Position numbers and translations under genes: made by a program
Assembly (NCBI GenBank): GCA_964510885.1
Contig: CAZEDL010000001.1
Location: 212,663 to 276,662 of the forward strand
Reading direction: 5' to 3'
DNA length: 64,000 nucleotides
Origin: an uncultured Gammaproteobacteria bacterium
Lineage (GTDB): Bacteria > Patescibacteriota > Patescibacteriia > Magasanikbacterales > GWA2-37-8
The notes under the pieces: model-generated
Database searches by the model: none
Told to the model about the DNA's origin: nothing
Seen by the model: the letters and a program-made list of their open reading frames with translations, nothing else
Shown here: in pieces, positions 1 to 64,000 of the stretch
How the letters are laid out: the number at the start of each line of letters is the position of its first letter
Numbering within the stretch: the first letter of the stretch is position 1

Positions 1-300
1 CAACGGCAGGTGAATTCGCTGCAATGGAGAGTGATTTCCATTCCAGCGCCGCCGTGATTAGGGAAAGCTTCGAGAGTGCGGGTGGCGGTGGATTTACTGC
101 CGAGTTTGGTGAGGTTTTTTAGATCTTCTTTATTTGTAGGCATAGTTTATTTTTATCGTGTCGTTCCCGCGAAAGCCGGAATCCAGTGGCGTTATACTGA
201 GTGGTAAGTGCCTGGATCACCGCCTGCGCGGGGATGACAGTTGGGTGAAAGGTCGAATTGAAAGGGATTCTTCGCTGCGCTCAGAATGACAAATGAAGGA

Positions 301-1005
301 TTAGTACTTCAATGGTGTAAAATTCGTTTTCTTATCATAATGATCAATCCCCTCTTTTTTCTTAAGATACTTAATAATCAAATACGTAAGTGGCGTAGCC
401 AAGATTTCAAACCCAATCTTGAACATTGTTTCACTGATAATCACCCCGCGTAACTCGCTGGCAGCAAAGATCCCGCCGAAGGCGATGACGGTGAAAATGG
501 TGGTGTCAAAAGTTTCACCGACGATGGTGGAGCCGATGGTGCGCATCCAGAGGCGTTTTCCGTTCATCCAGACTTTCATTTTGGCTAGGACAAATGAATT
601 GGTGAAGCCGCCGACCAGATAGGCAATGAACGAAGCAGCGAGTAGGCGTGAAGAAAAACCAAGAATATTAGCGAAGGCTTCTTGCTGTTCAAAAAACGGA
701 GCCGGCGCCAAGCGCACAGCAATCGCAATAGCGCCCACCGCCAAAAAATTGCAGGCAAAGCCGGTCCAAAGCACGCGGCGGGCGGCGGCATAGCCGTAGA
801 CTTCGGTCAGAATATCAGAAATGACATAGCTGATGGGGAAAAAGATGACAGCGGAGGTAAGGAAGTGTCCATGAAAATCAGCTACTTTGACGGCTATGAT
901 ATTTGAAACTACGAGCACGGTGGTAAAAATGGCAGCGATCAGAGTGAAAAACTTTGATTCGGCCACTACCTTTTCTTCATCGCTTTTAGTGAAGAGCGAA
1001 AACAT
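301..1005 (-). CDS. Queuosine-precursor transporter (YhhQ/QueT, VUT family) membrane protein
   Basis: 234-aa polytopic membrane protein; sequence pattern typical of YhhQ/DUF165 family; ATG at 1003-1005. Confidence 0.6.
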   Translation of the reverse strand: MFSLFTKSDEEKVVAESKFFTLIAAIFTTVLVVSNIIAVKVADFHGHFLTSAVIFFPISYVISDILTEVYGYAAARRVLWTGFACNFLAVGAIAIAVRLAPAPFFEQQEAFANILGFSSRLLAASFIAYLVGGFTNSFVLAKMKVWMNGKRLWMRTIGSTIVGETFDTTIFTVIAFGGIFAASELRGVIISETMFKIGFEILATPLTYLIIKYLKKKEGIDHYDKKTNFTPLKY

Positions 1006-1080
1006 ACGTTGGTTTAAGAATTAATATACAGTACCCGGTGATCCGCTGGAGGTTCCAGCGGAGTGCCCACCACTATATAC

Positions 1081-1512
1081 TTATTTTTTGGCAACGTTGA
1101 TCGTAATTTTTTTAGCTTCGGCTGGTTTTGATTTCGGCAGGATGATTTTTAGGATGCCGTTACTGAATTCAGCGCATACACCCTCTTCAGACACGCTGCT
1201 TGGCAGCACGACTTCTCGATAGAACGATCCGGTGCGCACTTCTTTGCGGTAATAATTTTTTTCTTCAACTTCATGCTCTTTCTTTTGCTCGCCTTTTACC
1301 ACCAGCATGCCTTTATGGACGCTAACTTCCACATCTTCGGGGCGGACGCCAGCGAGCGGCAATTCCACCACGAGTGAGGTCTCCGTTTCGTACATGTCCA
1401 TGGGCGGGGCAAAGACTTTGAGCTCGCGATTACTCATCAGAGCCGGGAGCCGGTTCATGACGTCGTCCATATCGGAGAAGACGTCCATGGGGGTCCAACG
1501 AATTAGGGACAT
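1081..1512 (-). CDS. Hsp20/alpha-crystallin family small heat-shock protein
   Basis: 143 aa; alpha-crystallin domain pattern (…GILKIILPK…); SD AGGAGA upstream of ATG; last gene of hrcA-grpE operon. Confidence 0.8.
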   Translation of the reverse strand: MSLIRWTPMDVFSDMDDVMNRLPALMSNRELKVFAPPMDMYETETSLVVELPLAGVRPEDVEVSVHKGMLVVKGEQKKEHEVEEKNYYRKEVRTGSFYREVVLPSSVSEEGVCAEFSNGILKIILPKSKPAEAKKITINVAKK

Positions 1513-1564
1513 AGTTTTTCTCCTGCCAGTTGGCTACAGAAGAGAGCCAAGTGGCTTAAACTAA

Positions 1565-2137
1565 TTATTTAGCAATGATTACTTTGGCAACTTTGATAAT
1601 TCGATCTTTCATGCGGTAGCCACCATCAACTTCTTTTAGAATAATGCCATGCGGTTTGTCGAACTCTTCTTCGCCAACGGCTTCGTGCAACCGAGTGTCA
1701 AGTGGCTCGCCAACGGTTTTGATCTCTTCCACACCATGGGCTTTGAGAATATCTGCAAACTGTTTTTGAATGTATCCAATCCCCACTACCCAGTTAGTTT
1801 GTTCTTTACTCCAGTCCATTTTATCTTTGGCTGTAAAAGCTTTTTTAAAGTTGTCGTAGACCGGGATAAATTCTTCGAGGATCATTTGCTCGCTCAGTGA
1901 TGCCCATTCACTACGGCGGGCAGCGGTTTCTTTTTGCAAATTCTGATAATCGGCGATAGCACGTTGCCAATTTTGCTTGTATTCAGTGGTTAATTTTTCA
2001 AGCGGACTGCAGTTGACACAGGTTTCGGTAGAAGCAGCGGGCACTTCAGTCTTAGGCTCTTCCGAAAGCGGTGGCGTGACAGTGGATTGGTTGTCAGATT
2101 TAATATCGTCCATACTAACAATATAACAGTTTAACAA
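1565..2137 (-). CDS. grpE: Nucleotide exchange factor GrpE
   Basis: 190 aa; GrpE coiled-coil N-term and C-terminal beta domain (…DTRLHEAV…GYRMKDRIIK…); immediately downstream of hrcA. Confidence 0.85.
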   Translation of the reverse strand: MLNCYIVSMDDIKSDNQSTVTPPLSEEPKTEVPAASTETCVNCSPLEKLTTEYKQNWQRAIADYQNLQKETAARRSEWASLSEQMILEEFIPVYDNFKKAFTAKDKMDWSKEQTNWVVGIGYIQKQFADILKAHGVEEIKTVGEPLDTRLHEAVGEEEFDKPHGIILKEVDGGYRMKDRIIKVAKVIIAK

Positions 2138-2155
2138 TTTAGCAATGTGGTTTAA

Positions 2156-2842
2156 TTAAATAAGGTCTTTAATTTTTTGCATTAAGGCCCAGTTGCCGGC
2201 GTAGTTCATGCGCTGCGGGCCGAGCACAGCTACCAGCGATTCTTGGTCCGGACCAAAGCGCATGGCGAGCACACTTAGCATATCGCCAAAATGATGTTCA
2301 TTGCCGATAAAATAACGTGGTTCATTCGATACTAGCGGGTAAAAATTTTCGAGCGCCTCTTCGCAGCGATCGAATACGGCTGAGACATTCACCACGCTGC
2401 CAATTTCGGAAAAATCACGTTTTTGAAACAAGTTGCTGAGGCCGGTGTAGTAAATGCGATTGCGATCAAAGGCTACAAGAACCATGTCGGTCGAGAGTTC
2501 CACCAGGCTTTTGGCTAGATTTTTGCGCAGAGCTTCGTATTCACCCTCGCCAGTTATGGCTTCAGCCAGCTTTTTTTCTTCATTTTTATTGAGTTTAATT
2601 TTGGTAAAATCCAGGCGATCGACATAATATCTATACCCACGAGACGTAGGGATGCGACCAGCAGACGTATGCGGATGGGTGAGATAGCCAGCTTCTTCAA
2701 GGGCCCGAAGTTCATTACGAACCGTGGCTTCACTCCATTCCAGGTCGGCTTCGGACACTAAAAACTTAGAACCGACCGGTTCGCCGGTGGCTATGTATTG
2801 CTCGATAACAGCCATTAATAGTTGCTCCGGGCGGGAATCCAT
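2156..2842 (-). CDS. hrcA: Heat-inducible transcription repressor HrcA (short form)
   Basis: N-terminal winged-helix typical of HrcA (…EQYIATGEPVGSK…); ORF-track start 2851 is GTG; ATG at 2840-2842 more likely; CIRCE element directly upstream. Confidence 0.75.
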   Translation of the reverse strand: MDSRPEQLLMAVIEQYIATGEPVGSKFLVSEADLEWSEATVRNELRALEEAGYLTHPHTSAGRIPTSRGYRYYVDRLDFTKIKLNKNEEKKLAEAITGEGEYEALRKNLAKSLVELSTDMVLVAFDRNRIYYTGLSNLFQKRDFSEIGSVVNVSAVFDRCEEALENFYPLVSNEPRYFIGNEHHFGDMLSVLAMRFGPDQESLVAVLGPQRMNYAGNWALMQKIKDLI

Positions 2843-2844
2843 AG

Positions 2845-2871
2845 TTATCACTCTAAGTATCTGAGTGATAA
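2845..2871. promoter_or_regulatory. CIRCE-like operator (TTATCACTC-N9-GAGTGATAA) of hrcA-grpE-hsp20 operon
   Basis: Perfect 9-bp inverted repeat with 9-nt spacer matching CIRCE consensus TTAGCACTC-N9-GAGTGCTAA at 7/9 positions per arm; abuts hrcA start. Confidence 0.65.
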
Positions 2872-2898
2872 GATACTACGCTCCTCTGCCCTCGTCAA
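2870..2898 (-). promoter_or_regulatory. Putative sigma70-like promoter (-35 TTGACG / 17 nt / -10 TATCTT) overlapping CIRCE
   Basis: On minus strand TTGACG(2893-2898) then a 17-nt spacer then TATCTT(2870-2875); classical CIRCE-over-promoter layout. Confidence 0.4.
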
Positions 2899-2911
2899 GG
2901 CTAACTGTGTA

Positions 2912-2940
2912 CAAAAACGAGCCAGCCAAGGGCTGACTCG
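2912..2940 (-). terminator. Hairpin + T-run terminator after SPFH gene
   Basis: minus-strand GAGTCAGCCCTTGGCTGGCTCGTTTTTGT. Confidence 0.4.
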
Positions 2941-2960
2941 TATTGATAGGCATTATTTTG

Positions 2961-3551
2961 CTAGTGGATCTGCGAAACTTCGCCAAATAAGACGTTTTCT
3001 ACAAAAATGCCGCGTGCATAGAAAATTCGTTCTAATTCATTCTTTAAATCCTGCTCTACTTCGTGGCGACGTACGGTGATGATATCTTGGTAAGCAAAGC
3101 GACTAAATACCATGCGGATGCGGCTGCGAATGGCCGGACGAACAATTTTAACTACAAAATCCTCACCAATGGTTTGCCAAATTGACGGAATCTGATGCAC
3201 ATCAAGGCGGAGCAAGATGGTTCCTTCGACCCCAACTCGTTTACCATCAATTGTTACTGCGGCAATTGGGATATCCCCCATCGCCCGTTCGTGCTGCATG
3301 TCGAATTGGCGACTGATGCCATATTCGAGCGTTTGGGTATTGAATAGTTTGGCTTTCTGCCAAAAGGGAATTTTGAGATGCAGGCCTGGAGTGAGCACTT
3401 TTTTGAGCACGCCGCGGCCAAGATCGTAGACACAGGCCACATACCCCGGCGGGACATGAATGAAGAGCCCTTTCAGAACATCATCTACGACGAATGAATA
3501 CATTAACTTATCGAGAGAATCTCCGGCCATAGAGTTGAGTGAAATTTTCAA
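2961..3551 (-). CDS. SPFH/Band-7 (stomatin/prohibitin-like) domain protein
   Basis: 196 aa; SPFH-like pattern; ORF-track start is TTG, internal ATG (MAGDSLDK) at 3530 may be true start. Confidence 0.55.
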   Translation of the reverse strand: MKISLNSMAGDSLDKLMYSFVVDDVLKGLFIHVPPGYVACVYDLGRGVLKKVLTPGLHLKIPFWQKAKLFNTQTLEYGISRQFDMQHERAMGDIPIAAVTIDGKRVGVEGTILLRLDVHQIPSIWQTIGEDFVVKIVRPAIRSRIRMVFSRFAYQDIITVRRHEVEQDLKNELERIFYARGIFVENVLFGEVSQIH

Positions 3552-3645
3552 TTATCAATTTGCAATTTTCAATGACAATTAGATATTGAAAATTGAAGTA
3601 TTGTAAATTGTTTGAAAATTGGAAATTAGATATTGAAAATTAATT
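3540..3645. promoter_or_regulatory. Array of five 9-bp TTGAAAATT / AATTTTCAA motifs in yidC upstream region
   Basis: Two inverted copies (AATTTTCAA at ~3543, ~3565) and three direct copies (TTGAAAATT at ~3594, ~3613, ~3631); 18-bp direct repeat AATTAGATATTGAAAATT twice. Confidence 0.35.
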
Positions 3646-4363
3646 AATGATGCCCACCACCATGACCATGATCTTTTTTAGGGCTAAAAAACATCTTACC
3701 AACCAGGCTAACTATATCAGAAAATACTAGGGTTGTCAAAATAAAAAGTGACTTAACCATGGGCAAAAACCACAGGAAAAAGAAGATGAACAAGGGAAAT
3801 AAAAATAGGAAAAAGAAATCTTCCTGCTCCCATTTCTTTTTGAACCCATGCTCGAGTAGCGTACTGATAAAAACATACCCGGCCACAATGCTGGCCCAGA
3901 TAGTGTCGTGGGTTTTGCCAATATCAAAGCCGTAAAAGTATTTGTTGATGGTGCCCGGAAAGTCTACGCCGCTATATAAAATTTTGATAATTTTTTCACC
4001 ACTGATACCGCGCACAAATACCTGGTAGAGCAATAAAAATACGATTACCTGCACCGCCAGAGTCAGTACTTTAGCCCAGGGCGACACCCCATGGCGGTTC
4101 ATGACACGGCGGAATTCTTGCTTCTGAATGATCGGATCGTGGGAATATTTAGCCGCGACTTGTTTGGCTTCGGCGATCAGGGTTTCTTGCTTGAGGCTGT
4201 TGCGCTCAGAGATAATGCTGAGAGGCAGCAGGGCTACGCGAAGCAATACCGTGAGCCAGATCACCGCCCAGCCCAAATTCTCGCCGGCGATGCTGTTGTA
4301 AATATAAAACAGCGCGTTGAAGAGCGGCTGATAAAAAATGGTGAACCACAGACTAGAAAACAT
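3644..4363 (-). CDS. yidC: Membrane protein insertase YidC/Oxa1 family (short form) with C-terminal His/Gly-rich tail
   Basis: 239 aa; YidC 60-kDa inner-membrane-protein core pattern; C-terminal tail KKDHGHGGGHH. Confidence 0.75.
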   Translation of the reverse strand: MFSSLWFTIFYQPLFNALFYIYNSIAGENLGWAVIWLTVLLRVALLPLSIISERNSLKQETLIAEAKQVAAKYSHDPIIQKQEFRRVMNRHGVSPWAKVLTLAVQVIVFLLLYQVFVRGISGEKIIKILYSGVDFPGTINKYFYGFDIGKTHDTIWASIVAGYVFISTLLEHGFKKKWEQEDFFFLFLFPLFIFFFLWFLPMVKSLFILTTLVFSDIVSLVGKMFFSPKKDHGHGGGHH

Positions 4364-4539
4364 ACATCAGGAGTCAGTAAAAATTATTAAGCTTAGCATA
4401 CCATAAAAAAAGTGTTGTGAAAATAAGTAAAAAATGCTACTATTAATATAGCAAATTTAATCCAAAGTCTAGGCCAACTACTAAAAAAACATTTTTTCTT
4501 GTCGATATTGGGCTGTTTATACAAATCAATAACTAGCGT

Positions 4540-4731
4540 ATGGCTGGAGAGAAATCTTCGCTAAAACAGATGACATCTTTAGTTAAAGATGCATATGCAG
4601 CTTTCGCTGAATTTATGCGTGATTTAATGTCTATAAAAAAAGCTGAAAAAGATATAATTACCGAAGCTCATCGAAGAGTTGATGCCAAAAAGTTAGCAAT
4701 CATTAAATCAAAAATTAATTCTATTGACTAA
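4540..4731 (+). CDS. Hypothetical small helical protein (63 aa)
   Basis: Stop TAA 4729-4731 is 1 nt before ATG of next gene (translational coupling). Confidence 0.35.
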   Translation: MAGEKSSLKQMTSLVKDAYAAFAEFMRDLMSIKKAEKDIITEAHRRVDAKKLAIIKSKINSID

Positions 4732-4732
4732 T

Positions 4733-6520
4733 ATGGCGAAGACACGAGAAAAATTTGTGCTCCCGGTGCCCAAAGAAAATGTAGCTGTCCACGAACGTCT
4801 ACCGCGAGAGCAGTCGACTGCTGACAGCGAGATTGCAGCTTTAGAAGAAATACACGACCGAGCTGCCCAGGAAGTAGGCGTTCTATCAGAGAAATTTGGA
4901 CGCGACATGACAGATCAGGCGTTAACAAAGACAGACAAGCTTGAAATTACCAAGTTAGAAAACCGGGCGAAAGGTTTGTTTGGAAGACTGCAATCAAGAA
5001 TTGAAGGCCTGCTTGGCAGAAAAAAAACAGCTGAAAAAAAGATTGTGATGACTAGTAGCCCGGATAGAGAGATACACTCTAGCGATCATTTGTCGGGAAG
5101 TGAGACATACCAAGAAATGGAGGCTCGAATTAACAAAGAAATTCCTGAGCACTTAACTGCAGAACAGCTTACCAGATTATCTTTACTGGTAGATTCTGAG
5201 CGATTGCTCGTAGAAAAAAAGTTTTACGAGACACCAAACTATGAGACAAAAAACGCGCTAAACAATTTGGTACAAAAGAAAATAGCTATCATGGAGAGGT
5301 TAGAGAAACTAAATAGAGAAGATCCGGAAATAAAACAGGCTGCAGAAGCCAAAAAAATTGACGATTATTTAAAGAACAGCATTCAAGCTCCACCAGAATC
5401 AAAATTGAATTATGACATGGTTTCAGATTCTGTTTTAAATAGCGACCCGCTGTTACTTTTGGGCAGATATTTTCAAGATTTAAACGAGCAGCAGGATAGC
5501 CTCAAGTATTCTAATGATTCTGACAAAAATCCAAAAAGAATGGTCATTGCAGAACGCATGGAAGAGGCAGCACGTGCCCTCGAGAAACTGCGCAAAGGAG
5601 ATCCGGTAGAGGCAGAAAAACTGGTAAAAGATAAATTCTACTATGTTTCCGGTGGGCAGCAGGGAACTGGAATAGATCGGGGCCTTGTTCTTGACAGTAT
5701 CAAGAGGCTTGTCTATCCAAAGTTAAAAAAAGATCTACAAGACAGTGGTCGCCATTTATTGGCTGATTTTCAAGCTCAAGCTGAAGCTGCGCGCCAACAA
5801 CTTAAGGGTTTTGCTCCTGAGACGCTAGATGTTAATTACAACCTTCAGCCGGTGATTAAAGCGATTAACGAACGGATAAATCACTTTACAGAAGTGTTAT
5901 CCGTGGATCAAGCAAACGGCCGTCAAGACAGAGCGGCTGATTTAACAATGGCGCTTCAGGATTTAGAAAAAAGCCGTAAGACAGCGCTGGATCTGATGGA
6001 GGCACAAAAAAAACTACCAGCCGACCTTAACAGCAAGGCAAAAAAACTTGAATCATATCAACCTATTGCGACAGATTCAAAAGAAGTTAGAGAGACATTA
6101 GCGGAAGTTGAATTAAAAAAAGATATAGCAGCTCTTGAGCAAAAGCTGGAAAAAGATATGTCCAGTCTTGAAAATTTTCTTAGCCCGGTTATGAGCGCAG
6201 CTGATTTTGATGCGTTTTTAACTAACCCTAACAAGTTCATTGCCTCAATCCTTGAATTGACACCTGAAAAAATTGCTCAAAAAATCAAGGAAGTCGGGGA
6301 AAAATATAAAACACCTAAAAAATCTGCCCCGGATAAAAACGATGAAGTGGGAAGAAAGCGATTAAGCAAAGCCAAATTAGAATATAATTTCTGGAATGTT
6401 ATACCCGAAACTGTGGAAATAATGCATTCTATCAGACAAAAACAGGAGAAACTTAAAAAGTACGAATCAGATTTGGTTAGTATCCAAAACTTTTCTAAAA
6501 ACGACAGGCTGAGTGCTTAG
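4733..6520 (+). CDS. Hypothetical large K/E-rich predicted coiled-coil protein
   Basis: ~595 aa, heptad-like K/E/L-rich composition throughout, no recognisable catalytic motif; ATG 4733. Confidence 0.5.
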   Translation: MAKTREKFVLPVPKENVAVHERLPREQSTADSEIAALEEIHDRAAQEVGVLSEKFGRDMTDQALTKTDKLEITKLENRAKGLFGRLQSRIEGLLGRKKTAEKKIVMTSSPDREIHSSDHLSGSETYQEMEARINKEIPEHLTAEQLTRLSLLVDSERLLVEKKFYETPNYETKNALNNLVQKKIAIMERLEKLNREDPEIKQAAEAKKIDDYLKNSIQAPPESKLNYDMVSDSVLNSDPLLLLGRYFQDLNEQQDSLKYSNDSDKNPKRMVIAERMEEAARALEKLRKGDPVEAEKLVKDKFYYVSGGQQGTGIDRGLVLDSIKRLVYPKLKKDLQDSGRHLLADFQAQAEAARQQLKGFAPETLDVNYNLQPVIKAINERINHFTEVLSVDQANGRQDRAADLTMALQDLEKSRKTALDLMEAQKKLPADLNSKAKKLESYQPIATDSKEVRETLAEVELKKDIAALEQKLEKDMSSLENFLSPVMSAADFDAFLTNPNKFIASILELTPEKIAQKIKEVGEKYKTPKKSAPDKNDEVGRKRLSKAKLEYNFWNVIPETVEIMHSIRQKQEKLKKYESDLVSIQNFSKNDRLSA

Positions 6521-6571
6521 TTTGCAATAAAAAGAAGGGTAAGTTGAAAAAAGTAGCCTAATATAAAGCAA

Positions 6572-6600
6572 AAAACTACGGAGCGAACCGTAGTTTTTTT
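6572..6600 (+). terminator. Rho-independent terminator
   Basis: CTACGG-AGCGAA-CCGTAG hairpin followed by TTTTTTT. Confidence 0.6.
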
Positions 6601-6818
6601 ATATATATAAAGTAAAACTTACTTGACAATTCGAACAGAATGGGGTAGCGTAGGATGCTATTTCCGCGTTACTGCGGATATAGGACACGCTCTTTTTATT
6701 AGAATAGACTACTCGTCAGTTAGTTGCTTTGAATTAAGGAAATAAATTTTTGTTTGCTAACTTCAAAGCAATTACTAACCGCTTCTCCTGCCGGCAAGGC
6801 AGGGAAAGGAAACAACGA

Positions 6819-7580
6819 ATGATTGAAAAAGATAAAGAAGGTTCGGGAGGAGACATTGGCCCCATGACCACACTCCCCGCTGACACCCTCGTGGTGATTG
6901 AGGCAGAGCTCCCTCCGGACGTGCCTTATGTTCCGGCAGTGGTGTTGGATCCGAACACCCGCCGAAATGAGGCGGTGTACACACCAGAGCTCCTCCGGGC
7001 AGCTGGCCTGTCTGATCCACAGGCTCCACAGCTCCCCCTGCTGAGCGAGGCAGAAGACCATCCGAAGCAGCTACAGGACTATAACGTCGATGTGTCGGAC
7101 CTCTTGGCGGAAGCTGCGGCCGGGCCCCCTCCTCAACCTGGCCCTCCGCCGCTACAACTGCCCACGACTCCACCGGCGCCACAGCGGGCATTCCCGCGCT
7201 CGCGCCTCGGTAGCGTCATCTTGGCGCTCGGTGGCGCTGCTGGCATGGCGCTCATGCTCGCCAACTGGGCCTGGACGAGCCCACCAAAGCCCCGTAGCTC
7301 GACAGATTTCGGTCTGCCGGAGGCAGTGGTGCCTGCGCCCATACCCTCCCCCGACATTCCGCGGCAGTGCCAGCACCTTCCGGCTGCGGCGCGTGGGAAA
7401 CAGTGCCCCGCAGCGACCAGGGCCATTGAGGTCGAGGTACCGGAGCCCCAGAAAAAGCGGCCGAAAAAATCGCGTCGCAAAAGAGCTACACCGCCCACCT
7501 CTCCACCCTCTGTGCCACCACCCGCTGCGGTGGTAGCGCCGCCTGAGCCCGAGCAAGCGCCTCCTCCTCCGGCCGAGTAG
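6819..7580 (+). CDS. Hypothetical proline-rich, single-TM membrane-anchored protein encoded in a high-GC islet
   Basis: ATG 6819 with AGGGAAAGGA SD; PPPQPGPPP / TPPTSPPSVPPP low-complexity segments, central hydrophobic helix (LGSVILALGGAAGMALMLANWAW), basic KKRPKKSRRKR patch; local GC far above flanks. Confidence 0.45.
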   Translation: MIEKDKEGSGGDIGPMTTLPADTLVVIEAELPPDVPYVPAVVLDPNTRRNEAVYTPELLRAAGLSDPQAPQLPLLSEAEDHPKQLQDYNVDVSDLLAEAAAGPPPQPGPPPLQLPTTPPAPQRAFPRSRLGSVILALGGAAGMALMLANWAWTSPPKPRSSTDFGLPEAVVPAPIPSPDIPRQCQHLPAAARGKQCPAATRAIEVEVPEPQKKRPKKSRRKRATPPTSPPSVPPPAAVVAPPEPEQAPPPPAE

Positions 7581-7700
7581 TCACCCCCTGCCCCACCTCC
7601 CATCTGGGACGGCCAACTGGGGCAGGCGCATCGCCCTTCCCCTCCCTGTCATTTTATCTTCGATGAGCTGACAGGTAGAAGGGTGGCGCAATTATTTAAA

Positions 7701-7737
7701 AATATCCTCCTGATTAATCAGGAGGATATTTTTTTAT
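7701..7737. terminator. Strong bidirectional terminator
   Basis: Perfect hairpin ATATCCTCCTGATT-AATC-AGGAGGATAT + T-run. Confidence 0.65.
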
Positions 7738-8039
7738 TTCTTTTCGGACGTAGACAGTATGTTTTTTACCAGAGCAAAATTTTTCTGTTCAGGAGATAGC
7801 CCATATTTGTCTTCCAATTTAGAGGCCTCTTGCAACTGTTTTTTTTTTGGGACTGGCTCGCCTGAACGTAGCGTGGCATTAAAAATGAATAGATAGTCCT
7901 CGGCGTCGCGGCTTGACCAACCGAGTTTCTGTAAGGCTTCTATACGCCTAAGGTTGGCTTCAGCCTCGCTTACTTGGATATCAAACTGGATTTGGTGTGG
8001 AATAATAAATTCACCGGGTACAGGTTTTTTGAAAGGCAT
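7734..8039 (-). CDS. Hypothetical protein (101 aa)
   Basis: ORF with coding-like composition, 2 nt from upstream EEP gene. Confidence 0.4.
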   Translation of the reverse strand: MPFKKPVPGEFIIPHQIQFDIQVSEAEANLRRIEALQKLGWSSRDAEDYLFIFNATLRSGEPVPKKKQLQEASKLEDKYGLSPEQKNFALVKNILSTSEKK

Positions 8040-8041
8040 AG

Positions 8042-8842
8042 TTAATTAATAGTAAGAATAAGCGGCAAATGGTCAGAGATTGGCAAATCCGGAACGGTAA
8101 AATTTTTTACGGTCAGGCCCGGAGTAACAAAAGCATAATCGGCAAATTCTTGAAACCCATTCTCGCCGGCCGCATATTCTGGGTGGATCTGCTTAAGCAA
8201 GCTACCACGCGTCGTCTTGATAGCCCATTCTTTAACCAGGTTGCGGAAACCCGCTTTTTCAAAGGCAGTGACGCTGACAGTGTCGGGAAGTAGATTAAAA
8301 TCTCCCATGATAACTTTGTCTCCACTAAATTGCTCTGCTGTCCGGATAATTTTTTCTGACTGGGCTAACCGGTCGGGTGTATCTAGCTTTGAGAATGGAT
8401 AGGCGGTGCCGTGGACGCTAAAAACAGTTAGTGGCATCCCCTTCAATTCAGTTCTGACGTAAGCTGAGTTATGCGGCAAGGTAATAATATCATCAGCCAT
8501 ATAACTATTACGTTCGTGATAGATAAAGAAATTGCCACTGCCGTGAATGGGCCAGGTTTTTTTTACAAACAGCGCCACACCTTGCTCGATCGGAAGCGGC
8601 ACCATTGTCTCGACGTCAAAATTAGCTTGGGACGGAGCGAAAAAATGCTGGAAGCCTGGCAAAGCAGTGATTAGCTCTTCAAGCAAATTGGTGCGGGCGC
8701 CGTGACTTTCGCCAGCCGGGCCGGTGGTAGAGAGTATCTCTTGAAAACAAAAAATATCCGTGGTTGGGGCCTCGGATGTTATGAAGTCAAGCAGCGGTTC
8801 AAAAAAATGACCGGCGTATGTATTAAGCGAAATTATTTTCAT
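8042..8842 (-). CDS. Endonuclease/exonuclease/phosphatase (EEP) family protein
   Basis: 266 aa; EEP signatures (…MGDFNLLPD…, …SDHLPLIL…). Confidence 0.7.
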   Translation of the reverse strand: MKIISLNTYAGHFFEPLLDFITSEAPTTDIFCFQEILSTTGPAGESHGARTNLLEELITALPGFQHFFAPSQANFDVETMVPLPIEQGVALFVKKTWPIHGSGNFFIYHERNSYMADDIITLPHNSAYVRTELKGMPLTVFSVHGTAYPFSKLDTPDRLAQSEKIIRTAEQFSGDKVIMGDFNLLPDTVSVTAFEKAGFRNLVKEWAIKTTRGSLLKQIHPEYAAGENGFQEFADYAFVTPGLTVKNFTVPDLPISDHLPLILTIN

Positions 8843-9109
8843 AATAAAGCTTTCACTCTCCTAGCCCACGAGGGCCCAGGGCGGCCGTTTTATAGCCTAA
8901 CTTGTTCTGGGATAAGCCATAATATGAGGTCGTGCAGACCTCACCGCCTGATCAATCTATATTTTTTGCCTAGCAAGAAATTATCGTGCCGGAGATATGG
9001 AATTAGCTGCAAGGTTTTATTTAACCAAAATTATTCGCTTTGCAATATGTTAGAAAAAAGAATTTTATAATGATAACACATTTTATGAACTTTAAGCAAC
9101 TCTCGATGA

Positions 9110-10624
9110 TTGACTGACACGCAATTATCTGATATGATCAGCCACGTTTATAGCTCCACTCATATGGAACATGGCAATGTAATCATTCGGTTTGATACCG
9201 TGCAATTTGCCTACCAAGAAGGCAAGCAGATCCTTGAAGAGGCTAGTTTTTCGGTGCGTAAAAATGCCAAAGTGACCATCATGGGGCAAAACGGAGCGGG
9301 CAAAAGCACTATTTTTAAATTGATCCTCAATGAGCTTAGCCCGGACAGCGGCAGTGTTAGCATCGAGAACGGAGCCAAGATTGCCATTGCCACCCAGGTA
9401 ATGAAGCCGGAATTTTTTGACAAAACAGTGGCCGAATTTTTTGCCACCGCTTTTGAAGAAAAAACCTATGATCTGCCGAAACGAATTAAAGATGTGCTCG
9501 AAATTGTCCATTTGACCGCCCCGTTAGATAAATTGATCAAAGGTTTTTCGGGTGGCCAACAGGCCAGGCTGCTTTTGGCCTATGCCATTATTCAAGAACC
9601 GGATATTTTACTGCTTGATGAACCGACCAACAATCTTGATAGCCAAGGAATTGCGCATCTCACTGAATTTTTGATCAATTATCCCAAGACCTGCTTGGTC
9701 ATTTCGCATGATGCAAATTTTTTGAATGCCTTTACAGACGGCGTGTTATATCTCGATGTCTTCACCAAACAAGTGGAGCAGTATGTGGGCGACTATTACA
9801 ATGTGCTTGGTGAAATCGAAGCGCGGATTGAACGCGAACGCATGAAAAATGCCCAGCTGCGTAAAAGTATCCAAGATCGCAAGGATAAAATAAACTTTTT
9901 TGCCAATAAAGGGGGCAAGATGCGCAAACTGGCCAGCAAATTGCGTGACCAGGTGGAAGAAGCCGAGGATTCAATGGTAGATGAACGGCGCGAAGACAAA
10001 ACAATTAATGACTTTATGATTCCCGCCAGCACCGAACTGGTAGGGCCGGTGGTGGAAATTAGTTCGGTTGGGGTGATGATCGATCATGAGCCAGTACGAA
10101 AAACATTGCTGTCCCCCCTATCGCTTCGTAAAAAACAATGTTTGCTAATTGAAGGACCCAATGGCATTGGAAAGAGCACACTGCTTGCAGCGTTGGCTGC
10201 TGGCACCGAAAGCGGAGCTACGATTGCTAAGGATGTAAAAGTGGGATATTACCGACAAGATTTTTCAGGGCTAAATTTTGATCAAACCGCCTATGAAGCT
10301 TTGGCCGAAATGATGGTGGACCCCTGGAACCAAGAAATTTATGCTACGGCGTCGCAATTTTTATTAACCCCAGAAGTACTGCGTAATAAAGTAGGAGCTT
10401 TGTCGGAAGGTCAAAAAGGACTTTTGTGCTATGCCCGGTTTGTGTTACAAAAGCCGGGTTTACTGATTATGGATGAACCGACGAATCATATTAATTTTCG
10501 ACACCTCCCGGTGATTGCCAAAGCACTCGATGAATTTGAAGGGGCACTGATTCTGGTGAGTCATGCCTATGAATTTATTGGAGAAATAACGATTGATCAG
10601 CGCTTGGATCTGGTGAATATTTGA
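9110..10624 (+). CDS. ABC-F family ATPase (two tandem ABC domains, no TMD)
   Basis: Walker A GQNGAGKST and GPNGIGKST, signatures LSGGQQ / LSEGQK, Walker B LLLDEPTN / LIMDEPTN; start codon uncertain (TTG at 9110 or downstream ATG). Confidence 0.8.
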   Translation: MTDTQLSDMISHVYSSTHMEHGNVIIRFDTVQFAYQEGKQILEEASFSVRKNAKVTIMGQNGAGKSTIFKLILNELSPDSGSVSIENGAKIAIATQVMKPEFFDKTVAEFFATAFEEKTYDLPKRIKDVLEIVHLTAPLDKLIKGFSGGQQARLLLAYAIIQEPDILLLDEPTNNLDSQGIAHLTEFLINYPKTCLVISHDANFLNAFTDGVLYLDVFTKQVEQYVGDYYNVLGEIEARIERERMKNAQLRKSIQDRKDKINFFANKGGKMRKLASKLRDQVEEAEDSMVDERREDKTINDFMIPASTELVGPVVEISSVGVMIDHEPVRKTLLSPLSLRKKQCLLIEGPNGIGKSTLLAALAAGTESGATIAKDVKVGYYRQDFSGLNFDQTAYEALAEMMVDPWNQEIYATASQFLLTPEVLRNKVGALSEGQKGLLCYARFVLQKPGLLIMDEPTNHINFRHLPVIAKALDEFEGALILVSHAYEFIGEITIDQRLDLVNI

Positions 10625-10746
10625 CTTTTTTTTAAGAATATCTTAGAGTCCGAATCAGAGCATTTTGTTGGCCAAAATTGCGTAATAAGGCGTATGTATG
10701 GCCAATTTATCACCGGACTGCTTGTTGCGGTCCAAGGAGCTTGCAC

Positions 10747-10914
10747 ATGAAAATTTTGCGAATTGCGACTCTTTTTATCGGGTTTGCCTGCTTAGGGTGG
10801 GGGTACCCCGGACAGTGCGAAAACGACACCAACTGCCCCACGGGGCAGGTGTGTGGGAAGGAAAAAAGGTGCGTTCCAGCGCCAAAGCCAATCCCCAGGC
10901 CACCCACCAAGTAA
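10747..10914 (+). CDS. Small secreted cysteine-rich peptide (56 aa precursor; C-X5-C-X5-C-X5-C + Pro-rich tail)
   Basis: AAGGAG SD 8 nt before ATG 10747; Sec-type signal MKILRIATLFIGFACLGWG; four Cys at regular spacing; strong terminator follows. Confidence 0.5.
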   Translation: MKILRIATLFIGFACLGWGYPGQCENDTNCPTGQVCGKEKRCVPAPKPIPRPPTK

Positions 10915-10936
10915 GACCCCAGTAAGGTAGCCTGAA

Positions 10937-10975
10937 GCCGCCGGTTTCCTCTAACCGGCGGCTCTTTCTTTTTTA
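10937..10975 (+). terminator. Rho-independent terminator
   Basis: AGCCGCCGGTT…AACCGGCGGCT hairpin + TTTCTTTTTT. Confidence 0.65.
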
Positions 10976-11062
10976 AAGCATATTTAACCAGCCATTCCTT
11001 GACAATCGCTGGTTTTTTTGTTATATTTTAGCATTAATTTTGATTCCTTAACCAAGGATTTT

Positions 11063-12637
11063 ATGAATAAGTTTACAGCTTTTTTAAAAAGCCACTCGAC
11101 GATCATGTATGTGATTGTGGCAGTCGTATTGGTAGGCGCTGGCGCAGCTAACTATGCCCGGCATAAGCGGGCGGCAGCCACCGCACCTGTTGACACGACT
11201 ACCCGTGTCAGCCTGGTAGAGGCTAAGACATTTTTGAAAAGTACGGGCGTGGTAGCGGCTACCGGGGTGGTTGAATCGGCCGAGCAGGCAGATGTCCGTA
11301 GCCAGGCCACTGGCCAGGTGGCCCGGGTCAGTGCAGCGGTTGGCAACAGGGTCTATCGCGGTCAAGTATTAGTGAGCCTGACCAGCGCTGATTTACAAGC
11401 TCAGCGCCGACAGGCTGAGGCGGCTTTGAAAGTACAAGAAGCCAGTTTGCAACAGCTCTATAGCGGTGCCAAAACAGAGGATATTAGCCTGGCTGAAGCA
11501 CAACTCGCAGCGGCCCGAAAAAATGTAGAAGATGTACGCAGGCAACAGGAGGTAAACGTGAAAAATGCCTATTCAACGATGCTTAACGCCGGCCTCAGCG
11601 CCATGCCAGCGATTACCAATCAATCTACGGCAGCGCTGACTCTAAGCGGCACCTATACCGGGGAGCCTGGCACGTATAAAATTTCCCTTATCCAGGGCGG
11701 CGATGGGATCACTCTTAATTCTAGCGGCCTCGAAGTTGCCAGTGCCCGGGTCTATCCGGGGATAGCGACTGCGCTTGGTAAACGCGGATTATTCTTCACG
11801 TTCGCAGCCACCGGCAATATTAGCGTCCATGACACCTGGACTATCACGATTCCAAATACCCAGTCCCCTACCTATTTAGCGGCCAGCAATGCCTATGACG
11901 CCACCAAGCAAGCGTCCGAGGCAGCAATTCAAGGAGCAGAGAACGCCTTAGACATTGCTCAAAAAGCTCTTGATCTTAAAAAATCATCGGCTACAAATGC
12001 GCAGATTCAGGCCCAGCTCGCCGCCATAGAACAAGCCAAAGCGTCGATTGCTTTTATCAATGCGCAAATTGCTAAAACCGTAATTACCTCGCCGATTAAC
12101 GGGGTGATTTCAAACGTATCTATAAAATACGGCGAACTGGTTAGTGCTGGGCAGAAAGTGGCCAGTGTCGTAAATAACGGTGGATTACAAGTTAAGGTCT
12201 ATGTCAGCAGCGAAGATCTGCCGCGCCTTAGCGCCAAAGATAAAGTAACAATTGGCGCCACGGCAAACGGTGAGATTACCAATCTGGCGCCTAGTGTTGA
12301 TCCCACCAGTAAAACAGCTGAGGTAGTGATCAGTGTGGTGAACCCTCAAAAATCAGGATTGACGGCAGGACAAAATATTTCGGTCAAAATCAGCGGCGAA
12401 AAATCAAATGGTTCAACTAGCGATGTGTTTGTATTGCCGATTCAAATGGTGACTATTGCCCCCGACCAGAGTGCAACGGTGTACACGGTAGAGACTGGAA
12501 AAATTACCGCTTATCCAGTGGAACTCGGCCCGGTGAATGGTGAAACAGTGACGGTAAAAAAAGGGCTGAAAGCTGATATGAAATTAGTCTCTTCGGGATA
12601 TGGGCTGACGGTGGGACAAACGGTGATTGTTCAGTAA
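11063..12637 (+). CDS. Efflux transporter periplasmic adaptor (membrane-fusion/HlyD-like) subunit
   Basis: N-terminal TM anchor, coiled-coil hairpin (QAQRRQAEAALKVQEASLQQL…), C-terminal beta-barrel pattern; sits 15 bp upstream of RND gene. Confidence 0.65.
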   Translation: MNKFTAFLKSHSTIMYVIVAVVLVGAGAANYARHKRAAATAPVDTTTRVSLVEAKTFLKSTGVVAATGVVESAEQADVRSQATGQVARVSAAVGNRVYRGQVLVSLTSADLQAQRRQAEAALKVQEASLQQLYSGAKTEDISLAEAQLAAARKNVEDVRRQQEVNVKNAYSTMLNAGLSAMPAITNQSTAALTLSGTYTGEPGTYKISLIQGGDGITLNSSGLEVASARVYPGIATALGKRGLFFTFAATGNISVHDTWTITIPNTQSPTYLAASNAYDATKQASEAAIQGAENALDIAQKALDLKKSSATNAQIQAQLAAIEQAKASIAFINAQIAKTVITSPINGVISNVSIKYGELVSAGQKVASVVNNGGLQVKVYVSSEDLPRLSAKDKVTIGATANGEITNLAPSVDPTSKTAEVVISVVNPQKSGLTAGQNISVKISGEKSNGSTSDVFVLPIQMVTIAPDQSATVYTVETGKITAYPVELGPVNGETVTVKKGLKADMKLVSSGYGLTVGQTVIVQ

Positions 12638-12651
12638 TTGTCTAGCTTGCT

Positions 12652-15600
12652 ATGAATATGGATCAAGACGTATCTAAACAGGGCGAAGTTTTATCCTTTA
12701 TTCCACCGGTAATAAAAACCTCGGACCAATTATACCTCGATAGCTTGGAATTTGATCCGGCCTTGCGGAAAAGCTGGTTGAATTTTTTTGTCACTAATTT
12801 TCGCGTGGTACTCCTCTTGATCTTAATGGTCAGTGGAGCCGGTTTATATGCTTTTTTAAAATTACCGCGCGAATCGAACCCAGAAGTTAAGATAGCGATC
12901 GCGAGCGTGGTGACGGTATATCCGGGCGCATCACCAGCTGATGTGGAAGAACTGGTCACTAAAAAAGTGGAAACTAGTGTAGCCAGCTTGAAAGGCATTC
13001 AAAAAATTACCTCGAACTCACTGAATAACTTGTCTTCGGTAATAGTCGAATTTGACGCCAAGGCTGATCTTGATGATTCGATCCGCAGCCTGCGCGACAA
13101 GATGAACACCGTTAAATCTAATTTGCCAGCCGATGCCAAAGAACCAATTGTGACTGAGGTATCGCTTGATGATCAGCCGATCTTGACACTGGCCATGACC
13201 GGGCCATACGACGGCTTCACCATGCGTGAGTTTGCTGAAAAGGCGAAAGATGAACTTGAAAAAATTCCGGGCATCCGCGAAGTCTTGATCGACGGGGGCA
13301 ATGAGAAGGAATTTGAGATAGCATTCAATCCGGAAAAATTACTCTTCTACCATTTATCAACCCAGCAAGCTGCTCAGGCGATTGCTGCCACCAATCTGGC
13401 CATTCCGGCTGGGACTTTTGATAGTAATATTTACCAGTATTCCGTTCGATCTGATTCAAAATTATATACTCCTGAAGCGATTGCGGCGGTGCCAATCACC
13501 TCTTCAGCTAGCGGAGCAATCGTGACCATTGGCGACGTGGCCGAAGTGAGCGTCCACGCCATTAAAAAAAGCACCTTGTCACGGTTGTCTATAAAAGGAT
13601 CGGTGCCCCGAGATGCTATTACCTTGTCTTTGGTGAAACGCACGGGAGCGTCGGTGATTGATACGGCAAAAGCTGCCCGCACCACTATGGACGCGGTGGT
13701 CGCAACCGTCGGTGCTGGCGTGCATTATGATGTCAGCATGGATCTTGCCAAACAGATCGAAAAAGATTTTAACCAACTAGAGCACGATTTTGTACTGACG
13801 CTGCTTTTGGTGTTTGGCATCTTGTTTGTCATCGTCGGGCTTAAGGAAGCCTTTGTGGCGGGACTCGCTATTCCGCTCGTGTTCTTTGCCACATTCGTGG
13901 CACTGCTTAGTTTTGGCATATCACTCAACTTCTTATCACTGTTCTCACTGATCTTGTCGCTCGGGTTATTAGTTGACGATGCCATTGTGGTGGTATCGGC
14001 GACTAAACAATATCTAAAAATTGGTAAATTCACGCCGGAAGAAGCGGTGCTCTTGGTGCTGCGAGATTTTAAAGTGGTATTGACCACCACGACGCTCACT
14101 ACGGTGTGGGCTTTCTTACCGCTACTATTTGCCACTGGCATTATCGGTGAGTATATCAAATCAATTCCGATCACCGTGTCGATTACACTTATCTCTTCGC
14201 TGTTTATCGCGCTCATGATCAATCATCCGCTCGCAGCGGTGCTAGAGCGCCTACGCCTGACGAGACCGTTTTTCTTTATCATTGAAGCTGGATTATTATT
14301 CTTGGCTGCTATCACTCTTTATAGCGGCGGCGTGGCAGGATATATCGTGGCGGCGCTGGCTGCTGCGGCAGTGATTTACCTGGCCCGGTGGTATGAAAAA
14401 GGCGGTAAAGAGACGTTGATTGCCAATGTCGCGTTATCCCGGGCAGAATGGCAGAGCGATGACTTAATTAAGAAAAAATTAATCAGCCAGACGAATCATA
14501 TTGGTAGCAGCTGGAGTACGCGCCTGATGCACGGCATTCTGCATTTTGATCGTTTTTTGCCGCCCTATGAACGCAGCATGCGTAGAATTTTGGCTACCAA
14601 GCAAAGCCGCCGCCGGACACTGCTCACGGTAAGCGCCCTATTTATTCTGGCTGTGATTCTGCCAATTGCCGGCGTGGTACGCTCAGAATTCTTCCCGAAG
14701 ACCGATAATGAATATGTCTATATTGATATCAGCGCCCCGGTTGGCTACAAACTGGCGGAAACCAATAAGATCATCCGGATGGTTGAAGAAAAGCTACTAC
14801 CCTATAAAGAAATTGCCAACTTTTCCTCGTTCATTGGCCGGGTCAGCCCGGTGAATGCAAATGGGAAAAATTCTGAACATGTTGGTTCGATAGCGATCAC
14901 TCTAAAAGATAAGAGCGAGCGAGTGCAAAAATCGTATGATTTTGCCGATCGGTTACGCGATGAAATCGGGGTAATCCCAAATGCAGTATTGACAGTATCG
15001 TCACTCAGCGGGGGCCCACCGTCGGGGGCGGCGTTTCAGGCACGCATAAGCGGCGACGACTTGGCGACACTGTCGAAAATTGTCAATGAATTGCGGCCAA
15101 AATTGGCGGCTATCCCTGGGGTCGTAGATATTGATAGTTCGCTCAAAAATTCAGCTCCGGATTATACGTTTGTGCTTGATCCAATCAAAATAGCCCAGAA
15201 TAATCTGAATTCCGCCTATGTTGGATCAGTGCTCCGCCTCGCTATCTCAGGCACCGAAATCAGCACGGTACTGGAGAATAATAAAGAGATAAAAATCATG
15301 ACTCGGTTTGATACTAAAAATATTCCGGATTTGGCCGCGATTCAAAATCTGCAGATCCTTAATCAGTTGGGGCAGCCGGTTTACCTAAAAGATGTAGCCA
15401 CCATTCAACTTAAATCAGCGGTGGACGGCATTACACGCATCGACCAAAAGCGAACTATCTTGCTGTCCGCTAATACCTCAAGCGGCACTAGTGCGCCGCT
15501 CGTCCTATCTGCCTTCCAAAAAAATATTGCCGGTTATGCCTTCCCAACTGGTTATAGTATTGACTATGGCGGCGAGAACGAACAAAACCAAGAATCAGTC

Positions 15601-16089
15601 TTGTCTATCATCCGCGCCATGGTGATCGCTATGGTGCTTATCGTGTCTACGCTGATCGTACAGTTCAATTCATTCCGCAAGGCTTTTATCGTCCTGATCA
15701 CTATTCCTCTGGCTTTAATCGGTGTGTTTATTGGGCTCGCAGTATTTGGGGTGCCGCTTAGCTTCCCCGGTTTGATCGGGATTCTGGCGCTGTTTGGCAT
15801 CGTGGTTAAGAATGCCATTATTCTGGTAGATAAAATCAATCTTAATCTCAAGAGCGGCATACCGTTTGTAGAAGCGATCATCGACGCTGGAAAATCGCGC
15901 CTCGAAGCGATCTTTATTACTTCGATCTGCACGATCTTTGGTATCCTGCCTATCACCCTGTCCAATGAAACCTGGACTGCACTCGGGAGCGCTGTTATCT
16001 TTGGCCTCATGCTATCTTCTTTCTTGACTTTGTTTATCGTGCCGACATTGTTCGTAACACTGATGAAGCCGCATGATACTCAGGTCTAA
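12652..16089 (+). CDS. RND superfamily efflux transporter permease (AcrB-like)
   Basis: 1145 aa; 12-TM/2 large periplasmic loop architecture and AcrB-family motifs. Confidence 0.8.
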   Translation: MNMDQDVSKQGEVLSFIPPVIKTSDQLYLDSLEFDPALRKSWLNFFVTNFRVVLLLILMVSGAGLYAFLKLPRESNPEVKIAIASVVTVYPGASPADVEELVTKKVETSVASLKGIQKITSNSLNNLSSVIVEFDAKADLDDSIRSLRDKMNTVKSNLPADAKEPIVTEVSLDDQPILTLAMTGPYDGFTMREFAEKAKDELEKIPGIREVLIDGGNEKEFEIAFNPEKLLFYHLSTQQAAQAIAATNLAIPAGTFDSNIYQYSVRSDSKLYTPEAIAAVPITSSASGAIVTIGDVAEVSVHAIKKSTLSRLSIKGSVPRDAITLSLVKRTGASVIDTAKAARTTMDAVVATVGAGVHYDVSMDLAKQIEKDFNQLEHDFVLTLLLVFGILFVIVGLKEAFVAGLAIPLVFFATFVALLSFGISLNFLSLFSLILSLGLLVDDAIVVVSATKQYLKIGKFTPEEAVLLVLRDFKVVLTTTTLTTVWAFLPLLFATGIIGEYIKSIPITVSITLISSLFIALMINHPLAAVLERLRLTRPFFFIIEAGLLFLAAITLYSGGVAGYIVAALAAAAVIYLARWYEKGGKETLIANVALSRAEWQSDDLIKKKLISQTNHIGSSWSTRLMHGILHFDRFLPPYERSMRRILATKQSRRRTLLTVSALFILAVILPIAGVVRSEFFPKTDNEYVYIDISAPVGYKLAETNKIIRMVEEKLLPYKEIANFSSFIGRVSPVNANGKNSEHVGSIAITLKDKSERVQKSYDFADRLRDEIGVIPNAVLTVSSLSGGPPSGAAFQARISGDDLATLSKIVNELRPKLAAIPGVVDIDSSLKNSAPDYTFVLDPIKIAQNNLNSAYVGSVLRLAISGTEISTVLENNKEIKIMTRFDTKNIPDLAAIQNLQILNQLGQPVYLKDVATIQLKSAVDGITRIDQKRTILLSANTSSGTSAPLVLSAFQKNIAGYAFPTGYSIDYGGENEQNQESVLSIIRAMVIAMVLIVSTLIVQFNSFRKAFIVLITIPLALIGVFIGLAVFGVPLSFPGLIGILALFGIVVKNAIILVDKINLNLKSGIPFVEAIIDAGKSRLEAIFITSICTIFGILPITLSNETWTALGSAVIFGLMLSSFLTLFIVPTLFVTLMKPHDTQV

Positions 16090-16153
16090 GAGGTGCTGTC
16101 GGTAGACTTCTCACTGTGGTATACTAGATCGTATTACCTACTATTTCTTTGGC

Positions 16154-16375
16154 ATGACTAAACTAAACACATCTCAGTCGCATCCTAGAACGAACATATA
16201 CCTTCCTGTCTTCTGGATTGGAGTAGGAGCGCTACTAAGCGGAGCTCTTATTTTTTCGACTGGCTTTACGCTTGGCAGACTGCAACCCACACTACCCGGG
16301 CAGCATGGTAGCGATGGATTTTGCCGTGGGCCAGAACCAAAATTGCGCCATGAAGTGCCTGAAGACATTAACTAA
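16154..16375 (+). CDS. Hypothetical small membrane protein (73 aa)
   Basis: single hydrophobic segment; weak evidence. Confidence 0.2.
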   Translation: MTKLNTSQSHPRTNIYLPVFWIGVGALLSGALIFSTGFTLGRLQPTLPGQHGSDGFCRGPEPKLRHEVPEDIN

Positions 16376-16392
16376 TTTAGCTAAAAAATTGA

Positions 16393-18150
16393 CTAACTTT
16401 TCCGATTGTGATGAAGCAGTAATTCAAGCGCGTGATTCATAGATCCGGCCAGCTCTAATTTGCCTGAATTTACAAAGAAAATTTCATCAGCATTTTCGAT
16501 AGTATTTAGTCGATGAGCAATAATTACTTTCGTGGTTTTGCTTGGCAAATTTGCCAAGATTTCTTCTAGCAGGTACTCAGTAACTGTATCAATATTAGCA
16601 GTAGCCTCGTCAAGGATAAGAATATCTGGTCGGCGCAAAACAGCGCGAATAAACGCAATGAGCTGCTTTTGGCCAAGGCTTACTATATCACCGGTAATTT
16701 TAAGCTCGGTATCAAGGCCTTCTTCAAAACGTGATAAAATTTTAGTCAAACCAGCATTTCCTAGAGCAACAGCCAATTGATCGTTGCTAAGTGCAGATTG
16801 CTCAATATTTCCATAGACAATATTTTCTCTCAGAGTGCCCGTAAATATGACCGGGTCCTGCAAAATAAAACCAATCCTCCTAACTCGTTCGGCGTGAGAA
16901 TACGATCGAATATCTTTTCCTTCCAAATATACCGTTCCGGTTGTAGGATCATATAAACGCGCCATAAGTGACGCCGTAGTGGTTTTACCACCGCCAGTCG
17001 GGCCTACCAGGGCGTACGTTTTTCCAGGCTGCAGTGATAAGTTGGTGATGTGCAATACTTCCTTTCCGTTTTCATAGGCAAACGTAACGTCTTTGAATTC
17101 TAGCCGAGAATTAACTTGGCTGGCGGCAGCGTTAGGCACAACAGCGAGATTACTTTGAAGGACCAAAATTTCATGGACACGGTCCCAGCTGGCGAGAGCT
17201 GTCTGAAAGCTGGCCCAGAGCGCAGCCATATGACGGAGCGGATTGTAAAAGTTGGTAGCGTAAGATATGAAGCTAATTAACAGCCCAATGGTAAATTGCC
17301 CGACTGCAATGAGGGAGATACCGTAAACCAACACGATTAGCTGACCGATATTCGCTGCCAAACCATAGATAGGCACGAAAATATTGTTGGCAATGCCGGC
17401 TCCGATAGCCGCCTGATAGTTACTATTATTTACATCTTGGAATCTTTTTTTAAAATAGTCACGGCGATTAAACGCAATAATAACTTTAAAATTATTCAAG
17501 CTTTCTTGAATACCTGAACTCATGCCTCCCAAAGTTTCTGCACTCCGTGTATTTTTCTTTTTTACCCAAGACGATAGTGCCACCGTGATTCCCAGTAAGA
17601 TAGCGGCTGGCGCTAGCGTAGCCACACCAAGGCGCAGATTAAGCCCGAGCAGAAAAAAAACGGCCCCAGCCATTATAAAAATATTTCCAAAAAATTGCAC
17701 TAAAGACTGAGAAAAAAACTGATTAATCTTGTCAGTGTCATTGTTGATGCGTGAGATAAGATCACCAGCTTTATTCTGGTTAAAAAAAGCTACCGGCAGC
17801 TCTTGTAACTTATCAAAAATTTGGCCGCGTAAACGAAAAAGTACGCGCTGTCCTACACCACCCATCAACCGAACCTGAGTATAACTTGTTGCTAAACCAA
17901 ATAAGTATAGCAGAATAATAATTCCTGCGTAGAAAAGTACGCCCTTGTAGTCTCCCACCAGAATATAACTATCGATTGCATGGGCAATTAGGCGTGGTGC
18001 AATTAAGTTTACCAGTGAATTCAAAATCACCGCACCAAGAGCAAAACCAATAACACCCTGTTCTTCCCTGATGAGCGGCCAGAAATTTTTACCGGCCTGC
18101 CAAAGTGAATTTTTAGCAGGTTTGTCTATCCTGGTCAGGTTGTAATTCAT
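16393..18150 (-). CDS. ABC exporter, fused permease/ATPase subunit (heterodimer partner)
   Basis: 6-TM N-domain + NBD (GPTGGGKTT, LSLGQKQ, ILILDEATANID); 4-bp overlap (ATGA) with upstream partner. Confidence 0.8.
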   Translation of the reverse strand: MNYNLTRIDKPAKNSLWQAGKNFWPLIREEQGVIGFALGAVILNSLVNLIAPRLIAHAIDSYILVGDYKGVLFYAGIIILLYLFGLATSYTQVRLMGGVGQRVLFRLRGQIFDKLQELPVAFFNQNKAGDLISRINNDTDKINQFFSQSLVQFFGNIFIMAGAVFFLLGLNLRLGVATLAPAAILLGITVALSSWVKKKNTRSAETLGGMSSGIQESLNNFKVIIAFNRRDYFKKRFQDVNNSNYQAAIGAGIANNIFVPIYGLAANIGQLIVLVYGISLIAVGQFTIGLLISFISYATNFYNPLRHMAALWASFQTALASWDRVHEILVLQSNLAVVPNAAASQVNSRLEFKDVTFAYENGKEVLHITNLSLQPGKTYALVGPTGGGKTTTASLMARLYDPTTGTVYLEGKDIRSYSHAERVRRIGFILQDPVIFTGTLRENIVYGNIEQSALSNDQLAVALGNAGLTKILSRFEEGLDTELKITGDIVSLGQKQLIAFIRAVLRRPDILILDEATANIDTVTEYLLEEILANLPSKTTKVIIAHRLNTIENADEIFFVNSGKLELAGSMNHALELLLHHNRKS

Positions 18151-19925
18151 AAAGTATTGGTACTTTGTTGTGAATTATAGATCTGAACATATTCAGGTGA
18201 GGCGTCGAGTAGTTCGTGATGACTGCCGCTCACAATTTTTTCGCCTTCCATAAGCACCACTATCTGATCATAACTTTCGACTGAGGCGATCTTTTGTGTT
18301 ACTGAGACCAGAGTCAATCCGGGATAATTTTGGGCAATATTATTAAGAATTTTTTGTTCGGTTGCTGTATCCACACGAGCAGTAAAATCATCTAGCAGTA
18401 ATATTTTCGGATTGATTGCAAGTGCTCGAGCCAGCATTATGCGCTGCTTCTGGCCGCCAGATAAGCTAGTGCCACGCTCTGATACCACAGTTTCAAGACC
18501 TTGAGGTAACGACGCAATGAAATCAGATAATTCAGAGGTGGCAATAGCTTGTTTGAGATCGACGTTAGTCACTGCAGTGTTAAATGCAATATTTTCGCGC
18601 AGACTTATATTGAAAATTATACTATCTTGAAAAACAAGACCGATCTGGCGATATAAATTTTCGCGTCGGTAATCGGCCAGCGAGTGATTATCATATAACA
18701 CTTCCCCGGTGGTTGGTTTAACAAGGCCAACTAAAATATTTAGCAATTGAGTTTTACCCGCGGCCGTCGGCCCGATGATAGCTACTTTTTGACCAGGCTT
18801 GATATCAAGTGAAATGTTCGTCAGAACCATTTTTTCTCCATAATTCATCGAGATATTCTTTACTTCAATGGCCCCGCGCAGCGGCTCGACCCTGGTGCCG
18901 TCAGCAGTCGAAGGCGCAGAAGCGAGAACTATTTCAATACGGCTGTAGGAAGCTTGGGCTTGAGCAAGGATATTGCTGACAAAGCCAAGGATAAAAATTG
19001 GAAAAATTAAAATGGTTAAATAACTAGTAAATGAGGCAAAATCACCAAGTGACATGGTGCCACCGATGACAAATTTCCCGCCTAGGACCAAAATTATAAG
19101 GGTGGCGAGATTCGATGCAAACGTAACAACCGGAATCATGGCGGAAAATAATTTAAGAATGTTGACACCGACATCGCGCGCAGCCGCATTGGCAGCGTTG
19201 AATTTATCATGTTCGATAGTTTTTGCATCCAGCACTCGAACTAAGGTAGAACCGAGAATACTTTCGTTAATTACTTTATTCAGCCAATCGATAATTTCGC
19301 GAGTTTTGAGGAACAAAGCCCGAACTTTTCCGAGGATAAGAAAAAAAGTGACACCAATTATTGGTAAGACCGCTAGCACCGCAAGGCCAAGTTTCCAATT
19401 TATGGAAAGCAGCAAATAACTACCACCGATGATAAGCAATAGCGACGACACCAAGTTGACCACAGCTTGGGAGACAAAGTTTTTTATGGAATCTATATCC
19501 GATGTCAGGTTGGTCAGTAATTTTTCAGCAGTAAGCGTCTGAATTTCTGCATAGGTATAAGTAGAGATTTTATCTGAAACGGTATTGCGTAAATCACGAG
19601 CGACGCGCTCAGAGGCATAGGTCTGCAGGATATTTTGAAAACCTGTCAAAATAAAAATCAAGACCGCAACTAGACCAAACTGCCACTCAACCTTACTGAG
19701 TGATCGGGATAAAAAGTAACCATCAATACCATGAGCCAATAGGCGAGGAAGCCATAAAGTAAGCACATTAGCAACCACAGCCAATAACACCAAAGGTAAA
19801 ATTAAATTACCATAGGGCCTGAGAAGGGCCAATAAGTTGGGTTTTTTGGACTGAACGGTTTTAACTTCATGATTACTCATATAGTGTATAGCACTAAAAA
19901 GTGATTTTTTTGTTAAGAGCGACAT
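18147..19925 (-). CDS. ABC exporter, fused permease/ATPase subunit (heterodimer partner)
   Basis: 6-TM + NBD (GPTAAGKT, LSGGQKQR, LLLDDFTARVD - degenerate Walker B suggests asymmetric heterodimer). Confidence 0.8.
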   Translation of the reverse strand: MSLLTKKSLFSAIHYMSNHEVKTVQSKKPNLLALLRPYGNLILPLVLLAVVANVLTLWLPRLLAHGIDGYFLSRSLSKVEWQFGLVAVLIFILTGFQNILQTYASERVARDLRNTVSDKISTYTYAEIQTLTAEKLLTNLTSDIDSIKNFVSQAVVNLVSSLLLIIGGSYLLLSINWKLGLAVLAVLPIIGVTFFLILGKVRALFLKTREIIDWLNKVINESILGSTLVRVLDAKTIEHDKFNAANAAARDVGVNILKLFSAMIPVVTFASNLATLIILVLGGKFVIGGTMSLGDFASFTSYLTILIFPIFILGFVSNILAQAQASYSRIEIVLASAPSTADGTRVEPLRGAIEVKNISMNYGEKMVLTNISLDIKPGQKVAIIGPTAAGKTQLLNILVGLVKPTTGEVLYDNHSLADYRRENLYRQIGLVFQDSIIFNISLRENIAFNTAVTNVDLKQAIATSELSDFIASLPQGLETVVSERGTSLSGGQKQRIMLARALAINPKILLLDDFTARVDTATEQKILNNIAQNYPGLTLVSVTQKIASVESYDQIVVLMEGEKIVSGSHHELLDASPEYVQIYNSQQSTNTL

Positions 19926-20310
19926 AAAGTGACAACTCTTTATCGCTGAGAATACTAAACAAATCTGTTAATAGATCCACATTTTGACGCTCAAATTTTT
20001 TTAACATACGAGCAGCTTTTGGTGACAGTGATAGATTGGCACGGCGACGATCTTGTTTATACTGAGTCCGAATCAGATATTTTTTCTCGACTAAACTATC
20101 TACTAATTGCGAAACGGCACTACTGCTAACGTGAAGAGAATTGGCAATTTCTTTTACCTGAGCACTACCCTGGTCAGAGACGCACCGCAATACCATACCT
20201 TGGGACGGGGTAATGAGCCTGCTCTTACTCCCGTGACCTACGGCTAATTTCTTGCGCATTTGTAAAAAGAAGTGCCAAAGATTATTTATAAGTTCAGTTC
20301 GGCTGGGCAT
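19894..20310 (-). CDS. MarR family transcriptional regulator
   Basis: 138 aa winged-helix MarR pattern; first gene of MarR-ABC-ABC operon. Confidence 0.75.
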   Translation of the reverse strand: MPSRTELINNLWHFFLQMRKKLAVGHGSKSRLITPSQGMVLRCVSDQGSAQVKEIANSLHVSSSAVSQLVDSLVEKKYLIRTQYKQDRRRANLSLSPKAARMLKKFERQNVDLLTDLFSILSDKELSLYVALNKKITF

Positions 20311-20322
20311 GTTTTTTTAATT

Positions 20323-20355
20323 TAATAAGCTGCTTATTATTTAAGCAGCTTATTA
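20323..20355. promoter_or_regulatory. Palindromic candidate MarR operator (ATAAGCTGCTTAT / ATAAGCAGCTTAT inverted pair)
   Basis: TAATAAGCTGCTTATTATTTAAGCAGCTTATTA 13-45 bp upstream of marR start. Confidence 0.45.
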
Positions 20356-20419
20356 AATTTGCGTCAAATAGCTTTGGTTACCTAGATTCAAACTGAATCC
20401 CATCGTTATCAAATCTTTT

Positions 20420-20743
20420 TTATCCATTTCGGTGTGGGCAGCCTGGCCAACAGCATGGCCGACGTTGACCGTCTTTTAAATGTGTGCTCACGCGAGCTAT
20501 ATGCTGAAGTCTCGTAGACGGTTTTTTTACCGAATTAACCCAACAAATCCACTCATTGCGGGCTAGTGGAGTTATATCTTCCCAGATGGACAGGGTTGCC
20601 GAGTCAGAAGCCAGCGCTTTTTTTAGATCAGGCGGCAGTTCATGTAAAATGCCAGGAGAAATTTTTTTAGGCATGTTACTACTTTTTAAACTATTGTTAA
20701 TACATTTTGTATGGCTACTCTGGTTAAGCAGCCTCTGCTTCAA
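20420..20743 (-). CDS. YdeI/OmpD-associated (OmdA, bacteriocin-protection) family protein
   Basis: …ARNEWICWVNSVKKPSTRLQHIARV… resembles OmdA domain; true start probably internal Met (MPKKISPG). Confidence 0.45.
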   Translation of the reverse strand: MKQRLLNQSSHTKCINNSLKSSNMPKKISPGILHELPPDLKKALASDSATLSIWEDITPLARNEWICWVNSVKKPSTRLQHIARVSTHLKDGQRRPCCWPGCPHRNG

Positions 20744-20933
20744 TCATTGTAGAAGTTTCTATGACGATTGTCGAGGGCTTAATTTTGTGAATTCAAACAA
20801 ATATTTGATGAGGCAGTGACAAGGATCAGGGAAGATGAAAAATACATCAAGACCAGCCTGATTGGTATTACCAAGTAAAGCGCTGTTAACCTGCGAGTGA
20901 ATAATAACACTACAGGATTACCTCCATGCATCA

Positions 20934-21431
20934 TTATTCTAGGATAGGATACTTTTTGATTATAGACCGCTTCTTCCACCATTTCCCCAATCCATAATAA
21001 TCCCCTGCCCTTAGCTCAGCCGCTGCTATTCCTATTAAAAGTATTAAGTAGACAACATGTTCGTCAATAACTGGGTTATTCTTTGGAGGCAAAAGAGCGA
21101 GCCACATAAGCAATACCATAAATGCACCACTCCAACCGGCAATCTTAGTGCACACCCCTAAAATGAGTGATAGGCCAATACCTAATAGTCCGAGCATAAA
21201 TAACCAGTCTACAAAGACACTGCCGGACAGCGCATTAAAAAAACTACTAAATGGCCCACTTACACCAAACTTTAAAAAACCAGCTGTTGGTGAACCTCCA
21301 TGTATCCAAGCTTGCTCGGGTTGGGTGGCAAAGCCAAAGCCAAATAATTTATCTACAAAAGCCCAGAGAAAGATACTCCCCAGAGACAATCGGACTGCGA
21401 CCCAAACATATACATCTGCGATATATTCCAT
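20934..21431 (-). CDS. DoxX family membrane protein
   Basis: 165 aa; N-terminal RLSLGSIFLWAFVDKL DoxX motif, 4 TM. Confidence 0.7.
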   Translation of the reverse strand: MEYIADVYVWVAVRLSLGSIFLWAFVDKLFGFGFATQPEQAWIHGGSPTAGFLKFGVSGPFSSFFNALSGSVFVDWLFMLGLLGIGLSLILGVCTKIAGWSGAFMVLLMWLALLPPKNNPVIDEHVVYLILLIGIAAAELRAGDYYGLGKWWKKRSIIKKYPILE

Positions 21432-21540
21432 ATATTTAAAAATAATTAGTAAGCTGTTTTTTTATAACAGAATTATTCCTTTGAGATCGAAACTTGTAAT
21501 CACTCTTTTTTGCAGTAAATGCATAGGCACTGCGAGGTAT

Positions 21541-21570
21541 AAACACAAAAACTCACCCGGGGAGGTGAGC
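21541..21570 (-). terminator. Terminator after Com-like gene
   Basis: minus strand GCTCACCTCCCCGGGTGAG + TTTTTGTGTTT. Confidence 0.5.
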
Positions 21571-21609
21571 TTCAAGAGCTTCTTAAAAAAATTGCTTATA
21601 AAACTTTCT

Positions 21610-21822
21610 CTATGATCGTGTGCGCTGAATCTGGTCAAAACGACCAATACGGTGCGGACAAGGAGAAAAAGCGCAGAAGTACTGATTCGATTCGGCACTC
21701 TCGATACTATTCATTTTCTGGCATGACCGGCACTTTACTTCAACTACACTATCCACCAGCATACCCTTAAACAATAATTTTCGGCAGGCGCTACAGCGGT
21801 ATTCTTTCCAGAGAGCGTTCAT
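21610..21822 (-). CDS. Com-family (phage Mu Com-like) zinc-finger regulator
   Basis: 70 aa; YRCSACRKLLFK…EVKCRSCQKMN matches Com C4 zinc-finger pattern. Confidence 0.5.
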   Translation of the reverse strand: MNALWKEYRCSACRKLLFKGMLVDSVVEVKCRSCQKMNSIESAESNQYFCAFSPCPHRIGRFDQIQRTRS

Positions 21823-21933
21823 ATTGGCTACTATATTGCAGACTGTATAAATTATACTAACACATATTCATTAACCCCACAATTCATACCGGGTATTTAT
21901 CCACATCTTAATTTATCACTTAAACTCGAATCT

Positions 21934-22950
21934 CTACACCCTTACACGCCTCTTCTTTTGTAGATACTCAGTACACAAGATGCTTTCAAAGATCATTGCA
22001 GGAGTTTTATTATGGTTAACTACTTCATGTACGGCTGCTAATAGCGGCAATTTGAGATGAAATTTTTTTGCAAGAGCCCGGGCGCCGTGACTGGATGGGA
22101 TACCCTCTACCACCTGACCAACTTCTTGTTGTGCTTCACGAAAACTTAATCCTTGCCCCATGAATTCGCCAAAACGACGATTGCGGCTAATAGGTGATAA
22201 TCCTGTTGCTACTAAGTCACCTAGGCCCGCGAGAGAATAGGGGGTATGCGGATCTCCCCCACTCTTTTTAACCAAGAGCGACATCTCTTCAACTGCACGG
22301 ACCATTAAAAATGCTTTGGCATTAAGAGATAGCCCTAATCCATCCGCCATTCCCAACAATATGGCATATACATTTTTCAATGAGCCAGCCAATTTTATTC
22401 CCAAAATATCATTAGTAGGTAAAAAATTTAAACGAGCAGTACTAAGGACAGCTTTAGCAAAAGCCAGTGCTCGCTTATTTTTTCCGGCAATAGCCATGGT
22501 CGTAAATCCACCAGTAGCGATATCAAGAGCCACCGCCGGACCAGAGATGATAATTCGTTTATTCCACCATTTTTCAGCGCTCGAGGTTAAGGTTGATTTT
22601 TTATTAAATAAACCGGTAAATCCTTTGCTCACGTCAACTAGAACTGCTGCGGCAGGCAAAAACGGTACACAGGCCTCGAGCTGTCGCTCGATAACACTGC
22701 TTGGCACCGAGAGTATTACCAACCGGGCAGATTGCAACGCTGTTTTTAAATCAGGTTCGGCCACCACCGATGTTGGTAATATTATACCTGGCAAATATTT
22801 TTTATTCTCATGAAATGCGTTGATTTGTTGCAACGGCTCGGGATCACCTGCATAATTCCACAGGGTAATAACATGACCATGTTGGCCCAATGACTTGGCA
22901 AGCGCAGTTCCCATGTTTCCTGCCCCGATGATGGTAATCGGCGTTTTCAT
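21934..22950 (-). CDS. gpsA: NAD(P)H-dependent glycerol-3-phosphate dehydrogenase
   Basis: IIGAGNMGTALA Rossmann motif and GpsA core; likely start MKTPITIIG. Confidence 0.8.
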   Translation of the reverse strand: MKTPITIIGAGNMGTALAKSLGQHGHVITLWNYAGDPEPLQQINAFHENKKYLPGIILPTSVVAEPDLKTALQSARLVILSVPSSVIERQLEACVPFLPAAAVLVDVSKGFTGLFNKKSTLTSSAEKWWNKRIIISGPAVALDIATGGFTTMAIAGKNKRALAFAKAVLSTARLNFLPTNDILGIKLAGSLKNVYAILLGMADGLGLSLNAKAFLMVRAVEEMSLLVKKSGGDPHTPYSLAGLGDLVATGLSPISRNRRFGEFMGQGLSFREAQQEVGQVVEGIPSSHGARALAKKFHLKLPLLAAVHEVVNHNKTPAMIFESILCTEYLQKKRRVRV

Positions 22951-22964
22951 AGCAATACAATTAA

Positions 22965-23462
22965 TCAATTGAGGCTATAAATAGTAAAATTCAAAAACGC
23001 TGCAAAACTAACCCACAATATATAAGGCACCAGTAGCCACGCCGCCAATTTAGAAATTTTGGCGAACGTCACGATGCTCGCCATGATACTAAGCCATAAA
23101 AATACGATTTCGATAACGGCCGCACCCGGAGACCGCCAACCAAAAAAAACAATCGACCATAATATATTCAAAACCAGCTGAGCAGCAAAAATCCGTAACG
23201 CCCACGTGACCGGAAACGTTATTTTTTTTTGCCAAATTAGAGCGACAGCAATGCCCATGAGAAAATACAGCACTGTCCAGACCGGACCAAAAATCCAGGC
23301 TGGCGGATTGAATGTAGGTTTAACTAGTCCCGCGTACCAAGTAGGGATAGCGGACGCGGTAAAAATAGAACCAATTAACCCTGCGCTTTCGCAGACAACC
23401 ACTGCTACAAGATATACAAGCCATTTCTTAACTCCATGGCGACCAATGGTCGAATTATTCAT
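22965..23462 (-). CDS. TspO/MBR (tryptophan-rich sensory protein) family membrane protein
   Basis: 165 aa, 5 TM, Trp-rich, WYAGLVKP…PPAWIFGPVW pattern. Confidence 0.75.
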   Translation of the reverse strand: MNNSTIGRHGVKKWLVYLVAVVVCESAGLIGSIFTASAIPTWYAGLVKPTFNPPAWIFGPVWTVLYFLMGIAVALIWQKKITFPVTWALRIFAAQLVLNILWSIVFFGWRSPGAAVIEIVFLWLSIMASIVTFAKISKLAAWLLVPYILWVSFAAFLNFTIYSLN

Positions 23463-24022
23463 AGTGAAGATATTAATGATAATAAAACAATTTTTGACCC
23501 AATTGCAATTAAAATTATACCAGCAAAAATGGTAGCTTTTTTACCCCAACGTTCACCTGACTTTTTTCCCAAATAAATCGACGCTAATGACAAAATAAAT
23601 GTGGTTATACCAATTATTGTTAAGCTGCTCCAGAGCTGAACAGGAAAAAAAGCAAACGCTGCACCCACGGCCAGCGCATCGAGGCTGGTAGCTACAGACA
23701 AAGCCACTATCGTCTTCCAGCTATCGAGATCGACAGGCCGATCATTGTCTGTTTTATGCGCCTCAAAAATAAATTTAATCCCTACACCGCTCAACAATAA
23801 AAAAATGATCCAATAATCGTAGGTAACAATCACTTGATTTAACCTGGTTCCGAGTAACCAGCCAAGGAGCGGCATAGCGAATTGAAAAGCGCCAAAACAC
23901 AAAGCCATGCGAACAGCTTTAACAAAAGATATCAAAGGATACCGAGCTCCGCTTGCAGCAGCAACTGCCATAGCATCAACCGATACAGAAATGGCTACTA
24001 TGAATATTTCTGTCAAGGACAT
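23459..24022 (-). CDS. mntP: Manganese efflux pump MntP family
   Basis: 187 aa, duplicated S-x-D-A-x-AV motifs (SVSVDAMAV, SLDALAV). Confidence 0.75.
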   Translation of the reverse strand: MSLTEIFIVAISVSVDAMAVAAASGARYPLISFVKAVRMALCFGAFQFAMPLLGWLLGTRLNQVIVTYDYWIIFLLLSGVGIKFIFEAHKTDNDRPVDLDSWKTIVALSVATSLDALAVGAAFAFFPVQLWSSLTIIGITTFILSLASIYLGKKSGERWGKKATIFAGIILIAIGSKIVLLSLISSL

Positions 24023-24577
24023 GTACTTACTTTATTATTTTATCAGTCTAAGGTTTTCTAAGCGACTTGTCGAGTACTATATTCGACTGTTCTACTATCT
24101 AGAAAAAAGTGTATTGAGCAAGTAACCAACCGCATTACAGCACTATCAACGCCTATGCCCCGCTGATATAAACCATGACAGGTTGCATTATGCACGCAGA
24201 TAGTATAGCAAAATTATTAAGTTCGTATACCTCATTGAATTTTGTTTTACTCAACGAGCGTTTTAAATTGGTATTATTAATGACGTTAATATTATTAAAA
24301 AGTATTGAAGCATCTTTGAATTTACCGGAGCTCGGTACTAAGCTTTGTTCATCAAAGCCTATTCTACTACAAAACGGAAGAAGTATCCCAAATTTTTTGT
24401 TTGCCGCACCCTACTATCGAGTTACCTTGTAAAACCATACTGAATAAAAATAGCACAGTCTGCTTTCGAACGTAGGCACATTATATATAATTACTTTTTC
24501 CCAAAAATTAAAATTTTTTTGTATTTAATGTAAGCTCAATAAAAATACCGCCCTCATTTAGGGGGCGGTACTTAATG

Positions 24578-24663
24578 CGGAGAGTGAGGGATTCGAACCC
24601 TCGATACCTTTCGGTATACACGCTTTCCAAGCGTGCGCACTAGACCAACTATGCGAACTCTCC
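24578..24663 (-). tRNA. tRNA-Ser (anticodon GGA), type II with long variable arm
   Basis: Hand-folded: acceptor GGAGAGT/ACTCTCC, D-loop with GG, anticodon loop TTGGAAA, 16-nt variable arm, T-arm GAGGGTTCGAATCCCTC, discriminator G; hairpin+T-run downstream. Confidence 0.85.
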
Positions 24664-24673
24664 AAATTTTTAG

Positions 24674-25483
24674 CTACTTTTGTCTGCTTGGTGGGGTGCC
24701 CAGCATTTTCGGCGACCGCTTGATTTTTCCATATATTGGGATAAAAGTCAATGCGGCAACAAATAACAGCATCCCCCACTGGGCCGGGGTCAAAATCCAG
24801 TACCGGACATCGCTGATCGGTAGGTCATGAGCCCGCAGAAAATCAAGAAAAAAGCGGGCTATCGCATATGCCAATACAGAGAAATAAGTAACGAGTCCGG
24901 GTCGGCGTTTGGTGAGAGCGGTGAAGAGCAGTGAAAAGACTATAAACAAGGCAAAGCCAGTCAGCGACTCATACAAGCCAAGATCATGGCGGATGCCACC
25001 TGGGTAATTCACACCCCCAATAAAGCTGGTAAGCGTGCCTGGATGATCATGGATGAGAAAGCAGCCGATGCGGCCTACGCCCCAACCGAGCCAGAGGCTG
25101 AGTGTACCGATATCAAGATACGGAATAACTTCTGACCACGAGAATTTGCGGCGCCAAAAAAACCAGGCGGCAGTGAGGCTACCCCCGATAAAACCGCCAA
25201 GCGATGAGGCGCCACCATGCCAAAAAGCGATAATTTCGGCCGGATGAGCAAGGTAGTAGGCTGGCTGGTAGCATAAAATATGCCCCAGCCGCCCACCGAT
25301 CAAGGCGCCAATCACCACTGCTACGGAAAGATCAAGCACAAGTGCAGTGGACAGCACCCCTCTCTTGGCACGGTAATAAAAATGAAGGATCGCTGCCAAA
25401 ATTCCGCCTGACACCAACAGACCCCACACTTTTATAGAGATGGGGCCAATGATGATATCAGTGTATTGAACAAACGGGATCAT
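24674..25483 (-). CDS. lgt: Prolipoprotein diacylglyceryl transferase
   Basis: 269 aa; Lgt signature GWGVGRIGCFLIHDHPG and membrane topology. Confidence 0.8.
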   Translation of the reverse strand: MIPFVQYTDIIIGPISIKVWGLLVSGGILAAILHFYYRAKRGVLSTALVLDLSVAVVIGALIGGRLGHILCYQPAYYLAHPAEIIAFWHGGASSLGGFIGGSLTAAWFFWRRKFSWSEVIPYLDIGTLSLWLGWGVGRIGCFLIHDHPGTLTSFIGGVNYPGGIRHDLGLYESLTGFALFIVFSLLFTALTKRRPGLVTYFSVLAYAIARFFLDFLRAHDLPISDVRYWILTPAQWGMLLFVAALTFIPIYGKIKRSPKMLGTPPSRQK

Positions 25484-25495
25484 ACCAGCAGCTAA

Positions 25496-26848
25496 CTACT
25501 TGGTTTTACCAAGATACTGAAAAACTTCTTCGGGTGAATCAACCACCTTAATAAAGAGCTCATCCATCTCACTGATGGTCTTGAACTCTGCATACAGTTG
25601 GTGAATAAAATCTAGAAGTGGCTGCCAATATGACCGCCCATATAGAATAATAGGCAGACTTTCAATTTTCTTGGTTTCTTCAAGAGTTAGGAGTTCAAAT
25701 AGCTGGTGCAGCGTACCAAAGCCACCGGGGAAAAAAATAAAAGCTTCGGCTGGTGCGGTAATGATTAATTTACGGACGAATGGAAAGAAAAATGAGATAG
25801 ATTTTGTAACATAACTATTTAATTGCTCTTGGCGACGCAAGCTCACAGAAATACCAACACTTTGACCGCCATGCTGGAACGCACCTTTGTTCGCTGCTTC
25901 CATAATACCGGTTCCGCCGCCTGTTAGCGTGGTATATTGGTGCTCGGCTAACTGCGCCCCGAGATTATAGGCCGCTTCGTAATAGGGTGACCCAGGCAGC
26001 ACGGTGCGCGTGCCAAACACGGTAACATCGCGGGTAATTTGGGTCAGAAATTCAAACCCATCTACTAATTCAGCCATCATTCGGAACATGCGCCAGTCAT
26101 CGCCACCTTGGCAAATCGGATTATCCGGATCCAGCGCGCAAAAATCGCCAAAATCAGGAGCGCTCTTAACAATGTCAAAAGCTTCTTCGGCGGTGTCCAC
26201 AATATGCCAGCTATTAATTTCGTGGATATCAACTGAGTGTACTTGCTCTACGCCCTGTTGGCGCAAAAATTTGATGAGTGGCCCCCAAAAATCGCGCCCA
26301 ACTAATATTACAGGAGCGCGTTGCATTTGACCCTGCTCAATATAGTCAACAACTTCGAATAATTCATCTAGGGTGCCGAAGCCACCAGGGAAAAAGACAA
26401 AAGCATTAGCCGGGCTTGTGAGCATTACCTTACGACTGAAAAAATATTCAAAGGCAATCGCTTTTTTGACATATGGATTGATACGTTGTTCAAACGGCAG
26501 TTGGATATTAAGCCCAGCCGTTTCACCTCCGACTTCGTATGCCCCTTTACTTGCAGCCTCCATAATGCCTGGGCCACCACCAGTAATCGTAGTAAAACCG
26601 TGGCGACCAAGAAGTTTGCCAAAGCTTTCAGCCAACTTGTAATATTTATTATTGGAATCAAGACGAGCCGAACCAAAGACGGTGACTTCTTTTTTTAGAG
26701 ATCGCAAAAATTGATAGCCTTCGACGAATTCGGAAATGATTTTGAAAATGCGCCAACTGTCACGATAGTTAACCACCTTGCCACCGGTAGCTGCCAATTC
26801 ATCGAGGGTATGGGTATGCAAATTATCTCGTTCAACAGATTGAGGCAT
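25496..26848 (-). CDS. Tandem-duplicated LOG family (TIGR00730, lysine-decarboxylase-like) protein
   Basis: Two LOG units; first carries PGGFGTLDE, second PGGFGTLHQ (Glu replaced). Confidence 0.7.
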   Translation of the reverse strand: MPQSVERDNLHTHTLDELAATGGKVVNYRDSWRIFKIISEFVEGYQFLRSLKKEVTVFGSARLDSNNKYYKLAESFGKLLGRHGFTTITGGGPGIMEAASKGAYEVGGETAGLNIQLPFEQRINPYVKKAIAFEYFFSRKVMLTSPANAFVFFPGGFGTLDELFEVVDYIEQGQMQRAPVILVGRDFWGPLIKFLRQQGVEQVHSVDIHEINSWHIVDTAEEAFDIVKSAPDFGDFCALDPDNPICQGGDDWRMFRMMAELVDGFEFLTQITRDVTVFGTRTVLPGSPYYEAAYNLGAQLAEHQYTTLTGGGTGIMEAANKGAFQHGGQSVGISVSLRRQEQLNSYVTKSISFFFPFVRKLIITAPAEAFIFFPGGFGTLHQLFELLTLEETKKIESLPIILYGRSYWQPLLDFIHQLYAEFKTISEMDELFIKVVDSPEEVFQYLGKTK

Positions 26849-26923
26849 AAAAATTGTTACATTGCTAAATTGTTAAATTGTTATTGTTTGCGTTATTACT
26901 GCCACCACGCGAGAATGTCAGCG

Positions 26924-28369
26924 CTACTGTGATTCAGCTTGTAAATGGTGACCAACCCGTAATACCAGCGACTCACTGAGGCGTGGGCCGATGATCTGTA
27001 CGCCGACAGGCAAGCCAGCAGCGGTTTTACCGGCTGGCACTGAGAGAGCAGGGACACCAGAGAGAGCCGAGGGGCTGACCATGACATCAGCCAGGTACAG
27101 AGCCAGTGGATCAGCCGCTTTTTCGCCCACTCCAAAAGCTGGGAATGGTGAGGTGGGAGTAATTAACACATCAACAGAAGAAAACACTTGGTCAAAATCA
27201 CGACGAATCAGGGTGCGGACGGCTTGGGCTTTTTTGTAATAAGCGTCGTAGTATCCAGCGGACAGGGCGTAGGTGCCAATCAAAATACGGCGCTTCACTT
27301 CTTCGGGGAAACCCGTAGCACGAGAAGTAGCATACAGATCATAGAGATTAGCGGCTTGGGCTCTGACTCCATAGCGGACACCCTCAAGACGCGCTAAGTT
27401 AGAACTATCTTCGGAGGGCACCACGATATAATATACGGCAATGGCATATTTGGTATGGGGCAGGCTCACGGGCACAATCTGGCAGCCGGCAGATTTCAAG
27501 CGCTCAATACTGGCCTCGGTAATTTTTTTAACTTCAGGATCAATGCCGGCCATCTCTAAGTATTCCTTGGGGATACCAACTCGGAGATTACTGATAGAAT
27601 CGGTTACTGAGTCCAGATACTTTGGCACTGGATCTGAGACGGTGGTGGCATCGCGGTCATCCTGACCAGCCATTACGCCAAGCACACTGGCAGCATCAAG
27701 TACGGTCTTAGTAATCGGTCCAACCGTGTCGAGCGATGAGGCCATGGGCATGATGCCGTAGCGAGAATTGCGTCCATAACTGGGGCGCAAGCCCACCACA
27801 CCACAAAAACTGGCTGGGCAGCGGATAGAGCCGCCAGTATCTTCGGCGATACTAAAAATTGAACAATTATCGGCCACGGCGGCGGCCGAGCCGCCAGATG
27901 AGCCGCCCGCAACTTTACTGAGGTCGTGCGGATTACGCACGGGCCCGTACATACTGTTTTCATTGCTGGCACCATGACCAAAGGCATCGCAGTTATTTTT
28001 ACCGAGCAATACCCCTCCGGCAGCGGTAATTTTTTCGATGACGGTGGCGCTAAACGGTGGAATATAGTTATCGAGAATTTTAGCAGCCCCGGTAGAGCGG
28101 ACCTCACCGGTACAGATTGCATCTTTCACAGAAAATGGAATACCGGTGAGCGATTTAGCTTCACCACGGGCAATTATTTTATCAGCGGCAGCCGCGGCCA
28201 AGAGCGCACTGTCTTCATTCACTGTGATGAAGGCGTTAGTTTCAGGATTGCGCTGTTTGATACGGTTAAGGCAGGCAGTGGTGAGTTCGACGGCCGAGAA
28301 TTCTTGGTTATCAAGGCCAGCTCGAGCTTCTTTTATCGTTAATTCGTTGAGATTCATACAATTATTCAA
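26924..28369 (-). CDS. gatA: Glutamyl/aspartyl-tRNA amidotransferase subunit A
   Basis: 481 aa; amidase signature GGSSGGSAAAVA. Confidence 0.85.
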   Translation of the reverse strand: MNNCMNLNELTIKEARAGLDNQEFSAVELTTACLNRIKQRNPETNAFITVNEDSALLAAAAADKIIARGEAKSLTGIPFSVKDAICTGEVRSTGAAKILDNYIPPFSATVIEKITAAGGVLLGKNNCDAFGHGASNENSMYGPVRNPHDLSKVAGGSSGGSAAAVADNCSIFSIAEDTGGSIRCPASFCGVVGLRPSYGRNSRYGIMPMASSLDTVGPITKTVLDAASVLGVMAGQDDRDATTVSDPVPKYLDSVTDSISNLRVGIPKEYLEMAGIDPEVKKITEASIERLKSAGCQIVPVSLPHTKYAIAVYYIVVPSEDSSNLARLEGVRYGVRAQAANLYDLYATSRATGFPEEVKRRILIGTYALSAGYYDAYYKKAQAVRTLIRRDFDQVFSSVDVLITPTSPFPAFGVGEKAADPLALYLADVMVSPSALSGVPALSVPAGKTAAGLPVGVQIIGPRLSESLVLRVGHHLQAESQ

Positions 28370-28649
28370 ATACGGCCGGTACTACCAGCTGGTCATGTTT
28401 AACATCTGGAAAACGCTTAATCAGCGCCGCAGACAAGCCGCTATCAACAACAGTATCAGGCCGAGTAACATCAGTAAGCCCGGTAACTTGAGACGTGGGT
28501 TCGACACCGGTAGTGTCAACTTCGTTTAAGATGGTCATGTAATCGAGCACCGCTGAAATTGTAGTGGCATAACGAGCTTCCTCGGCGGCACTAAGCTTAA
28601 GACGAGCCAAGGTGGCAATTTTTCGGATTTCTTCGGAAGATAGATTCAT
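28362..28649 (-). CDS. gatC: Glutamyl/aspartyl-tRNA amidotransferase subunit C
   Basis: 95 aa GatC pattern, overlaps gatA start by 8 bp. Confidence 0.75.
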   Translation of the reverse strand: MNLSSEEIRKIATLARLKLSAAEEARYATTISAVLDYMTILNEVDTTGVEPTSQVTGLTDVTRPDTVVDSGLSAALIKRFPDVKHDQLVVPAVFE

Positions 28650-28744
28650 AGGGTAAAATAGCGTATCTAGTATATAAAATCGGCTTCAATCTGGCAACTT
28701 AACGAGGCCAGTGGCAGCTTGAAAAAATTGCAAAACTGGCTATA

Positions 28745-29197
28745 ATGCACCATATGATAAAAACTACCCATACTATAGCTGAAACAGAGGCCCTGGCCAC
28801 CGAGATTGCCCACCGACTGCGGGGAGGCGAAGTTCTCTGCCTGCATGGCGACATGGGGGCAGGAAAAACGACTTTTACCAATGGGTTAGTACAGGCGCTT
28901 CACGGCACAAGTGCTGTGTCCAGCCCCACTTTTACACTCATGAACCTCTATCCAGCTGCAGGGCCGGCTATAAAGACCATCGTTCATATTGATACCTATC
29001 GCCTGGAAAATGAAGCTGAATTAGTGGCCATTGGGGCCGAAGATTATATTGGAACTCCGGGCACAGTGACGGTGATTGAATGGCCTGAGAAAGTCAATGG
29101 CTTGTTGCACGATACCGTTCGGATCGATATTTATTTTGAACATGGAGACAAAGGTAGCCGCAGCATCCGCTACGATGAAGCTGCGTTGCCACTTTAG
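28745..29197 (+). CDS. tsaE: tRNA threonylcarbamoyladenosine biosynthesis protein TsaE
   Basis: P-loop GDMGAGKTTF, ~150 aa. Confidence 0.8.
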   Translation: MHHMIKTTHTIAETEALATEIAHRLRGGEVLCLHGDMGAGKTTFTNGLVQALHGTSAVSSPTFTLMNLYPAAGPAIKTIVHIDTYRLENEAELVAIGAEDYIGTPGTVTVIEWPEKVNGLLHDTVRIDIYFEHGDKGSRSIRYDEAALPL

Positions 29198-30462
29198 TTA
29201 TCAGACTTCTTTGGTTTAACTTGTAAATATTTCTTACCTCTCACTTCTTTAGGGAGGTATTCCTGACTAACCTCGCCGTCATAGGCGGGGTTATATTTAT
29301 ACCCTTTACCATACTCAAGCTCTTTCATTAATTTGGTCGGGGCATTACGCAAATGGAGTGGCACACCGAGATGAGAGGTGGCCCGGGCATCAGCGGCGGC
29401 GGCTTGGTAGGCGCTGTAGAGCAGATTAGACTTATTTGATTTGGCGCAATAGACCACGGCCTGAGCCAAGTGAACAGTACATTCTGGATAACCGATCTTG
29501 TGGCAAGCATCGTAGGCAGCGTTGGCCTGAATCATAGCTTCGCTATTAGCCATGCCAATATCTTCGCTTGCAAAGCGCAGAACACGGCGTGCAATATAAA
29601 GCGGATCAGCTCCGCCCTCGAGCATGCGAGCCAGCCAATAGAGCGAAGCATCGGCATCGCTGCCGCGCATGGATTTGTGCAGGGCCGAAATAAGATTATA
29701 AAATTCTTCACCGCGCTTATCAAAGATCAGGTGAGTGCGCTGCAACGCTTCTTTTATATCGGCTGCAGATAGCACCATTCCCATTTTTGATTTTGATTTT
29801 TTAGATTGATTTTTTTTCGACTGTACGGCAATCTCAAGGCCGTTTAGTGCCGTACGGGCATCACCCCCTGAAAGTTCAGAGAGCAGTGTAAGCGTGTCGT
29901 CATCGATAGCAACCCTTTCGTGGCCGAGGCCATGATTGGTATCGGCAAGGGCATGAGAAATAATTTTTTTAAGATCAGGAGCGGCTAGATGTTCGAGTAC
30001 AAATACCCGAGCCCGCGATAACAATGCACCAATAATTTCAAAAGAAGGATTCTCTGTAGTGGCGCCAATCAGAGTCACTATCCCCTGCTCTACCACGGGC
30101 AATAACGCATCCTGCTGAGCTTTATTCCAGCGATGGATTTCATCAACAAACAAGAGCGTACGTTCGCCCTGTGCGGCAGCTGTTTCGGCCGCAGCAATCA
30201 TCTGGCGCAGATCTTCTTTACCGCTCATCACGGCTGAGACGCTCTGAAACGAAGCGTTTATTTGGTTGGCAATCAAGCGGGCCAAGGTGGTTTTGCCCAC
30301 TCCCGGCGGGCCCCAAAAAATAAGTGACGGCAAGTGCCCTTGATCAATCAGAGAACGGAGAGTGGTGCCGGGGCCAATGATTTTTTCTTGCCCGAAAAAA
30401 TCATCAAACGTGCGCGGACGCATGCGCTCGGCTAGTGGTGCCTGCGGCTCTACCTTAGACAT
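29194..30462 (-). CDS. rarA: Replication-associated recombination protein A (AAA ATPase RarA/MgsA)
   Basis: [11 protein letters not shown] Walker A, RarA C-terminal pattern; start chosen at MSKVEPQ… (internal Met of track ORF). Confidence 0.8.
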
Positions 30463-31558
30463 AATTTTCAAGCGAGGCGGCCAAGCGATTGAGTAGCCGG
30501 CGCCACCAGCCACGCTTAGAGAAGATAGTTTTTGAAAAAGGAACCGCTTTTTGTTTCCAACGATTCAAAATCGTATTCAATTCTTGTACCATGGCACTTT
30601 CTTTAAACAAGAGACCAGCTTCTTCGTTCACAAAAAAACTGCGCGGCGTGAAGTTGATGCTGCCCACAAGGCCCATTTTGTCATCGATACTGAGCGCTTT
30701 GCCATGATTCATTTTTGGCAAAAAATGAAGTCTGGCACCAGCACGTTCGCTGATAGCATAAAAGGCTTCGGACACATACCGCATCAGAGCATTGTCAGTT
30801 TCAAACGGTAAGAGCACATCCACCGTCACGCCGCGGCGCCGCGCTTTTTTAACCATTTTTAGAAATCGGCGATCGGGGCGATAATAGGGAGTCAACAAAA
30901 CAATTCGCTCTTTGGCAAATTCAAATGCGTGGTCATACCATTGGCGCAAGCGGCGCGAACGTGGCATGACAATTGGCGAATGAAGAATATGCTCAACCCG
31001 GTCTTTTAAACTTTGGTCGTCATTCTTTTTCTTTTTGAGCAAATGGAGCACTGAAGTGCGCTGACCTCCGGAACGGATATAATTTTTGGCAAAACCTTTT
31101 AAAAATCCCCGTGATACCGGGCCGGTTATTTTGATATGGACATCATCCCAATCGGTGGCGAGGGATTCAACATTCACACCCCCGACAAAGGTAGTTTGTT
31201 CATCGATAATCAAAACTTTGCGATGATTACGATACCAGACGCGCTTTAACCACTGACGCACATTAAGCCCCGGATGAAGACGGTTGTACCAAATCAAATC
31301 CACTCCGGCCTGTTTAAGTTTGGCAGTGGCCGAACGTGACATGGATAAACTGCCAAAAGAATCAATCAGTAATTTTACTTCAAGACCCGCTTTGGCTTTG
31401 TCAGATAATACTTTAATAAATCGCTCCCCGGCTGCATCATCTACCAGTGCATATAGCTCCCAGTAAATCGAAGTTTGGGCAGAGCAAAGCGCCTGGTACA
31501 TAGCGTCCCAGGCAGCGAGGGTGGTATTGTAAAATTGATAGGAAAAATTAGAGGACAT
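30455..31558 (-). CDS. Phospholipase D/cardiolipin synthase-like protein (two HKD motifs)
   Basis: HRKVLIIDEQTTFVGGVN and NHGKALSIDDKMGLVGSIN HxK(x)4D motifs. Confidence 0.7.
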   Translation of the reverse strand: MSSNFSYQFYNTTLAAWDAMYQALCSAQTSIYWELYALVDDAAGERFIKVLSDKAKAGLEVKLLIDSFGSLSMSRSATAKLKQAGVDLIWYNRLHPGLNVRQWLKRVWYRNHRKVLIIDEQTTFVGGVNVESLATDWDDVHIKITGPVSRGFLKGFAKNYIRSGGQRTSVLHLLKKKKNDDQSLKDRVEHILHSPIVMPRSRRLRQWYDHAFEFAKERIVLLTPYYRPDRRFLKMVKKARRRGVTVDVLLPFETDNALMRYVSEAFYAISERAGARLHFLPKMNHGKALSIDDKMGLVGSINFTPRSFFVNEEAGLLFKESAMVQELNTILNRWKQKAVPFSKTIFSKRGWWRRLLNRLAASLENYV

Positions 31559-31765
31559 CGCTTGAGGTTTTAGTTTTTAGGTGTTAGGTTTTAGCGTCTT
31601 AATTGATGTTACTATAGCGCTCTTTTTTTGGTCTTGTCAATTTGTTAAAACTAAAAGAACCCCGACTAAATCAGGATTCTTAGCAGGTTCCCGAGACTGT
31701 GGTGTGACGAAAGTGAAGTGTCGGGAGGGCACCTCACCTTCTGAGGGTCGGCCAAGACTTGCTGG

Positions 31766-32608
31766 CTAGGGCTGAAAGGCCCGGGCGCGGATGTCTGGCG
31801 GGATGAAATCGAGCTCCATCGCGGCTGCCTGCCGCGCCATCTTTCTGACGTCGAACAGAGCTGGGCCTGCTGGATGCTGATTGAACATAATGGGCGCCAC
31901 CAAGGGCAGAAGGTTTCTTACGACCCACATCCGAATGCGCCCAAGCTGTGTTCTGACGTAGACGAGGTGACCAACCTCATCGATGAGGATTTGCTCGATC
32001 AGGTCGAGTATGCGGCGACCAGCCGTTGTTTCGGTACCGAGCAGCTGGCTCGTTTTCTCTCGAAGGGCGACGAACATGAGAACCGCTCCAATCTCACCGA
32101 CCAACCCGAGCATACTACTAATGCTGTGTGGCAGTATGGCCGCCAGGAGAAGAAAAAGCCGCATGAAGCCGCGCGGCTTGCGCATCTCGGCGTTGAGGCC
32201 GAGTACGCTCAGTGCGTCCACCAGGATGCGGGTGTGATATATCTCCTCAATTTCGATAGTGGTCATGGGATCCTTCAAATCCGTCCTTCGACGGATGGCG
32301 AGCGCGATCTCGATGGCGTAGGCCTCCGCCATGTTGACTGAGGCCAAGAGCCCAGCGAAGATTGCGATGTGCGAGCAATGCCTGATGTCCGCGACAGATA
32401 TCGCGTTGAGGACTCGGCTATATTCATCTAAACACACTTGACCATCCCACTTGACGGGGTTAGCGGCATGCTCGGAGAAATATACCTCACGCGCCGCGAG
32501 TGTATGGTTCTCGAGGCCTACCTCTCCATTGCGCTGCTTGCTCCATTGTAAGTACGCTGCAGCTTGTCGAACCCGCTCTTTCCTAGAAAGTACTCGCAGA
32601 AACTTCAT
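31766..32608 (-). CDS. Hypothetical protein with two E…ExxH pairs (possible ferritin-like diiron fold), in a GC-elevated islet
   Basis: EAYAIE…EEIYH and GEIG…DEVGH spaced ~30 aa; 280-aa ORF in ~57% GC DNA; could be partly spurious. Confidence 0.3.
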   Translation of the reverse strand: MKFLRVLSRKERVRQAAAYLQWSKQRNGEVGLENHTLAAREVYFSEHAANPVKWDGQVCLDEYSRVLNAISVADIRHCSHIAIFAGLLASVNMAEAYAIEIALAIRRRTDLKDPMTTIEIEEIYHTRILVDALSVLGLNAEMRKPRGFMRLFLLLAAILPHSISSMLGLVGEIGAVLMFVALREKTSQLLGTETTAGRRILDLIEQILIDEVGHLVYVRTQLGRIRMWVVRNLLPLVAPIMFNQHPAGPALFDVRKMARQAAAMELDFIPPDIRARAFQP

Positions 32609-32828
32609 GATAGTCTTCCTTTCTTCCCATCAATAGACGGGACTTATTACTTATAGCATATCGATGTACTTTTTGTTAGTAGACATGATTGACCGAATAA
32701 AAAGTTCTTGATATTTTAAGTACACGCGTTTAATCTCATACTGACGGTACTGTTTGGATGAAGAAAATGCTCCCCCGAGGAGTATGTTTTGTTTTAAAAC
32801 CTAAAGATAGACTTAGAGTTTTTTATTT

Positions 32829-33431
32829 ATGACAACTATTGAACAAGTTATCGACTCAATCAGATCCGGACAGATGGTGATCGTAACTGATGCGACTGAT
32901 CGAGAGAATGAAGGCGATCTAATCATGGCAGCGGAGCGAGTTAGCCCGGAAAAAATTAACTTTATGAGTCGAGAAGGGCGTGGGTTAATATGCCTTGCCA
33001 TTACTCCAGAGCGGGCGGGTGCCCTTGACCTGCCACCCATGGTGAGTGACAACACATCACTGCACCACACTAATTTTACGGTGTCGATTGATAGCCGCGA
33101 CGGAATTACCACCGGCATTGGGGCGGCCGAGCGGGCTAAAACTATTGTGGATGTGTTAAAAGATGACGCGCAGCCAGAAGATTTTTGCCGGCCTGGGCAT
33201 GTGTTTCCGATAATCGCTCACCCGGGCGGAATACTCGCTAGGCCCGGCCACACGGAGGCAGCTGTAACACTGGCGCAATTAGCTGGACTAAAACCAGCTG
33301 GGGTTATTTGCGAAATTTTAGATGCGGCTGGCAATTCATGTCGTGGAGATGATTTGACTAGGTTTGCCAAGCGACATGATTTGTTAGTTATTAGCATTGC
33401 AGAACTTATCGAGTATCTAAAGACTAAATAA
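32829..33431 (+). CDS. ribB: 3,4-dihydroxy-2-butanone-4-phosphate synthase
   Basis: 200 aa; RibB motifs (…DRENEGDL…, …HTEAAVTLA…). Confidence 0.85.
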   Translation: MTTIEQVIDSIRSGQMVIVTDATDRENEGDLIMAAERVSPEKINFMSREGRGLICLAITPERAGALDLPPMVSDNTSLHHTNFTVSIDSRDGITTGIGAAERAKTIVDVLKDDAQPEDFCRPGHVFPIIAHPGGILARPGHTEAAVTLAQLAGLKPAGVICEILDAAGNSCRGDDLTRFAKRHDLLVISIAELIEYLKTK

Positions 33432-33476
33432 GTATTAAAAAACGAACCGGTTGGCTCGTTTTTTACTTTAGATAAA

Positions 33477-33944
33477 TTATTTTTCTAAGCGGAAGTAACC
33501 GATGGTAAAGGGCAAGCCAGGAATCACGCGGTAGTGGATCTTGCCGAGATATTTTCCCGGAGACACTTCAACAATTTCATCAAGGATTGGCTTAATCCAG
33601 AATTGGTTGCCTGGCAATCGATAATCGATTTTAAAGGTTTGGATGCCGGCATCCCGGAACCCAGGGCCACTATAGGTGAAGAACGGATACTTGTTAATGG
33701 CTTCGGTGCCGACTGAGAAGCGGTTGTCACCCGTATTATCAGAGGGACGGAAGGTTTTGCCGAGCCAGTTGGCACGATAGAAGGTGGTGGATCCACGATA
33801 AAATCCTTCTGGGGGCGAACTCGGGAGCGTGCCCTTTAAAAATTCGGCTTGCTCGGGAGTATTTTTGCTTCTGATTGTTAAATACGACAGCACGATGACC
33901 AAAATTACTATGGCTGCCAAAATAAATTGAAGAAGTATTTTCAT
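33477..33944 (-). CDS. Hypothetical N-terminally anchored exported protein
   Basis: 155 aa, N-terminal TM/signal anchor. Confidence 0.4.
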   Translation of the reverse strand: MKILLQFILAAIVILVIVLSYLTIRSKNTPEQAEFLKGTLPSSPPEGFYRGSTTFYRANWLGKTFRPSDNTGDNRFSVGTEAINKYPFFTYSGPGFRDAGIQTFKIDYRLPGNQFWIKPILDEIVEVSPGKYLGKIHYRVIPGLPFTIGYFRLEK

Positions 33945-34017
33945 ACAATATTTAAATTGTTTGCATATATTACCATATAAATCTTAATATTGGTAGCGAT
34001 TTTAAAAAATAAAAAAA

Positions 34018-34350
34018 TCAAACGCTTTTTTTCTTACGTGGTTTCGGCGGTTTAAGATCCGCTGCGCAGGCTGCACATAAAGCATCAAAGCTTTCACCGT
34101 TTTCCAAAAATTCTGTACTCATAATATAAGCCGGTTTGGCACCCGGGTATGGCAAACCCGTCTTGTGCTTCGCACCAAGTATGCCAGTAGTCTGCGGCGT
34201 AATTTTAACAAACACCTGATTATCGCAGATCAAAGCTACGACTTTATTATTATAGTACAGTGCATATTCACCAAACATCGCTCGGATGCGGGCCACATGG
34301 CCATTAACTTGATCGAGCACGAATTCGGCAAAATCGCGGGTGGTGGCCAT
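34018..34350 (-). CDS. TfoX N-terminal domain protein
   Basis: RAMFGEYALYYNNKVVALICDNQVFVK matches TfoX_N core. Confidence 0.5.
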   Translation of the reverse strand: MATTRDFAEFVLDQVNGHVARIRAMFGEYALYYNNKVVALICDNQVFVKITPQTTGILGAKHKTGLPYPGAKPAYIMSTEFLENGESFDALCAACAADLKPPKPRKKKSV

Positions 34351-34406
34351 AGTTATAGTGATTTCAAAAATTATATACTACGACTGACATACCAGAATAA
34401 ATGCTG

Positions 34407-34865
34407 CTATTTTTTGCTCGAAACCGTTTGATCGATATGACCCACCTTCTTAGCGATCGCATGCACATCGGTGTGAATTTCCTCTAGCGCTTCGCTTTCC
34501 GAAACAATTTCGGCCTCGGTTTTTTCTACTAATTTTTTCTGTCCACGCAAACCAGAAATAATAATTTCATTACCAATAAAATTAGAAACAAATAAACCCG
34601 TAGACAGGGTAATTATAGTGCCGATAAGTAACGATACCGGCCCATCCCACCACGGAAAAACGGCTTGACCAAGAGCAGTCGGAGCGAAAAAACATTCCAT
34701 GATCAGATCTACGGTATTCCAAGCACCGCGCCAAAAAACCACTACCCCAAACCCGCCAATAAACGCATATACGATCGGCCGACGGCTGCACCAGCCACGA
34801 ACTTTATCTTCAAATTTATCACCCCAACGGTATATTTTTTTGAACATATTCGGTTGATTTATCAA
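34407..34865 (-). CDS. Hypothetical membrane protein
   Basis: 152 aa, 2-3 TM. Confidence 0.4.
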   Translation of the reverse strand: MINQPNMFKKIYRWGDKFEDKVRGWCSRRPIVYAFIGGFGVVVFWRGAWNTVDLIMECFFAPTALGQAVFPWWDGPVSLLIGTIITLSTGLFVSNFIGNEIIISGLRGQKKLVEKTEAEIVSESEALEEIHTDVHAIAKKVGHIDQTVSSKK

Positions 34866-35167
34866 ACTAGGATACAGAACTTATTTACTTACTATTTTTC
34901 GCATTTTATATTTAATGACCCCGTATACGCAGGAAGATTATACTAATCATTATAAAGATGCAACACAGACATTTATTAAGCGATAGGCTGAATACGTAGA
35001 GGGTATAGAATTATTTTTTGAATTAATCTGACAGCTGGTTTAATGATGTGCAGATAAACAATTAAGAAACTGTACTTTTCATGAATGAACTGAGATAAAT
35101 GTATCTTTTTTGATCTAATTTTTTGAAGTAAAAACTAAGACACCGGCATTAAAGCTGCTGTCTTAAA

Positions 35168-35184
35168 TGTAGCCCGTACGGGAA
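35168..35184. repeat. Partial (17-bp) third copy of the tRNA-Glu att core
   Basis: TGTAGCCCGTACGGGAA identical to first 17 nt of the 24-bp repeat; diverges after. Confidence 0.55.
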
Positions 35185-35342
35185 ATCTTGTGCGTCGTCG
35201 CTACGCTCCTCCTACACAAAAACCTTCGGGTTTTCGTGGGCTTTCCTCCCCAGGTAAAAAACTCCATTTCTTACCATCTTGCGTGCGATTCAGTGGATCA
35301 AAAAACAAATAAAATACTCCCTTATTAAGGGAGTATTTTATT

Positions 35343-35366
35343 TGTAGCCCGTACGGGAATCGCACC
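35343..35366. repeat. Left att direct repeat (24 bp) of integrative element
   Basis: TGTAGCCCGTACGGGAATCGCACC identical to 42063-42086. Confidence 0.7.
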
Positions 35367-35568
35367 AACTCAAGCAAATTCTGAATTTTCCTACGGTTGA
35401 GCAATTATACGCTGACGTTAGCTAAAAGTCTAATTCTCATTCGTTCTCAAGTATCCGCATCCGTACTCCCCTTTCATCACTTTTTGGCCACAGGGTGGAC
35501 ACAAACTTTTAAGATGTTCAACGGCAACACAGAGAAAGTGATATTGCGGGGAAACCCGTATAGAAAAT

Positions 35569-36228
35569 TTATGGTAGAGGAAGGTTCTTGTCCTTCTTTC
35601 CAAAAAGGACGTAAATAAAGGCTTTATAGTAAAAAAGTAAGCCTCCGGCCACTAATCCTACCCAAGTTAAAACAGAAAATAAAATTGTTTGTATATAAAA
35701 AATGTAATTTCTCTGATACTTAACTATGTCTTGATATTCACAATTATTTCGATCATCTTTATTGATAAGACAAACCAAACTTTTCTCCTTGATTGTATTG
35801 ATAACATAAGTTTTCAAAAACTCCCTTTCTTTTCCTTGGTTATCATAATAATTAGGAATAATTACAGGCAACACCGAATCAAGAGAACTCAAAATATCTT
35901 TATTGCAATAACTATCTTTAGAAAGACTATACTCCGAAAGCCACTTATAATTATTTGCTGGTTTATCAAGGCATCCTAGCTCACCTTTTGTAGCCAAAAA
36001 ATCAGGCAATACATTGGTGGAGCTATCTACACTCTTGGTATATTCATTAAGATTTGAAATAATCTTAGTATTTGAAGGTTTTAATTGTAATAAGAAATAG
36101 TACGAAATCGGTATTAGAACTATTAGTAAGGAAATAATAAGAAAGAAAACCACCTTAAATAGCCTGTGCCACCATTTAGAATTTAAGTTTAAGTCTGGGC
36201 GAAAAAAATTATTATATCTTTGCTTCAT
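35569..36228 (-). CDS. Hypothetical membrane protein (island cargo)
   Basis: 219 aa, TM near N-term and C-term. Confidence 0.4.
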   Translation of the reverse strand: MKQRYNNFFRPDLNLNSKWWHRLFKVVFFLIISLLIVLIPISYYFLLQLKPSNTKIISNLNEYTKSVDSSTNVLPDFLATKGELGCLDKPANNYKWLSEYSLSKDSYCNKDILSSLDSVLPVIIPNYYDNQGKEREFLKTYVINTIKEKSLVCLINKDDRNNCEYQDIVKYQRNYIFYIQTILFSVLTWVGLVAGGLLFYYKAFIYVLFGKKDKNLPLP

Positions 36229-36305
36229 AATATTAAAAAAATTAACGCCTCACCTTTTCACTTTCGTAAACTTGCTTAAAATATTTCCTAGTTTTCATGT
36301 TATTT

Positions 36306-36665
36306 TTATCTAAATTTTTCTACCTCATTATCATAATCCGACCTTGTATCAACCGCTTTTATTTCTTTTCCTTCTAAAATGTCCTTCAGTACAAAGGATG
36401 TATAGACTTTTTCCTTGCCATTAAAATCGGCATGTGTGACTCTGGCTAAACCTTCTAAACACGTATCCAGCTTTGTGCTGTAAAAAATTTCCAACAGAGA
36501 AAGGTTGTTATAGGGAGAATTTTCAGTGTTATACTTTTCGATATTTTGTTTTTCAGTAGAAATATAGTTTGAACATTCAAGTTTTTTCTGAAAACTAATA
36601 TCATTTTTTGCACAACCCGCACCTATCATTAGAAAAATGATCAAGAAAAAACCTATTTTTCTCAT
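36306..36665 (-). CDS. Hypothetical lipoprotein (island cargo)
   Basis: Signal peptide + lipobox IGAGC. Confidence 0.45.
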   Translation of the reverse strand: MRKIGFFLIIFLMIGAGCAKNDISFQKKLECSNYISTEKQNIEKYNTENSPYNNLSLLEIFYSTKLDTCLEGLARVTHADFNGKEKVYTSFVLKDILEGKEIKAVDTRSDYDNEVEKFR

Positions 36666-36679
36666 AAATTATTGTTAAT

Positions 36680-37288
36680 TTATCTAAAAGTACTAGTAAC
36701 GGTACTTGAACTACTCAGACCCGTGTCTGTATTAAGCACACTAGTAACAGGGGCTATTTTTTTAGAAGTCGGATGTAGAAAACTTAAAAGGCTTCCCCAA
36801 TTAAACACCACCGCAATAACCAGAACAGCAAGAAGAGTGAAAAAACCTACTATAAAAAAGCTGTTAATTTTTTTTGTAATGGCAGAAAAGGCAATTTTTG
36901 TTGTTGGTAATTGTGCTTTATAAAAAGCATACACTAAGACTAAAAATCCTAAGTAGCCTAAATATCTTTTTAAACTAGACATTTGTCCAAATGCGCTGAT
37001 AATAATATAACCAACCAAACTAACAAGCATTGTTGTAAAAGGAAGTTTTTCTTCAAGATGGGCTAATAAACTAGGGACGTATTGGATACCATAATTGTCA
37101 CCGCCACCCAGCCCTTTCCTACTAGTCCAGTCATCTGACGAAGTACCCCCACCGCTCTTAGTGCCACCCTCTTGATTAACTGAATTAGGTTGCCCAAAAC
37201 TACTGATATCCTCAAAATTATCAGTATCTATAGAAACTCCGGTTGGTTTTTCGTTCGTATTCCTAGAATCAACCGCTCCGTTATTCAT
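36680..37288 (-). CDS. Hypothetical membrane protein with Gly/Ser-rich N-terminal region (island cargo)
   Basis: 202 aa; GGTKSGGGTSSDD low-complexity then 3-4 TM. Confidence 0.4.
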   Translation of the reverse strand: MNNGAVDSRNTNEKPTGVSIDTDNFEDISSFGQPNSVNQEGGTKSGGGTSSDDWTSRKGLGGGDNYGIQYVPSLLAHLEEKLPFTTMLVSLVGYIIISAFGQMSSLKRYLGYLGFLVLVYAFYKAQLPTTKIAFSAITKKINSFFIVGFFTLLAVLVIAVVFNWGSLLSFLHPTSKKIAPVTSVLNTDTGLSSSSTVTSTFR

Positions 37289-38003
37289 AGAAATATGTCA
37301 AAAAACCATTGTGTATTTCTTCGATTGCATTCACATTTGATTTACACAGGTTTAGTAATTGATCCGGATCCAAGACCATCTCTTTATTTTGATAGAAATC
37401 AATGCTACAAAAAGTGCCACAGTCACGCTTGAAATTTTCCGGATAAATCTTTTTATTTTCAAAAAACCGAGTAAAAGCCTCTTCTGCAGAAACAGGGCCG
37501 GTTTGAAAATTATACTTACCTTCAGATCGTTCGCAATCATTAAAGGTATAACCAAAATCTAATATTTTTGAATTAGTATAAGTTTCAAATGAGGCATAAT
37601 TTTTAAACATTTTTTCTTTATACCTTGTTTTTATATTCTCAAGGTTATCTGCGCTTCTATAGTTCAAAACCAAGGACTTTGTGCCGACCCGTATTAAAGA
37701 CTTGATGGGGTATTTATCAAATTTTCTTAAAATTCTAAATAAATCATCAATTTTATTACGAAACTCGCCAAAATCAGGAGAAGCTTCAATTTGAAGACCA
37801 AAATTTTCTAAACTAAAAAAAAGAAACTCTGAAAAATCTTCAGTAGCAACATCCACTCGATCGTTTGCCATTCTTATTTTTGTAAACTCTGAATTTCTAG
37901 ATATTAAATACTCCGCCATCTCGCCTTTAAAATCTATGAAAGAAAATTTTCTATTCTTTAATCGAATTTCTAGAAGATGCCTAATTATTTTTGTATCCGA
38001 CAT
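37281..38003 (-). CDS. Hypothetical protein (island cargo)
   Basis: 240 aa soluble, no recognised motif. Confidence 0.4.
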   Translation of the reverse strand: MSDTKIIRHLLEIRLKNRKFSFIDFKGEMAEYLISRNSEFTKIRMANDRVDVATEDFSEFLFFSLENFGLQIEASPDFGEFRNKIDDLFRILRKFDKYPIKSLIRVGTKSLVLNYRSADNLENIKTRYKEKMFKNYASFETYTNSKILDFGYTFNDCERSEGKYNFQTGPVSAEEAFTRFFENKKIYPENFKRDCGTFCSIDFYQNKEMVLDPDQLLNLCKSNVNAIEEIHNGFLTYFYE

Positions 38004-38129
38004 AATAGTAAATTCTATTTTAGAATAGAAATTAAAGCCTTGAATTTTAGAAATTTAAAATTTGTGTATAGGCTAATTTTGCTATACTATAGCAGAAAAT
38101 CAATATTTTACAAGCAAAATCCTCCCACT

Positions 38130-39242
38130 ATGCCCTCCCCTAACCCTCAAGTCGTCACCGCCATAGATACAGGTAAAATGTTAGAAAGACTACATTCTTC
38201 AACACAGACAACCGAGCAGAATTTTCTTCCTACGTTATTTGACTATCTAGAGTATATAGTTAAGAATCCAAAAACTAAGGCTCTGCTTCAGGAATTAGAA
38301 AAATCCCGAACAGATGCCTATAGCAGCTACTTTGAGCTTAAATCGAAGTCAAAAAAAGAACTTGAGAAATCAAAAAAAATACTCTTAGGAGCAGTCGCTA
38401 AAAATAAAATACAGAATCCTCAGCTAAAAGAGCGTACTGAAAACTGGAAACGTTATGAAAAAGGTGAAATAAGTAGCAACGCACTTTATGAGCACCGATT
38501 AGAAAGCTTTCTAATCGATATCTTCGATATTCTTTTTAAAGAGGGGTGCGGATCACTAATTGAGCCTTTATTTCCCAAAAATAACTATGGAAATTTGATT
38601 TTTTCTCCCTCTTTAGCCTTGTTTAAGAGAGAAAGTGAAAGGATAGACGAATTAAGAGATATTGAAATGTGGCATTGTTGGTATTCATTAAAATTTGTAC
38701 CCGAAATATCTAAACAAACTTTTGGCGATATAATGCACTCTCAAGGCCATTTAACTCACGAAGAGATCGGCTATTATTTTGACGCCTTACGTTTTAGGCA
38801 AGAGGGGCGAAAAGAAAAATCCAAGGATTATGAAGAGGATTTGCCAAAATATAAGGGCTATTTGAATCGACTGCACAACTATCTTGTTCAAAGATTGGAC
38901 GAAAGTAAAACCATTCCACTAGAGCAACCAATGACCCACAAGCTCAACTTTTTTCCAGCAGACGGAACAGCTCAATACAGAGGATCCAGCTATATATTCG
39001 CCTCAGGAACCAAAGGGCATGAATTATTAAACTTCTTATTTAACTCAAAAAATACCCCTTTAGAATTGCGCTACTTTCAAGAGCGATGTAACGAGAAAAT
39101 CAGGATCGGAAGGAATAAATTTAAAACAGACAAAGATATTTTAGACACGGTTAACCATATTAAAAAAAGACTGAAAGTGAATAAGAGTGAATACTTTCCT
39201 ATTTTTAAAACCGAAAAATGCTTTATTTGGGAGGAAAAATAG
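38130..39242 (+). CDS. Hypothetical protein (island cargo)
   Basis: start set at ATG 38130 (track ORF starts earlier and overlaps the divergent gene); terminator at 39300-39328. Confidence 0.4.
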   Translation: MPSPNPQVVTAIDTGKMLERLHSSTQTTEQNFLPTLFDYLEYIVKNPKTKALLQELEKSRTDAYSSYFELKSKSKKELEKSKKILLGAVAKNKIQNPQLKERTENWKRYEKGEISSNALYEHRLESFLIDIFDILFKEGCGSLIEPLFPKNNYGNLIFSPSLALFKRESERIDELRDIEMWHCWYSLKFVPEISKQTFGDIMHSQGHLTHEEIGYYFDALRFRQEGRKEKSKDYEEDLPKYKGYLNRLHNYLVQRLDESKTIPLEQPMTHKLNFFPADGTAQYRGSSYIFASGTKGHELLNFLFNSKNTPLELRYFQERCNEKIRIGRNKFKTDKDILDTVNHIKKRLKVNKSEYFPIFKTEKCFIWEEK

Positions 39243-39375
39243 CATTCACTCGGTTCACTTCATTCATCCACATAGAGAAGCAAAGAAAAACCCCATAGAA
39301 TCGTAGTATCAGACACTACGATTTTTTATTTAATACTTGGTTGCAAATCGCTGTTTTTCTTATCTGGCTTTTCCT

Positions 39376-39429
39376 GGGAGGGTTAGGCCGGAAGGTAAGC
39401 AGCGACTTGTTACCAATAACCCTCCCATG
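39376..39429 (+). promoter_or_regulatory. RBS-sequestering hairpin (GGGAGGGTTA…TAACCCTCCC) directly before start codon
   Basis: Perfect 10-bp inverted repeat, 31-nt spacer, 3' arm ends at ATG 39427. Confidence 0.45.
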
Positions 39430-40695
39430 GATACCGTCCGTCTAAAATTTAGCCATTACCTACCCAAAACTTCCTTTTTTAAGGATAAAGTTTTAAGTAA
39501 GGTTTTAGCCTTAGAATCAGGCGCAGGTAAGCGTTATATCTTCACCAACAACGAATGGCGTAAGCAGCGCCAAGCGCAAGGTTTGTATACTCCTAAATAC
39601 TGGATTGAGGAGGATGTTGTAATACCCTCAAATACTTTCTTCTATATCGAGTGCTCTCTGCCCAAGCTGCACTGGGGACAAAATATAACCGAACCAACAG
39701 ATACCGATTTAGAGCCTATAGTCGCCTCTCTAAGAGCTTTTTTGAGAGAAATTGAGGTATATGTCAGTACGGGTCAAATCCTCAACGCTACCCCTACTCT
39801 TGTAGCAGTAGGAAAGAATATTGATCTCACCCGTTTCTGCTCCGTCGACTTAACTCTAAAAGCACTTAGCCCTTTTGACTTCAAGCCAAAAACTAAGCAT
39901 CGGTTTATTGATTTTTTGGATTGTGAGCATGGGGGCAGGCAGATAATTTTTTCCAAAAAAGAAGAAACGCTTAAGCTCTACAACAAACTATCTGAAGTAG
40001 CCAATAATGCTATTACCGATAAAGAAAAAGCTGTAAGGCAGGCCGTTGAGAAGCAGCGTTACCGCTCAGAAGCTATCTATGTCAACGAAATGCTTAGAAC
40101 AGAGCTAACACTTAAAACAAGACGAAAGATAGAGAATAGATTTAAAAAGTACCTGCCTACTGGCCAAGAGGTGAATTTTCAAAATCTCTTCAAAAAATCA
40201 ATTTGGGATAAATTGCTAGCCGAAGAAATAGCGACCGTATATATGCACCCACTACGGCATTTTGTTTTTCTAGCACAAGAAAATAAGCCAATTATTGAGG
40301 CTTTCTTGGACAAAAACCACAAGCATATCGAGACGAAAGATACGGTAATGGGAATTATTGGCTCTTTACAGGAATATGGCCTAGCTCAAACCCGCCAGAG
40401 ATACTTGGCAAAATACGACAGCAGACAGACTTGGTACAACTATCTAAAACGGTTTAAAAAAATTGATGAAGCATACGATTTTAGTTCGCTGGCTAACTCT
40501 GATAATTACAAAATTTACTGCCATATTCTTGGACAATTTGGCTTAGATACTGCCGCCCAAGCTAGTTTTGATTTCGATACATTGTCTAAAAAACTAGACA
40601 GCGAGCAGTGTAATACTAATTGTGATAAACTAACAGCGACCAAGGCGGCTAGTCCGTCTTCTGTGTTGCTCTCTGACAATTTATATGGATGCTGA
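39427..40695 (+). CDS. Hypothetical protein; possible rolling-circle replication initiator (weak Rep_trans-like N-terminus)
   Basis: N-terminal DTVRLKFS resembles iDwLrfTf start of replication-initiation-factor family; otherwise unassigned. Confidence 0.3.
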   Translation: MDTVRLKFSHYLPKTSFFKDKVLSKVLALESGAGKRYIFTNNEWRKQRQAQGLYTPKYWIEEDVVIPSNTFFYIECSLPKLHWGQNITEPTDTDLEPIVASLRAFLREIEVYVSTGQILNATPTLVAVGKNIDLTRFCSVDLTLKALSPFDFKPKTKHRFIDFLDCEHGGRQIIFSKKEETLKLYNKLSEVANNAITDKEKAVRQAVEKQRYRSEAIYVNEMLRTELTLKTRRKIENRFKKYLPTGQEVNFQNLFKKSIWDKLLAEEIATVYMHPLRHFVFLAQENKPIIEAFLDKNHKHIETKDTVMGIIGSLQEYGLAQTRQRYLAKYDSRQTWYNYLKRFKKIDEAYDFSSLANSDNYKIYCHILGQFGLDTAAQASFDFDTLSKKLDSEQCNTNCDKLTATKAASPSSVLLSDNLYGC

Positions 40696-40921
40696 TTGTA
40701 CCCCACAATCCAAGCTCCGCTTTCTAACACCGCCAGAGGTGGCTGCTTTTCTGTGTATTTCCAAAGCCACTGTCTACCGCTTTATTGAGAAGCGAACCCT
40801 CCCCTTCTACAAAATCGGCGGATCAATCCGGTTTAAAGAAAGCGACGTTTTGGACTATATCGAACAGTGTCGGGTACAAACAGCTACAGAACTATATGAG
40901 CACACTAAAACGAGGAAATAA
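40685..40921 (+). CDS. Excisionase/AlpA-like helix-turn-helix DNA-binding protein
   Basis: LTPPEVAAFLCISKATVYRFIEKRTLPFYKIGGSIRF HTH_17 pattern; overlaps int start. Confidence 0.6.
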   Translation: MDADCTPQSKLRFLTPPEVAAFLCISKATVYRFIEKRTLPFYKIGGSIRFKESDVLDYIEQCRVQTATELYEHTKTRK

Positions 40922-42026
40922 CTGGTATATCGATTTCTGGTTTGACCGTATCCGATACCGTAAGCGTAGCCCTGACAATAGCAAAGCAGGGGCAGAGGCT
41001 TACGAAGTACTGCTACGCCAGAAACTAGCTCACGGAGAGCCGATTATAGAGGTTAAAGAGGTTGCTAAAAACATCCCCACCTTTGCAATCTTCTCTCAAG
41101 AGTGGCTAGCGTCGTACGTTCAGAACAATAATAAGTATTCCGAAGCTGAAAATAAACGCTCCGCCCTGAACTATAACCTTATCCCCTTTTTCGGGAAACT
41201 TCCTTTAGATCAGATTGCTACCCGTAACGTAGAGGAATACAAAGCTGCCAAGATTAAGGCTGGACTAAAAAACAAGAGCATCAACAATCATTTGTCTTGC
41301 CTCAGAAAATGCCTGACTACAGCTCAAGAATGGGAAATGCTCGAACATGTGCCAAAGATAAAGCTACTTAAAGTACCACCGCCAGAAACTAAATTCCTAA
41401 ACCAAGCAGAATGCGAACGGTTGCTCAAAGTGGCCACAAACAACTGGTACGACATGATTTTTACCGTCATGCGTACCGGCATGCGATTTGGCGAACTTGT
41501 TGCCCTGAAATGGTCGGATATAGACTTCAACGGAAGAATTATTACCATCCAACGAAGTATAGCCCGTGGAAAAATGGGCAGCACCAAAAGCAACAAAATC
41601 AGAAAAATCCCACTGGCTAGCGACCTATCAAGTCTGCTAGATAGAAAAAGAAGGAACGGAGTATTCGTTTTTGCGGATGGACAAGGGAATCTTCCTAAGC
41701 AGGACTTCTGTCGCAGCCACTTACTACGCCTAGCAGAAAAGGCCGATGTTGAACTTATTGGGTGGCACACTTTACGCCATACCTTCGCCTCGCATCTAGC
41801 TAATAACGGGGTAGCTGTTCATGTCATCCAGCAACTACTTGGACACTCCGACATTAAGACCACGATGCGCTACTCGCATATCGCTCCTACGACGCTGGTG
41901 AACGCAATTAGCGTACTTGAAAACAGCTCTCCACTGTTTTGGACACAGGATGGACACAAGCAAGAAAATTCTGAAATCGGACAGCTCTTCAAAACTTTTT
42001 CTTCGACTCGTATTTTCGCTCAATAA
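40896..42026 (+). CDS. Tyrosine-type site-specific integrase
   Basis: N-terminal arm-binding-like WYIDFWFDRIRYRKRS; C-terminal catalytic R…HTLRHTFAS…H…RY (LGHSDIKTTMRYSHI). Confidence 0.85.
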   Translation: MSTLKRGNNWYIDFWFDRIRYRKRSPDNSKAGAEAYEVLLRQKLAHGEPIIEVKEVAKNIPTFAIFSQEWLASYVQNNNKYSEAENKRSALNYNLIPFFGKLPLDQIATRNVEEYKAAKIKAGLKNKSINNHLSCLRKCLTTAQEWEMLEHVPKIKLLKVPPPETKFLNQAECERLLKVATNNWYDMIFTVMRTGMRFGELVALKWSDIDFNGRIITIQRSIARGKMGSTKSNKIRKIPLASDLSSLLDRKRRNGVFVFADGQGNLPKQDFCRSHLLRLAEKADVELIGWHTLRHTFASHLANNGVAVHVIQQLLGHSDIKTTMRYSHIAPTTLVNAISVLENSSPLFWTQDGHKQENSEIGQLFKTFSSTRIFAQ

Positions 42027-42030
42027 CGCA

Positions 42031-42055
42031 AAAAACAGAGTTGTCTCTGTTTTTA
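42031..42055 (+). terminator. Terminator after integrase
   Basis: ACAGAG-TTGT-CTCTGT hairpin + TTTT. Confidence 0.5.
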
Positions 42056-42062
42056 AATCGCG

Positions 42063-42086
42063 TGTAGCCCGTACGGGAATCGCACC
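42063..42086. repeat. Right att direct repeat (24 bp) overlapping 3' end of tRNA-Glu
   Basis: Identical to 35343-35366. Confidence 0.7.
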
Positions 42087-42136
42087 CGTCTTTGAGCCGT
42101 GAGAGGGCCCTGTCCTAACTGATAGACGAACGGGCC
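42065..42136 (-). tRNA. tRNA-Glu (anticodon CTC)
   Basis: Hand-folded: acceptor GGCCCGT/ACGGGCT (one G-U), U8, D-arm TTCGTCTA… like bacterial tRNA-Glu, anticodon loop CTCTCAC, 4-nt variable loop, T-arm ACGGG-TGCGATT-CCCGT (unusual G at position 55), discriminator A. Confidence 0.65.
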
Positions 42137-42197
42137 ATCAGTTTTAGCAGTGATAGATTAGCAAAAATTTAGCAGATAGTCAACGCTTGGTTGATCC

Positions 42198-43487
42198 CTA
42201 TTTTTGCCATTCTGGACCCTGTCGCACTAACAATGCTTCTGCACGGAGCGGTTCATCCATCACTTCTTTAAGCACTCGCTCAAGACGCATACCCTGCGAT
42301 CCTTTGACCAACACGATATCGCCAGGTGATAATTTTTCCTGTAAAAATTTTCCGGCCGATGCGGTATCGGCAAAGCAAGCCACCTGGTGCTCTGGTAAAC
42401 CGGCCTCTTTAGCACCTTCAGCCGTAAGCTTACTGGCTTCGCCTACGGTAATAAGAAAATCGATATCATGTTCTGCTGCAGAAAAACCTACTTCGCGGTG
42501 AGCATCCCGAGTTTCTTCACCGAGTTCAAGCATGTCACCGAGTACGGCGTAGCGCTCGCCTCCAGGAGGAAGGCGGATTGAGCCGAGTGTCGCCAGGGCC
42601 GCTTTGGCGGCTTCGGGGCTAGAATTATAACTATCATCAATTAAAATAGTCTCTTTAACACCCGGAATCAGATGCATGCGCCCCGGGAGCGGTGTGAGCG
42701 ATCTGAGCAAGGCCGCAGCTTCGATAATATTAACCGAATAAACATCCGCTACTGCCAAAGCTGCCAGAGCAGGCAGCACCAGATGTTCGGCCACAATACC
42801 GGGCAAGAACATTGGCACGCTACTGCCTTTGAAATTAACTTTACAATTTATTCCGCTCGGCAGACCAGCGTCATCATACACAATATGAGCATCGGATGCC
42901 TGGAGTTCCGCATCATGCCGGAACCCATAGGTGATTACACGGGCTGAGGTGGCGGATATTTGTTCGCGCACCAACTCATTATCAATATTCAGAATAGCCA
43001 CACCTTCTGAGGTGAGGTGGCTGATAATTTTTTTCTTTTCTTGGGCAACTTTTTTTACGGTTTTAAAAAATTCAGTGTGGGCGCGACCAATCGCCGTTAG
43101 TACCCCAACATCACAGGGTGCGATATCAACCAAATAGCCAATATCCCCAGGCTTATCGGCAGCCATTTCGAGAACCAATAATTCCGGGTATGAAGGATCA
43201 GTAGACCACAAAAGTTTCTGCGCTTTAATAAACACCAGCGCCCAACCAAACAGCGATGATCCAGGTGAATCTTCTACCCCGATAACTGTAAGCGGCAACC
43301 CGATCTCATTATTATAATTTTTATGACTGGCACGCAGGCGGAATTTTATCTTCAGTACTGCTGCAATTGATTCTTTGGTTGAGGTTTTTCCGACCGAACC
43401 GGTAATACCAATAATTTTCGGCTGATATTTTTTAAGAATTTTTTTAGCATAACTAGCTAGCAATGAATGTAGGGTGTTAGTCAACAT
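42198..43487 (-). CDS. murF: UDP-N-acetylmuramoyl-tripeptide--D-alanyl-D-alanine ligase
   Basis: ITGSVGKTSTKE P-loop, Mur ligase three-domain pattern. Confidence 0.8.
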   Translation of the reverse strand: MLTNTLHSLLASYAKKILKKYQPKIIGITGSVGKTSTKESIAAVLKIKFRLRASHKNYNNEIGLPLTVIGVEDSPGSSLFGWALVFIKAQKLLWSTDPSYPELLVLEMAADKPGDIGYLVDIAPCDVGVLTAIGRAHTEFFKTVKKVAQEKKKIISHLTSEGVAILNIDNELVREQISATSARVITYGFRHDAELQASDAHIVYDDAGLPSGINCKVNFKGSSVPMFLPGIVAEHLVLPALAALAVADVYSVNIIEAAALLRSLTPLPGRMHLIPGVKETILIDDSYNSSPEAAKAALATLGSIRLPPGGERYAVLGDMLELGEETRDAHREVGFSAAEHDIDFLITVGEASKLTAEGAKEAGLPEHQVACFADTASAGKFLQEKLSPGDIVLVKGSQGMRLERVLKEVMDEPLRAEALLVRQGPEWQK

Positions 43488-43490
43488 AGA

Positions 43491-45242
43491 TTAGCGTTCT
43501 TCTTTAATCGTATAATACTGTAGCACAAACTTCATAATATCGTGAAATACGGGGGCGGCGGTAGATTCGGCAAACTGACGGGCAGGCGCTTCGTATTTTA
43601 CAACCACTACAAAACCCGGGTCACGGGCAGTGGCAAACCCGACCAAGGTATGATTGGTATTATCACCATACCCTCCGCCAGCTGAGGCAATTTGCGCGGT
43701 ACCCGTTTTTCCCCCGATATAATAATGGTCAAACTTAGCCAATCTGTAGCTGCTGCCGCGGTCTACTACCGCCACCAGCATACCCGTAATTAGTTTGGCG
43801 GCGGCGGGTGAAATGGCCTGTTCTACCAGCTGCGGGATGGTTTTATCTTTATGGCCGTCTGGATAACGGATTTCCTCCACAATATAGGGCTTTGGGAGTT
43901 GGCCTTCATTAACGAGCGCGGAATAGGCAGCAGCCAGCTGGAGCGGCGTCGCAGTCAACCCCTGTCCAAACGAACCGACGGCCCCATAAATGGGAGATTT
44001 CTTACTGAGCGAAGAGATGTCGCCACCCGCTTCGGTAGGAAGAGTAATGCCAGTACGTTCACCAAAACCAAATTTTTCTACATATTTTCGAAAACGATCG
44101 ATGCCAATTTTTTCTTGCACCCAGATCATACCTGTGTTAATCGAATTTTCTAACACGCCAGTCATGGTCTGTTTTCCGTAACATTTATTCAAGGCATTGC
44201 GGATGGGTTTAGGAAAACCCGAAATCAATCGTTCGCAGGGGTCAACAAAGGTGGTATCAGGGTTTACGAGTCCTAGATCAAGGGCAATTGCCATCGTAAT
44301 AGGCTTAAATACCGAACCCGGTTCATAGGAAGTAAATACACTGGTGTTGTTAAAGGCGCGAAGATCTGGATTGGCGGAATAATTATTTGGGTCAAAATCG
44401 GGCACACTACACATGGCAATAATAGCTCCAGTCTTCGGATTCATTATTACGAGCGAAGCGCTTTTAGCCTGGTAGTCAGCTAACCCCTGACGCAATCGTT
44501 CGCAGGCCATGTATTCAATAGTACGATCGATAGTGAGGAGGACATCCGCCCCATTTTCGGACGGGCGCAGGGTGCGGCCGGCGAGCGTGATCCAGCTGCC
44601 AAGGGCGCCGCGGGCACCAAGCACAAAGCCCGGTTTGCCGGCTAATTTATTATTTAAAAAATCTTCGACGCCATAATGCCCCACTAAATCACCGGCATCA
44701 TTAAAACTGGCAAATCCGAGCACGGGGCCAGCACTGCCACCTTCGGGATAATACCGAAATTCTTGTGGTGAAAAATAAATACCTTTTAACTTACGAGCTT
44801 TTATCGCCGCTACAGTTTCTTCACTGACTTTGCGTTCAATAGGTTCGTAGACATCGGTGCTGCGACTAAGGCGATCGGTGAGCGTTTTTATTTTGTCAGC
44901 ACTGTCGTATCCAAATAGACTCGCCAGCTGGGCGCTGGTAGTGGCAACGTCTACAGCAGGGATCTCTTTTGGAACGGCAAAAGCCAGATAGAACTGTTTG
45001 TTAACCGCTACCGGATACTCTTGTTTGGTGCGCGTATCTTGAAACAAAATTGCTCCTCGCTTGGGGTGTAACTGCTGATAAATCTCATGACTATTTAGGG
45101 CAAATAAATTGTAATAATCATGATTGATCACTTGGAGCATGAACAGACGAAATAGCACCCAGCCGGCAATCAGCAAAAAAAACAACGCCACAAGGCGCAA
45201 GCGATTATCAGTTGATGGAGCAGAAGAAGTTGGTTTATGCAT
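43491..45242 (-). CDS. Penicillin-binding protein 2 / FtsI-type peptidoglycan D,D-transpeptidase
   Basis: N-terminal TM anchor; SVFK, SIN, KTGT motifs. Confidence 0.8.
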   Translation of the reverse strand: MHKPTSSAPSTDNRLRLVALFFLLIAGWVLFRLFMLQVINHDYYNLFALNSHEIYQQLHPKRGAILFQDTRTKQEYPVAVNKQFYLAFAVPKEIPAVDVATTSAQLASLFGYDSADKIKTLTDRLSRSTDVYEPIERKVSEETVAAIKARKLKGIYFSPQEFRYYPEGGSAGPVLGFASFNDAGDLVGHYGVEDFLNNKLAGKPGFVLGARGALGSWITLAGRTLRPSENGADVLLTIDRTIEYMACERLRQGLADYQAKSASLVIMNPKTGAIIAMCSVPDFDPNNYSANPDLRAFNNTSVFTSYEPGSVFKPITMAIALDLGLVNPDTTFVDPCERLISGFPKPIRNALNKCYGKQTMTGVLENSINTGMIWVQEKIGIDRFRKYVEKFGFGERTGITLPTEAGGDISSLSKKSPIYGAVGSFGQGLTATPLQLAAAYSALVNEGQLPKPYIVEEIRYPDGHKDKTIPQLVEQAISPAAAKLITGMLVAVVDRGSSYRLAKFDHYYIGGKTGTAQIASAGGGYGDNTNHTLVGFATARDPGFVVVVKYEAPARQFAESTAAPVFHDIMKFVLQYYTIKEER

Positions 45243-45327
45243 ATCCGAAACGTGCCAGGATAGTATACTCTTTTTTTACGGAGGCAACAATATTAAAAAA
45301 CTCCCGGTTATGCGGGAGTTTTTAGGG

Positions 45328-47154
45328 TTAGCCGTTGCTTTTAGCTTTGCGGCGGGCCTCGTTTTCATTGAGGATCATCTTGCGGATACGGACATTTTTG
45401 GGGGTAATTTCAACCAATTCATCGTCGCCAATATATTCGAGGGCATCTTCGAGTTCCATGATACGTGGGGCATTAAAATGTTCGGCCGTGCCGTCGCCTT
45501 TGGAGCGCATGTTGGAGAGCTGTTTCATTTTGCAGACATTGATGCGCAAGTCGCCGCTCCGGTTGTTCTGGCCCACCACCTGGCCTTCATAGACATCGAT
45601 ATTCGGGCCAACGAACATCACACCGCGATCCTGTACGCCGAGGAGGCCATAGAGGGCGGTGGTGCCAGTTTCATGAGCCACGAGCGAGCCCTGATTGCGC
45701 TCTTTCCAGTTGCCAGGGTCGGGCAAGTAATCGAGGAAGATGCTATGCATAATGCCAAGGCCTTTGGTGTCGGTGAGGAATTCGGTGCGGTAGCCAAACA
45801 GCCCACGAGTCGGGATATCAAATTCCATGAACATGATGCCATTTTCAGAACGCATATCTTTGAGTTGACCATTACGGCTGCCCATTTTTTGCATAATCAC
45901 GCCGTTGTAAATTTCCGGAACTTCGATATAGACATGGTCATATGGGCACATTTTTTGGCCATCGATTTCTTTCATAATTACCTGCGGGCGTGAAACTTGG
46001 AATTCAAATCCGTCGCGGCGCATGCGTTCGATAAGAATAGCGAGATGCAATTCACCACGGCCGGAAACGATCCAATCACCACTATCACTGTCTTCAACCC
46101 GGAGCGCAACATCGTTTTCAGCTTCTTTAAATAAGCGTTCGCGGATTTGACGCGACGTGCTGTAATCACCTTCTTTGCCGGCAAAGGGCGAATCGTTAAC
46201 GGCAAATGTCATTTTTACGGTTGGTTCATCGATGGTAATCGTTGGCAAAGCCACCGGATTTTGCACATCGGCAAAGGTGTCGCCAATCGTGACATCAGGA
46301 TTGCCAGCTACCGCTACTACATCCCCTACTTCTGCTGATTCAATTTCCATGCGATCGAGGCCCATAAAGGTCATAAGGGCGGTGAGGCGGAATTTTTTCT
46401 GGTGTCCGGCGCGGTCGATGTGCATCACTTCTTGGTTCTTTTTAATCGAACCATTGTAAATGCGACCAATGGCGATACGGCCCTTGAAGTTGTCGGCGAC
46501 GGTTGAAACAACGAGCATCTGGAGCGGCTTGCCGGCATCTCCGCTCGGAGTAGGAACATTTTTTAAAATAGCATCAAACACTGGCGTAATATCAGTCATC
46601 GCATTTAGATCTGGAGTAGTGCCAGCTTTACCTTGTTTGGCCGAAGCGAATACTACCGGGAATTCAGCAATTTCATCGCTCGCACCTAATTCCAAAAATA
46701 GCTCTAAGGTTTTATCGAGTACATATTGAATACGAGCATCTGGTTTATCAACTTTATTAACGACTACAATCACGCGGTGACCCATCTGGAGGGCCTTGCG
46801 CAGTACAAAGCGAGTCTGCGGCATCGGGCCTTCTTTGGCATCCACGAGGAGCAAACAGCCATCGGCCATTTTGAGCACACGCTCCACCTCACCGCCAAAG
46901 TCAGCATGGCCGGGGGTATCGATAATATTGATCTTGGTAGCCACGTTGGTGTTTGGATCAGTCCAGGTGACCGAGGCGTTTTTAGAAAAAATGGTGATAC
47001 CGCGTTCGCGTTCCAAATCATTGTTATCCATGATTGTGGTAACGTCAGCGAATTCTTTGGCGAGTTTGGTTTTGGATTGGCGCAGCAAGGCATCCACGAG
47101 CGTAGTTTTACCGTGGTCAACGTGAGCAATGATAGCAACGTTACGAATATTCAT
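45328..47154 (-). CDS. typA: Translational GTPase TypA/BipA
   Basis: MNIRNVAIIAHVDHGKTTLVD G1 motif, EF-G-like domains; start set at ATG 47152-47154. Confidence 0.85.
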   Translation of the reverse strand: MNIRNVAIIAHVDHGKTTLVDALLRQSKTKLAKEFADVTTIMDNNDLERERGITIFSKNASVTWTDPNTNVATKINIIDTPGHADFGGEVERVLKMADGCLLLVDAKEGPMPQTRFVLRKALQMGHRVIVVVNKVDKPDARIQYVLDKTLELFLELGASDEIAEFPVVFASAKQGKAGTTPDLNAMTDITPVFDAILKNVPTPSGDAGKPLQMLVVSTVADNFKGRIAIGRIYNGSIKKNQEVMHIDRAGHQKKFRLTALMTFMGLDRMEIESAEVGDVVAVAGNPDVTIGDTFADVQNPVALPTITIDEPTVKMTFAVNDSPFAGKEGDYSTSRQIRERLFKEAENDVALRVEDSDSGDWIVSGRGELHLAILIERMRRDGFEFQVSRPQVIMKEIDGQKMCPYDHVYIEVPEIYNGVIMQKMGSRNGQLKDMRSENGIMFMEFDIPTRGLFGYRTEFLTDTKGLGIMHSIFLDYLPDPGNWKERNQGSLVAHETGTTALYGLLGVQDRGVMFVGPNIDVYEGQVVGQNNRSGDLRINVCKMKQLSNMRSKGDGTAEHFNAPRIMELEDALEYIGDDELVEITPKNVRIRKMILNENEARRKAKSNG

Positions 47155-47162
47155 ACTAACAT

Positions 47163-47189
47163 TAAAACATGAAAACACGAGAACATTTT
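47163..47189. repeat. Conserved ~27-nt motif CATTAAAACATGAAAACAC(G/T)AGAACAT, copy 1 (upstream of typA)
   Basis: Near-identical to 59920-59946. Confidence 0.55.
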
Positions 47190-47376
47190 GAACCATGCTG
47201 AAATCCGTACGCACGGAAAACAATGTAAACCGCGAATTTCTTTATTAAAAAAACTGCTTTTTAGCGAGCAGGATCACTTTTAAAGTGGCTTAACCTTAGC
47301 ACAAATTCGGCTATTCGTCAAACTGAAATACCCTAGAATACGGGGTGGCGCTGCCAGGAGCCCCCGGCAGGCAGCG

Positions 47377-47853
47377 CTAGCGCTCTACAAGCGGTGGAGT
47401 GAATATAAACGAAAAGAACATCCCGGGGACACTTGCCCTCCCCACTACATCACCGCCGAAGCTAGCAATAAGGGCCGGACACAGCCACGATTGACTACAG
47501 GTAGCCACTTCTAGCCCGGCGGCCACCACCACGCTGTCGTTTGGCGTGCCGTCATATGGCGTGCTGGCAGAGAGATAGGGCCCGATTAGCAGCGGGCCGA
47601 CCGGAAATAGCCAGTCGACTGACAGACTAAGGCTACTACTGACCGGGCACACCTCGAATGTGATCGAGGCGTACTGCCTTTTTTTAAGGCCTTTCTGCAA
47701 AGCTAGGCCAAGGCACGGCTCGATAGTGACCGCAGGATTTGGTTCTAGCGGCACGGTCATCGAGAGATCGGCGACGAAGAGGAGTGACTCTTCGGCAGCG
47801 GCTGTGAGCGTACTTGCCAATAAACAAAAAATGACGAGGGTCGTTCTCATCGT
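47377..47853 (-). CDS. Hypothetical secreted protein (high-GC islet)
   Basis: Signal peptide MTMRTTLVIFCLLASTLTAAAEE; no recognised domain. Confidence 0.4.
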   Translation of the reverse strand, partial: TMRTTLVIFCLLASTLTAAAEESLLFVADLSMTVPLEPNPAVTIEPCLGLALQKGLKKRQYASITFEVCPVSSSLSLSVDWLFPVGPLLIGPYLSASTPYDGTPNDSVVVAAGLEVATCSQSWLCPALIASFGGDVVGRASVPGMFFSFIFTPPLVER

Positions 47854-48015
47854 CATGTCACGGACCTCCAAACGATTGGTTAGACGTTTGAGGTGATACT
47901 AGCAAGTTTCTATGGATTCGTATACAGAGGCCGCTGTGCAGCCGCTTTGTACGAACTGCCAGGCCAGCCCGCGCGAATCGGAGACTCGCGGGGCGGCCTG
48001 GCTGGTTCTAGTGGT

Positions 48016-48582
48016 TCAATGGGTGGGATCCGGGATCGGCGCGCTGAGTAGCATGCCGATCCCGTGGCCAGGGTGGCCGTGGTGATCGGGGTGGAGCAGG
48101 TGCCCCACGATTACGGACACGCTGGTCCGTTTCGTGGGCTTCACCCGCAGGGTTGGGCCCGCCACATTCCCGCCAAAGCCGGGCTTTTCGCCGCTGAGCG
48201 CGACGATTAAGCCATCTCCGAGCCCGAGCGCCCAGCTGGGGCTGAGGGCGCGCAAACCGGCGATGGTCAGGATGAGCTGGAACTGCGGCTGGGTGTTCAT
48301 ACCCAGCTCGATCTCCCAGAGGAGCATCCACGCTCCCTGGCCACACTTGCCACCGATCCCGACGCCGCCGTCCCCAATGTACTCGGGCCGCAGCCTTGGC
48401 TCACCAAGGTGCAGCTCCTTTTCAAAAGGAGCAGCGAAGGACAGGCTCAATACCGGGTGCGGTCGCCCGCACCGGAAGCCTGCCGGCTGGTGGGGGCCGG
48501 CTTCATCGTCAGCACGAACCTCGCTCCCCACCAGGAGCAAGGCAATTACAAGTAGGGCGAAAATGCCCTTGTGACCCCTCAT
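48016..48582 (-). CDS. Hypothetical secreted protein with His-rich C-terminus (high-GC islet)
   Basis: Signal peptide MRGHKGIFALLVIALLLVGSEVRA; C-term HLLHPDHHGHPGHG. Confidence 0.4.
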   Translation of the reverse strand: MRGHKGIFALLVIALLLVGSEVRADDEAGPHQPAGFRCGRPHPVLSLSFAAPFEKELHLGEPRLRPEYIGDGGVGIGGKCGQGAWMLLWEIELGMNTQPQFQLILTIAGLRALSPSWALGLGDGLIVALSGEKPGFGGNVAGPTLRVKPTKRTSVSVIVGHLLHPDHHGHPGHGIGMLLSAPIPDPTH

Positions 48583-48633
48583 CTAGATACCTCCGAAAGA
48601 AGATGGTGCCACTTCGAACAGAATTGTTCGCAG

Positions 48634-48680
48634 TTGGCATTTAGAAAATTCACATTTTGTATGCGCTTTCTAAATGCCAA
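48634..48680. promoter_or_regulatory. 14-bp perfect inverted repeat TTGGCATTTAGAAA-N19-TTTCTAAATGCCAA
   Basis: Located ~50 bp upstream (minus strand) of secreted-protein gene start. Confidence 0.4.
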
Positions 48681-48950
48681 TTAATTACGAACTCTGTTTT
48701 TAAACCACTAGAATAGTGAGAAGACTAAGAGAACAGAGAATCCCATTTGGTGGGATTAGCCGCGACAAGCAAGCTCCCTTACACAGAAAAAAGCCGAACA
48801 TTTCGATATTTTTCTCTGTAAAAGTCGCTCACTAGGCGGGGACTCTGTACCATCTTACTTCTCGTTGTAAAGAACGATTTCTTAAATTCTGTAAAAAATT
48901 TAAGAAATCACTATAGCATAAAAATAGGAATTTGTCAATGTATTTTTTCT

Positions 48951-48980
48951 GGGGATAAAAAAATCCCCTGGCAGGGATTT
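48951..48980 (-). terminator. Rho-independent terminator (minus strand) downstream of 39-aa ORF
   Basis: minus strand AAATCCCTGCCAGGGGATTTTTTTATCCCC. Confidence 0.55.
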
Positions 48981-49079
48981 AGCTTACTTAAGCCTCTTTT
49001 AAGGCCTAAACAAGCCCTACAAGAGGCCGCGCATCTGAGTTAAAGATGCGCGAATAGATGCGCGGCCCTCCTGCCGTGG

Positions 49080-49199
49080 TTAGTGAGCGGGTGGTGATCC
49101 GATGCCGGTCACACCGGCATAGATGACCCAGGCATAAAATGCTACACAGAGCGCGAGAAGAGCTGCCATGCCAACGCGGCGAAAGATATAGAGAGCCAT
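49080..49199 (-). CDS. Small hydrophobic protein (39 aa), type-I-toxin-like arrangement
   Basis: GGAGGTAAGTC-ATG strong SD; MALYIFRRVGMAALLALCVAFYAWVIYAGVTGIGSPPAH single TM; hairpins at both ends. Confidence 0.35.
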   Translation of the reverse strand: MALYIFRRVGMAALLALCVAFYAWVIYAGVTGIGSPPAH

Positions 49200-49275
49200 G
49201 ACTTACCTCCCGAAGGTGGCAAGTCTAATCTTAAAAAGATTTTGCTTGCCACCGCCGAGAGGATTTGTAAAAGAG

Positions 49276-49980
49276 CTAAAAAATTTCAAAATGAATATGC
49301 TTCATCGGCACTTTTTGGACCAGCAGAGCTGACCGGACATCTTTAATCATCTCCAAACTACCACACACATAATATTCGGCAAGCTCGGGGAGCGTGGGCA
49401 GATGAGCGGTGACGCGACCGATCCTACCCTGCCATTTGGCTGGTTCGTGCGCGCCGGAGAGGCAGATTGAATAATCAAAGGATGGCAGATCTTTTTTGAG
49501 GGCAGCCAAGCGATCATGCCAAAAGACATCATGCTCGGTACGTACCCCAAATAATACGGTTTGACTCTCCCCTGCTTTAAATTCAGTTGGCTGATCGGCC
49601 AAAATACTCAGAATCGGGGTGATGCCGGTGCCCGTAGCCACGAATACTTTGGTTGGGAGTGCCGCCGGAGTGACCACAAAAAAGCCCTGCGCAGCAGAGA
49701 AAATAACTTCACTGTTCAGACTCAAAACGTTGAAATACTGTGAAGCTGCCCCACCAGGAAGAATTTTGATGCAAAACTCGAGGTAGTCGGCATTGGGGGC
49801 TGAGGCAATCGAATAACTGCGCCAAACCGGTTCGGTGCTAGTTGGGATTTTGAACTGCACGAATTGACCGGCTTTAAACTCAAATCCAGCCGGACGCGAT
49901 ACCCGAAATATTAAGACATCGCTCGTGACGAAGTGGCGTTCGGTGAGGACTCCGGTATATTCGACTCGGACGGGTGACAT
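49276..49980 (-). CDS. Ferredoxin-NADP reductase-like FAD/NAD(P)-binding oxidoreductase
   Basis: RSYSIAS (FAD RxYS) and GTGITP (NAD) motifs. Confidence 0.65.
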   Translation of the reverse strand: MSPVRVEYTGVLTERHFVTSDVLIFRVSRPAGFEFKAGQFVQFKIPTSTEPVWRSYSIASAPNADYLEFCIKILPGGAASQYFNVLSLNSEVIFSAAQGFFVVTPAALPTKVFVATGTGITPILSILADQPTEFKAGESQTVLFGVRTEHDVFWHDRLAALKKDLPSFDYSICLSGAHEPAKWQGRIGRVTAHLPTLPELAEYYVCGSLEMIKDVRSALLVQKVPMKHIHFEIF

Positions 49981-50104
49981 AGGTTGACAAAAAGGCTAAA
50001 AATAGAGTAAAATAGGGCAGATTTTGAATTCTAAGCTATCTGGTTAGTTGGCTAGCATACTATACTTTTAGTGATTTAGCAATCAGGCCAGAATTTTTCC
50101 GCGC

Positions 50105-51517
50105 ATGCCAAAAGTAGTCAAAAAAAATATACCGAAACTCGACCGCTCGGCCTATGATACGGCTAACCCGGAAGCGCATCGCTTTAAGAGTGCACCAGGC
50201 TTATCCGAAGAGTTGGTGCGCGAGATTTCGGCGCAAAAAAATGAACCGGAGTGGATGCTTAAAAAACGCCTCCAGGGTTTGGCGTTGTTCCGCGAGAAGC
50301 CGTTACCAGCGTGGGGGCCTGATTTATCGAAATTGGATTTAGAAAAAATTGTCTATTTTGTTCGGCCGGATAGCGACAGCGCCACCACATGGGACAAAGT
50401 ACCCGAGAATATTAAAAAAACGTTTGACCGGTTGGGAATTCCGGAGGCTGAGAAAAAGGCTTTGGCTGGAGTCGGAGCGCAGTATGATTCAGATATTGTC
50501 TATCATAAATTAAAAAAGCAATGGGAGGACAAAGGCGTGGTATTTGAAAATATGGATGTGGCGGTGCATAAATATCCAGAGCTGGTGAAAAAATATTTCA
50601 TGATACAATGCGTGCCGGTATCTGACCATAAATTCACTATGCTGCATGCGGCGGTATGGAGCGGCGGCACCTTTATTTATGTCCCGAAGGGCGTGACGGT
50701 TGATTTGCCGCTGCAAGCGTACTTCCGCATGAATGTGCGCTCGGGCGGGCAATTTGAACATACGCTGATTATCGCCGATGAAGGCAGTACGATTCATTAT
50801 ATTGAAGGATGCTCAGCGCCACGCTACGGGCAAAGTTCATTGCATGCCGGGTGTGTTGAGATTTTTGTCCATGCCGGGGCACGCGTGCGCTATTCATCGA
50901 TTGAGAATTGGTCAAAAGATACCTACAATTTAAATACGAAACGGGCGCTGGTGGATGAAGATGGGGTGATTGAATGGGTGAATGGCAATATGGGTAGCGG
51001 GGTCACCATGCTGTACCCGAGTTCGATTTTGCGCGGGCGCGGGGCACGTTCGGATAGCTTGGGGGTGGCGTTTGCTGGGCCGGGGCAGAACCAAGATACG
51101 GGAGCTAAAGCAATTCACACGGCACCACACACCAGCTCGAATATTGTATCAAAATCTATTTCGGTGAATGGCGGTATTAATACCTTCCGCGGGCTAATCC
51201 ATATCACGCCGGCAGCAAACAATGTGAATGCGGCGATGGTGTGTGATGCGCTTTTGATTGGCAAAAACGCGGTGGCGAATACGATTCCGGAATTAAAAAT
51301 TAAGAATGAAGATGTCACGGTGTCGCACGAAGCGCGCGTGGGCAAGATTGGTGACGAAGAAATTTTTTATTTGCAGTCGCGGGGGTTATCCGAACAAGAA
51401 GCGATTCGGCTGGTGGTATCGGGATTTATTGAGCCGATTGTGAAGGCGTTGCCGATTGAGTATGCGCTTGAATTAAATAAATTGATTGAGCTTGAGATGG
51501 AGGGGGCGGTGGGATAA
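50105..51517 (+). CDS. sufB: Fe-S cluster assembly protein SufB
   Basis: 470 aa with SufB N- and C-terminal conserved regions. Confidence 0.85.
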   Translation: MPKVVKKNIPKLDRSAYDTANPEAHRFKSAPGLSEELVREISAQKNEPEWMLKKRLQGLALFREKPLPAWGPDLSKLDLEKIVYFVRPDSDSATTWDKVPENIKKTFDRLGIPEAEKKALAGVGAQYDSDIVYHKLKKQWEDKGVVFENMDVAVHKYPELVKKYFMIQCVPVSDHKFTMLHAAVWSGGTFIYVPKGVTVDLPLQAYFRMNVRSGGQFEHTLIIADEGSTIHYIEGCSAPRYGQSSLHAGCVEIFVHAGARVRYSSIENWSKDTYNLNTKRALVDEDGVIEWVNGNMGSGVTMLYPSSILRGRGARSDSLGVAFAGPGQNQDTGAKAIHTAPHTSSNIVSKSISVNGGINTFRGLIHITPAANNVNAAMVCDALLIGKNAVANTIPELKIKNEDVTVSHEARVGKIGDEEIFYLQSRGLSEQEAIRLVVSGFIEPIVKALPIEYALELNKLIELEMEGAVG

Positions 51518-51521
51518 TGGC

Positions 51522-51926
51522 TTATGTCAATCGAATAATCCCAAGAATGGCCGACAGATCTTTAATTTTATAACCTTCCATCTCCCCATAAGATTCATCA
51601 ACGGGTTCTAATCCTGCGGGATTATAAACTGCGATAGCAGGATTTTTATAATCCAGGGCAAATTCGAATGGATTTTGGTTGTCGCCGTCGCCATTGATAT
51701 CATCTTCTTCAGCGCAAAAAACTACCATCTTACCTTCTGCAGAACCCCAATTTTTTCCTATTTGGTCTCCATCAAATCCGCTATACAAAAGGCCGGGCCG
51801 ATAAAAAGGCAACTTTTTGAGCTCTCGCATAAATATTTCGATTTGCGACTCCTTATCCCAACCTTCAGAAATATCAATGCTGTAAACGGGAGGTTGCGGC
51901 ATTCTTTCACGTCTTTCAATCGGCAT
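51522..51926 (-). CDS. Hypothetical acidic protein
   Basis: 134 aa, no motif; AT-rich insertion in suf locus. Confidence 0.4.
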   Translation of the reverse strand: MPIERRERMPQPPVYSIDISEGWDKESQIEIFMRELKKLPFYRPGLLYSGFDGDQIGKNWGSAEGKMVVFCAEEDDINGDGDNQNPFEFALDYKNPAIAVYNPAGLEPVDESYGEMEGYKIKDLSAILGIIRLT

Positions 51927-51999
51927 AGGTTTAAAACTATAGTTTAAGTACGGTTGTTATTTTACCCTATTTTAGGGGATAGTAAAACACAGTCAATTT

Positions 52000-52674
52000 T
52001 TAAAAATGTTCGTCTATCTTCAGTCTATAGTGACCACTTATCGGGGCCGGCCAACTGGTTAACTTATCATCTTCAACTACGCCAAATCCATAATTGTGGA
52101 TGAGGAGCGGAACCGGCGGTTGATTGTCGATTTCTACCATTTTATTCGACACAATGGCTATGTGCCACAGGCTCCCGGGTATCTGATCGAAGGTTACGAT
52201 ATCGCCTGGCTGCCAATAGCCTTTGTCAAAACAGTCTTTGTCAGTGCATGTCGGCACTGGTTCGGCATAGTGATCTAGAAAAATTTTTACATTTCTGACT
52301 CGGCGGTAATTAATATTGGGGTCGGATTCATGAGGATACCTGGCGGGGTATTTTTTCATATCGGCATCTATTTTTGCTTTGAGATTATAGTTGTTGTCAC
52401 GAAGCGCTCTTTCAATGACATCAGTGCAGGCTCCCCTATCGTCTGGTGGGTAGCCGCCGGTGTAGTAGCTGGTATCGTAGCTGGTTACCACTCCGATTTG
52501 TTTTCTGGCGGAATCTACGAGGGGGTGGCTGGCGTGGTATACATACTTGATATTGGGAAGTGGGTTGGTGGCTGAGGTGGTACTTTCTTGGGTGATAGTG
52601 CTGGAGCAGCCAGAGAGCAGAACCGTTCCTAATAACAGCAGCAGTAAATTTTTTTTCATATTTACTGTATTCAT
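52000..52674 (-). CDS. Hypothetical lipoprotein (possibly DUF1287-like)
   Basis: Signal + lipobox LLSGC; family assignment is weak recollection. Confidence 0.45.
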   Translation of the reverse strand: MNTVNMKKNLLLLLLGTVLLSGCSSTITQESTTSATNPLPNIKYVYHASHPLVDSARKQIGVVTSYDTSYYTGGYPPDDRGACTDVIERALRDNNYNLKAKIDADMKKYPARYPHESDPNINYRRVRNVKIFLDHYAEPVPTCTDKDCFDKGYWQPGDIVTFDQIPGSLWHIAIVSNKMVEIDNQPPVPLLIHNYGFGVVEDDKLTSWPAPISGHYRLKIDEHF

Positions 52675-52750
52675 TTAGAAAAATTTCTTGTTTTTACTTT
52701 GAGATACAAATGGCAGAGGGGTAGGGGCGAATACCCTGAGGCCAAACTCC

Positions 52751-53737
52751 TTATATGTACTTTTGATACATAATTTCAGCTGTTTTCATATTTTTCTTTA
52801 TACCGAGACCAAAATTAAAAAAATTTTCTGGAATTGGATTAAGAGGATTTTCATGGTAGGCAAACAAAAACTCGTTGCCGATTCCGCTCCATGAACTATG
52901 TCCGATTGAATAGCCGGAGTACAATACTGCACTAATTTTTGAAAAATCATTCATTACCATAGGCTCAGTTTTAATTTCTTCAACTAAATTGTCTTTCGTA
53001 GTCCTTTTAACTGGCCGTGCTGACAGGTAACCTCTTTGTAAGCCCCTTTGGTTTGGAATTTTAGTATAAGATTCAAGACCTCTCGCAAACATTGCCCTCT
53101 CGAAGAGTGCCTGGTCATCTGAATACTGTTGAATGTCTGCGCCACTAATCGCAATCACCAAACAATCGTTATCCCTTATTCCTATTTTGACATTTTCTAT
53201 ATCGAGACAAAATTTTTTAAATTTTTTATAGAATGCGCTTGTTATGCGTAACACCCGATTATGCTGCATCTCTTCTATGTCATATTGATTTGCCCCAAGT
53301 GAATATGGCTTAACACGAACGTCACCGTCACTACATGCAATCGCTTCAATCCACACCTTTTTTCCATTGGGGGCTTCAATACAGAAATCAGGACCATCAT
53401 CTTGTGTTTTATTTAGCAGCCTAAAACCCTTATTTACCAAAATAGTAGCTAAATAAAATTCCCAGGCTCTCTTACTATGAGAGTCTTCTGCTTGGAATGC
53501 TTTTAAGAAATTTTTATCTAAGTAATTGCAAACGTTGGGCCAATTTTTTTCATACCATTTTCTGTCATTTTGCCAACCTGAATATAAAGCTGTCTGAATG
53601 AATCTCTTAGAATAGCTAGGGTACTCTTGGAACGCAGCGTCTAATTCTTTTTGATTTTTTACACTACCTGAAATTAAATAATCAGGAAATATTTTTAAGA
53701 GTTTTTTAGCCATAGCTACATATGTCATCAATTTCAA
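52751..53737 (-). CDS. Hypothetical protein (328 aa)
   Basis: No recognised domain; possible PD…E nuclease-like segment GPDFCIEAP…VWIEAI is unconvincing. Confidence 0.4.
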   Translation of the reverse strand: MKLMTYVAMAKKLLKIFPDYLISGSVKNQKELDAAFQEYPSYSKRFIQTALYSGWQNDRKWYEKNWPNVCNYLDKNFLKAFQAEDSHSKRAWEFYLATILVNKGFRLLNKTQDDGPDFCIEAPNGKKVWIEAIACSDGDVRVKPYSLGANQYDIEEMQHNRVLRITSAFYKKFKKFCLDIENVKIGIRDNDCLVIAISGADIQQYSDDQALFERAMFARGLESYTKIPNQRGLQRGYLSARPVKRTTKDNLVEEIKTEPMVMNDFSKISAVLYSGYSIGHSSWSGIGNEFLFAYHENPLNPIPENFFNFGLGIKKNMKTAEIMYQKYI

Positions 53738-53907
53738 AATAAAAATATTTTTTTGATTATCTCATTAAAATATGAAAAACAAAATCAAATTTTTTTAAGA
53801 ACTTGGACGATAACGCAATTATATTAAAAACTTGAATAATATACAAATTTTTGCTAAGATAAGCGCTCCATAGGACACTCTATGGAAACGAACTAAATAC
53901 AGATGCA

Positions 53908-55113
53908 ATGTGCCCGCTAGACAAAATAAAGTCCAATTTCCCAATTTTTAAGAACCACCCCGAGTTGGTCTATCTTGATAGTGCCGCGACAACCCAAACC
54001 CCGGAGGCTGTTCTAGCTGCAATGACCGATTATTACACGAAATACCGCGCTAATACGCAGCGCGGCCTGTATGCGCTTAGCGAAACGGCCACGACTGCCT
54101 ACGAACAAGCTCGGGCTGATATTGCAACCTTTATTGGAGCAGAGACGAATGAAGTTGTATTCACCGGAGGGGCTACGCACGGGCTGAATTTACTTGCTTC
54201 ACAACTCGGCAAAAAATTAACCAAAAATGATTCAATTGTACTAACGCGCCTAGAGCATCATGCCAATCTTATCCCGTGGCAACAGGTGGCTAAACGCACC
54301 GGGGCTGAACTTCGATTTATCAATATCACTAAACAGGGCGAAATTGATCTGCAGAGTGCCTATGAAGCGATTGATGAAACCACCAAAATTGTCAGTGTGA
54401 CTGGGTTATCGAACGCACTCGGTACCATTGCCCCACTTAAAGAAATCATAGCCATTGCTAAAGAATCCGAGGCGATTACAATTGTTGACGCCTCGCAATT
54501 AGTTGGCCACTCCCCTACTAACGTGCGTGAACTTGATTGTGATTTCTTGGTATTTTCCGGACATAAGGTATATGGGCCGACGGGCATCGGAGTGCTCTAT
54601 GGGAAAACTGAACGCTTGGATGCTTTGGAACCCTGGATGTTCGGTGGTGAAATGATTGAAGATGTTAGTTACACCACCGCCAGCTGGACTGAGGCGCCAC
54701 ATAAATTTGAAGCGGGGACGCAAAATATTGCCGGAGCGATTGGGCTCGGGGCAGCCGTTAGATTCCTATCTGAGATTGGGCTCGAACATATTCAGAAGCA
54801 TGAAGCAGAGATTACGGCTTATGCGCTCGAACAATTAGCTGCAGAAGCGGTGATCATTGGCCCCCCTACTGCCGCAGCCCGTGGATCGATTGTGTCGTTT
54901 ATTGTCCCTGGCATTCACCCACATGATTTGGCGGAGCTGCTCGGCAGAGAACATATGGCCGTCAGAGCCGGGCACCATTGCGCCAAGCCGCTGATGAAAT
55001 ATTTAGATGTCCCGGGTACGGTGCGCGCGTCGTTTGGGATGTATTCGAGCCAGGAAGATGTTGATCGATTGATTGCGGGGATTAAAAAAGCTAAGCAAGT
55101 GTTTAGAGTATAA
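53908..55113 (+). CDS. sufS: Cysteine desulfurase SufS (class V aminotransferase)
   Basis: PLP-lysine region FSGHKVYGPTGIGVLYG; catalytic Cys region RAGHHCA. Confidence 0.85.
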   Translation: MCPLDKIKSNFPIFKNHPELVYLDSAATTQTPEAVLAAMTDYYTKYRANTQRGLYALSETATTAYEQARADIATFIGAETNEVVFTGGATHGLNLLASQLGKKLTKNDSIVLTRLEHHANLIPWQQVAKRTGAELRFINITKQGEIDLQSAYEAIDETTKIVSVTGLSNALGTIAPLKEIIAIAKESEAITIVDASQLVGHSPTNVRELDCDFLVFSGHKVYGPTGIGVLYGKTERLDALEPWMFGGEMIEDVSYTTASWTEAPHKFEAGTQNIAGAIGLGAAVRFLSEIGLEHIQKHEAEITAYALEQLAAEAVIIGPPTAAARGSIVSFIVPGIHPHDLAELLGREHMAVRAGHHCAKPLMKYLDVPGTVRASFGMYSSQEDVDRLIAGIKKAKQVFRV

Positions 55114-55114
55114 T

Positions 55115-55480
55115 ATGGACCAGCTGTACCACGACATTTTGCTTGATTTGTACCGGCACCCGCTGAACAAGGTAGTTCCAGAGCACTATTCAACACACAC
55201 GACTGAACATAACCCACTGTGCGGAGAAGAGCTGACGCTATATATTGGCTGGAGCACCCAAGGAACGATTGAAACAATTGGCTGGCAAGGCGATGGTTGT
55301 GCTATTTCACAGACAGCAGCGTCATTATTAACTGAGGAATTAAAAGGTAAAACAGTGGCCGAGGCCCAAAGCATAACCCTAGAACAACTATTATGTTTGC
55401 TTGGATTAACGGATTTGAATCCGACTCGCCAGCGCTGTGCGAGCCTGGGGCTCGTAGCGCTTAAAAAAATAATCGTATGA
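55115..55480 (+). CDS. sufU: SUF system Fe-S scaffold SufU (NifU/IscU-like)
   Basis: Cys ligands in …NPLCGEE…, …GDGCAIS…, …RQRCASL…. Confidence 0.75.
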   Translation: MDQLYHDILLDLYRHPLNKVVPEHYSTHTTEHNPLCGEELTLYIGWSTQGTIETIGWQGDGCAISQTAASLLTEELKGKTVAEAQSITLEQLLCLLGLTDLNPTRQRCASLGLVALKKIIV

Positions 55481-56199
55481 GCTTAACTATTTCTCATTTT
55501 ACTGTCGCGGTTGAAGGCAAGACTATCTTGTCTGATTTTAATTTGACCATTAAACCGGGTGAAGTACATGCCATCATGGGGCCGAATGGCTCGGGTAAGT
55601 CAACGCTGGCTAATTCTCTCATGGGCCACCCTAAATATGTGGCGCAGGGGCACGTGCAGATTAACGGTGAAGATATTACCGAATTGTCACCTGACAAAAA
55701 AGCCAAGGCTGGATTATTTTTGTCACCGCAGTACCCCCCGGAAATTGCCGGGGTGACGATTGCTAATTTTTTGCGTTTGGCGGTGGGGGCAAAACGCGGT
55801 TCGGCAGTTAACCCACTCACCTTTCAAAAAGAATTGTATGCGCTGATGGATGAGCTCGGTATCGATCATGCCTTTGCGGGGCGTTATTTGAATAAAGGAT
55901 TTTCAGGCGGCGAGAAAAAACGGTTGGAAATTTTACAACTGCTCTTGTTGCAGCCACAGTATGCGATTCTTGATGAAACGGATTCTGGGCTTGATGTTGA
56001 TGCGCTGCGCATTGTGGCGGCTGGGATTAATCGATTTAAGACGGCTGACACCGGAGTGCTGCTTATTACGCATTATAACCGAATTTTAGAATATGTTACG
56101 CCTGACTTTGTGCATATTATGAAAGGCGGCGCGATAGTTCGTTCAGGCGATAAAGATCTGGCTAAAGAAATTGAAGCCACCGGGTACGCTGAATTATAA
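55477..56199 (+). CDS. sufC: Fe-S cluster assembly ATPase SufC
   Basis: GPNGSGKST, FSGGEKKR, ILDETDSGLD motifs. Confidence 0.85.
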   Translation: MSLTISHFTVAVEGKTILSDFNLTIKPGEVHAIMGPNGSGKSTLANSLMGHPKYVAQGHVQINGEDITELSPDKKAKAGLFLSPQYPPEIAGVTIANFLRLAVGAKRGSAVNPLTFQKELYALMDELGIDHAFAGRYLNKGFSGGEKKRLEILQLLLLQPQYAILDETDSGLDVDALRIVAAGINRFKTADTGVLLITHYNRILEYVTPDFVHIMKGGAIVRSGDKDLAKEIEATGYAEL

Positions 56200-56203
56200 A
56201 ACT

Positions 56204-56488
56204 ATGTTAACCAAGGAAAAAATCATTGAGGCGCTGCAAACTATCAAAGATCCGGAAGTTGGATTTGATGTTTGGACTATGGGGCTAATTTATAATATCG
56301 ATGTTTCTAATAATGCGGTAAAAATTCTGATGACGTATACCACCCCGTTTTGTCCGTGGGGGCCGGAATTAAACCAATCAATTACCGACGGACTTAAAGC
56401 GATCGGGGCCGAAGAGGTAGCTATTGAAGTAACGTTTGAACCGCCGTATAAAATGCCGGAAGAGCTCCGGGTATTACTTGGCGTATAA
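56204..56488 (+). CDS. DUF59/SufT (MIP18-family) Fe-S assembly protein
   Basis: …IKDPEVGFDVWTMGLIY…TTPFCPWGP… pattern; ATG 56204. Confidence 0.65.
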   Translation: MLTKEKIIEALQTIKDPEVGFDVWTMGLIYNIDVSNNAVKILMTYTTPFCPWGPELNQSITDGLKAIGAEEVAIEVTFEPPYKMPEELRVLLGV

Positions 56489-56493
56489 TCGGT

Positions 56494-56805
56494 ATGGCTG
56501 TAAAAATTATTCGTGTCTGCTGCGGTCGAAAATGCACTGAACATGGCGCTGAATCAATCATGGAGCGCCTAAGCACTTTCTTTGGGCTTCAGCCGGGAGG
56601 AAAAAATGACCAAACAGATCTTGATTTTTGCGCTTGTACAGGGTATTGTGAGCAAGCTGCAAATGTAGTAATCGATGAAACGCATATTATCCACGAAGCT
56701 AAAGCCGAAACGATCGCCGAAAAAATTGAACGCGGCGAAACGAGTGAAATATATATTCCTGATTTTGATACCATTGCCAAAGATGATTTTTTAGGCGATT
56801 TATAA
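56494..56805 (+). CDS. Thioredoxin-like [2Fe-2S] ferredoxin domain protein
   Basis: Cys clusters VCCGRKC … CACTGYC. Confidence 0.5.
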   Translation: MAVKIIRVCCGRKCTEHGAESIMERLSTFFGLQPGGKNDQTDLDFCACTGYCEQAANVVIDETHIIHEAKAETIAEKIERGETSEIYIPDFDTIAKDDFLGDL

Positions 56806-56830
56806 CCACCTCTTTAGATTATATTATTTT

Positions 56831-57103
56831 ATGCCTGGACCTACTCAAGACCCTATTTCTGAAGGAACTAAAGCTACCGGCCAGATCCGCCGCATCGTGG
56901 TGGATCGCGCCAAGTGCATTGGTGCTCGCTCGTGTGCAGCGGTGGCGCCGGGGGTATTTGAAATGGATGATGGTAATTTAGCGTATGTGACGAATCCGGA
57001 GAGTACGGATGATGATACGATTATGATGGCGGCGCAGTCGTGCCCGGTCTTGGCGGTGCTACTGTATGATGAGGCGGGGAAGCAGATTTTTCCGGATGAA
57101 TAA
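56831..57103 (+). CDS. Small ferredoxin (single [3Fe-4S]/[4Fe-4S] cluster type)
   Basis: C-x5-C … C-P pattern (CIGARSCAAVAPGVFEMDD…AAQSCPVLA). Confidence 0.6.
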   Translation: MPGPTQDPISEGTKATGQIRRIVVDRAKCIGARSCAAVAPGVFEMDDGNLAYVTNPESTDDDTIMMAAQSCPVLAVLLYDEAGKQIFPDE

Positions 57104-57134
57104 AATTTATAATTTTAAAACACCTTGTCCAATT

Positions 57135-57161
57135 GTCATTCCCGCGAATGCGGGAATCCAG
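57135..57161. repeat. REP-like palindromic element copy A (GTCATTCCCGC-GAAT-GCGGGAATCCAG)
   Basis: 8-bp stem ATTCCCGC/GCGGGAAT, loop GAAT. Confidence 0.6.
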
Positions 57162-57175
57162 GGGTCACTATAATA

Positions 57176-57204
57176 AAAATCACCCTTCAACAGGTGATTT
57201 TTTA
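57176..57204. terminator. Bidirectional terminator after suf/ferredoxin operon
   Basis: AAAATCACC-CTTCAACA-GGTGATTTT + TTT. Confidence 0.6.
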
Positions 57205-57267
57205 ATTATTAATTTTACCAAGGGATCCTTCTCTGCCTGCGGCGGATCAGGATGACACCTGAGGGTG

Positions 57268-59538
57268 TCAATTCTCCCACCAGCGACCAGTTTCAAACAT
57301 TTCGCGTTTCCATTTGTAGACTTGTAATAATTCGCATTCGGTGAGCGGGGCGGTAGACGAGACTGATGTTTCGGTAATCGGAGCACACTCAAGGTGCCCA
57401 GGGACATCATAAGAAATTTTACGTCTGCCGCCTACGGCTTCATTGATGTAGAGGCCGAGCTCGTGCATACCTACCACATTTGGATATTTTTGACGATCGG
57501 CAAAGATAGAATACCCCTCAAATGAACTGGGCGCATTTATACCAAGCATATGAAGCAGTGTTGGGGCCACATCGATGCTTGAGGCGGTGGTGGTCACTTG
57601 CTTTGGCAACACCGTATCCGGCACATACATCAAGAAAAAATTCTCATCGTAATAGCTAAGCTGCTTAGCTTCTTTGGCAAACAGATCGGTGGTGAGGGCG
57701 GCCGGAAAAATGGCATGGTCGGCCACGGCGATGACAATAGTGTTACTGGCAAAACGGCTCGCTTTGAATCCTTGCCAGAATTTTAAAAAGGCATCGTCGG
57801 TGGTGTGAAATGAATTTAATACCAGTTGTTTGCCGTCGCCGTAGGGAACCGTATCTTTGGCTAGGTCAAACGGCGGGTGCGTGTCTACGGTTGCGAGCAT
57901 GGTGACTGAAGGCTCGGGAGATTTGGCCAAAAATTCCGTCACGGCCGGGAATAATTGATGATCGGAATAGCCCCATGCCAGCGGAGCGCCGGAAATATAA
58001 TCCTTAAGCTCGTCGGTGCCATAGACTTTATCTACGCCCGCACTGGTGAAAATACCATCTTTATGGGCAAAATCTTTGTCGACCGCGGTCAGATAATTAA
58101 CTTCTTTGTACCCACCCTGCCGTTTTAATAGTTCTGGAAAGCAGAGCAGGTGGTGGGCTTGAAGCTTGCGATCATTCTGAATTTCGTTGTGGCCGGTGGG
58201 AGGCAAGAAGGAGCACAGTTGCGACAAGGTGCCGGTGATGGTAGGCGTGGAGCCGTTAAAATAATTATGAAACACGGTGGTATTTGGATCAGCCGCCATA
58301 GTGTTGAACCCGGGGGTGAGATCGGCAAAACGCGGATTGTAGACGCCGGTCATGCGGGCGGAAAAAGATTCAAGCAGCAGAATCACGATATTTGGATGAT
58401 TGGTCTGCAGGCGGCTCGGCAATAATTTTTGTGTGGAGGAAGTAAATAATGTCTCGCGGTGGGCCGGCTTAGATGCCTCGGGGTTATAGTTAAGGCCAAA
58501 GCGCTGCATTTTTTTTTGCAGAGCAACGGGCAATAGTACGTGCTGTTCAGTCCCCTGCCAGCGCTGCATAAAGGTGCGTAGCACCACTCGCTCTGGCGCA
58601 GTCCGAAAAGAACTAAGGCCAAGCAGGAAGAATAGCCCGCCGGCAATGAGGCCGCTCTGGTACCACGACCAGTAACGAGCCGGAGTCTTGCTCTGAGCCT
58701 TGATTAACCTGACTAGAACGTAGATAAAACTGAGGAGTGCGATAATCCCGACTGCAATGACCAGGTAGACAAAATTGTTCTCAGCTACCCCTTCGCCACC
58801 ACCGCGGTGATCCCAGATCACCGGACTAAAATAGAGGCCGGAAAAATAGAGCACCGAAATGTTGGCTACCCAAAAAATAATGTTGAATATAAATAATGAA
58901 CCCCACAGAGTTACGCCGGCATACCGCCAATAGCGGGGTAGACGCTGATAGATAAAACTGGCTAGGGCAAAACCAATCAGCCAGAAGCCTGTCATAGATA
59001 CCACCCGGAACACCACGATATTAAAATATTTTATATCAGCATCGAGAATATAGTAGTGGTAAGAGGCATATTGGCAGAGCGCCTGAAACCAGAAGACAAA
59101 ATACCCCATGGCAAACATGTGGCGGTGAGTACTCAGCCACGGGCCAGCATTGGGGTGAGTCTGAAGTTCGCGATCGACGCGCCAGAATATAAACGGGAAT
59201 AGCAGGGCCGCGTAGCCGAGACTCAGCAGTTCATTTTTAGAAAAGAAAATCAGGAAAAATAAAGACAACAGGAAGATGAATTGCGGTAGAAAATCCTGAA
59301 ATTCTTTTTGCCAGAACGGATGCCGGGAAAAGCGCCGCACCAACCAATGATAGGCGTATAGCCCAGTTTCAATGGCAATAAATACAGCCAGAGACAGTGC
59401 GGCCACAATTATTACAAACCGCAGGTGATTATGCTTCACCAAATGATACCACCCCCACCCACCGGCAATAATACCGGCAGCGAGGCCGGTATAGAGGTGC
59501 TTTTTGACGAAGGCAATGATCCAGCTAAGAACTTTCAT
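57268..59538 (-). CDS. LTA-synthase/sulfatase-family membrane protein (polytopic N-domain + extracytoplasmic alkaline-phosphatase-like domain)
   Basis: 756 aa; ~10 TM N-terminus; C-terminal sulfatase-like region (…ILLLESFSARMTG…). Confidence 0.6.
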   Translation of the reverse strand: MKVLSWIIAFVKKHLYTGLAAGIIAGGWGWYHLVKHNHLRFVIIVAALSLAVFIAIETGLYAYHWLVRRFSRHPFWQKEFQDFLPQFIFLLSLFFLIFFSKNELLSLGYAALLFPFIFWRVDRELQTHPNAGPWLSTHRHMFAMGYFVFWFQALCQYASYHYYILDADIKYFNIVVFRVVSMTGFWLIGFALASFIYQRLPRYWRYAGVTLWGSLFIFNIIFWVANISVLYFSGLYFSPVIWDHRGGGEGVAENNFVYLVIAVGIIALLSFIYVLVRLIKAQSKTPARYWSWYQSGLIAGGLFFLLGLSSFRTAPERVVLRTFMQRWQGTEQHVLLPVALQKKMQRFGLNYNPEASKPAHRETLFTSSTQKLLPSRLQTNHPNIVILLLESFSARMTGVYNPRFADLTPGFNTMAADPNTTVFHNYFNGSTPTITGTLSQLCSFLPPTGHNEIQNDRKLQAHHLLCFPELLKRQGGYKEVNYLTAVDKDFAHKDGIFTSAGVDKVYGTDELKDYISGAPLAWGYSDHQLFPAVTEFLAKSPEPSVTMLATVDTHPPFDLAKDTVPYGDGKQLVLNSFHTTDDAFLKFWQGFKASRFASNTIVIAVADHAIFPAALTTDLFAKEAKQLSYYDENFFLMYVPDTVLPKQVTTTASSIDVAPTLLHMLGINAPSSFEGYSIFADRQKYPNVVGMHELGLYINEAVGGRRKISYDVPGHLECAPITETSVSSTAPLTECELLQVYKWKREMFETGRWWEN

Positions 59539-59542
59539 GCGA

Positions 59543-59914
59543 TTATTCTTCAGGGTTATATTCTTTGGCGGCGCGAGCGCCGAGCTTTTGTTTTTTTTCG
59601 TTGCCGTTCATGGTTACTTTATGTTTTTTAAGCTCAAGCTCAAGATAATCCCGAATTTTATCAATAGCCTTATATAACGTCTCTTCATTTTTGGAAGCAA
59701 ACAAATCGTTCCCGGCCACGCTGAGGCGGCATTCGGCCATAAAGACATCGCCTTTTTGATGGTGTTTTGAGTCTTGACCGACTACCACTTCGGCTTTGAT
59801 AATTGGGCTAAAAAATTTTTCAAGACTCTCAATTTTTTTATGCGTATATTCTTCGATAGCTGGGGTAAGACTAATACCTTTACCGGTGATATTGATTTGC
59901 ATATTTTTTTTCAT
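59543..59914 (-). CDS. hpf: Ribosome hibernation-promoting factor (HPF/RaiA, S30EA family)
   Basis: INITGKGISLTPAIEEY…KAEVVV pattern. Confidence 0.8.
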   Translation of the reverse strand: MKKNMQINITGKGISLTPAIEEYTHKKIESLEKFFSPIIKAEVVVGQDSKHHQKGDVFMAECRLSVAGNDLFASKNEETLYKAIDKIRDYLELELKKHKVTMNGNEKKQKLGARAAKEYNPEE

Positions 59915-59919
59915 TAAAA

Positions 59920-59946
59920 CATGAAAACACTAGAACATTAAAACAA
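59920..59946. repeat. Conserved ~27-nt motif copy 2 (upstream of hpf), also left arm of MITE-like unit
   Basis: CATTAAAACATGAAAACACTAGAACAT. Confidence 0.55.
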
Positions 59947-60156
59947 AATTGGTCGGTGTCATTCCCGCGCAGCAGCGGGAATCCAGTCGCAAATTTGCTA
60001 CATCACTTTGTCATTCTGAGTGGAACGAAGAATCCTTTATAGCTAACAGGAGTAATAAGTTAGCGTTAAGGGATCCTTCACTACGTTCAGCATGACAAGT
60101 ACTACAAACGCGTATTTTTTGTTTTTATGTTCTCGTGTTCTAGTGTTTTTCCATGC
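59928..60156. repeat. MITE-like ~230-bp intergenic unit with ~20-bp terminal inverted repeats containing REP-like copy B and a degenerate copy
   Basis: Left CATGAAAACACTAGAACAT (59932-59950) vs right ATGTTCTCGTGTTCTAGTGTTTTTCCATG (60128-60156, reverse complement CATGGAAAAACACTAGAACACGAGAACAT). Confidence 0.4.
59948..59976. repeat. REP-like palindromic element copy B (loop GCAGCA)
   Basis: GTCATTCCCGCGCAGCAGCGGGAATCCAG. Confidence 0.6.
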
Positions 60157-60175
60157 GAATGGATTTCACTGTAGT

Positions 60176-61120
60176 TCAATATGTTTTCATGATCTGTACT
60201 TCTGGCTCAAGTTTGACCCCAAAGTTAGTATACGCCCTACTAACTACTTCTTCAACCACGGCGAGCACGTCTGCCTGCGTCGCCTTATCAGCATTGACCA
60301 AAAAGTTGCCGTGCTCTTTTGAAACCATTGCGCCACCCACTTGGTAGCCCTTTAATTTATTTTGCTCCGTAGTCCAACCGGCCGGCACCTCCTGTTTGAT
60401 TTTAAATGACGCGGGGAGAAGTGACTTATCGCCCGGCCAAACCGAAAACGGAATATTCTTGAAAAAACTGCCAGCTGAAGGAGCGGCGGGGTATTTTCCA
60501 TTGCGGCCTTTAATCGTGGCTTGCATGGTTTGCATTAGTTCGAGCTTGTTGCCCGGAGAAGTTTTGAACCACGCGCGGATAACCACGTCGGTGTTATGTT
60601 TAAAGATGCTGTCGCGATATCCATAGGCACAGTCTTCTGGCCGGAGCATGATAACTTCACCATCGCGCCAGACTTCAATTTGGCGGAGTGATCGGCTGGT
60701 GTCACTATCCATGGCCCCAGCATTACCACGCACGGCACCTCCCACAGTCCCCGGCATTCCGGCGGCCCACTCGAGGCCAGCCAAATTATTCTGAACCGCC
60801 AGCATGACCAGGGCCGCAAAGGGAGCGCCTGCCTCGGCTATAATTTCTTGGCCGTCGATTTTTATGCCCTGGGTGGCCACCTTTATAACTACCCCTTCCC
60901 ATGCTTCATCCTGCCATAAGAGGTTTGATCCTCCGCCTAAAATAAAATAGGGCACCCCTTCGCCTACTAAAAAATTGAGGAGCTTAATTAGGTTATCCGA
61001 GTCCATGACCTCAACCATATATTGCGCTGGCCCACCAATATGGAAAGTCGTATATTTACTCATCAGCGCATTTGAGCGGACGCGGCCGTAGGTTTGTAAG
61101 TCTTTATATAATGTATCCAT
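60176..61120 (-). CDS. murB: UDP-N-acetylenolpyruvoylglucosamine reductase
   Basis: FAD-binding HIGGPA…GGGSNLL pattern, 314 aa. Confidence 0.85.
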   Translation of the reverse strand: MDTLYKDLQTYGRVRSNALMSKYTTFHIGGPAQYMVEVMDSDNLIKLLNFLVGEGVPYFILGGGSNLLWQDEAWEGVVIKVATQGIKIDGQEIIAEAGAPFAALVMLAVQNNLAGLEWAAGMPGTVGGAVRGNAGAMDSDTSRSLRQIEVWRDGEVIMLRPEDCAYGYRDSIFKHNTDVVIRAWFKTSPGNKLELMQTMQATIKGRNGKYPAAPSAGSFFKNIPFSVWPGDKSLLPASFKIKQEVPAGWTTEQNKLKGYQVGGAMVSKEHGNFLVNADKATQADVLAVVEEVVSRAYTNFGVKLEPEVQIMKTY

Positions 61121-61244
61121 AAAATGCCTTAACTGAGCGGTATTATACTTATTATTACTTCGTATTTCGGCCGTCTATTTCAGTGCCTAGGACAGCGTTG
61201 ACGGCGGTTGCCAACTGCATCTTTTTTTAGTATACTACCCGCCT

Positions 61245-62477
61245 ATGAAAGCCCTTGAATTAGCGCTAAAAAAGGCTCCTATAGTCTATGTTACCCGCGA
61301 TATTGAGCGGGCTCTTGGGCTGCCCGCAGGGGTTAAAAACTATGTCATCATAACAAATGCCACCCCCTTTGCAAAGGAAATAGCCAAAGGGCGGCAGAAT
61401 GTTATGCTTGTCGGAGGCAAGAAGCTGCTTGATACACGAGAGCTACTCGCACACTCTGCCACCAAACGATACGTGAAAAAATTAAGCTCGCCGCGGATTG
61501 TAGTGTTTAAGAACACTCAGGCAATTGAACGAGAGTGCTTAAAAAATGGCTGGCAGCTTTTGAATCCGTCGGCAGTAGTCGCGAGCGCGATTGAAGAAAA
61601 AATTAGCCAAGTAGCCTGGCTCGGGCCACTACAAAAATATTTGCCGCCCCACCGGATTGTCACCTGCAAGCAGGTACGTTTTACTGGCACGCCGTTTATT
61701 ATGCAATTCAACCGGGCGCACACCGGCAGCGGCACCATGCTCATTTCAAATGACGGCGAATTAGCAGAATTTCAAAACCTGTTTCCAGATCGACCAGTTA
61801 GAATTACGGAGTATATCACCGGGCCTTTATTTACCAATAACAACGTGGTATGGGACACCACTGTGTTGACCGGTAATATCAGCTGCCAAATCACCGGACT
61901 GCCACCATTTACCAGTCGGCCATTTGCTACCATTGGCAATGATTGGAAATTACCACACCATATTTTAAATAAAAAGCAATTACAGCAGTTTAATAAAATG
62001 GCAACTGACATTGGCAAACAACTTCAGAAGAGCGGGTGGCGCGGATTGTTCGGGATTGATGTGGTGCTCGATGCAAAGACTAAAAAATTATACCTGATAG
62101 AAATTAATGCCAGGCAGCCAGCGAGCACTACCTACGAATCAGAGCTGCAACAACTGGTTAAAAAGAAAAAAGCGACTTCGCTAACTACTTTTGCAGCACA
62201 TCTGTCTGCGTTACTCGAACTGCCGTATAAAAAAGAAACACTAGCACCGATTAGCGACGGGGCGCAGGTTGTACAAAAAAGAATTACGAATAAAGAATTA
62301 CGAATTAAGGAGTGTGCGAAGAAACTTAAAGCTAAAGGATTTAACATTATTTCCTATACGAATACTGAGCCAGAATCAGATTGGCTACGTATTCAAAGCA
62401 AGACTAGCCTAATGAAAAATTACCAGATGTTTAATGAACAGGGAGCGATGATTCAAAAAATGTTAGCGGAATTATAA
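61245..62477 (+). CDS. ATP-grasp domain protein of unknown specificity
   Basis: LYLIEINARQP ATP-grasp catalytic loop; does not match canonical Ddl N-terminus. Confidence 0.6.
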   Translation: MKALELALKKAPIVYVTRDIERALGLPAGVKNYVIITNATPFAKEIAKGRQNVMLVGGKKLLDTRELLAHSATKRYVKKLSSPRIVVFKNTQAIERECLKNGWQLLNPSAVVASAIEEKISQVAWLGPLQKYLPPHRIVTCKQVRFTGTPFIMQFNRAHTGSGTMLISNDGELAEFQNLFPDRPVRITEYITGPLFTNNNVVWDTTVLTGNISCQITGLPPFTSRPFATIGNDWKLPHHILNKKQLQQFNKMATDIGKQLQKSGWRGLFGIDVVLDAKTKKLYLIEINARQPASTTYESELQQLVKKKKATSLTTFAAHLSALLELPYKKETLAPISDGAQVVQKRITNKELRIKECAKKLKAKGFNIISYTNTEPESDWLRIQSKTSLMKNYQMFNEQGAMIQKMLAEL

Positions 62478-62491
62478 TATTAAGTGAACGA

Positions 62492-62518
62492 CTGGATTCC
62501 CGCCTACGCGGGAATGAC
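62492..62518. repeat. REP-like palindromic element copy C (inverted orientation; loop CTAC/GTAG) with adjacent degenerate copy
   Basis: CTGGATTCCCGCCTACGCGGGAATGAC; degenerate CTGGATTCTCC…GGGAACGACAA at ~62547-62575. Confidence 0.6.
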
Positions 62519-62578
62519 AATGAATGATAAAGAACCTGGATTCTCCAAACTGAACCCCGGGAACGACAATAAAAGTAT

Positions 62579-63397
62579 ATGCTGTCACCAAAAGCTGAAC
62601 AACTTATTAACGACTATTTTAATCTGCCGTTTGCCGGCATCCCGGGAGTGCGCTGCCCGTATTTTAATAATGCTATACTCAGGCGGCGCGCCGAGTTGCG
62701 AGCCCTGATTGGGAAAGGCACGCCAAAAGAAATCGTGGATGAGGCCAAAATTATTTCACTGCAGTATCACACCGGTTTATTTGATACCAGCGGCAACTGC
62801 TGTTTGCATAATGAACATACCGGAGAAAAAACTACTCCAGAACAAATCAGAAAATTTTTAATTGAACGCAAACTCGGGGTTGAATGTTCTGGTTTTGTAA
62901 CTCAAGTGCTCAGCGCTCACTATTTAGAAAGCAAAAAAATAGTGTTGACCAAAAAATTAACCATCTGCCCGCGCACCCGGCTACTACGTCGTGTAATTTG
63001 TCGTCTGCGTCCGATTGAAAATTGCGGTGTTACCGTGTATGCGGATAATGATAATACAAGTGTTGTCGTAGGCAGCAGCGGGCCATACGCTTACCACAAT
63101 GTACAACCGGGTGATGTTATTGTCTTAATCGGGGCTGGGCCACGCAAGAATCATAATCATATTTTACTCATTACTGATGTCACTAATTCTGTCATCAGCT
63201 ATACCCATGCCCGGGCTTGGAAAAGCGAAGGGTTGTATGGACATGGGGTGGCTCGTGGCACAATTACGATTGTAAATCCTGGCAATAATCTGCTGGCACA
63301 AAGGTTTGAAGAAAATGGTATGATCGGTGCTGACAATGAAACATTTGTGGAAATGACCGAGGCTCAGCAGCTCGAAATTAGACGCGTGAATGTATGA
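62579..63397 (+). CDS. Hypothetical protein with candidate Cys/His papain-like (CHAP/NlpC-P60-type) signature
   Basis: GVECSGFV (Cys) … NHNHILLITDV (His) ~80 aa apart; weak. Confidence 0.35.
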   Translation: MLSPKAEQLINDYFNLPFAGIPGVRCPYFNNAILRRRAELRALIGKGTPKEIVDEAKIISLQYHTGLFDTSGNCCLHNEHTGEKTTPEQIRKFLIERKLGVECSGFVTQVLSAHYLESKKIVLTKKLTICPRTRLLRRVICRLRPIENCGVTVYADNDNTSVVVGSSGPYAYHNVQPGDVIVLIGAGPRKNHNHILLITDVTNSVISYTHARAWKSEGLYGHGVARGTITIVNPGNNLLAQRFEENGMIGADNETFVEMTEAQQLEIRRVNV

Positions 63398-64000
63398 TGC
63401 CTTTTTCCGTTAACCTGCTCGAACAAGCGCTGATGTTCATGATCGGAGCCACTGTATTGTCGGCTCTTTTGGCACCACTCTTAACCAAACTTTTATATCA
63501 TTTTAAGATTACTCGGCGCAGTGAATTTGATTTCACCTTGAGCGGCGCGCGAGCGGCCAAGGCCGGCACCCCGACTATGGGGGGCATATTGGTCATAGTC
63601 ACGGTTATTATTATCACCGTCTTATTTAATTGGGAACGTAGATACACCTATGTGCCGATTGGGGCTATGGGTATTGCCGCCCTTCTTGGTGCAGCTGATG
63701 ACCTGTTAAATATCTTTGGGGCAACACGGCGAATCAGGAATTTGAAGCACACACTGACTCTGATGCGCGTGCATAAACACTGGTATACCCGCGCCTGGCA
63801 TGCGCTCACGGTGCCATGGGCTGCATTCCGTCATTTCGTCCAGGTGCTTGGTTCAAAAAATCCAGGGCGGGGTCTGCAGGTACACGAAAAATTGCTCTTA
63901 CAATTTTTGGCTGGGGCGGTAACTGCGTGGTGGGTATATTTTAAACTAGGAGAAAGCTGGCACACGCTGTGGGTGCCGTTTGTTGGCGAATGGGCTATTG
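63394..64000 (+). CDS. mraY: Phospho-N-acetylmuramoyl-pentapeptide transferase (partial, continues past window)
   Basis: KAGTPTMGG motif; ATG overlaps previous stop (ATGA). Confidence 0.8.
   Translation, partial: MMPFSVNLLEQALMFMIGATVLSALLAPLLTKLLYHFKITRRSEFDFTLSGARAAKAGTPTMGGILVIVTVIIITVLFNWERRYTYVPIGAMGIAALLGAADDLLNIFGATRRIRNLKHTLTLMRVHKHWYTRAWHALTVPWAAFRHFVQVLGSKNPGRGLQVHEKLLLQFLAGAVTAWWVYFKLGESWHTLWVPFVGEWAI

Follow-up and report, generated by a model that had tools for sequence, protein, structure and literature searches.

A GC-rich islet carrying a candidate gene for an orphan, proline-rich membrane protein in a Patescibacteria/CPR chromosome

A compositionally distinct block of about 0.8 kb (positions 6840-7646), here termed islet 1, sits in a Patescibacteria/CPR chromosome, between two terminators and at a convergent-gene junction. 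All coordinates refer to the stretch of 64 kb that was analysed as a whole (the window). The GC content per 200 nt rises from 0.37-0.43 (6600-6899) to 0.57-0.71 (6800-7699) and falls back to 0.37-0.44, against a mean of 0.450 for the entire window and a standard deviation of 0.073 among its 200-nt segments. Two-change-point maximum-likelihood segmentation places the block, without regard to strand, at 6840-7646, with a GC content of 0.667 compared to 0.394 in the flanks (log-likelihood ratio 82), and yields support intervals (2-lnL) of 6835-6860 for the left and 7636-7689 for the right border. The GC-rich islet of approximately 800 bp recorded in a preliminary description of this DNA is therefore real, and the step is statistically extreme. 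No flanking direct repeats were found around islet 1, and there are no tandem or terminal repeats. A structured non-coding RNA was rejected as an interpretation of the block, given the absence of Rfam matches within it and a folding z-score of only -2.19 (20 shuffles).

The upstream limit of the islet transcription unit is a hairpin flanked by an A-run and a T-run (6570-6599), which lies 3' of a gene for a 595-amino-acid protein. It is followed on the plus strand by an AT-rich 5' leader (6600-6818) with a GC content of 0.36 and a native-like composition. The leader contains three predicted hairpins at about 6648-6690, 6721-6774 and 6784-6806, the second of which forms an inverted repeat with 26-nt arms, while the last adjoins a Shine-Dalgarno (SD)-like AAGGAAA. 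With a minimum free energy of -63.5 kcal/mol and a z-score of -4.35 against 200 shuffles, the region 6600-6830 is unusually structured; it has no Rfam match and no further copy within the 64-kb window. The AAGGAAA motif is located 8 nt upstream of ATG 6819, in agreement with the SD element noticed earlier. The TTGACA promoter suspected at the same time is present as a hexamer (6624-6629), but remains unconfirmed, since the promoter scan gave no acceptable -10 partner on that strand. Downstream, the predicted perfect bidirectional terminator is indeed found: a palindrome (7698-7733) with 18-nt arms (7698-7715 and 7716-7733) that are 100% complementary, preceded by an A5 run and followed by a T-run. 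This terminator is common to the islet-1 gene and a convergent gene for a 101-amino-acid protein (7734-8039, minus strand).

A single ORF spans the block (6819-7580, plus strand; 253 amino acids) and has the same limits in the NCBI and Logan records, and a second possible start at ATG 6864 would yield a product of 238 amino acids. Relative to the ORF, the block is shifted downstream: its start lies 16-41 nt past ATG 6819, and its end 56 nt or more past the stop codon. GC contents at codon positions 1, 2 and 3 of the ORF are 0.75, 0.56 and 0.64, respectively. From ATG 6864 onward the phase-specific values amount to 0.76, 0.57 and 0.66, a coding-type 3-periodicity whose contrast was reached in 1 of 5000 shuffles. 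The stop-free run covers 242 of the 267 codons of the block, which is only marginally more than in simulations with matched composition (p about 0.03-0.06). The block also shows overlapping ORFs in both orientations, as pointed out before. Antisense coding was dismissed, because stops disrupt the codon-aligned frame of the opposite strand, as was stop-codon recoding, because code 11 leaves housekeeping ORFs intact. The ORF is considered a real or very recently real gene, based on its periodicity, the broken antisense frame, the protein-like layout of its product, the AT-rich start context and the dedicated terminator. Beyond the TAG stop, a tail on the plus strand (7581-7646) has a GC content of 0.71 with 50% C, and its in-frame continuation reads SPPAPPPIWDGQLGQAHRPSPPC; the GC-rich and C-rich stretch past the stop was measured as 66-70 nt.

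The islet-1 protein contains 20.6% proline and 13.4% alanine, and shows the features ascribed to it beforehand, namely stretches such as PPPQPGPPP and PTSPPSVPPP, one predicted transmembrane (TM) helix and a basic patch. Residues 1-100 are acidic (net charge -13), and residues 101-128 form a Pro-rich linker that ends in RAFPRSR, directly preceding a single hydrophobic helix, RLGSVILALGGAAGMALMLANWAW (residues about 129-152; encoded at 7203-7274, plus strand). This helix is the only Kyte-Doolittle 19-mer peak (2.01), and an AlphaFold2 model places a helix at residues 134-148. The C-terminal portion of about 100 residues past the helix harbours 28 prolines, two cysteines (184 and 196) and a polybasic patch, KKRPKKSRRKR (residues 212-222; 7452-7484, plus strand), read from the protein as QKKRPKKSRRKR. 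There is no signal peptide or N-terminal hydrophobic segment, and the first 183 residues are devoid of cysteine. The single-sequence AlphaFold2 model is mostly coil with a pLDDT of 52.5, too poor for a fold search; this value is compatible with disorder and proves neither disorder nor a fold.

Judged from its sequence, the product is probably a largely disordered, single-pass (bitopic) membrane protein, and the earlier proposal of a membrane protein is reasonable in light of the predicted TM helix. The helix would anchor the protein in an N-in/C-out orientation, a topology that is favoured by the lack of a signal peptide, since export of a 128-residue N-terminal tail is unlikely. The acidic N-terminal region of about 100 residues and the Pro-rich linker would then remain cytoplasmic, and the outward, Pro-rich and basic C-terminal tail might act as an elongated spacer and bind anionic envelope polymers of the bacterium's own wall or of a host cell. 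This function is a guess from composition.

Several known protein classes share parts of this architecture. TonB, RodZ and membrane anti-sigma factors of the RskA and RsdA types likewise combine a cytoplasmic N-terminal region with a single TM helix and a Pro-rich far side, whereas the islet-1 protein lacks TonB_C, HTH, zf-HC2 and RskA domains, and the resemblance is an architectural analogy only, of use as a model for a rigid spacer. Membership in the TonB family was rejected, as no Pfam match appears up to an E-value of 10 and the TM helix, which is N-terminal in TonB, is internal in the islet-1 protein. Membrane anti-sigma factors of the zf-HC2/RskA kind carry an N-terminal HxxxCxxC motif, and were discarded in view of the cysteine-free N-terminus and the missing Pfam match; no sigma-factor family was matched among the Pfam-scanned neighbours of the islet-1 gene. 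Wall-spanning Pro-rich proteins of the Gram-positive LPXTG class share a Pro-rich segment able to cross the cell wall, but the islet-1 protein would have an internal TM helix as its anchor, and sortase anchoring was excluded on the basis of the absent LPxTG match and N-terminal hydrophobic segment.

Homology searches retrieved very little. In a word-indexed search of 5.8 billion protein clusters, the islet-1 protein found only itself, as did the upstream 595-amino-acid protein and a 188-amino-acid protein from a second islet described below; all window proteins that were looked up form singletons at the 90% identity level. The islet-1 protein has no match in Pfam (E-values up to 10), NCBIfam, PHROGs or PDB sequences. 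The islet gave no hits in blastn and tblastn searches against phages and plasmids, and back-translated scans of JGI metagenome contigs and IMG/VR returned no homologue of it. HMMER searches of 1.84 billion representatives produced one marginal non-self match, P0002 (E=2.7e-4), whose similarity centres on the TM helix and the adjoining low-complexity sequence. P0002 is a metagenomic protein of 210 amino acids with 29% identity over about 140 residues, including the pattern F-x-RSR-x3-ILALGG-x-A-x2-AL near the TM helix. It also possesses a Pro-rich linker, but begins with a zinc-ribbon-like CxxC region, in contrast to the islet-1 protein, which has no Cys-rich N-terminus; the two show no DNA similarity, and the P0002 contig comprises 975 bp with 54% GC. 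Orphan status as such says little, since the 595-amino-acid neighbour of native composition is an orphan, too.

The surroundings of islet 1 indicate a Patescibacteria/CPR host. An adjacent gene (8042-8842) encodes a protein of the endonuclease/exonuclease/phosphatase (EEP) family, whose best relatives, 47-53% identical, are found in metagenome-assembled genomes (MAGs) of Patescibacteria/CPR, such as Magasanikbacteria and Daviesbacteria. The closest GTDB genome representative reaches 49% identity, the closest metagenome contig 53%. At these best loci in GTDB genomes and metagenomes (49-53% identical), none of the islet's other flanking genes accompanies the EEP orthologue. The host lineage is essentially unsampled in the collections. 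Between the YidC and EEP genes, positions 4540-8039 comprise four consecutive genes without a family match, coding for 63 amino acids, a coiled-coil-like protein of 595 amino acids, the islet-1 protein and 101 amino acids. In a Uhrbacteria MAG, an unrelated Pro-rich ORF (17% Pro, 235 amino acids; locus L044, 11313-12020, plus strand) forms a GC peak of 0.64 over 0.50 with a GC3 of 0.69, at a distance of 560 nt downstream of the EEP gene. This proximity may be a selection effect, because all of the loci were chosen for containing an EEP gene.

Two further high-GC islets had been claimed for the window. The second is clear (about 47326-48625, GC about 0.6); the third (31651-32325, GC 0.575) is weaker. 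Islet 2 harbours two orphan genes on the minus strand (48016-48582 and 47377-47871), both products of which start like signal peptides, and the 188-amino-acid protein, with a GC3 of 0.78, has no homologues and ends in a His-rich C-terminus (HPDHHGHPGHG). Islets 1 and 2 share no sequence similarity. Probably corresponding to the third islet, an ORF for 280 amino acids (31766-32608, minus strand) has a GC3 of 0.67, hydrophobic segments and no Pfam match, and its dinucleotide distance ranks among the highest in the window. A low-GC island (about 35400-38800, GC 0.29-0.34), with four ORFs lacking Pfam matches and a high dinucleotide distance, adds another type of compositional mosaic to the window. 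The window also contains two copies of a 28-nt element, CATTAAAACATGAAAACAC[G/T]AGAACATT (47160-47187 and 59912-59939, 96% identity), one of them at the 5' end of the typA/bipA region; the pair may be a shared regulatory motif. Finally, a 2-kb segment (19926-21933) is free of long unambiguous ORFs and features only overlapping ORFs of 155-165 amino acids on both strands.

Much of the GC richness of islet 1 can be traced to the protein it encodes. When the islet-1 protein is re-encoded according to the synonymous codon usage of 40 native genes, the expected GC content is 0.598, compared to 0.650 observed for the gene and approximately 0.45 for the genome. Thus, about 74% of the GC excess is due to amino acid composition, that is, to the proline (CCN), alanine (GCN), glycine (GGN) and arginine (CGN) codons. 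At third codon positions, 0.640 is observed versus 0.507 expected, an excess of 0.134 (z=2.2 against native genes), which is surpassed by one native gene with a deviation of +0.170. Synonymous sites in islet 1 are much less foreign than in the islet-2 gene at 48016-48582 (GC3 0.78, z=4.4). The Karlin composition-normalised dinucleotide distance of the block is 0.198, above the maximum of 0.182 reached by any 806-bp segment in the rest of the 64-kb window; the relative abundance of CpG is 0.77 in the block versus 1.07 in the background, that of GpC 1.03 versus 1.34, and that of TG/CA in the block 1.21. Protein composition leaves four things unexplained: the 3' tail, the offset between block and ORF borders, the dinucleotide distance and the translation signals.

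The translation signals set the atypical genes apart from their neighbours. Among the 44 genes of native composition, 43 lack anti-SD pairing at the first start (weaker than -4 kcal/mol), and in the remaining one, the EEP gene, the spacing is too long. The left edge of the block carries GGGAGGAG (6845-6852, plus strand; 6845-6866 together with the ATG), with a predicted anti-SD duplex of -10.3 kcal/mol and a spacing of 11-13 nt to the in-frame ATG 6864. Both islet-2 genes carry GGAGG 7-8 nt upstream of their ATG (-10.9 and -10.5 kcal/mol), a spacing that is optimal in the gene with a GC3 of 0.78, and the atypical gene at 31766-32608 has AAGGAAG 8 nt upstream. The SD strength of atypical and native genes differs (Mann-Whitney p=0.004), even with the native genes granted their best candidate start within the first 40 codons. 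The high-GC atypical genes with GGAGG or AAGGA start at 6864/6819 (plus strand) and at 47856, 48582 and 32608 (minus strand). The anti-SD motif has been found in only 48% of Parcubacteria, many of which lack it, and SD helices are probably not formed in lineages without an anti-SD (PMC9297842). GGGAGGAG and ATG 6864 may represent a donor's ribosome-binding site and start. The GGAGG of islet 1 could have arisen by chance, since G-rich codons make the motif likely and the spacing is long; for the islet-2 sites a chance origin is unlikely. The contrast as a whole fits imported DNA that retained the ribosome-binding site of its donor.

Patescibacteria frequently show horizontal gene transfer and genomic islands (PMC12455944). 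Islet 1 is akin to small, horizontally acquired islets with orphan envelope genes, which are genomic islands in the broad sense. It resembles them in its atypical GC content and dinucleotides, its sharp borders and its orphan gene, which encodes a membrane or secreted protein and sits amid unrelated housekeeping-type genes. The block deviates from its host in composition and oligonucleotide signature, as expected for a genomic island. It differs from these islets by its size of about 0.8 kb and its single gene, by the absence of an integrase, a tRNA target and direct repeats, by having no identifiable donor and by a GC anomaly that stems mostly from protein composition. The Pfam-scanned neighbours (2961-12637) contain no integrase or transposase domain, and the tRNAs of the window lie at 24.6 and 42.1 kb. 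Islet 1 is a family-less newcomer to a familiar class, the single-gene atypical islet with an orphan envelope protein.

The reading we favour, with about even confidence, is that islet 1 is a horizontally acquired membrane-protein gene, the result of an ordinary kind of event. The GC3 excess, the GC-rich non-coding tail, the dinucleotide distance and the SD motif at the block edge suggest an import. According to this reading, the block would be a small piece of DNA from a moderately GC-rich, SD-using donor, which arrived with the ORF, a short 3' tail and its own GGAGG site and start codon (ATG 6864). Expression would now depend on an AT-rich leader of native style, and the use of ATG 6819 may add 15 residues to the N-terminus. 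Around three quarters of the GC richness would be a by-product of a protein rich in Pro, Ala, Gly and Arg, and the remainder a foreign signature at synonymous and non-coding sites. The modest synonymous shift, an ORF length barely beyond chance, the want of mobility genes, an adjacent tRNA or flanking direct repeats, and the failure of the searches to reveal a donor or homologue count against an import. Horizontal acquisition, as first proposed, is therefore plausible on the combined signs, but the claim stays donor-less and the larger part of the GC excess is compositional.

The suggested actinobacterial or eukaryote-like source found no backing, as the searched libraries hold no convincing homologue, and GC3 and CpG abundance point elsewhere. 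Genomic GC content is generally related to GC3, and a GC3 of 0.64 is far below the expectation for an actinobacterial gene with 65-70% GC. This value argues against a recent actinobacterial origin of islet 1 and suggests a donor near 55% GC rather than an actinobacterium with 65-70% GC, the alternative being long amelioration.

The main rival to import, possible yet on balance doubtful, is a native, fast-evolving and lineage-specific gene, whose GC peak would be the footprint of a Pro/Ala-rich low-complexity protein without any transfer. Native codon usage accounts for most of the GC excess, the GC3 deviation is only z=2.2 and is exceeded in one native gene, and the AT-rich leader, the start and the first codons look native. 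Moreover, the surrounding genes in 4540-8039 are orphans and yet native in composition, and the unrelated Pro-rich ORF of the Uhrbacteria MAG likewise produces a GC peak. A native origin is harder to reconcile with a 66-nt tail past the stop that equals the gene in GC and C richness, with block limits that are displaced from those of the ORF, with a dinucleotide distance above that of every background segment, and with the strong SD motif at the edge of the block, given that SD motifs are scarce in this genome. Moreover, among 1664 ORFs of at least 150 amino acids in CPR loci totalling 1.84 Mb, there is one plausible case with at least 14% Pro, which makes Pro-rich ORFs very uncommon there.

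It is quite unlikely that the block is imported or decaying DNA without a functional protein in this host, and that the long ORF is a relic or arose by chance from the high GC content. The marginal significance of the ORF length, the overlap of several long ORFs on both strands and the lack of homologues for a selection test are in keeping with such a relic, and the Pro-rich reading that continues past TAG suggests a recent truncation. Yet, the strong 3-periodicity pertains to exactly this frame, stops break the antisense codon-aligned frame, and the product is laid out like a protein, with an acidic domain and a linker ahead of the Arg-flanked TM helix and a basic patch behind it. In addition, the start codon lies in AT-rich surroundings, and the gene has a dedicated terminator.

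An assembly chimera or contaminant fragment, in which DNA of a GC-rich organism was spliced into a CPR contig, had been raised as an alternative to transfer, and is now disfavoured to the point of being very improbable. Sharp compositional borders, translation signals of donor type and the occurrence of the block in one genome only are what a chimera would produce. However, an independent Logan contig from run SRR16481186 (L001, 3913 bp) corresponds to positions 3818-7730 of the window with 100% identity and without gaps; it crosses both block borders, and thus joins the YidC gene, the native 595-amino-acid gene, the whole block and the AT-rich terminator. The islet-1 protein is recorded in the NCBI contig (400,724 bp) and separately in this Logan assembly. 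Furthermore, a stop-free frame leads from the AT-rich start into the block, and islet 2 together with native flank was recovered from two runs (SRR16481186 and SRR16481187).

Hardly credible is a eukaryote-like effector, whose polybasic patch KKRPKKSRRKR, which we take to resemble a classical monopartite nuclear localization signal (NLS), would act as an NLS and whose PxxP runs would be SH3, WW or profilin ligands in a eukaryotic host: the CpG and TG/CA abundances and 14 overlapping PxxP matches agree with this idea, but that count is as expected for a sequence with 20% Pro, the central TM helix suggests that the protein stays in the bacterial membrane, neither a secretion system nor a signal peptide is apparent, and protein searches yielded no eukaryotic or other homologue.

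Acquisition of islet 1 by horizontal transfer, the preferred reading, can be extended to the other atypical genes of the window, in a scenario that we regard as speculative and rather improbable. The CPR cell would capture short pieces of GC-richer DNA from a partner or host and place them under native SD-less leaders; islet 1, the two islet-2 genes and possibly the gene at 31766-32608 would have been gained in this manner. The orphan secreted and membrane proteins would serve the symbiont-host interface, and, as the ribosomes of the lineage may lack an anti-SD, the SD motifs of the donor would persist as non-functional fossils.

On a general note, islet 1 cautions that an eye-catching GC islet can be three-quarters amino acid composition. 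The most useful by-product of the islet analysis is the SD contrast: in a CPR lineage poor in anti-SD, the presence of an SD may be a composition-independent marker of imported genes, and if the islets are imports, this contrast would be a simple marker for recent imports in Parcubacteria that lack the anti-SD. If the islets are imports, they would also imply that a streamlined bacterium of the episymbiont type gains envelope proteins gene by gene.

Follow-up and report, generated by a model that had tools for sequence, protein, structure and literature searches.

A probable unannotated gene for an exported cysteine-rich mini-protein upstream of an adaptor–RND operon in an uncultured patescibacterium

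Between an ABC-F ATPase gene and an adaptor–RND pair in an uncultured patescibacterial genome (GCA_964510885.1, contig CAZEDL010000001.1, positions 212,663 to 276,662; this whole stretch of 64,000 nucleotides is referred to as the window) lies a short open reading frame (ORF) with four evenly spaced cysteines. A preliminary description presented it as a strongly expressed, secreted, Cys-rich peptide, a candidate for a disulfide-rich signalling, antimicrobial or adhesin-like role and possibly with a functional link to the exporter downstream. The locus hence raises the question of whether this frame is a gene at all, what its product might be and whether it has anything to do with the pump. We favour, with moderate confidence, the reading that 10747–10914 is a genuine lineage-specific gene missed by public annotation, the product of which would be a Sec-exported, disulfide-locked mini-protein that is independent of the RND pump. 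The main features of the locus are as follows.

9110–10624, + strand: ABC-F ATPase gene, upstream context
10734–10739, + strand: Shine-Dalgarno sequence AAGGAG, with a 7-nt spacer to ATG 10747
10747–10914, + strand: probable pre-peptide coding sequence, 55 aa plus stop (basis: homology, shuffle control)
11063–16089, + strand: adaptor (11063–12637) and RND permease (12652–16089), downstream context

The ORF is present as described, from ATG 10747 to the stop codon at 10912–10914, and encodes the 55-aa product MKILRIATLFIGFACLGWGYPGQCENDTNCPTGQVCGKEKRCVPAPKPIPRPPTK. The Shine-Dalgarno motif also holds up, with a spacer of 7 nt instead of the 8 nt originally given. The cysteines at residues 24, 30, 36 and 42 are separated by exactly five residues each, and a fifth, C15, which the preliminary description had passed over, lies within the putative signal peptide. 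As noted there, the list of ORFs contains the frame only as a longer alternative start, a 78-aa TTG-start version at 10678–10914. Three consecutive C-x(4-7)-C intervals recur at a single other site across all six frames of the window, where the x5 spacing is absent. Of 1,794 ORFs that begin at a start codon and span 40 aa or more, only 4 have both a Shine-Dalgarno core and a signal-peptide-like N-terminus; in a motif-centred survey, real genes in this genome are rarely preceded by strong Shine-Dalgarno cores. Codon usage counts against the frame, with a log-odds score of −7.0 versus an in-frame mean of +12.8 (sd 5.9) for the window genes and a GC3 of 0.65 versus 0.46, and this atypical usage is partly due to the Cys/Pro/Gly-rich composition of the product.

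Public annotation places a gene in a different frame.

10698–10925, + strand: 75-aa ORF in another frame, the public gene call (NCBI, Logan), which we judge to be a mis-call

Its product is the only one from the locus in a collection of 15 billion proteins, where it comes from NCBI and Logan and forms a singleton cluster; no exact-sequence match was obtained for the 55-aa or the 78-aa product. If this 75-aa ORF were the real gene, or if the region were non-coding and the Cys-peptide frame fortuitous, the choice made by the NCBI and Logan gene callers would be explained, as would the observation that codon usage is typical in no frame of the region. However, the 75-aa product matches nothing in Pfam or PHROG and is not hit by the repeat HMM, it lacks a Shine-Dalgarno sequence and any recognisable feature, its frame has a codon score of −22.3 versus −7.0 for the peptide frame over the shared span, and no Rfam RNA family is found at the locus. 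In addition, the homology of the peptide frame exceeds what its composition would give, as judged by the repeat-unit HMM and shuffles described below. We find this alternative extremely unlikely and regard 10747–10914 as very probably a real coding sequence, for what its sequence suggests is an exported, disulfide-rich mini-protein.

10816–10872, + strand: four-Cys module CENDTNCPTGQVCGKEKRC (C24, C30, C36, C42; basis: repeat-unit alignment, predicted fold)

An exhaustive phmmer search over 1.84 billion representatives returned three matches (P0041–P0043, best E = 3.7e-6), all of them multi-repeat proteins with a C-x5-C-x5-C-x5-C-xPxP unit and all passing Pfam DUF7107. A unit HMM made from 14 repeat units of three unrelated database proteins, with the peptide left out, gives the peptide 36 bits, with the next best among 1,420 window ORFs at 4.6. 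In the shuffle control the real peptide scores 38.6 bits, and the best of 20,000 shuffles with its composition reaches 19.4. The four cysteines are invariant in the alignment of the peptide with the 14 units, and it is 31–52% identical to individual DUF7107-type units. Scores against the family models themselves are below the cut-offs: 17.6 bits (E = 0.005) for DUF7107 (PF23416) with a gathering threshold of 24.6, 21.6 bits (E = 1.7e-4, positions 2–18 of 22) for NCBIfam TIGR04201 (Myxo_Cys_RPT) with a cut-off of 25, and 17.9 bits for EB (PF01683) with a cut-off of 24.3. The DUF7107 match is confined to positions 1–22 of 48, which is one of the two units spanned by the model. The peptide shows significant profile homology to, and would correspond to, a single unit of the Cys repeats that occur in tandem in larger bacterial proteins, most of them of secreted or surface type.

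The peptide shares with DUF7107 the C-x5-C-x5-C-x5-C spacing, the CPxGxxCG core and the xPxP linker, but known members contain several repeats and range in length from 260 to over 1,100 aa, whereas the peptide is a single unit in a 55-aa stand-alone precursor. TIGR04201 is the closest named NCBIfam model, and its repeats are extracellular and presumed to be disulfide-bonded, as in Myxococcus TraA, where they have been proposed to make up a rigid stalk for the presentation of a PA14 domain (PMC3325183). In contrast to TIGR04201 proteins, the peptide has no PA14 domain, no MYXO-CTERM and no tandem array, and its host is not a myxobacterium. An adhesin-like role, one of the options raised at the outset, would by analogy with the TraA stalk repeats fit this family context. 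EB and Dickkopf-N/colipase-type modules are likewise small, disulfide-rich and extracellular and have weak profile similarity to the peptide, although the matches are sub-threshold and these modules have more cysteines and are eukaryotic; the repeat proteins are also weakly similar by profile to EB and Dickkopf_N. A literature search on DUF7107 returned nothing relevant.

In the AF2 model the Cys module is, with confidence, a beta-hairpin (pLDDT 82–90, strands 34–36 and 42–44), and the top Foldseek matches are the knottins EETI-II and MCoTI (rmsd 0.5–1.1 Å over 21–24 residues, probability up to 0.99), including the EETI-II core at 0.5 Å over 22 residues and a two-disulfide MCoTI-II intermediate. 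A profile search of PDB sequences also gives EETI-II (E about 0.002), with the cysteines in register with C9, C15, C21 and C27. The predicted fold of the module is thus that of the two-disulfide squash knottin core and of the engineered Min-23, a two-disulfide truncation of EETI-II that is an autonomous folding unit (PMC6259850). The two disulfides would be C24–C36 and C30–C42. The Cys spacing is identical to that across four of the cysteines of squash knottins (EETI-II, MCoTI-II), but the peptide has no equivalents of EETI-II C2 and C19 and no N-terminal protease-binding loop; as two of the six knottin cysteines are lacking, there is no knot. Squash knottins come from plants whereas the peptide is bacterial, and the similarity may be convergent. 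The peptide has no match to Pfam Squash (PF00299) at E ≤ 0.01, and a squash-type protease inhibitor is rejected, given that the reactive loop and two cysteines are missing.

10747–10803, + strand: putative signal peptide, residues 1–19, MKILRIATLFIGFACLGWG (basis: n/h/c and (−3,−1) rules)

The N-terminus agrees with the Sec-type signal peptide originally proposed, as judged by simple n/h/c and (−3,−1) rules. Basic K2 and R5 are followed by a 13-residue hydrophobic core, I6–W18, with a mean Kyte-Doolittle value of 2.1–2.4, and the N-terminus has the basic n-region, the h-region of at least 10 residues and the small residues at −3 and −1 expected for Sec/SPase I. Sites that obey the (−3,−1) rule follow residues 14, 17 and 19, and SPase I cleavage is likely after G19 (G17-W-G19|Y). 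The signal peptide is short, which we counted against the export model. Related proteins with a readable N-terminus have a membrane anchor, a signal peptide or a lipoprotein signal, and in one of them a MYXO-CTERM-like tail is present in addition. None of the window genes scanned was seen to encode a disulfide-forming enzyme. The coding signals, the profile homology and the predicted fold are shown here, whereas export, the cleavage site and the disulfide pairing are inferred.

Residues 12–15 (GFAC) form a marginal lipobox-like motif and hence an alternative processing site. Cys15 would then be lipidated by Lgt and the precursor cut before it, which would leave a 41-aa membrane-anchored lipopeptide that displays the Cys module. 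A lipobox has the form [LVI][ASTVI][GAS]C and follows an uncharged h-region. Residues 11–15 (IGFAC) fit the permissive lipobox part of PROSITE PS51257, a gene for Lgt is located in the window at 24674–25483, and a canonical lipobox, LAAAC, immediately precedes the homologous module of two larger proteins (L014/L015). The odd number of cysteines (five) would also be accounted for, as lipidation of C15 leaves four for two disulfides. However, R5 falls within the six residues that PS51257 needs to be uncharged, the Gly at −3 and the Phe at −2 are unusual, the hydrophobic stretch ahead of Cys15 would be very short and the Gram-positive lipoprotein pattern G+LPP fails (both patterns checked by hand). 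Lipidation is improbable on this balance, and we retain Sec export with cleavage by SPase I as the preferred reading.

10873–10911, + strand: Pro-rich basic tail VPAPKPIPRPPTK (basis: matches the xPxP inter-unit linker of the repeat family)

Cleavage after G19 would release a 36-aa peptide with a pI of 8.9 and a net charge of about +3. The Pro-rich tail is as reported, with 6 Pro among the 13 residues of VPAPKPIPRPPTK. Proline-rich antimicrobial peptides of the oncocin, apidaecin and Bac7 type are Cys-free, animal-derived peptides with PRPP cores. The cationic tail with its PIPRPP motif resembles these cores, but it is only 13 residues long and is the ordinary linker of the repeat family.

The intergenic region, which is much longer than in the closest syntenic relative (L003), bears on the placement of the gene and on how it might be transcribed.

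10625–10985, + strand: cassette of ~350–360 bp that holds the peptide gene (basis: gap comparison with L003)
10621–10649, + strand: promoter-like site TTGACT-17-TAGAGT, overlapping the ABC-F stop codon, 9/12 matches
10936–10975, + strand: intrinsic terminator of the peptide gene (11-bp GC-rich stem, 6-nt loop, T-run)
10986–11020, + strand: second hairpin plus T7, overlapping the −35 box of the adaptor promoter
10999–11027, + strand: promoter of the adaptor–RND operon, TTGACA-17-TATATT with extended TG, 11/12 matches, conserved in L003

The gap between ABC-F and the adaptor is 438 nt in the window versus 85 nt in L003; the cassette lies downstream of the ABC-F stop codon and ahead of the ancestral ABC-F terminator and the adaptor promoter. 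Its GC content is 0.49 (peptide ORF 0.55, window 0.45), and no transposon-like terminal or direct repeats flank it. As a comparison of two genomes, the presence and absence of the cassette fits either an insertion here or a deletion in L003. The site at 10621–10649 is possibly the peptide gene's own promoter. The stretch from the ABC-F stop to the peptide ORF has no terminator, so that ABC-F transcripts could also extend into it. The strong terminator described earlier is confirmed: the stem (10936–10963) starts 21 nt past the stop codon and has 11 bp, 8 of them G-C, with a dG of −22.6 kcal/mol and a z-score of −4.2, and 0/200 shuffles were as stable. We take the second hairpin as the probable ancestral terminator of ABC-F; at this same position, around TTGACA, L003 also carries a hairpin followed by T7, and the two stems differ in sequence. 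The fold of the 5′ leader is not significant (z = −1.9), and Rfam at a permissive threshold gives no RNA family at the locus and a far sub-threshold sRNA match across both terminators. The promoter-like site, the Shine-Dalgarno sequence and the terminator are the signals that would suggest strong expression.

The adaptor does begin about 90 bp further on, with ATG 11063 located about 88 nt past the T-run of the terminator and 148 nt past the peptide stop. This adjacency on the same strand, together with the YknX-like domains of the adaptor, makes it conceivable that the peptide is a substrate or regulator of the adaptor–RND pump or a toxin countered by it. In Bacillus, YknX-type adaptors are part of a system that protects against a peptide toxin. 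However, L003, in which the adaptor is 70% identical and the gene order (HSP20, GrpE, HrcA, Band7, YidC, Exo_endo_phos, ABC-F, adaptor, RND) matches that of the window, has ABC-F, adaptor and RND without the peptide gene. The preliminary description had named lack of conservation of the ORF in relatives with the same neighbourhood as a refutation; L003 is the sole such relative and the ORF is not conserved there, which leaves the suggested link to the exporter unsupported. In more distant relatives (L004, L006–L009), the adaptor–RND pair is preceded by TetR or another unrelated gene and in no case by a Cys-rich peptide. The pump lies downstream of two terminators and has its own conserved near-consensus promoter, which makes it a separate transcription unit, and it types as a generic multidrug RND. 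A Sec-type signal on the peptide would also make a dedicated exporter unnecessary. Coupling to the pump is thus very unlikely, and an operon of the peptide gene with the RND pump is rejected, given the two terminators, the separate conserved promoter and the absence in relatives. A genome-collection scan with the adaptor matched only an unrelated Bacteroides locus, and an exact-sequence look-up of the RND protein as delimited gave no match.

No orthologue, paralogue or stand-alone homologue of the peptide was found in the window, the relatives' loci, JGI metagenomes, IMG/VR, phages or plasmids. Word-indexed homologue searches with the peptide and the unit alignment as queries returned nothing, scans of JGI metagenomes and IMG/VR with the peptide alone as query revealed no relative, and tblastn against phages and plasmids and a search of PHROGs gave no match. 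A 4-sequence profile found 7 JGI metagenome loci, all of them modules of larger proteins, and nothing in IMG/VR. The search for a stand-alone C-x5-C peptide elsewhere, and for its synteny with adaptor–RND in relatives, thus came back negative. Literature on small Cys-rich secreted peptides in Patescibacteria yielded nothing relevant. As a result, purifying selection is without support, and the Logan contig L002, being 100% identical to the window, offers no natural variation for a selection test.

With a singleton that is absent from the closest syntenic relative, the cassette could be a captured fragment of a larger repeat-protein gene, comprising its signal peptide, first module and linker, or a recent transfer, maybe transcribed but without a selected function. 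The atypical codon usage and GC3 would agree with such a relic or transient ORF, as would the fact that the peptide is exactly one repeat unit plus linker and that in some larger proteins (L014/L015) the module directly follows the signal peptide. Still, the unit is complete, with a Shine-Dalgarno sequence at ideal spacing, an ATG, a signal-peptide-like N-terminus, four cysteines and the CPxGxxCG core, and it has a strong dedicated terminator 21 nt past the stop; a random fragment would rarely keep everything. We therefore consider a relic unlikely, if more plausible than the other alternatives, and keep to a genuine lineage-specific gene as the preferred explanation.

Under this explanation, transcripts of the peptide gene would probably come from ABC-F read-through, from its own weak promoter or from both, and its strong terminator would insulate it from the adaptor–RND operon. 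Removal of a signal peptide of ~19 residues would yield a 36-aa cationic product (pI about 8.9) made of two parts: one four-Cys module homologous to the tandem-repeat units of larger bacterial proteins, and the family's Pro-rich linker, which here would form a terminal basic tail. The module would be a cystine-stabilised beta-hairpin with the disulfides C24–C36 and C30–C42. Outside the cell, such a mini-protein would be very stable and disulfide-locked and may have a binding or spacer role, with the basic Pro-rich tail probably holding it at the anionic cell surface. It would not be a substrate of the RND pump, nor would it act as its partner. A bolder proposal, to which we give a small chance, is that the peptide is a natural stand-alone bacterial 'Min-23', a surface-repeat module captured into the 3′ region of the ABC-F transcript that acts as an extracellular effector, antimicrobial or host-cell-binding, with a contribution from the cationic PIPRPP tail. 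At its boldest, this proposal has the ribosome-protection-like ABC-F ATPase, co-transcribed with the peptide gene, as a possible source of self-immunity.

Provided that it is produced, the peptide would represent the smallest natural stand-alone version of the widespread, uncharacterised DUF7107/TIGR04201-like bacterial Cys repeat, and its 36 residues would offer a tractable handle on the fold, disulfide pattern and binding properties of the module. The locus would also be a concrete case of a small secreted-protein gene masked by a wrong-frame gene call, which makes such genes invisible to protein-database searches. Furthermore, it suggests that a gene and its terminator can be separated by a self-contained mini-gene, while the picture of the neighbouring efflux pump would be unchanged by the peptide gene.

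The preliminary description had placed a small secreted Cys-rich peptide immediately upstream of an adaptor-RND pair, and all of the sequence features that it named for this ORF are found in the window sequence. The features concerned are:

9110-10624, ABC-F ATPase gene, the upstream flank of the peptide gene
10747-10914 (+), peptide ORF, from ATG 10747 to the stop codon at 10912-10914
10936-10963, hairpin of the peptide gene's own terminator
start 11063, adaptor gene
start 12652, RND permease gene

The product is MKILRIATLFIGFACLGWGYPGQCENDTNCPTGQVCGKEKRCVPAPKPIPRPPTK (55 aa). Cys24, Cys30, Cys36 and Cys42 keep an exact x5 spacing throughout, a fifth cysteine (C15) lies within the hydrophobic N-terminus, and the last 13 residues include 6 Pro and 3 basic residues. 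The Shine-Dalgarno (SD) core AAGGAG is present at 10734-10739, at a spacing of 7 nt from the ATG and not the 8 nt first given. Because strong SD cores are seldom found upstream of real genes in this genome, where the few genes using them include two secreted proteins, it serves as supporting evidence only. Among the window's few genes with a strong SD are the adjacent genes 47377-47871 (-) and 48016-48582 (-), which have GGAGGT, clear signal-peptide-like N-termini and no Pfam match. The strong terminator consists of an 11-bp stem (8 G-C) followed by a T-run (-22.6 kcal/mol, z = -4.2 versus shuffles) and is the sole terminator-like site found in a scan of 10000-11500. As described, the mechanical ORF list shows the peptide only in a longer TTG-start form (10678-10914).

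Searched exhaustively by phmmer, 1.84 billion cluster representatives yielded three matches to the peptide (E = 3.7e-6, 2.1e-4 and 6.1e-4), all of them larger proteins of tandem C-x5-C-x5-C-x5-C-x-P-x-P units with a CPxGxxCG core. A profile of 14 units from these proteins, with the window peptide left out (unit HMM), scored the peptide ORF at 36 bits among the window's 1,420 stop-to-stop ORFs, with the runner-up at 4.6 bits. The mature peptide reached 38.6 bits and the best of 20,000 shuffles 19.4 bits; amino-acid composition therefore does not account for the match. Relaxing the pattern to three C-x(4-7)-C spacings brought up one further place in the six frames of the 64-kb window, without the x5 spacing. 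Of 1,794 ORFs counted from a start codon and at least 40 aa long, 30 have a signal-peptide-like N-terminus by a crude rule, and only four of these also have an SD core: the peptide ORF itself, an antisense ORF within the RND gene and two larger ORFs whose products are probably secreted. Judged on sequence, the peptide ORF is very probably more than a chance occurrence, with homology as the strongest evidence and several controls in agreement.

On an identical Logan contig the gene caller picked a 75-aa ORF in another frame (10698-10925, +), and in a collection of 15 billion proteins the locus is represented by this product alone, which forms a singleton cluster with NCBI and Logan as its sources; neither the 55-aa nor the 78-aa form is in that collection. 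The 75-aa product has no SD and no match to Pfam, PHROG or the repeat HMM, and over the shared span its frame has the worse codon score (-22.3 versus -7.0 for the peptide frame). No frame at this locus uses codons as the long genes of the window do, for which in-frame 55-codon windows have a mean of +12.8 (sd 5.9), and the GC3 of the peptide ORF is 0.65 (versus 0.46). This deviation is in part due to an unusual amino-acid composition, and in part may reflect a foreign or recent origin. We conclude that the 75-aa frame is very probably a mis-call and the Cys-peptide frame the coding one. The peptide is so far an orphan, and public records annotate its locus wrongly. Given that it is in no public protein collection, protein-database searches are blind to it and to similarly mis-called relatives.

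The three database proteins pass Pfam DUF7107 (E = 2.9e-14 to 1.2e-6), a model of 48 positions that covers two units in a row. With its single unit, the window peptide matches positions 1-22 at 17.6 bits and does not reach the cut-off of 24.6. It also falls slightly below the cut-off of NCBIfam TIGR04201 'Myxo_Cys_RPT' (21.6 versus 25) and below that of the EB module. TIGR04201 derives from Cys-rich repeats in TraA, a surface receptor of Myxococcus; these repeats are presumed to be disulfide-bonded and were proposed to form a rigid stalk (PMC3325183). A search of a limited literature collection found no paper mentioning DUF7107. In JGI metagenomes, a small-profile pattern scan gave seven loci, all with the module inside a larger Cys-rich protein and none with a stand-alone peptide. 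L013, one of these proteins, combines a signal peptide with a MYXO-CTERM-like tail. In two others of roughly 500 residues or more (L014, 1481-1537; L015, 937-993), the module comes right after a canonical N-terminal lipoprotein signal (LAAAC), a possible model for a signal-plus-module fragment turning into a stand-alone gene. In the unit alignment, the Pro-rich tail of the window peptide is the counterpart of the family's xPxP inter-unit linker. The Cys-repeat module itself is known but uncharacterised; the peptide is a variant of it with a single unit standing alone.

AlphaFold2, given the unit alignment, modelled the module with confidence as a beta-hairpin (strands 34-36 and 42-44, block pLDDT 82-90) and the signal peptide as a low-confidence helix. 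In a Foldseek search of the PDB, squash knottins rank first (EETI-II, rmsd 0.5 A over 22 residues, probability 0.99), and for the two-disulfide intermediate of MCoTI-II the superposition gives 1.1 A over 23 residues. Independently of Foldseek, the unit profile found EETI-II among PDB sequences (E about 0.002), its four cysteines in register with C9, C15, C21 and C27. The disulfides of EETI-II are 2-19, 9-21 and 15-27, and by analogy this register would imply C24-C36 and C30-C42 in the peptide. Min-23, an N-terminally truncated two-disulfide derivative of EETI-II, keeps the native fold as an autonomous cystine-stabilised beta-sheet unit (PMC6259850); a four-Cys module of the same spacing can therefore be a stable mini-protein by itself. 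The bacterial DUF7107-type repeat unit and this two-disulfide core of plant squash knottins have in common the Cys spacing, a D-x-D-C...G-x-x-C-G core and the predicted backbone. Assignment of the peptide as a knottin or squash-type inhibitor was rejected, given that the two further knottin cysteines and the protease-binding loop are absent.

In the pump, an adaptor of the TIGR01730 type is paired with an RND permease of a generic multidrug type. A 400-kb NCBI contig carries an identical copy of the adaptor, and GCA_964585245.1 encodes a homologue with 70% identity; among homologues of at least 40% identity the sole informative name is 'Candidatus Doudnabacteria' (40%), which makes a Patescibacteria/CPR-like origin plausible. 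The locus in GCA_964585245.1 (L003), the closest syntenic relative, has the same neighbourhood (HSP20, GrpE, HrcA, Band7, YidC, Exo_endo_phos, ABC-F, adaptor, RND), but its ABC-F-to-adaptor gap is 85 nt versus 438 nt in the window, and the peptide ORF was not found in it. Just upstream of the adaptor, both loci (window 10986-11027, L003 about 5932-5975) have a hairpin and T7 around TTGACA, then TATATT, with the structure kept and the stem sequences different. This is probably the ancestral ABC-F terminator, interlaced with a putative pump promoter; terminator and promoter (TTGACA -35 box) overlap within about 40 nt. Since this element is common to both, the extra 350 bp or so of the window, which hold the peptide gene and its terminator, lie between the ABC-F stop and the ancestral terminator. 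In adaptor-RND pairs that are more distant (40-44% identity), the upstream gene is TetR or another unrelated one, or the neighbour is transcribed divergently; no Cys-rich peptide lies beside any of them. Together with the L003 synteny, this points to the pump as an older, separate transcription unit with which the peptide is not conserved. The proposed functional link to the downstream exporter is not supported: lack of the peptide in a relative with this neighbourhood is the very outcome that the preliminary description had named as refuting, and it bears here on the linkage claim. The predicted Sec signal makes a dedicated exporter unnecessary. No terminator was found between ABC-F and the peptide ORF, so read-through from ABC-F may contribute to transcription of the peptide, as may a weak promoter-like site at 10621-10649.

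With two genomes compared, the higher GC3 mildly favours acquisition of this cassette in the window over its deletion in L003; its flanks lack mobile-element repeats. Compared with L003, the window has a second lineage-specific insertion at about 4400-8040 (about 3.7 kb against about 0.36 kb), with a charged 598-aa protein, coiled-coil by eye (4724-6520), and a Pro-rich 276-aa protein with one hydrophobic segment (6750-7580), neither with a Pfam match; many ORFs overlap on both strands around 6.7-7.6 kb. The efflux neighbourhood also varies between the two genomes: downstream of RND the window encodes a MarR regulator and two ABC exporters in which membrane and ATPase domains are fused (16393-20310, -), and in L003 their place is taken by UbiA, a polyprenyl synthase and an RF-1-domain protein. 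Farther along, a low-GC stretch at about 34000-42140 (0.32-0.38), with six ORFs without Pfam match, is probably an integrated mobile element; it ends in a tyrosine recombinase/phage-type integrase (40785-42026) adjoining tRNA-Glu(ctc) (42064-42136).

The reading as a secreted, disulfide-rich peptide holds up at the level of prediction. The pre-peptide would be exported by Sec; the (-3,-1) rule allows cleavage after residue 14, 17 or 19, and G19 is the most likely site. A lipoprotein route via Cys15 is a marginal alternative: Lgt is among the products of the window's genes, with IGFAC as a marginal lipobox, but R5 and the short hydrophobic stretch speak against it. Sec export with cleavage after G19 would give a 36-aa product (pI 8.9, net charge about +3) that would oxidise to a two-disulfide hairpin with a basic, Pro-rich tail. 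In larger secreted or surface proteins, the family's modules would act as stalk or spacer, and possibly as binding elements. Antimicrobial activity, one of the roles first suggested, is less likely. For the lone module with its basic tail, the favoured reading is a stable mini-protein outside the cell, which would bind something at the surface of the producer or of a partner.

Follow-up and report, generated by a model that had tools for sequence, protein, structure and literature searches.

An element inserted in a tRNA-Glu gene probably represents a hitherto undescribed Patescibacteria family of small integrative elements with rolling-circle replication

The 64,000-nucleotide stretch of DNA analyzed here (the window) carries at positions 35343-42086 an integrated element of 6,744 bp, corresponding to a circle of 6,720 bp, which probably represents an undescribed Patescibacteria (CPR) family of small integrative elements replicating by the rolling-circle mechanism. 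The element encodes no transfer functions and most resembles integrative mobilizable elements (IMEs), or actinomycete integrative and conjugative elements (AICEs) that lack transfer genes. Elements of this kind are classical; the novelty lies in the family, in the phylum of the host, and in a covarying hairpin/pseudoknot leader of Rep and a conserved two-gene cargo module. The initial annotation had proposed an integrative element in a tRNA gene, and this is supported by a related locus, L002, where the same backbone (67, 78 and 73% identity for Rep, Xis and integrase, respectively) sits in this very tRNA but bears other cargo; the two also share some 180 bp of conserved arm sequence adjoining the core.

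The insertion lies in the 3' end of a tRNA-Glu(CUC) gene (42064-42136, minus strand) between exact 24-bp repeats, and leaves the tRNA regenerated intact. The repeat claimed at the outset, TGTAGCCCGTACGGGAATCGCACC, indeed occurs exactly twice in the window, at 35343-35366 (attL core) and 42063-42086 (attR core); no further copies were found there at up to 3 mismatches, and none was expected by chance (100 shuffles). It comprises the terminal 22 nt of the tRNA, starting in the middle of the T-stem and reaching the discriminator, and 2 nt beyond. The right copy is the 3' end of the intact gene and the left one, which has a homologous counterpart in L002, is a displaced copy of this end; the element is thus flanked in the manner of a tRNA-targeting genomic island, with one repeat copy supplied by an intact tRNA gene. 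The tRNA, at first folded by hand, was called by ARAGORN as tRNA-Glu(ctc), and in a regional scan with permissive filters the Rfam model RF00005 matched 42065-42136 with 47.1 bits (gathering threshold 29); a whole-window scan at the gathering threshold missed it, which we attribute to the speed filters. The native terminator of the gene (35305-35345, minus strand), a 19-bp stem followed by a T-run, is cut off from the tRNA by the insertion, and its stranding at attL counts as further support for the insertion. The AT-rich appearance of the element was borne out by its GC content of 37.3% (32.8% in the cargo part and 42.8% in the rep-int part) versus 45.3 and 47.0% in the flanks. The ORF inventory, comprising three membrane proteins or lipoproteins and soluble proteins of 240 and 370 aa, was likewise as described, Rep being 422 aa long, and all eight ORFs are intact. 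The run SRR16481187 contains an identical 1.9-kb piece. A gapless repeat search also detected a third, partial copy of the repeat at 35168-35191, identical in its first 17 nt; with it begins a 175-bp stretch (35168-35342) bearing no similarity to any fetched locus, which may be the scar of an earlier integration.

The recombination module adjoins attR. The tyrosine integrase (40896-42026, plus strand; 376 aa from the likely ATG at 40896, the longest ORF starting from TTG at 40785) contains the domains PF00589 (4e-31) and PF14659, matches phrog_1 (2e-68), and on alignment to solved PDB integrases, 5c6k among them, retains the catalytic R, HxLRH, LGH and Y; it is 73% identical to the integrase of L002 and 64% identical to that of another relative, L079. 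Its gene ends 36 nt before the attR repeat, so that the recombinase is adjacent to the attachment site. The start of the integrase gene is overlapped by the gene of a candidate excisionase, or recombination directionality factor, Xis (40685-40921, plus strand; 78 aa), an HTH_17 protein matching PF12728 (9e-17), TIGR01764 'excise' (2e-14) and the excisionase family phrog_66. The matches to Pfam, NCBIfam and PHROGs, together with the catalytic residues, uphold the early reading of a tyrosine integrase with an overlapping excisionase-like HTH gene. A repeat search further revealed a pair of candidate arm-type integrase sites in direct orientation, TTTTGGCCACAGGGTGGACACAA in the left arm (35482-35504, plus strand; 116-138 nt inside attL) and TTTTGGACACAGGATGGACACAA in the right arm (41937-41959, plus strand), the latter lying within the 3' coding region of the integrase and ending 103 nt before attR. 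Both candidate sites are kept on both arms of the window element and of L002, the left one being nearly invariant (1 of 23 nt differs), while the elements overall are 71-78% identical.

The 422-aa protein P0001 (39427-40695, plus strand) is a genuine rolling-circle replication initiator (Rep) of the Phage_CRI/Rep_trans superfamily according to its sequence and structural model, with Tyr185 as the predicted catalytic residue for a predicted nicking activity. Its score against PF05144 is 22.8 bits at a cutoff of 21.7, and 18 of 28 homologues match the same family. Following the published motif definitions (PMC5714925), motif III (YxKxxE) corresponds to Y185NKLSE and motif IV ((W/L)xRxE) to M222LRTE, the residues Y, K, E, R and E of these motifs being invariant in all 28 homologues. 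A simple pattern search of Rep found no match to motifs I (RxD) and II (T/SxY/ExG); the conserved positions R159 and E75-x-S77 are candidates for them outside the published patterns. The predicted model matches Rep_trans structures and displays a crescent-shaped TBP-like catalytic fold, followed by a long helical C-terminal half. What had been noted as a faint replication-initiator-like N-terminus is thereby substantiated.

Since PF05144 is named for gene II of filamentous phages, the element might be conceived as an integrated inovirus, or a satellite like RS1 of CTXphi, using a gpII-like Rep and its own or a helper's packaging, with the small membrane proteins as coat or assembly proteins. 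A length of 6.7 kb is what one would expect of an inovirus, all but one of the four proteins encoded by the minus-strand cargo are membrane proteins or lipoproteins, and inoviruses with serine or tyrosine recombinases were described in CPR bacteria (Roux et al., 2019; PMC6813254). The only universal marker of inoviruses, however, is the FtsK-HerA morphogenesis ATPase pI/Zot (PMC6813254), whereas no Walker-A motif is present in the six frames of the element and no Zot or ATPase match was obtained with Pfam, PHROGs or NCBIfam. Nor does it contain free-standing ORFs of 30-90 aa with a single TMD, each such ORF lying by 84-100% inside a larger one. Moreover, neither the viral contigs of IMG/VR nor the phage collection yielded a relative of the Rep family, the equivalent position in relatives is occupied by R-M genes and no structural module, and the membrane proteins of the element are not conserved across the family. 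Mainly because both a Walker-A ATPase and coat-like ORFs are lacking, we do not take the element for an inovirus and hold this origin to be improbable, though its lifestyle may be that of a satellite.

Directly upstream of Rep lies the gene of a conserved soluble partner, c370 (38130-39242, plus strand; 370 aa), the representative of a family designated c3. A search of 5.8 billion proteins returned only two homologues, both encoded upstream of a Rep, as are all 11 loci of its blastp cluster, and the 3' part of the gene is conserved at the DNA level with the serine-recombinase members of the element family. The protein had no match in Pfam, NCBIfam or PADLOC at E ≤ 0.1 except NF045932 (18 bits at a cutoff of 70), and a sub-threshold PHROG match (E 0.036). 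The gene is followed by a terminator-like hairpin with a T-run (39297-39325, plus strand), conserved in sequence across family members, and then by a structured leader or origin-like element of Rep (39337-39426, plus strand). Here a long hairpin, S1 (39337-39416), exposes in its loop GGAGGGTT (39377-39384), and a segment complementary to it, AACCCTCC (39418-39425), lies shortly before the Rep ATG; this second pairing, S2, gives the whole a pseudoknot topology. The leader has an MFE of -43.5 kcal/mol (z -4.7) and no match in Rfam. S1 is 91.8% paired and shows compensatory change in 11 of 13 pairs, a score reached by none of 500 shuffles, and for S2 cognate pairing yields -16.9 kcal/mol versus -13.6 kcal/mol for the non-cognate one (0 of 10,000 permutations). 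Reading the 8-mer pairing as SD/anti-SD is not compelling, because SD sequences are rare in the host.

No nick site or replication origin was identified, and the structured region may act as a leader at the RNA level, as a single-strand origin or as a group of operators bound by proteins. It is conceivable, at odds well short of even, that GGAGGGTT and AACCCTCC are DNA operators or iterons for Rep or the c3 protein and not paired RNA segments; such sites would stand before the start codons of c3 and rep, once inverted, and the apparent covariation would reflect co-evolution of a single recognition sequence. Consistent with this, the 8-mer or a one-mismatch variant (AATCCTCC in the window) stands before the c3 ATG at all 10 loci compared, usually without a complementary partner, and the three exact copies of the 8-mer in the window all lie within the element; the rarity of SD sequences in the host points the same way. 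On the other hand, the segments mismatch at four places, each of them a G·T that wobble pairing on the Rep-sense strand would allow, the S2 pairing often runs past the 8-mer into element-specific flanks, and the enclosing S1 displays marked compensatory change and, again on this strand, numerous U·G pairs. The two readings are not mutually exclusive.

The block from attL to the c3-Rep genes is a cargo slot, filled in relatives with restriction-modification genes and here with a four-gene minus-strand operon. Its first gene encodes the soluble c240 (37281-38003; 240 aa), followed, with an 8-nt overlap, by the membrane protein c202 (36680-37288; 202 aa; two hydrophobic segments in a KD scan, two or three in its partner-gene homologues). 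Further downstream are c119 (36306-36665; 119 aa), a putative lipoprotein with an N-terminal signal sequence and a lipobox-like GAGC as seen in the sequence and hydrophobicity scan, and c219 (35569-36228; 219 aa), a membrane protein with an N-terminal TM and C-terminal hydrophobic segments; among the fetched loci the former has no homologue and the latter no counterpart, being unique. The c240 family includes eight homologues and 283 cluster representatives at E ≤ 1e-3, and Pfam and NCBIfam gave no match, not even with distant members; the c240 model (pLDDT 74) gave only weak matches to TBP-like alpha+beta folds. Beside its homologues, a partner homologous to c202 occurs in three other contexts (L098, 6e-20; L102, 7e-16; L107, 1e-24), so the pair is kept in four contexts, one of them within an R-M-like operon of N6_N4-MTase and ResIII. 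The cargo proteins matched no PADLOC model of known anti-phage defence systems; the only PADLOC hit in the element, that of Xis to mad1, is explained by the shared HTH. The cargo remains without Pfam, NCBIfam, PHROG or PADLOC assignment, in keeping with the initial annotation, which saw no recognizable domains. The core of the operon is the conserved pair of soluble c240 and membrane-bound c202, for which our best guess is a role in defence or exclusion.

Rep homologues were found at 40 other loci, all named ones belonging to Patescibacteria, and none was found in viral, phage or plasmid collections. Our census covers the window and 37 other Rep-bearing loci (L094-L096, found later, are outside it). 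The recurrent gene order is c3, Rep, an ORF of about 50 aa and a recombinase, the last being a large serine recombinase at no fewer than 24 loci and a tyrosine integrase at three (the window, L002 and L079). Chromosomal target sites differ between members, and the cargo, whose membrane proteins are not shared family-wide, is often R-M-like: L002, for instance, carries an S subunit, an MTase/REase fusion and DUF5655. The tRNA-Glu itself is an integration hotspot. In closer relatives it is occupied by the same or another element; L002 bears an additional different element in tandem, and in L014 a different element with a serine recombinase and an FtsK/HerA/TraG-like ATPase abuts the same tRNA. 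In the more distant relative L015 (64% MurF) it is unoccupied, with the outer synteny of MurF and PLD kept, which speaks for insertion, although the genes between tRNA and PLD differ from those of the window.

Neither the metagenome nor the viral collections contained an exact match to the empty site (attB) or to the junction of a circle (attP), and Rep-bearing contigs showed no terminal overlap as a sign of circularity; present-day mobility, excision and replication are therefore what we infer. These absences would suit a fixed remnant, integrated in the past and since deprived of excision and replication, with useful or neutral cargo, as would the neighbouring 175-bp scar with its degraded repeat, implying that elements decay at this tRNA, and the GC content of the rep-int half, close to that of the host and compatible with long residence. 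We nevertheless find this unlikely: the 24-bp repeats are still identical, the eight ORFs are undamaged with conserved catalytic residues, the arm sites are retained, as is the Rep leader, and closely related backbones differ in cargo and integrases, from which it follows that the family was active recently.

For a mobile element, we envisage the following cycle. The integrase would bind the core and candidate TGGACACA-type arm sites on both arms and, together with Xis, recombine attL with attR within the T-loop-to-acceptor segment into a circular double-stranded form, restoring tRNA-Glu with its own terminator. Rep, its expression probably gated by the covarying hairpin/pseudoknot leader, would nick an origin, which probably lies within the conserved structured stretch immediately preceding the rep gene, and the ensuing rolling-circle replication would maintain the excised copy. 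In Tn916 and ICEBs1, proteins of the Rep_trans type also serve as MobT relaxases (PMC5704250), and for this reason Rep may permit mobilization by a helper. The L014 element, targeting the same tRNA with a serine recombinase and an FtsK/TraG-like protein, is one candidate and the only hint of such mobilization; natural transformation would be another conceivable route of spread.

More broadly, and as a tentative proposal, we suggest a Patescibacteria-wide integrative rolling-circle family with interchangeable tyrosine and large serine integrases that serves as a vehicle for defence cassettes, in which the leader and the AACCCTCC box shared by c3 and rep constitute a new copy-number or translation control, and c240 with c202 a two-gene system, likewise new, that acts at the membrane in defence or exclusion. 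The Patescibacteria are largely uncultivated, and to our knowledge few genetic tools exist for them; the integrase/att pairs and the compact replicon are candidate tools of this sort. Mobile elements of the phylum are poorly known and CPR plasmids have rarely been studied (PMC12023590). The family core (c3, leader, Rep and recombinase) is recognizable and searchable, and with its various target sites and R-M or unannotated cargo it could help to map gene flow and defence in Patescibacteria. The family is also a natural example of integrase swapping on one replication backbone, and the Rep leader and the c240-c202 module are concrete, testable targets.

Among known systems, Firmicutes IMEs with a MobT/Rep_trans relaxase, such as IME_Sag2603_tRNAlys (PMC5704250), share with the element a small size, a tyrosine or serine integrase beside att, the 3' end of a tRNA or conserved gene as target, a Rep_trans-superfamily protein as the sole DNA-processing enzyme, and variable passengers, often without a coupling protein. 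With its integrase, Rep_trans-superfamily protein and absence of mating-pair genes the element resembles such IMEs, but it differs from the Firmicutes ones in its Patescibacteria host, in a Rep that belongs to PF05144 and not PF02486 and whose C-terminal half is long and helical, in the conserved partner gene c3 and in the structured Rep leader, its mobilization being hypothetical. With AICEs of the pSAM2 type it shares the rep-xis-int order beside a tRNA att site (here 39427-42026, then attR), and in both groups tyrosine- and serine-recombinase versions occur; the life cycle of pSAM2 includes rolling-circle replication of the excised form (PMC3218068). Unlike AICEs, it has no FtsK/SpoIIIE-type Tra, no Walker-A and no identified Pra/KorSA-type regulators, and its Rep is not RepSA (HUH). 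At about 11 kb, pSAM2 is roughly twice as large as the element. Integrative inoviruses (phiRSM-type, and cryptic ones; PMC6813254) resemble it in carrying a Rep of the gpII family, in their genome size of 6-8 kb and in being integrated by a tyrosine or serine recombinase. They differ in having the pI ATPase and short coat proteins with a single TMD, and the viral collections contained no member of the element family. The integration target of phiRSM is a tRNA 3' end. Finally, in IncI-alpha/IncB plasmids rep is controlled by a leader pseudoknot, where, as in the element, an upstream hairpin loop is complementary to the sequence directly 5' of the rep start; the replicon and host are unrelated, no antisense RNA or leader peptide was identified in the element, and here the 8-mer also stands before a second gene.

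The 24-mer TGTAGCCCGTACGGGAATCGCACC is present in the window in exactly two copies, at 35343-35366 (attL) and 42063-42086 (attR), where chance would provide none, which confirms the exact direct repeat reported in the initial annotation. The tRNA-Glu, which had been folded there by hand, was recovered by ARAGORN as a minus-strand tRNA-Glu(ctc) at 42064-42136 and scored 47.1 bits with the Rfam tRNA model in a local scan with permissive filters. The repeat takes in the final 22 nt of this tRNA (mid-T-stem to discriminator) and extends 2 bases beyond them. The enclosed DNA proved to be more AT-rich than its surroundings, as had been noticed by eye (37.3% G+C vs 45-47% in the flanks; 32.8% in the left part, 35569-39242, and 42.8% in the rep-int part), and its ORF inventory was the same as the one first listed. 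The predicted attP junction of the circular form reads ...TTTTTAAATCGCG + TGTAGCCCGTACGGGAATCGCACC + AACTCAAGCAAATTC..., and the predicted attB junction of the empty site ...GGGAGTATTTTATT + the same core (TGTAGCCCGTACGGGAATCGCACC) + CGTCTTTGAGCCG... The tRNA was missed by the whole-window Rfam scan at the gathering threshold, so a negative outcome of that scan is not dependable here; the same scan reported no family at 47500-48700, where a sharp GC peak of 58-62% rises from a 45-50% background.

The recombination module adjoining the tRNA consists of a tyrosine recombinase (ORF 40785-42026, probable start ATG 40896; PF00589, 4e-31, and an N-terminal SAM-like domain), which keeps the Arg, HxLRH, LGH and Tyr positions when aligned to solved integrases, and of a 78-aa protein (40685-40921) matching HTH_17/TIGR01764 'excisionase family', the gene of which overlaps that of the integrase; both had been proposed initially from the sequence alone. 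A 23-nt direct repeat, TTTTGG(A/C)CACAGG(A/G)TGGACACAA, has one copy 116-138 nt inside attL and the other 104-126 nt short of attR. In the related element of L002, the key relative, both arms have it in nearly invariant form, while the overall identity of the two elements is only 71-78%. On this pattern of conservation, the TGGACACA 23-nt repeats are candidate arm-type integrase sites.

Directly outside attL, on the tRNA strand, a perfect 19-20-bp hairpin followed by a T-run (35345-35305) looks like the original terminator of the tRNA, stranded by the insertion. A partial third copy of the repeat (35168-35191, first 17 nt identical) opens a 175-bp stretch abutting attL (35168-35342), possibly a scar that a previous integration into this tRNA left behind; neither this stretch nor the left flank had a match in any fetched locus. 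The genes further left (33400-35300) also have a low GC content, 38-42%, and their counterpart is absent from relatives. They encode a 155-aa protein with an N-terminal hydrophobic segment, as judged by eye, a TfoX_N-domain protein (34018-34350) and a 152-aa protein which looks membrane-associated, and may represent older DNA accreted at the same hotspot.

Comparison with related genomes showed how the site is used. In L002 (MurF 76% identical) the same PBP-MurF-tRNA-Glu locus is occupied by a ~9.9-kb element bounded by a 23-nt version of the repeat, which has in common with the element of the window Rep (67% identity), Xis (78%), Int (73%) and ~180 bp of the attL-proximal arm, and which carries as cargo a 790-aa MTase/REase fusion, a specificity subunit, a DUF5655 protein and a 273-aa protein. 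The ORF of a large serine recombinase (L002 28-1905) runs through the left repeat of this sister element up to the contig end, pointing to two element types arrayed in tandem at the tRNA. In L014 (MurF 74%) an element of a different type (5081-11014) abuts tRNA-Glu: a large serine recombinase gene runs into the 3' end of the tRNA, which encodes the recombinase C-terminus, and is followed by a gene for a 933-aa FtsK/HerA/TraG-like ATPase. This occupant may be conjugative and could then act as a helper. In the more distant relative L015 (MurF 64%), housekeeping genes directly follow tRNA-Glu, and its PLD protein is 51% identical over the full length to the product of the PLD gene left of the island in the window. 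The tRNA, occupied by different elements in L002 and L014, is thus a hotspot for at least two element types, and it is free in L015.

An empty site in related genomes had been the check proposed initially. The exact empty site was not found: the MurF-based genome scan saw no clean one in the two closest relatives, each of which has an element in the tRNA. Neither attB nor attP was detected in metagenome or viral contigs with a pattern degenerate only in the flanks and aimed at the attL, attR, attB and attP of close strains. Rep-bearing contigs of 5-6.7 kb were considered as free circles, an idea dropped because terminal overlap occurred in no Rep-bearing contig. Window 36520-38441 has a match of 100% identity in a 1,922-bp contig from run SRR16481187. 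We infer that the element is currently mobile.

The protein first described as 'faint replication-initiator-like' (423 aa) turned out to be a genuine Rep. The 452-aa ORF encodes an actual protein of 422 aa starting at 39427, which scores above the Pfam cutoff for PF05144 (Phage_CRI, N-terminal domain of the gene II protein); 18 of 28 homologues match this profile too. Among the published Rep_trans/Phage_CRI motifs, III (YxKxxE, with the catalytic tyrosine; Y185NKLSE) and IV ((W/L)xRxE; M222LRTE) are invariant in all 28 sequences, and motifs I and II are not recognisable. Judged from its sequence, Rep is a rolling-circle initiator, because of the PF05144 match and the presence of motifs III and IV. 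Its 34 homologues among 5.8 billion proteins come, where the source is named, from Patescibacteria; no relatives were found in phage and plasmid collections, by sequence in the PDB, or in viral contigs scanned twice, and exact-protein look-ups with the MurF and Rep of the window were empty. Several loci with Patescibacteria-like gene content and synteny (L013, L014, L016 and others) carry the record label 'uncultured Gammaproteobacteria bacterium', which is probably an artefact of how those assemblies were named.

The family census covered the window and 37 other Rep-bearing loci; a further three, L094-L096, were added afterwards. The recurring core comprises a 370-540-aa 'c3' protein (or an alternative protein with DUF5659), Rep, a ~50-aa ORF, sometimes a 60-aa HTH_17 protein, and a recombinase, with upstream cargo that is R-M-like in many cases. 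At least 24 loci have a recombinase of the large serine type, and only three (the window, L002 and L079) have a tyrosine integrase. The c3 member of the window, c370, has only two detectable homologues, each upstream of a Rep; DNA-level conservation of its 3' part and of the next intergenic region extends to serine-recombinase members. In L003-L012, of Komeilibacteria type, a DUF5659 gene precedes Rep in place of the long leader, and the serine recombinase gene overlaps the start of ychF; therefore, the family targets protein genes as well as tRNAs.

Of 22 distinct family sequences, 20 have a long hairpin, S1, immediately 5' of the Rep ATG (39337-39416 in the window; MFE -43.5 kcal/mol, z = -4.7). 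In the alignment of 20 loci 91.8% of the S1 cells are paired, where shuffles gave 78% and slid partners 37-53%; changes on both sides affect 11 of 13 pairs, and none of 500 shuffles reached the observed covariation score. The S1 loop GGAGGGTT is complementary to AACCCTCC, located 1-5 nt before the Rep ATG. The mean energy of this second pairing, S2, is -16.9 kcal/mol for cognate partners vs -13.6 for non-cognate and -7.1 for shuffled ones (observed mean reached in 0 of 10,000 permutations), and its partners co-vary, e.g., GGGAGAATTTT/AAAATTCTCC in L085. S1 and S2 together have the topology of a pseudoknot. Rfam gave no match to the leader, which covers 39337-39426 in the window. Judged from its U·G and G·T pairs, the structure belongs to the Rep-sense strand, which could be mRNA or, if of mRNA sense, a displaced DNA strand; in Ff phages the displaced DNA strand has mRNA sense.

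The reading of GGAGGG as an SD mimic was weakened, given that the host seldom uses SD and that c3 has the same pre-ATG box without a partner. By a rough count with start codons taken from the longest ORFs, an SD-like core precedes the start in only 4 of 36 long host ORFs of the window, and the host seems to rely mostly on SD-independent initiation. The box (A)ACCCTCC lies 2-5 nt before the starts of both core genes, c3 and rep, across the family (window, 38118-38125 and 39418-39425; L001, L002, L069, L074, L076, L080, L082, L084 and L094); ahead of c3 it was present in 10 of 10 loci, its complementary partner being absent. The window has three exact copies of the 8-mer, all within the element; one of them encodes R-T-L-P of Xis, residues common to L002, and may be coincidental. 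The Rep leader could act in translational control, as a single-strand origin or as protein operators.

The cargo slot (35569-38003, minus strand) holds four co-oriented genes, and remains essentially unannotated, as at first described. Those of c240 and c202 overlap by 8 nt and recur as homologous pairs in three further settings: between an N6_N4 methyltransferase and a ResIII/RE endonuclease with overlapping stops and starts (L098-L101; L098 4058-10164), on a serine-recombinase island (L102-L105) and next to a P-type ATPase (L107). In L098-L101 the module may serve a Type III-like R-M system as an accessory component; a SIR2-like assignment of the 309-aa protein of L098, made by eye, was dropped for want of Pfam support. 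The c240 family comprises 283 cluster representatives (E<=1e-3) with no Pfam or NCBIfam annotation, distant members included; c240 has no PADLOC match, and its predicted model (pLDDT 74) gave only weak TBP-like alpha+beta matches. The lipoprotein-like c119 and the membrane protein c219 are unique among the fetched loci. Our best guess from context is a defence or exclusion role.

Taken together, the repeat, the tRNA, the integrase with Xis, the low GC content and the ORFs support the original reading of a tRNA-targeting integrative element. The element is a small rolling-circle replicon of the integrative type and represents a new family in Patescibacteria. Its kind is classical; what is new is the replication module, the host range and two associated features with putative roles. 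Inoviruses are defined by a pI morphogenesis ATPase and short single-TMD coat proteins (Roux et al., PMC6813254). A filamentous phage was rejected on this defining feature: a Walker-A motif is absent from all frames of the element, no library gave an ATPase match to its proteins, it has no free-standing short TM ORFs, and its relatives carry R-M genes, not a virion module. The integrated replicon may lead a satellite lifestyle. It has the rep-xis-int-att(tRNA) layout in common with AICEs of the pSAM2 type, the transfer of which needs rolling-circle replication of the excised form (PMC3218068), but differs from them in lacking an FtsK-type Tra and in having a Rep of a different family. Streptococcal IMEs, which pair an integrase of the tyrosine or serine type with a Rep_trans/MobT-type protein and in many cases carry nothing else for transfer (PMC5704250), would by analogy be its best functional counterpart.

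Follow-up and report, generated by a model that had tools for sequence, protein, structure and literature searches.

Four closely packed genes on the minus strand (A to D) and a divergent fifth gene (E) occupy positions 35569-39242 of the window, the 64,000-nucleotide stretch of DNA analyzed here in full, and raise the question of what they encode and whether they belong together. A preliminary description had read them as a tight envelope-directed operon, carried as cargo by a small integrative element and serving superinfection exclusion, surface modification or host interaction. The best explanation of our observations is that the block combines three parts, namely a backbone gene (E), a two-gene D-C pair and a set of two orphans (A and B), all on a 6.7-kb element integrated at a tRNA-Glu gene (Table 1).

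All five ORFs are present where they had been reported, including the four consecutive minus-strand genes and the divergent 370-aa gene. The minus-strand genes are separated by 77 nt (A-B) and 14 nt (B-C), and C and D overlap by 8 nt; four ORFs of at least 119 aa lie within 2.4 kb of DNA with ~32% GC, compared with an expectation of 0.04 in 1000 first-order Markov randomizations. An NCBI record carries the exact sequences of A, B, C, the 370-aa E and the 422-aa F as gene products; D is not on record at its exact 240-aa sequence, the only version there being one of 212 aa (P0001). A promoter-like site is located upstream of A, and the divergent D/E control region contains a 22-nt inverted repeat that spans the start codon of D and is a possible operator. 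Where a terminator had been ascribed to E, there is a terminator-like hairpin followed by a T run. None of the five products shows a significant match in Pfam, NCBIfam, PHROGs or PADLOC, in agreement with the original impression that none belonged to a recognizable family.

Table 1. Positions of the genes and other features of the element in the window
Feature	Position	Strand	Description
attL	35343..35366	.	24-nt direct repeat TGTAGCCCGTACGGGAATCGCACC, displaced copy of the tRNA-Glu 3' end
A	35569..36228	-	orphan membrane protein, 219 aa
B	36306..36665	-	orphan lipoprotein-like protein, 119 aa
C	36680..37288	-	membrane partner of D, 202 aa; alignment of 11 homologues, hydropathy
D	37281..38003	-	240 aa, soluble, TBP-like pseudo-dimer
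Inverted repeat	37948..38031	.	22 nt, 86% complementary, 40 nt between arms
E	38130..39242 (ORF 37977-39242)	+	called product 370 aa, soluble
Terminator-like hairpin and T run	39297..39325	+	3' of E
F	39427..40695	+	putative replication initiator, 422 aa; weak PHROG 702 match (E 1.1e-5)
G	40685..40921	+	HTH_17 excisionase-like (Pfam and PHROGs)
H	40896..42026	+	tyrosine integrase (PF00589, 4e-31; phrog_1, 2e-68)
attR	42063..42086		within 42063..42136 (-); overlaps tRNA-Glu(CTC) 3' end
tRNA-Glu(CTC)	42065-42136	-	

The postulated small integrative element is readily delineated by its att repeats, tRNA-Glu, tyrosine integrase and HTH_17 excisionase. Its borders are the two 24-nt repeats at the tRNA-Glu 3' end, which are identical in 24 of 24 positions, and it has the defining traits of a tRNA-integrating tyrosine-recombinase element, that is, a PF00589 integrase adjoining a tRNA gene and repeats that duplicate the 3' end of that tRNA. 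The integrase ORF opens at 40785, and MSTLKRG at 40896 is the likely start. The GC content of the element is 37%, against 46% in the rest of the window, and rises from 0.32 in the cargo through 0.41 in the backbone to 0.46 in the host DNA. A Pfam search with the eight ORFs of the element yielded HTH_17 and Phage_integrase only; R-M domains (methyltransferase, restriction) were not detected, nor were relaxase or transfer domains. The Walker A (P-loop) pattern [AG]xxxxGK[ST] is absent from all six frames of 35343-42086. The genes that flank the element encode MurF, FtsI, TypA, an RND pump and RibB, as in an ordinary diderm chromosome.

Gene E encodes a protein with no transmembrane (TM) segment according to hydropathy, with a strongly conserved C-terminal segment of ~100 aa and no PDB or family match in sequence and profile searches. 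The PHROG matched by its neighbor F is labeled 'replication protein'; the F profile had no match in the PDB, and for F there were no relatives in IMG/VR and no tblastn match in the phage collection. Only two relatives of E were detected, adjoined by F homologues that are 45% identical to F. Because an F homologue, a small ORF (55-59 aa) and a recombinase (a 509-aa serine recombinase) come after both, in this order, we count E as a gene of the element backbone, co-inherited with the Rep-like F. In the locus L017, the slot divergent from E is occupied by a 762-aa HSDR_N+N6_Mtase enzyme, that is, defence cargo; in the window, A-D fill the cargo slot, as had been proposed. The E-Rep backbone defines a small, rare family of integrative elements in which tyrosine and serine enzymes replace one another as the recombinase module and the cargo slot carries defence genes. 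The element resembles small tRNA-integrating tyrosine-recombinase islands in its Int, Xis and Rep-like genes, its tRNA-duplicating att repeats and its low-GC cargo slot with defence genes, but differs from these islands in that the two known relatives of the E-F backbone pair both possess a large serine recombinase, and in the lack of a P-loop ATPase motif and of a detectable relaxase or transfer domain.

The two genes of the cargo slot that lie farthest from E are orphans. Hydropathy analysis of A identifies an N-terminal TM segment (residues 23-41) and, near the C-terminus, a hydrophobic stretch (176-208) that could form a hairpin, so that A, earlier labeled polytopic, is indeed a membrane protein but not a heavily polytopic one, with two and possibly three TM segments; the ~130-aa loop between them contains four cysteines (86, 108, 153 and 163), and the basic termini suggest an N-in/C-in topology. 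The N-terminus of B, MRKIGFFLIIFLMIGAGC (Cys18), is a putative signal peptide ending in IGAGC, with two more cysteines in the protein; when ...FLMIGAGC is compared with the lipobox [LVI][ASTVI][GAS]C, positions -1 and -2 fit whereas the glycine at -3 is atypical. No relatives of A were found among viral contigs (IMG/VR), phages, plasmids or the fetched loci, and tblastn with B gave no match in the phage and plasmid collections or the fetched loci. Homologues of either gene are absent from every fetched locus that carries D or E; each forms a singleton cluster, and no search run for either returned a relative.

Protein D lacks TM segments according to hydropathy, as expected of the soluble 240-aa protein that had been described. 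Its AF2 model (pLDDT 91.3, pTM 0.89) has the TBP repeat topology, with a tandem duplication of the unit S1-H1-S2-S3-S4-S5-H2 that forms a 10-stranded antiparallel sheet. Among the residues that do not vary in one or more of the family alignments are E12, D24, R49, R105, D149 and D202, and the conserved E12/R14, R49/D51, R105/K109, D149 and D202 occupy alternating strand positions; the charged residues probably share one face of the β-sheet, where they would form a ligand-binding or catalytic site. A structure search of BFVD with D recovered low-TM matches only, to TBP-like or amidoligase folds, and the D profile had no match among PDB sequences. Three of the 70 D-family members match TIGR04255, a family of unknown function (best E 4e-8), whereas the remaining 67 do not, and the window's D has no hit in NCBIfam, TIGR04255 included, at E<=1. 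Judging from these sequence comparisons and the similar size (~230-270 aa), the D family is a distant sister of TIGR04255 rather than part of it; a literature search on TIGR04255 found nothing. When PADLOC was applied to the 70 members, scattered single matches were obtained, none of them consistent. At 50% identity, the family comprises 283 representatives, most of which seem to stem from metagenomes of groundwater and candidate phyla. Relatives of D from both subfamilies described below were absent from IMG/VR and from the phage and plasmid collections (IMG/VR scans; tblastn with D and two subfamily-2 D proteins), so that the usual supporting context for a defence interpretation is missing.

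Protein C, correctly described as a membrane protein with a Gly/Ser-rich N-terminus, carries that segment at residues 41-53 (GGTKSGGGTSSDD), within a variable, disordered N-terminal tail of ~80 aa. Two TM segments (82-106 and 144-162) pass the hydropathy threshold, and a third (~108-126) can be read from the sequence together with the family alignment. The 11 aligned homologues conserve an LEExLPFT segment, the invariant G93-Y94...F100-G101 and K124, and share no Pfam family. We infer that C is a small inner-membrane protein with three TM segments, the long tail of which is probably cytoplasmic.

D and C occur together. In subfamily 1, to which the window's pair belongs, BLAST detects a C homologue directly after D in 11 of 11 distinct contexts, the junction varying between an 11-nt overlap and a 4-nt gap; the similarities of D and C co-vary (r = 0.93). 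The two genes are translationally coupled and evolving together. Subfamily 2 is homologous to the window's subfamily of D (hhalign 99.9%, E 7e-31), and at nearly all its loci with downstream DNA, the gene after D encodes a non-homologous, 150-212-aa protein that has a charged tail and one to three TM segments. Neighbors of 309-318 aa at several D loci were considered as a third conserved gene and rejected given that they are not mutually homologous.

In a limited sample of ~24 distinct neighborhoods, obtained from pattern-limited scans, relatives of the pair lie inside restriction-modification (R-M) operons of Types I, II, IIG and III in ~14 of 24 contexts, and the remaining pairs are found on recombinase islands or alone; a profile search of genome contigs with one alignment (A1) returned three loci. 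The gene order is Mod-D-C-Res in L005-8, L019 and L020, Mod-D-C up to the contig end in L010 and L011/12, HsdS-D-C-HsdR in L022, and methyltransferase, MutH-like restriction endonuclease, D, C in L021, whereas subfamily-2 pairs adjoin IIG-like, N4/N6 and C5 methyltransferases, an HNH protein and an SNF2/PLD protein. In a Type III lineage, the four-gene order has persisted while Mod diverged down to 52% identity. In L036 and L049, the relatives are embedded among housekeeping genes. A co-directional location in or next to an R-M operon thus is seen for relatives of the pair, and the window's copy lies in an element without R-M genes. D-C is an autonomous pair that moves without A, B or E. The co-occurrence of all five genes in related elements, suggested as a check on the operon, is accordingly not seen: E tracks F and the recombinase, and D-C is found elsewhere without A, B and E. 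Keyword literature searches on Type III R-M operons with inserted genes or on TBP-like defence proteins retrieved nothing relevant.

Given that D-C is located mostly within R-M operons, intracellular anti-phage defence by way of a membrane effector is indicated rather than the surface modification that had been suggested. The cargo slot divergent from E holds a self-contained D-C cassette followed by the orphan envelope genes B and A. We infer, with confidence that goes about halfway, that D-C represents a hitherto undescribed defence or abortive-infection cassette associated with R-M. Under this scenario, the cytoplasmic D would detect an infection cue, possibly the failure or inhibition of restriction, and upon this cue would release or activate C, which in turn would compromise the membrane, aborting the infection. 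A more sweeping version appears conceivable but doubtful: the D family with its interchangeable small membrane partners might be an undescribed, widespread anti-phage system that plugs into every R-M class, with D as a TBP-fold guard that senses restriction inhibition or failure through an enzyme-like charged site and fires the membrane effector.

The linkage to R-M is also compatible with a role in addiction or stabilization, in which C would be a membrane toxin, D its neutralizer, and post-segregational killing would stabilize mobile elements and R-M operons with no sensing of phage. The neutralizer gene coming first, the tight translational coupling, and the presence of the pair on integrase or serine-recombinase islands, in R-M operons, themselves selfish modules, and also alone in chromosomes all fit such a module, yet we consider it unlikely: at 240 aa, with an invariant set of charged residues resembling a ligand-binding or active site, D would be an unusual antitoxin, and subfamily 2 replaces the membrane partner with non-homologous proteins of the same architecture, so that the constant component is D and not the 'toxin'. 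This possibility also overlaps with the preferred one, many toxin-antitoxin-like modules acting as abortive-infection systems. Another idea is that D-C is an accessory of restriction, tethering or regulating a restriction subunit at the membrane where foreign DNA enters, or delaying restriction after transfer to a new host. Although the pair directly precedes Res in Type III operons and HsdR in Type I operons, and the arrangement has been co-inherited for long in one Type III lineage, its occurrence with unrelated R-M types (I, II, IIG, III, C5) and also with no R-M nearby, the window included, would not be expected of a dedicated subunit and renders this idea distinctly improbable.

The operon proposed in the preliminary description, with the four minus-strand genes acting jointly in superinfection exclusion or surface modification, draws on the close, co-directional packing of A-D, on three envelope products, two of which (A and B) have extracytoplasmic Cys-containing domains, and on the fast-evolving, orphan character of A and B; such a character is common among the exclusion lipoproteins of prophages and among Sie proteins. 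The three co-directional membrane or envelope products are real, but the five genes are not one unit: D-C recurs in >20 further contexts that lack A and B, where it lies in R-M operons, not beside envelope genes, a promoter-like site precedes A, and there is no homology to PHROG exclusion families. We therefore regard a joint envelope function as rather improbable, and the five-gene 'operon' should not be carried over as one unit in annotation. The two orphans A and B may nevertheless act in superinfection exclusion. Hardly credible is an integrated filamentous (inovirus-like) prophage with A, B and C as coat or assembly proteins, notwithstanding the mere 6.7 kb of the element, the PHROG 702 match of F, the several small membrane proteins and a Gly/Ser-rich segment in C that recalls pIII linkers. 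Homologues of D-C reside in R-M operons without phage genes, relatives of A, D (both subfamilies) and F are missing from IMG/VR, and tblastn with A, B, D and F found no match in the phage collection; none of the six frames of the element contains a Walker A motif, and a pI/Zot-like assembly ATPase is therefore absent, which largely refutes a prophage of this kind.

If D-C is a defence cassette, it would add a new pair of protein families to the systems that combine a soluble sensor with a membrane effector. One comparable system is RexAB of phage lambda, in which RexB is thought to depolarize the membrane after RexA senses infection. In both cassettes, the first of two genes encodes a soluble protein (279 aa in RexA, 240 aa in D) and the second a small polytopic membrane protein (144 aa in RexB, ~150-200 aa in C), and both are carried by an integrated mobile element; neither RexA nor RexB shows homology in sequence or structure. 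Kiwa (KwaA/KwaB) and other systems with a sensor and a TM effector similarly join a membrane protein and a soluble partner in a compact operon, but the gene order of Kiwa is the opposite and D belongs to another fold family (TBP-like); the KwaA/KwaB models gave no PADLOC match for C or D and none that was consistent across the 70 D-family members.

With respect to R-M linkage, the closest parallels are PrrC and Ronin, R-M-linked abortive-infection effectors; in Ronin, HsdMS restrains the effector RonA, a small TM protein, and anti-restriction proteins release it (bioRxiv 10.1101/2023.04.06.535777). As with PrrC in EcoprrI and RonA with HsdMS, relatives of D-C form an extra component housed within an R-M operon or closely tied to one. 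No homology was detected (no PADLOC match). RonA is encoded by a lone 61-aa gene that has no D-like partner, PrrC is a soluble anticodon nuclease, and D-C accompanies every R-M type but can also be found with no R-M nearby, as in the window. As a defence cassette, D-C would constitute a second-layer module for all types of R-M, extending the idea of guarded restriction embodied by PrrC and Ronin well beyond E. coli, to lineages that include Peregrinibacteria and Berkelbacteria.

The four minus-strand genes A-D and the divergent plus-strand gene E were all recovered exactly as in the preliminary description. The 2.4 kb of ~32% GC DNA contain four ORFs of 119 aa or more, where 1000 first-order Markov randomisations lead one to expect 0.04. 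An NCBI record contains products identical in sequence to A, B and C, to the 370-aa E and to F, a 422-aa Rep-like gene downstream of E, each of them alone and unnamed in its own 90%-identity cluster; D is not on record with its exact sequence, only as a 212-aa version (P0001). A and B are separated by 77 nt and B and C by 14 nt, and C and D overlap by 8 nt. Hydropathy and sequence indicate that A has an N-terminal transmembrane (TM) segment, a ~130-aa loop with four cysteines and a C-terminal hydrophobic hairpin, and that D and E are soluble; C has two TM segments above the hydropathy threshold and a third, at ~108-126, recognised by reading the sequence and the alignment of its homologues. 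Other features noticed earlier can also be placed: the Gly/Ser-rich N-terminal stretch of a membrane protein corresponds to residues 41-53 of C, the lipobox-like IGAGC closes the signal peptide of B, and the terminator attributed to the 370-aa gene is a hairpin 3' of E. The impression that none of the five belongs to a recognised family holds for Pfam, NCBIfam, PHROGs and PADLOC, where A-E have no significant match.

Features of the integrative element (window coordinates)
Feature	Position	Strand	Description
attL	35343-35366		24-nt repeat
A	35569-36228	-	219 aa
B	36306-36665	-	119 aa
C	36680-37288	-	202 aa
D	37281-38003	-	240 aa
E	37977-39242	+	ORF; 370-aa product begins at 38130
Terminator-like hairpin	39297-39325		3' of E
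F	between repeats	+	weak match to PHROG 702 'replication protein', E 1e-5
Excisionase	between repeats	+	HTH_17
Tyrosine integrase	between repeats	+	PF00589, 4e-31
attR	42063-42086		24-nt repeat, identical to attL
tRNA-Glu(CTC)	42065-42136	-	3' end within attR

The GC content of the window, ~0.46, drops to 0.31-0.41 across 35-42 kb. The tRNA-Glu gene was called by ARAGORN and missed by an Rfam scan of the whole window at gathering threshold; given that it scores 47 bits in a local Rfam scan, the miss is a filter artefact and not the sign of a defective tRNA. The repeats at this tRNA, with the integrase and excisionase between them, bear out the small integrative element proposed earlier, which as a tRNA-integrating island is of an ordinary type.

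Several further features were observed around the borders. The att/tRNA 3'-end repeat recurs in a degenerate third copy (71%) 175 bp outside attL (35168-35191), which may be what a previous insertion into this tRNA left behind. Directly abutting attL is a perfect 20-bp inverted repeat with a minus-strand T run (35305-35345), most simply read as the original terminator of tRNA-Glu, moved 6.7 kb by the insertion. Direct repeats of 23 nt, 91% identical (TTTTGGMCACAGGRTGGACACAA; 35482-35504 and 41937-41959), lie ~105-115 bp inside each att site and are candidate arm-type binding sites of the integrase. Three small genes without an NCBIfam match (33477-34865; 155, 110 and 152 aa) lie immediately beyond attL, where GC is slightly low (0.41); the first and third appear membrane-associated by sequence. 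Elsewhere in the window, GC outliers occur at 53001-54000 (0.35), around a 328-aa ORF (52751-53737, minus strand), and at 7001-8000 (0.58).

E had been counted among the cargo, a view that its relatives contradict. Only two were found among 5.8 billion proteins (48% and 46% identity), and both precede an F homologue of 45% identity, an ORF of 55-59 aa and a 509-aa large serine recombinase; E and F are therefore the core conserved in a rare integrative-element family, and E is a backbone gene. Compared with window positions 38130-42026, the loci of these relatives (L014, L017) have the serine recombinase in place of the excisionase and tyrosine integrase, so that the recombinase module has been swapped on a conserved backbone. 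In L017, the opposite-strand slot upstream of E, which holds A-D in the window, is occupied by a 762-aa HSDR_N+N6_Mtase enzyme; the slot acts as a site for defence cargo.

D and C are a pair that is both conserved and autonomous. Eight relatives of D came from a word-indexed search and 283 representatives (E<=1e-3) from an exhaustive profile search, nearly all those listed in the latter being 210-260 aa long. Of the five genes, only D and C keep company in these loci: a C homologue is the next gene in each of the 11 distinct contexts from the subfamily to which D belongs, the two genes overlapping by up to 11 nt or lying up to 4 nt apart, and homologues of A, B, E and F are absent from all D-bearing loci examined. 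D and C vary in similarity together (r = 0.93), as expected from co-inheritance. What the C homologues have in common is an N-tail that is variable and disordered, the conserved segment LEExLPFT and three TM segments; GY...FG in TM1 is invariant, as is a Lys that follows TM2. In a sister subfamily, which was sampled at 44 metagenome loci and proves homologous in a profile-profile comparison (hhalign 99.9%, E 7e-31), the gene directly after D encodes a 150-212-aa protein that has a long charged tail, 1-3 TM segments and sometimes a coiled coil. These partners have no sequence relationship to C and the same build, so the constant of the family is D plus a small tail-anchored membrane protein.

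The AlphaFold2 model of D (16-sequence input alignment; pLDDT 91.3, pTM 0.89) has the order S1-H1-S2-S3-S4-S5-H2 twice, the predicted topology being that of a TBP-like pseudo-dimer. Across 70 diverse members, E12, R105, G107 and D202 are invariant and R14, D24, G27, G69, D149 and G169 nearly so. The i/i+2 spacing of conserved residues within strands (E12/R14, R49/D51, R105/G107/K109) suggests that they line one sheet face, as in a ligand-binding or catalytic site. NCBIfam TIGR04255 is matched by 3 of the 70 (best E 4e-8) and not by the window's D; we found no literature on it.

The pair sits inside restriction-modification (R-M) operons of every class. Type III operons have the order Mod-D-C-Res (L005-8, L019, L020) or Mod-D-C where the contig stops before or inside the next gene (L010, L011/12); a Type I operon reads HsdM...HsdS-D-C-HsdR (L022), and a Type II operon methyltransferase (MTase), MutH-like nuclease, D, C (L021). 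In the sister subfamily, the neighbours are IIG-like N6_Mtase/Eco57I/TaqI_C enzymes (L026 and relatives), an N4/N6 MTase with a 268-aa or HNH protein (L030, L041, L034), a C5 MTase (L043), a nearby SNF2/PLD protein (L028) or an MTase 3' of the pair (L040). One Type III lineage maintains the four-gene order despite divergence of Mod to 52% and D to 66% identity; L020 is a second Type III system only remotely related to it. By our count, ~14 of 24 distinct D neighbourhoods are R-M-linked. Others are serine-recombinase or tyrosine-integrase islands (L001, L063), one context with a Bro-N neighbour and plain housekeeping surroundings (L036, L049); recombinases are also close to D in L026, L028, L029 and L034. 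The window's copy is stand-alone, carried by a mobile element. The family is missing from Pfam, PHROGs and PADLOC v2, no literature on it was found, and, as far as our searches could show, its consistent R-M association is previously undescribed.

Some of these loci carry additional genes. Just 5' of the pair in L041 (3740-5194) is a 484-aa fusion of a LexA DNA-binding domain, S24 peptidase and N6_N4 DNA methyltransferase, and in L020 (2518-3135) a separate LexA-like gene lies directly 5' of Mod, which suggests SOS-linked control of these R-M/D-C operons. In the Type III lineage carrying D-C, a conserved ~100-aa ORF just 5' of Mod (L019 5875-6183; also L005, L006, L008, L010, L011) may encode a controller protein. 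In L025-L038, the D proteins are at least 85% identical, yet at least five different genes lie upstream (IIG MTase with a 172- or 246-aa protein, 275-aa MTase, 268-aa protein, HNH protein, Mod fragment), which implies that the pair has recently been shuffled from one R-M setting to another.

We infer, as the best-supported interpretation, that D and C make up a compact anti-phage module consisting of a sensor (or enzyme) and a membrane effector: cytoplasmic D would recognise a cue, C would damage membrane integrity, and translational coupling would set their stoichiometry. The 80-residue N-tail of C without a signal peptide and its Lys-rich TM2-TM3 loop point to an N-in topology. Repeated insertion adjoining a restriction subunit suggests a second-layer role, in which the pair would back up or guard restriction; that it is a true accessory of restriction is very unlikely. 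An addiction or TA-like stabiliser is likewise unlikely, if less so. The single envelope or exclusion operon proposed earlier is quite unlikely, given that no D-bearing locus has a homologue of A or B. These two are orphans in singleton clusters, without tblastn matches in phages, plasmids, the fetched loci or the rest of the window, and A has no relative in IMG/VR; the lipobox-like signal peptide of B and the four-Cys loop between the TM segments of A suggest extracytoplasmic proteins, for which superinfection exclusion is a reasonable guess. That the whole element is an inovirus is highly improbable: none of its frames contains a Walker-A motif, hence it lacks a P-loop packaging, assembly or transfer ATPase, which speaks against a filamentous prophage and leaves transfer by its own means improbable.

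D-C would thus be an R-M-linked two-gene defence module with a membrane effector, a reading that we hold with moderate confidence. The data establish the pairing, the coupling, the R-M linkage and the fold; the defence role, the parts assigned to the two proteins and the orientation of C in the membrane, like every functional statement here, are inferred. Its architecture resembles that of lambda RexA/RexB, without homology. Restriction is backed up or guarded by PrrC in EcoprrI and by RonA with HsdMS in Ronin, and RonA, like the proposed effector C, is a small TM protein (bioRxiv 10.1101/2023.04.06.535777).
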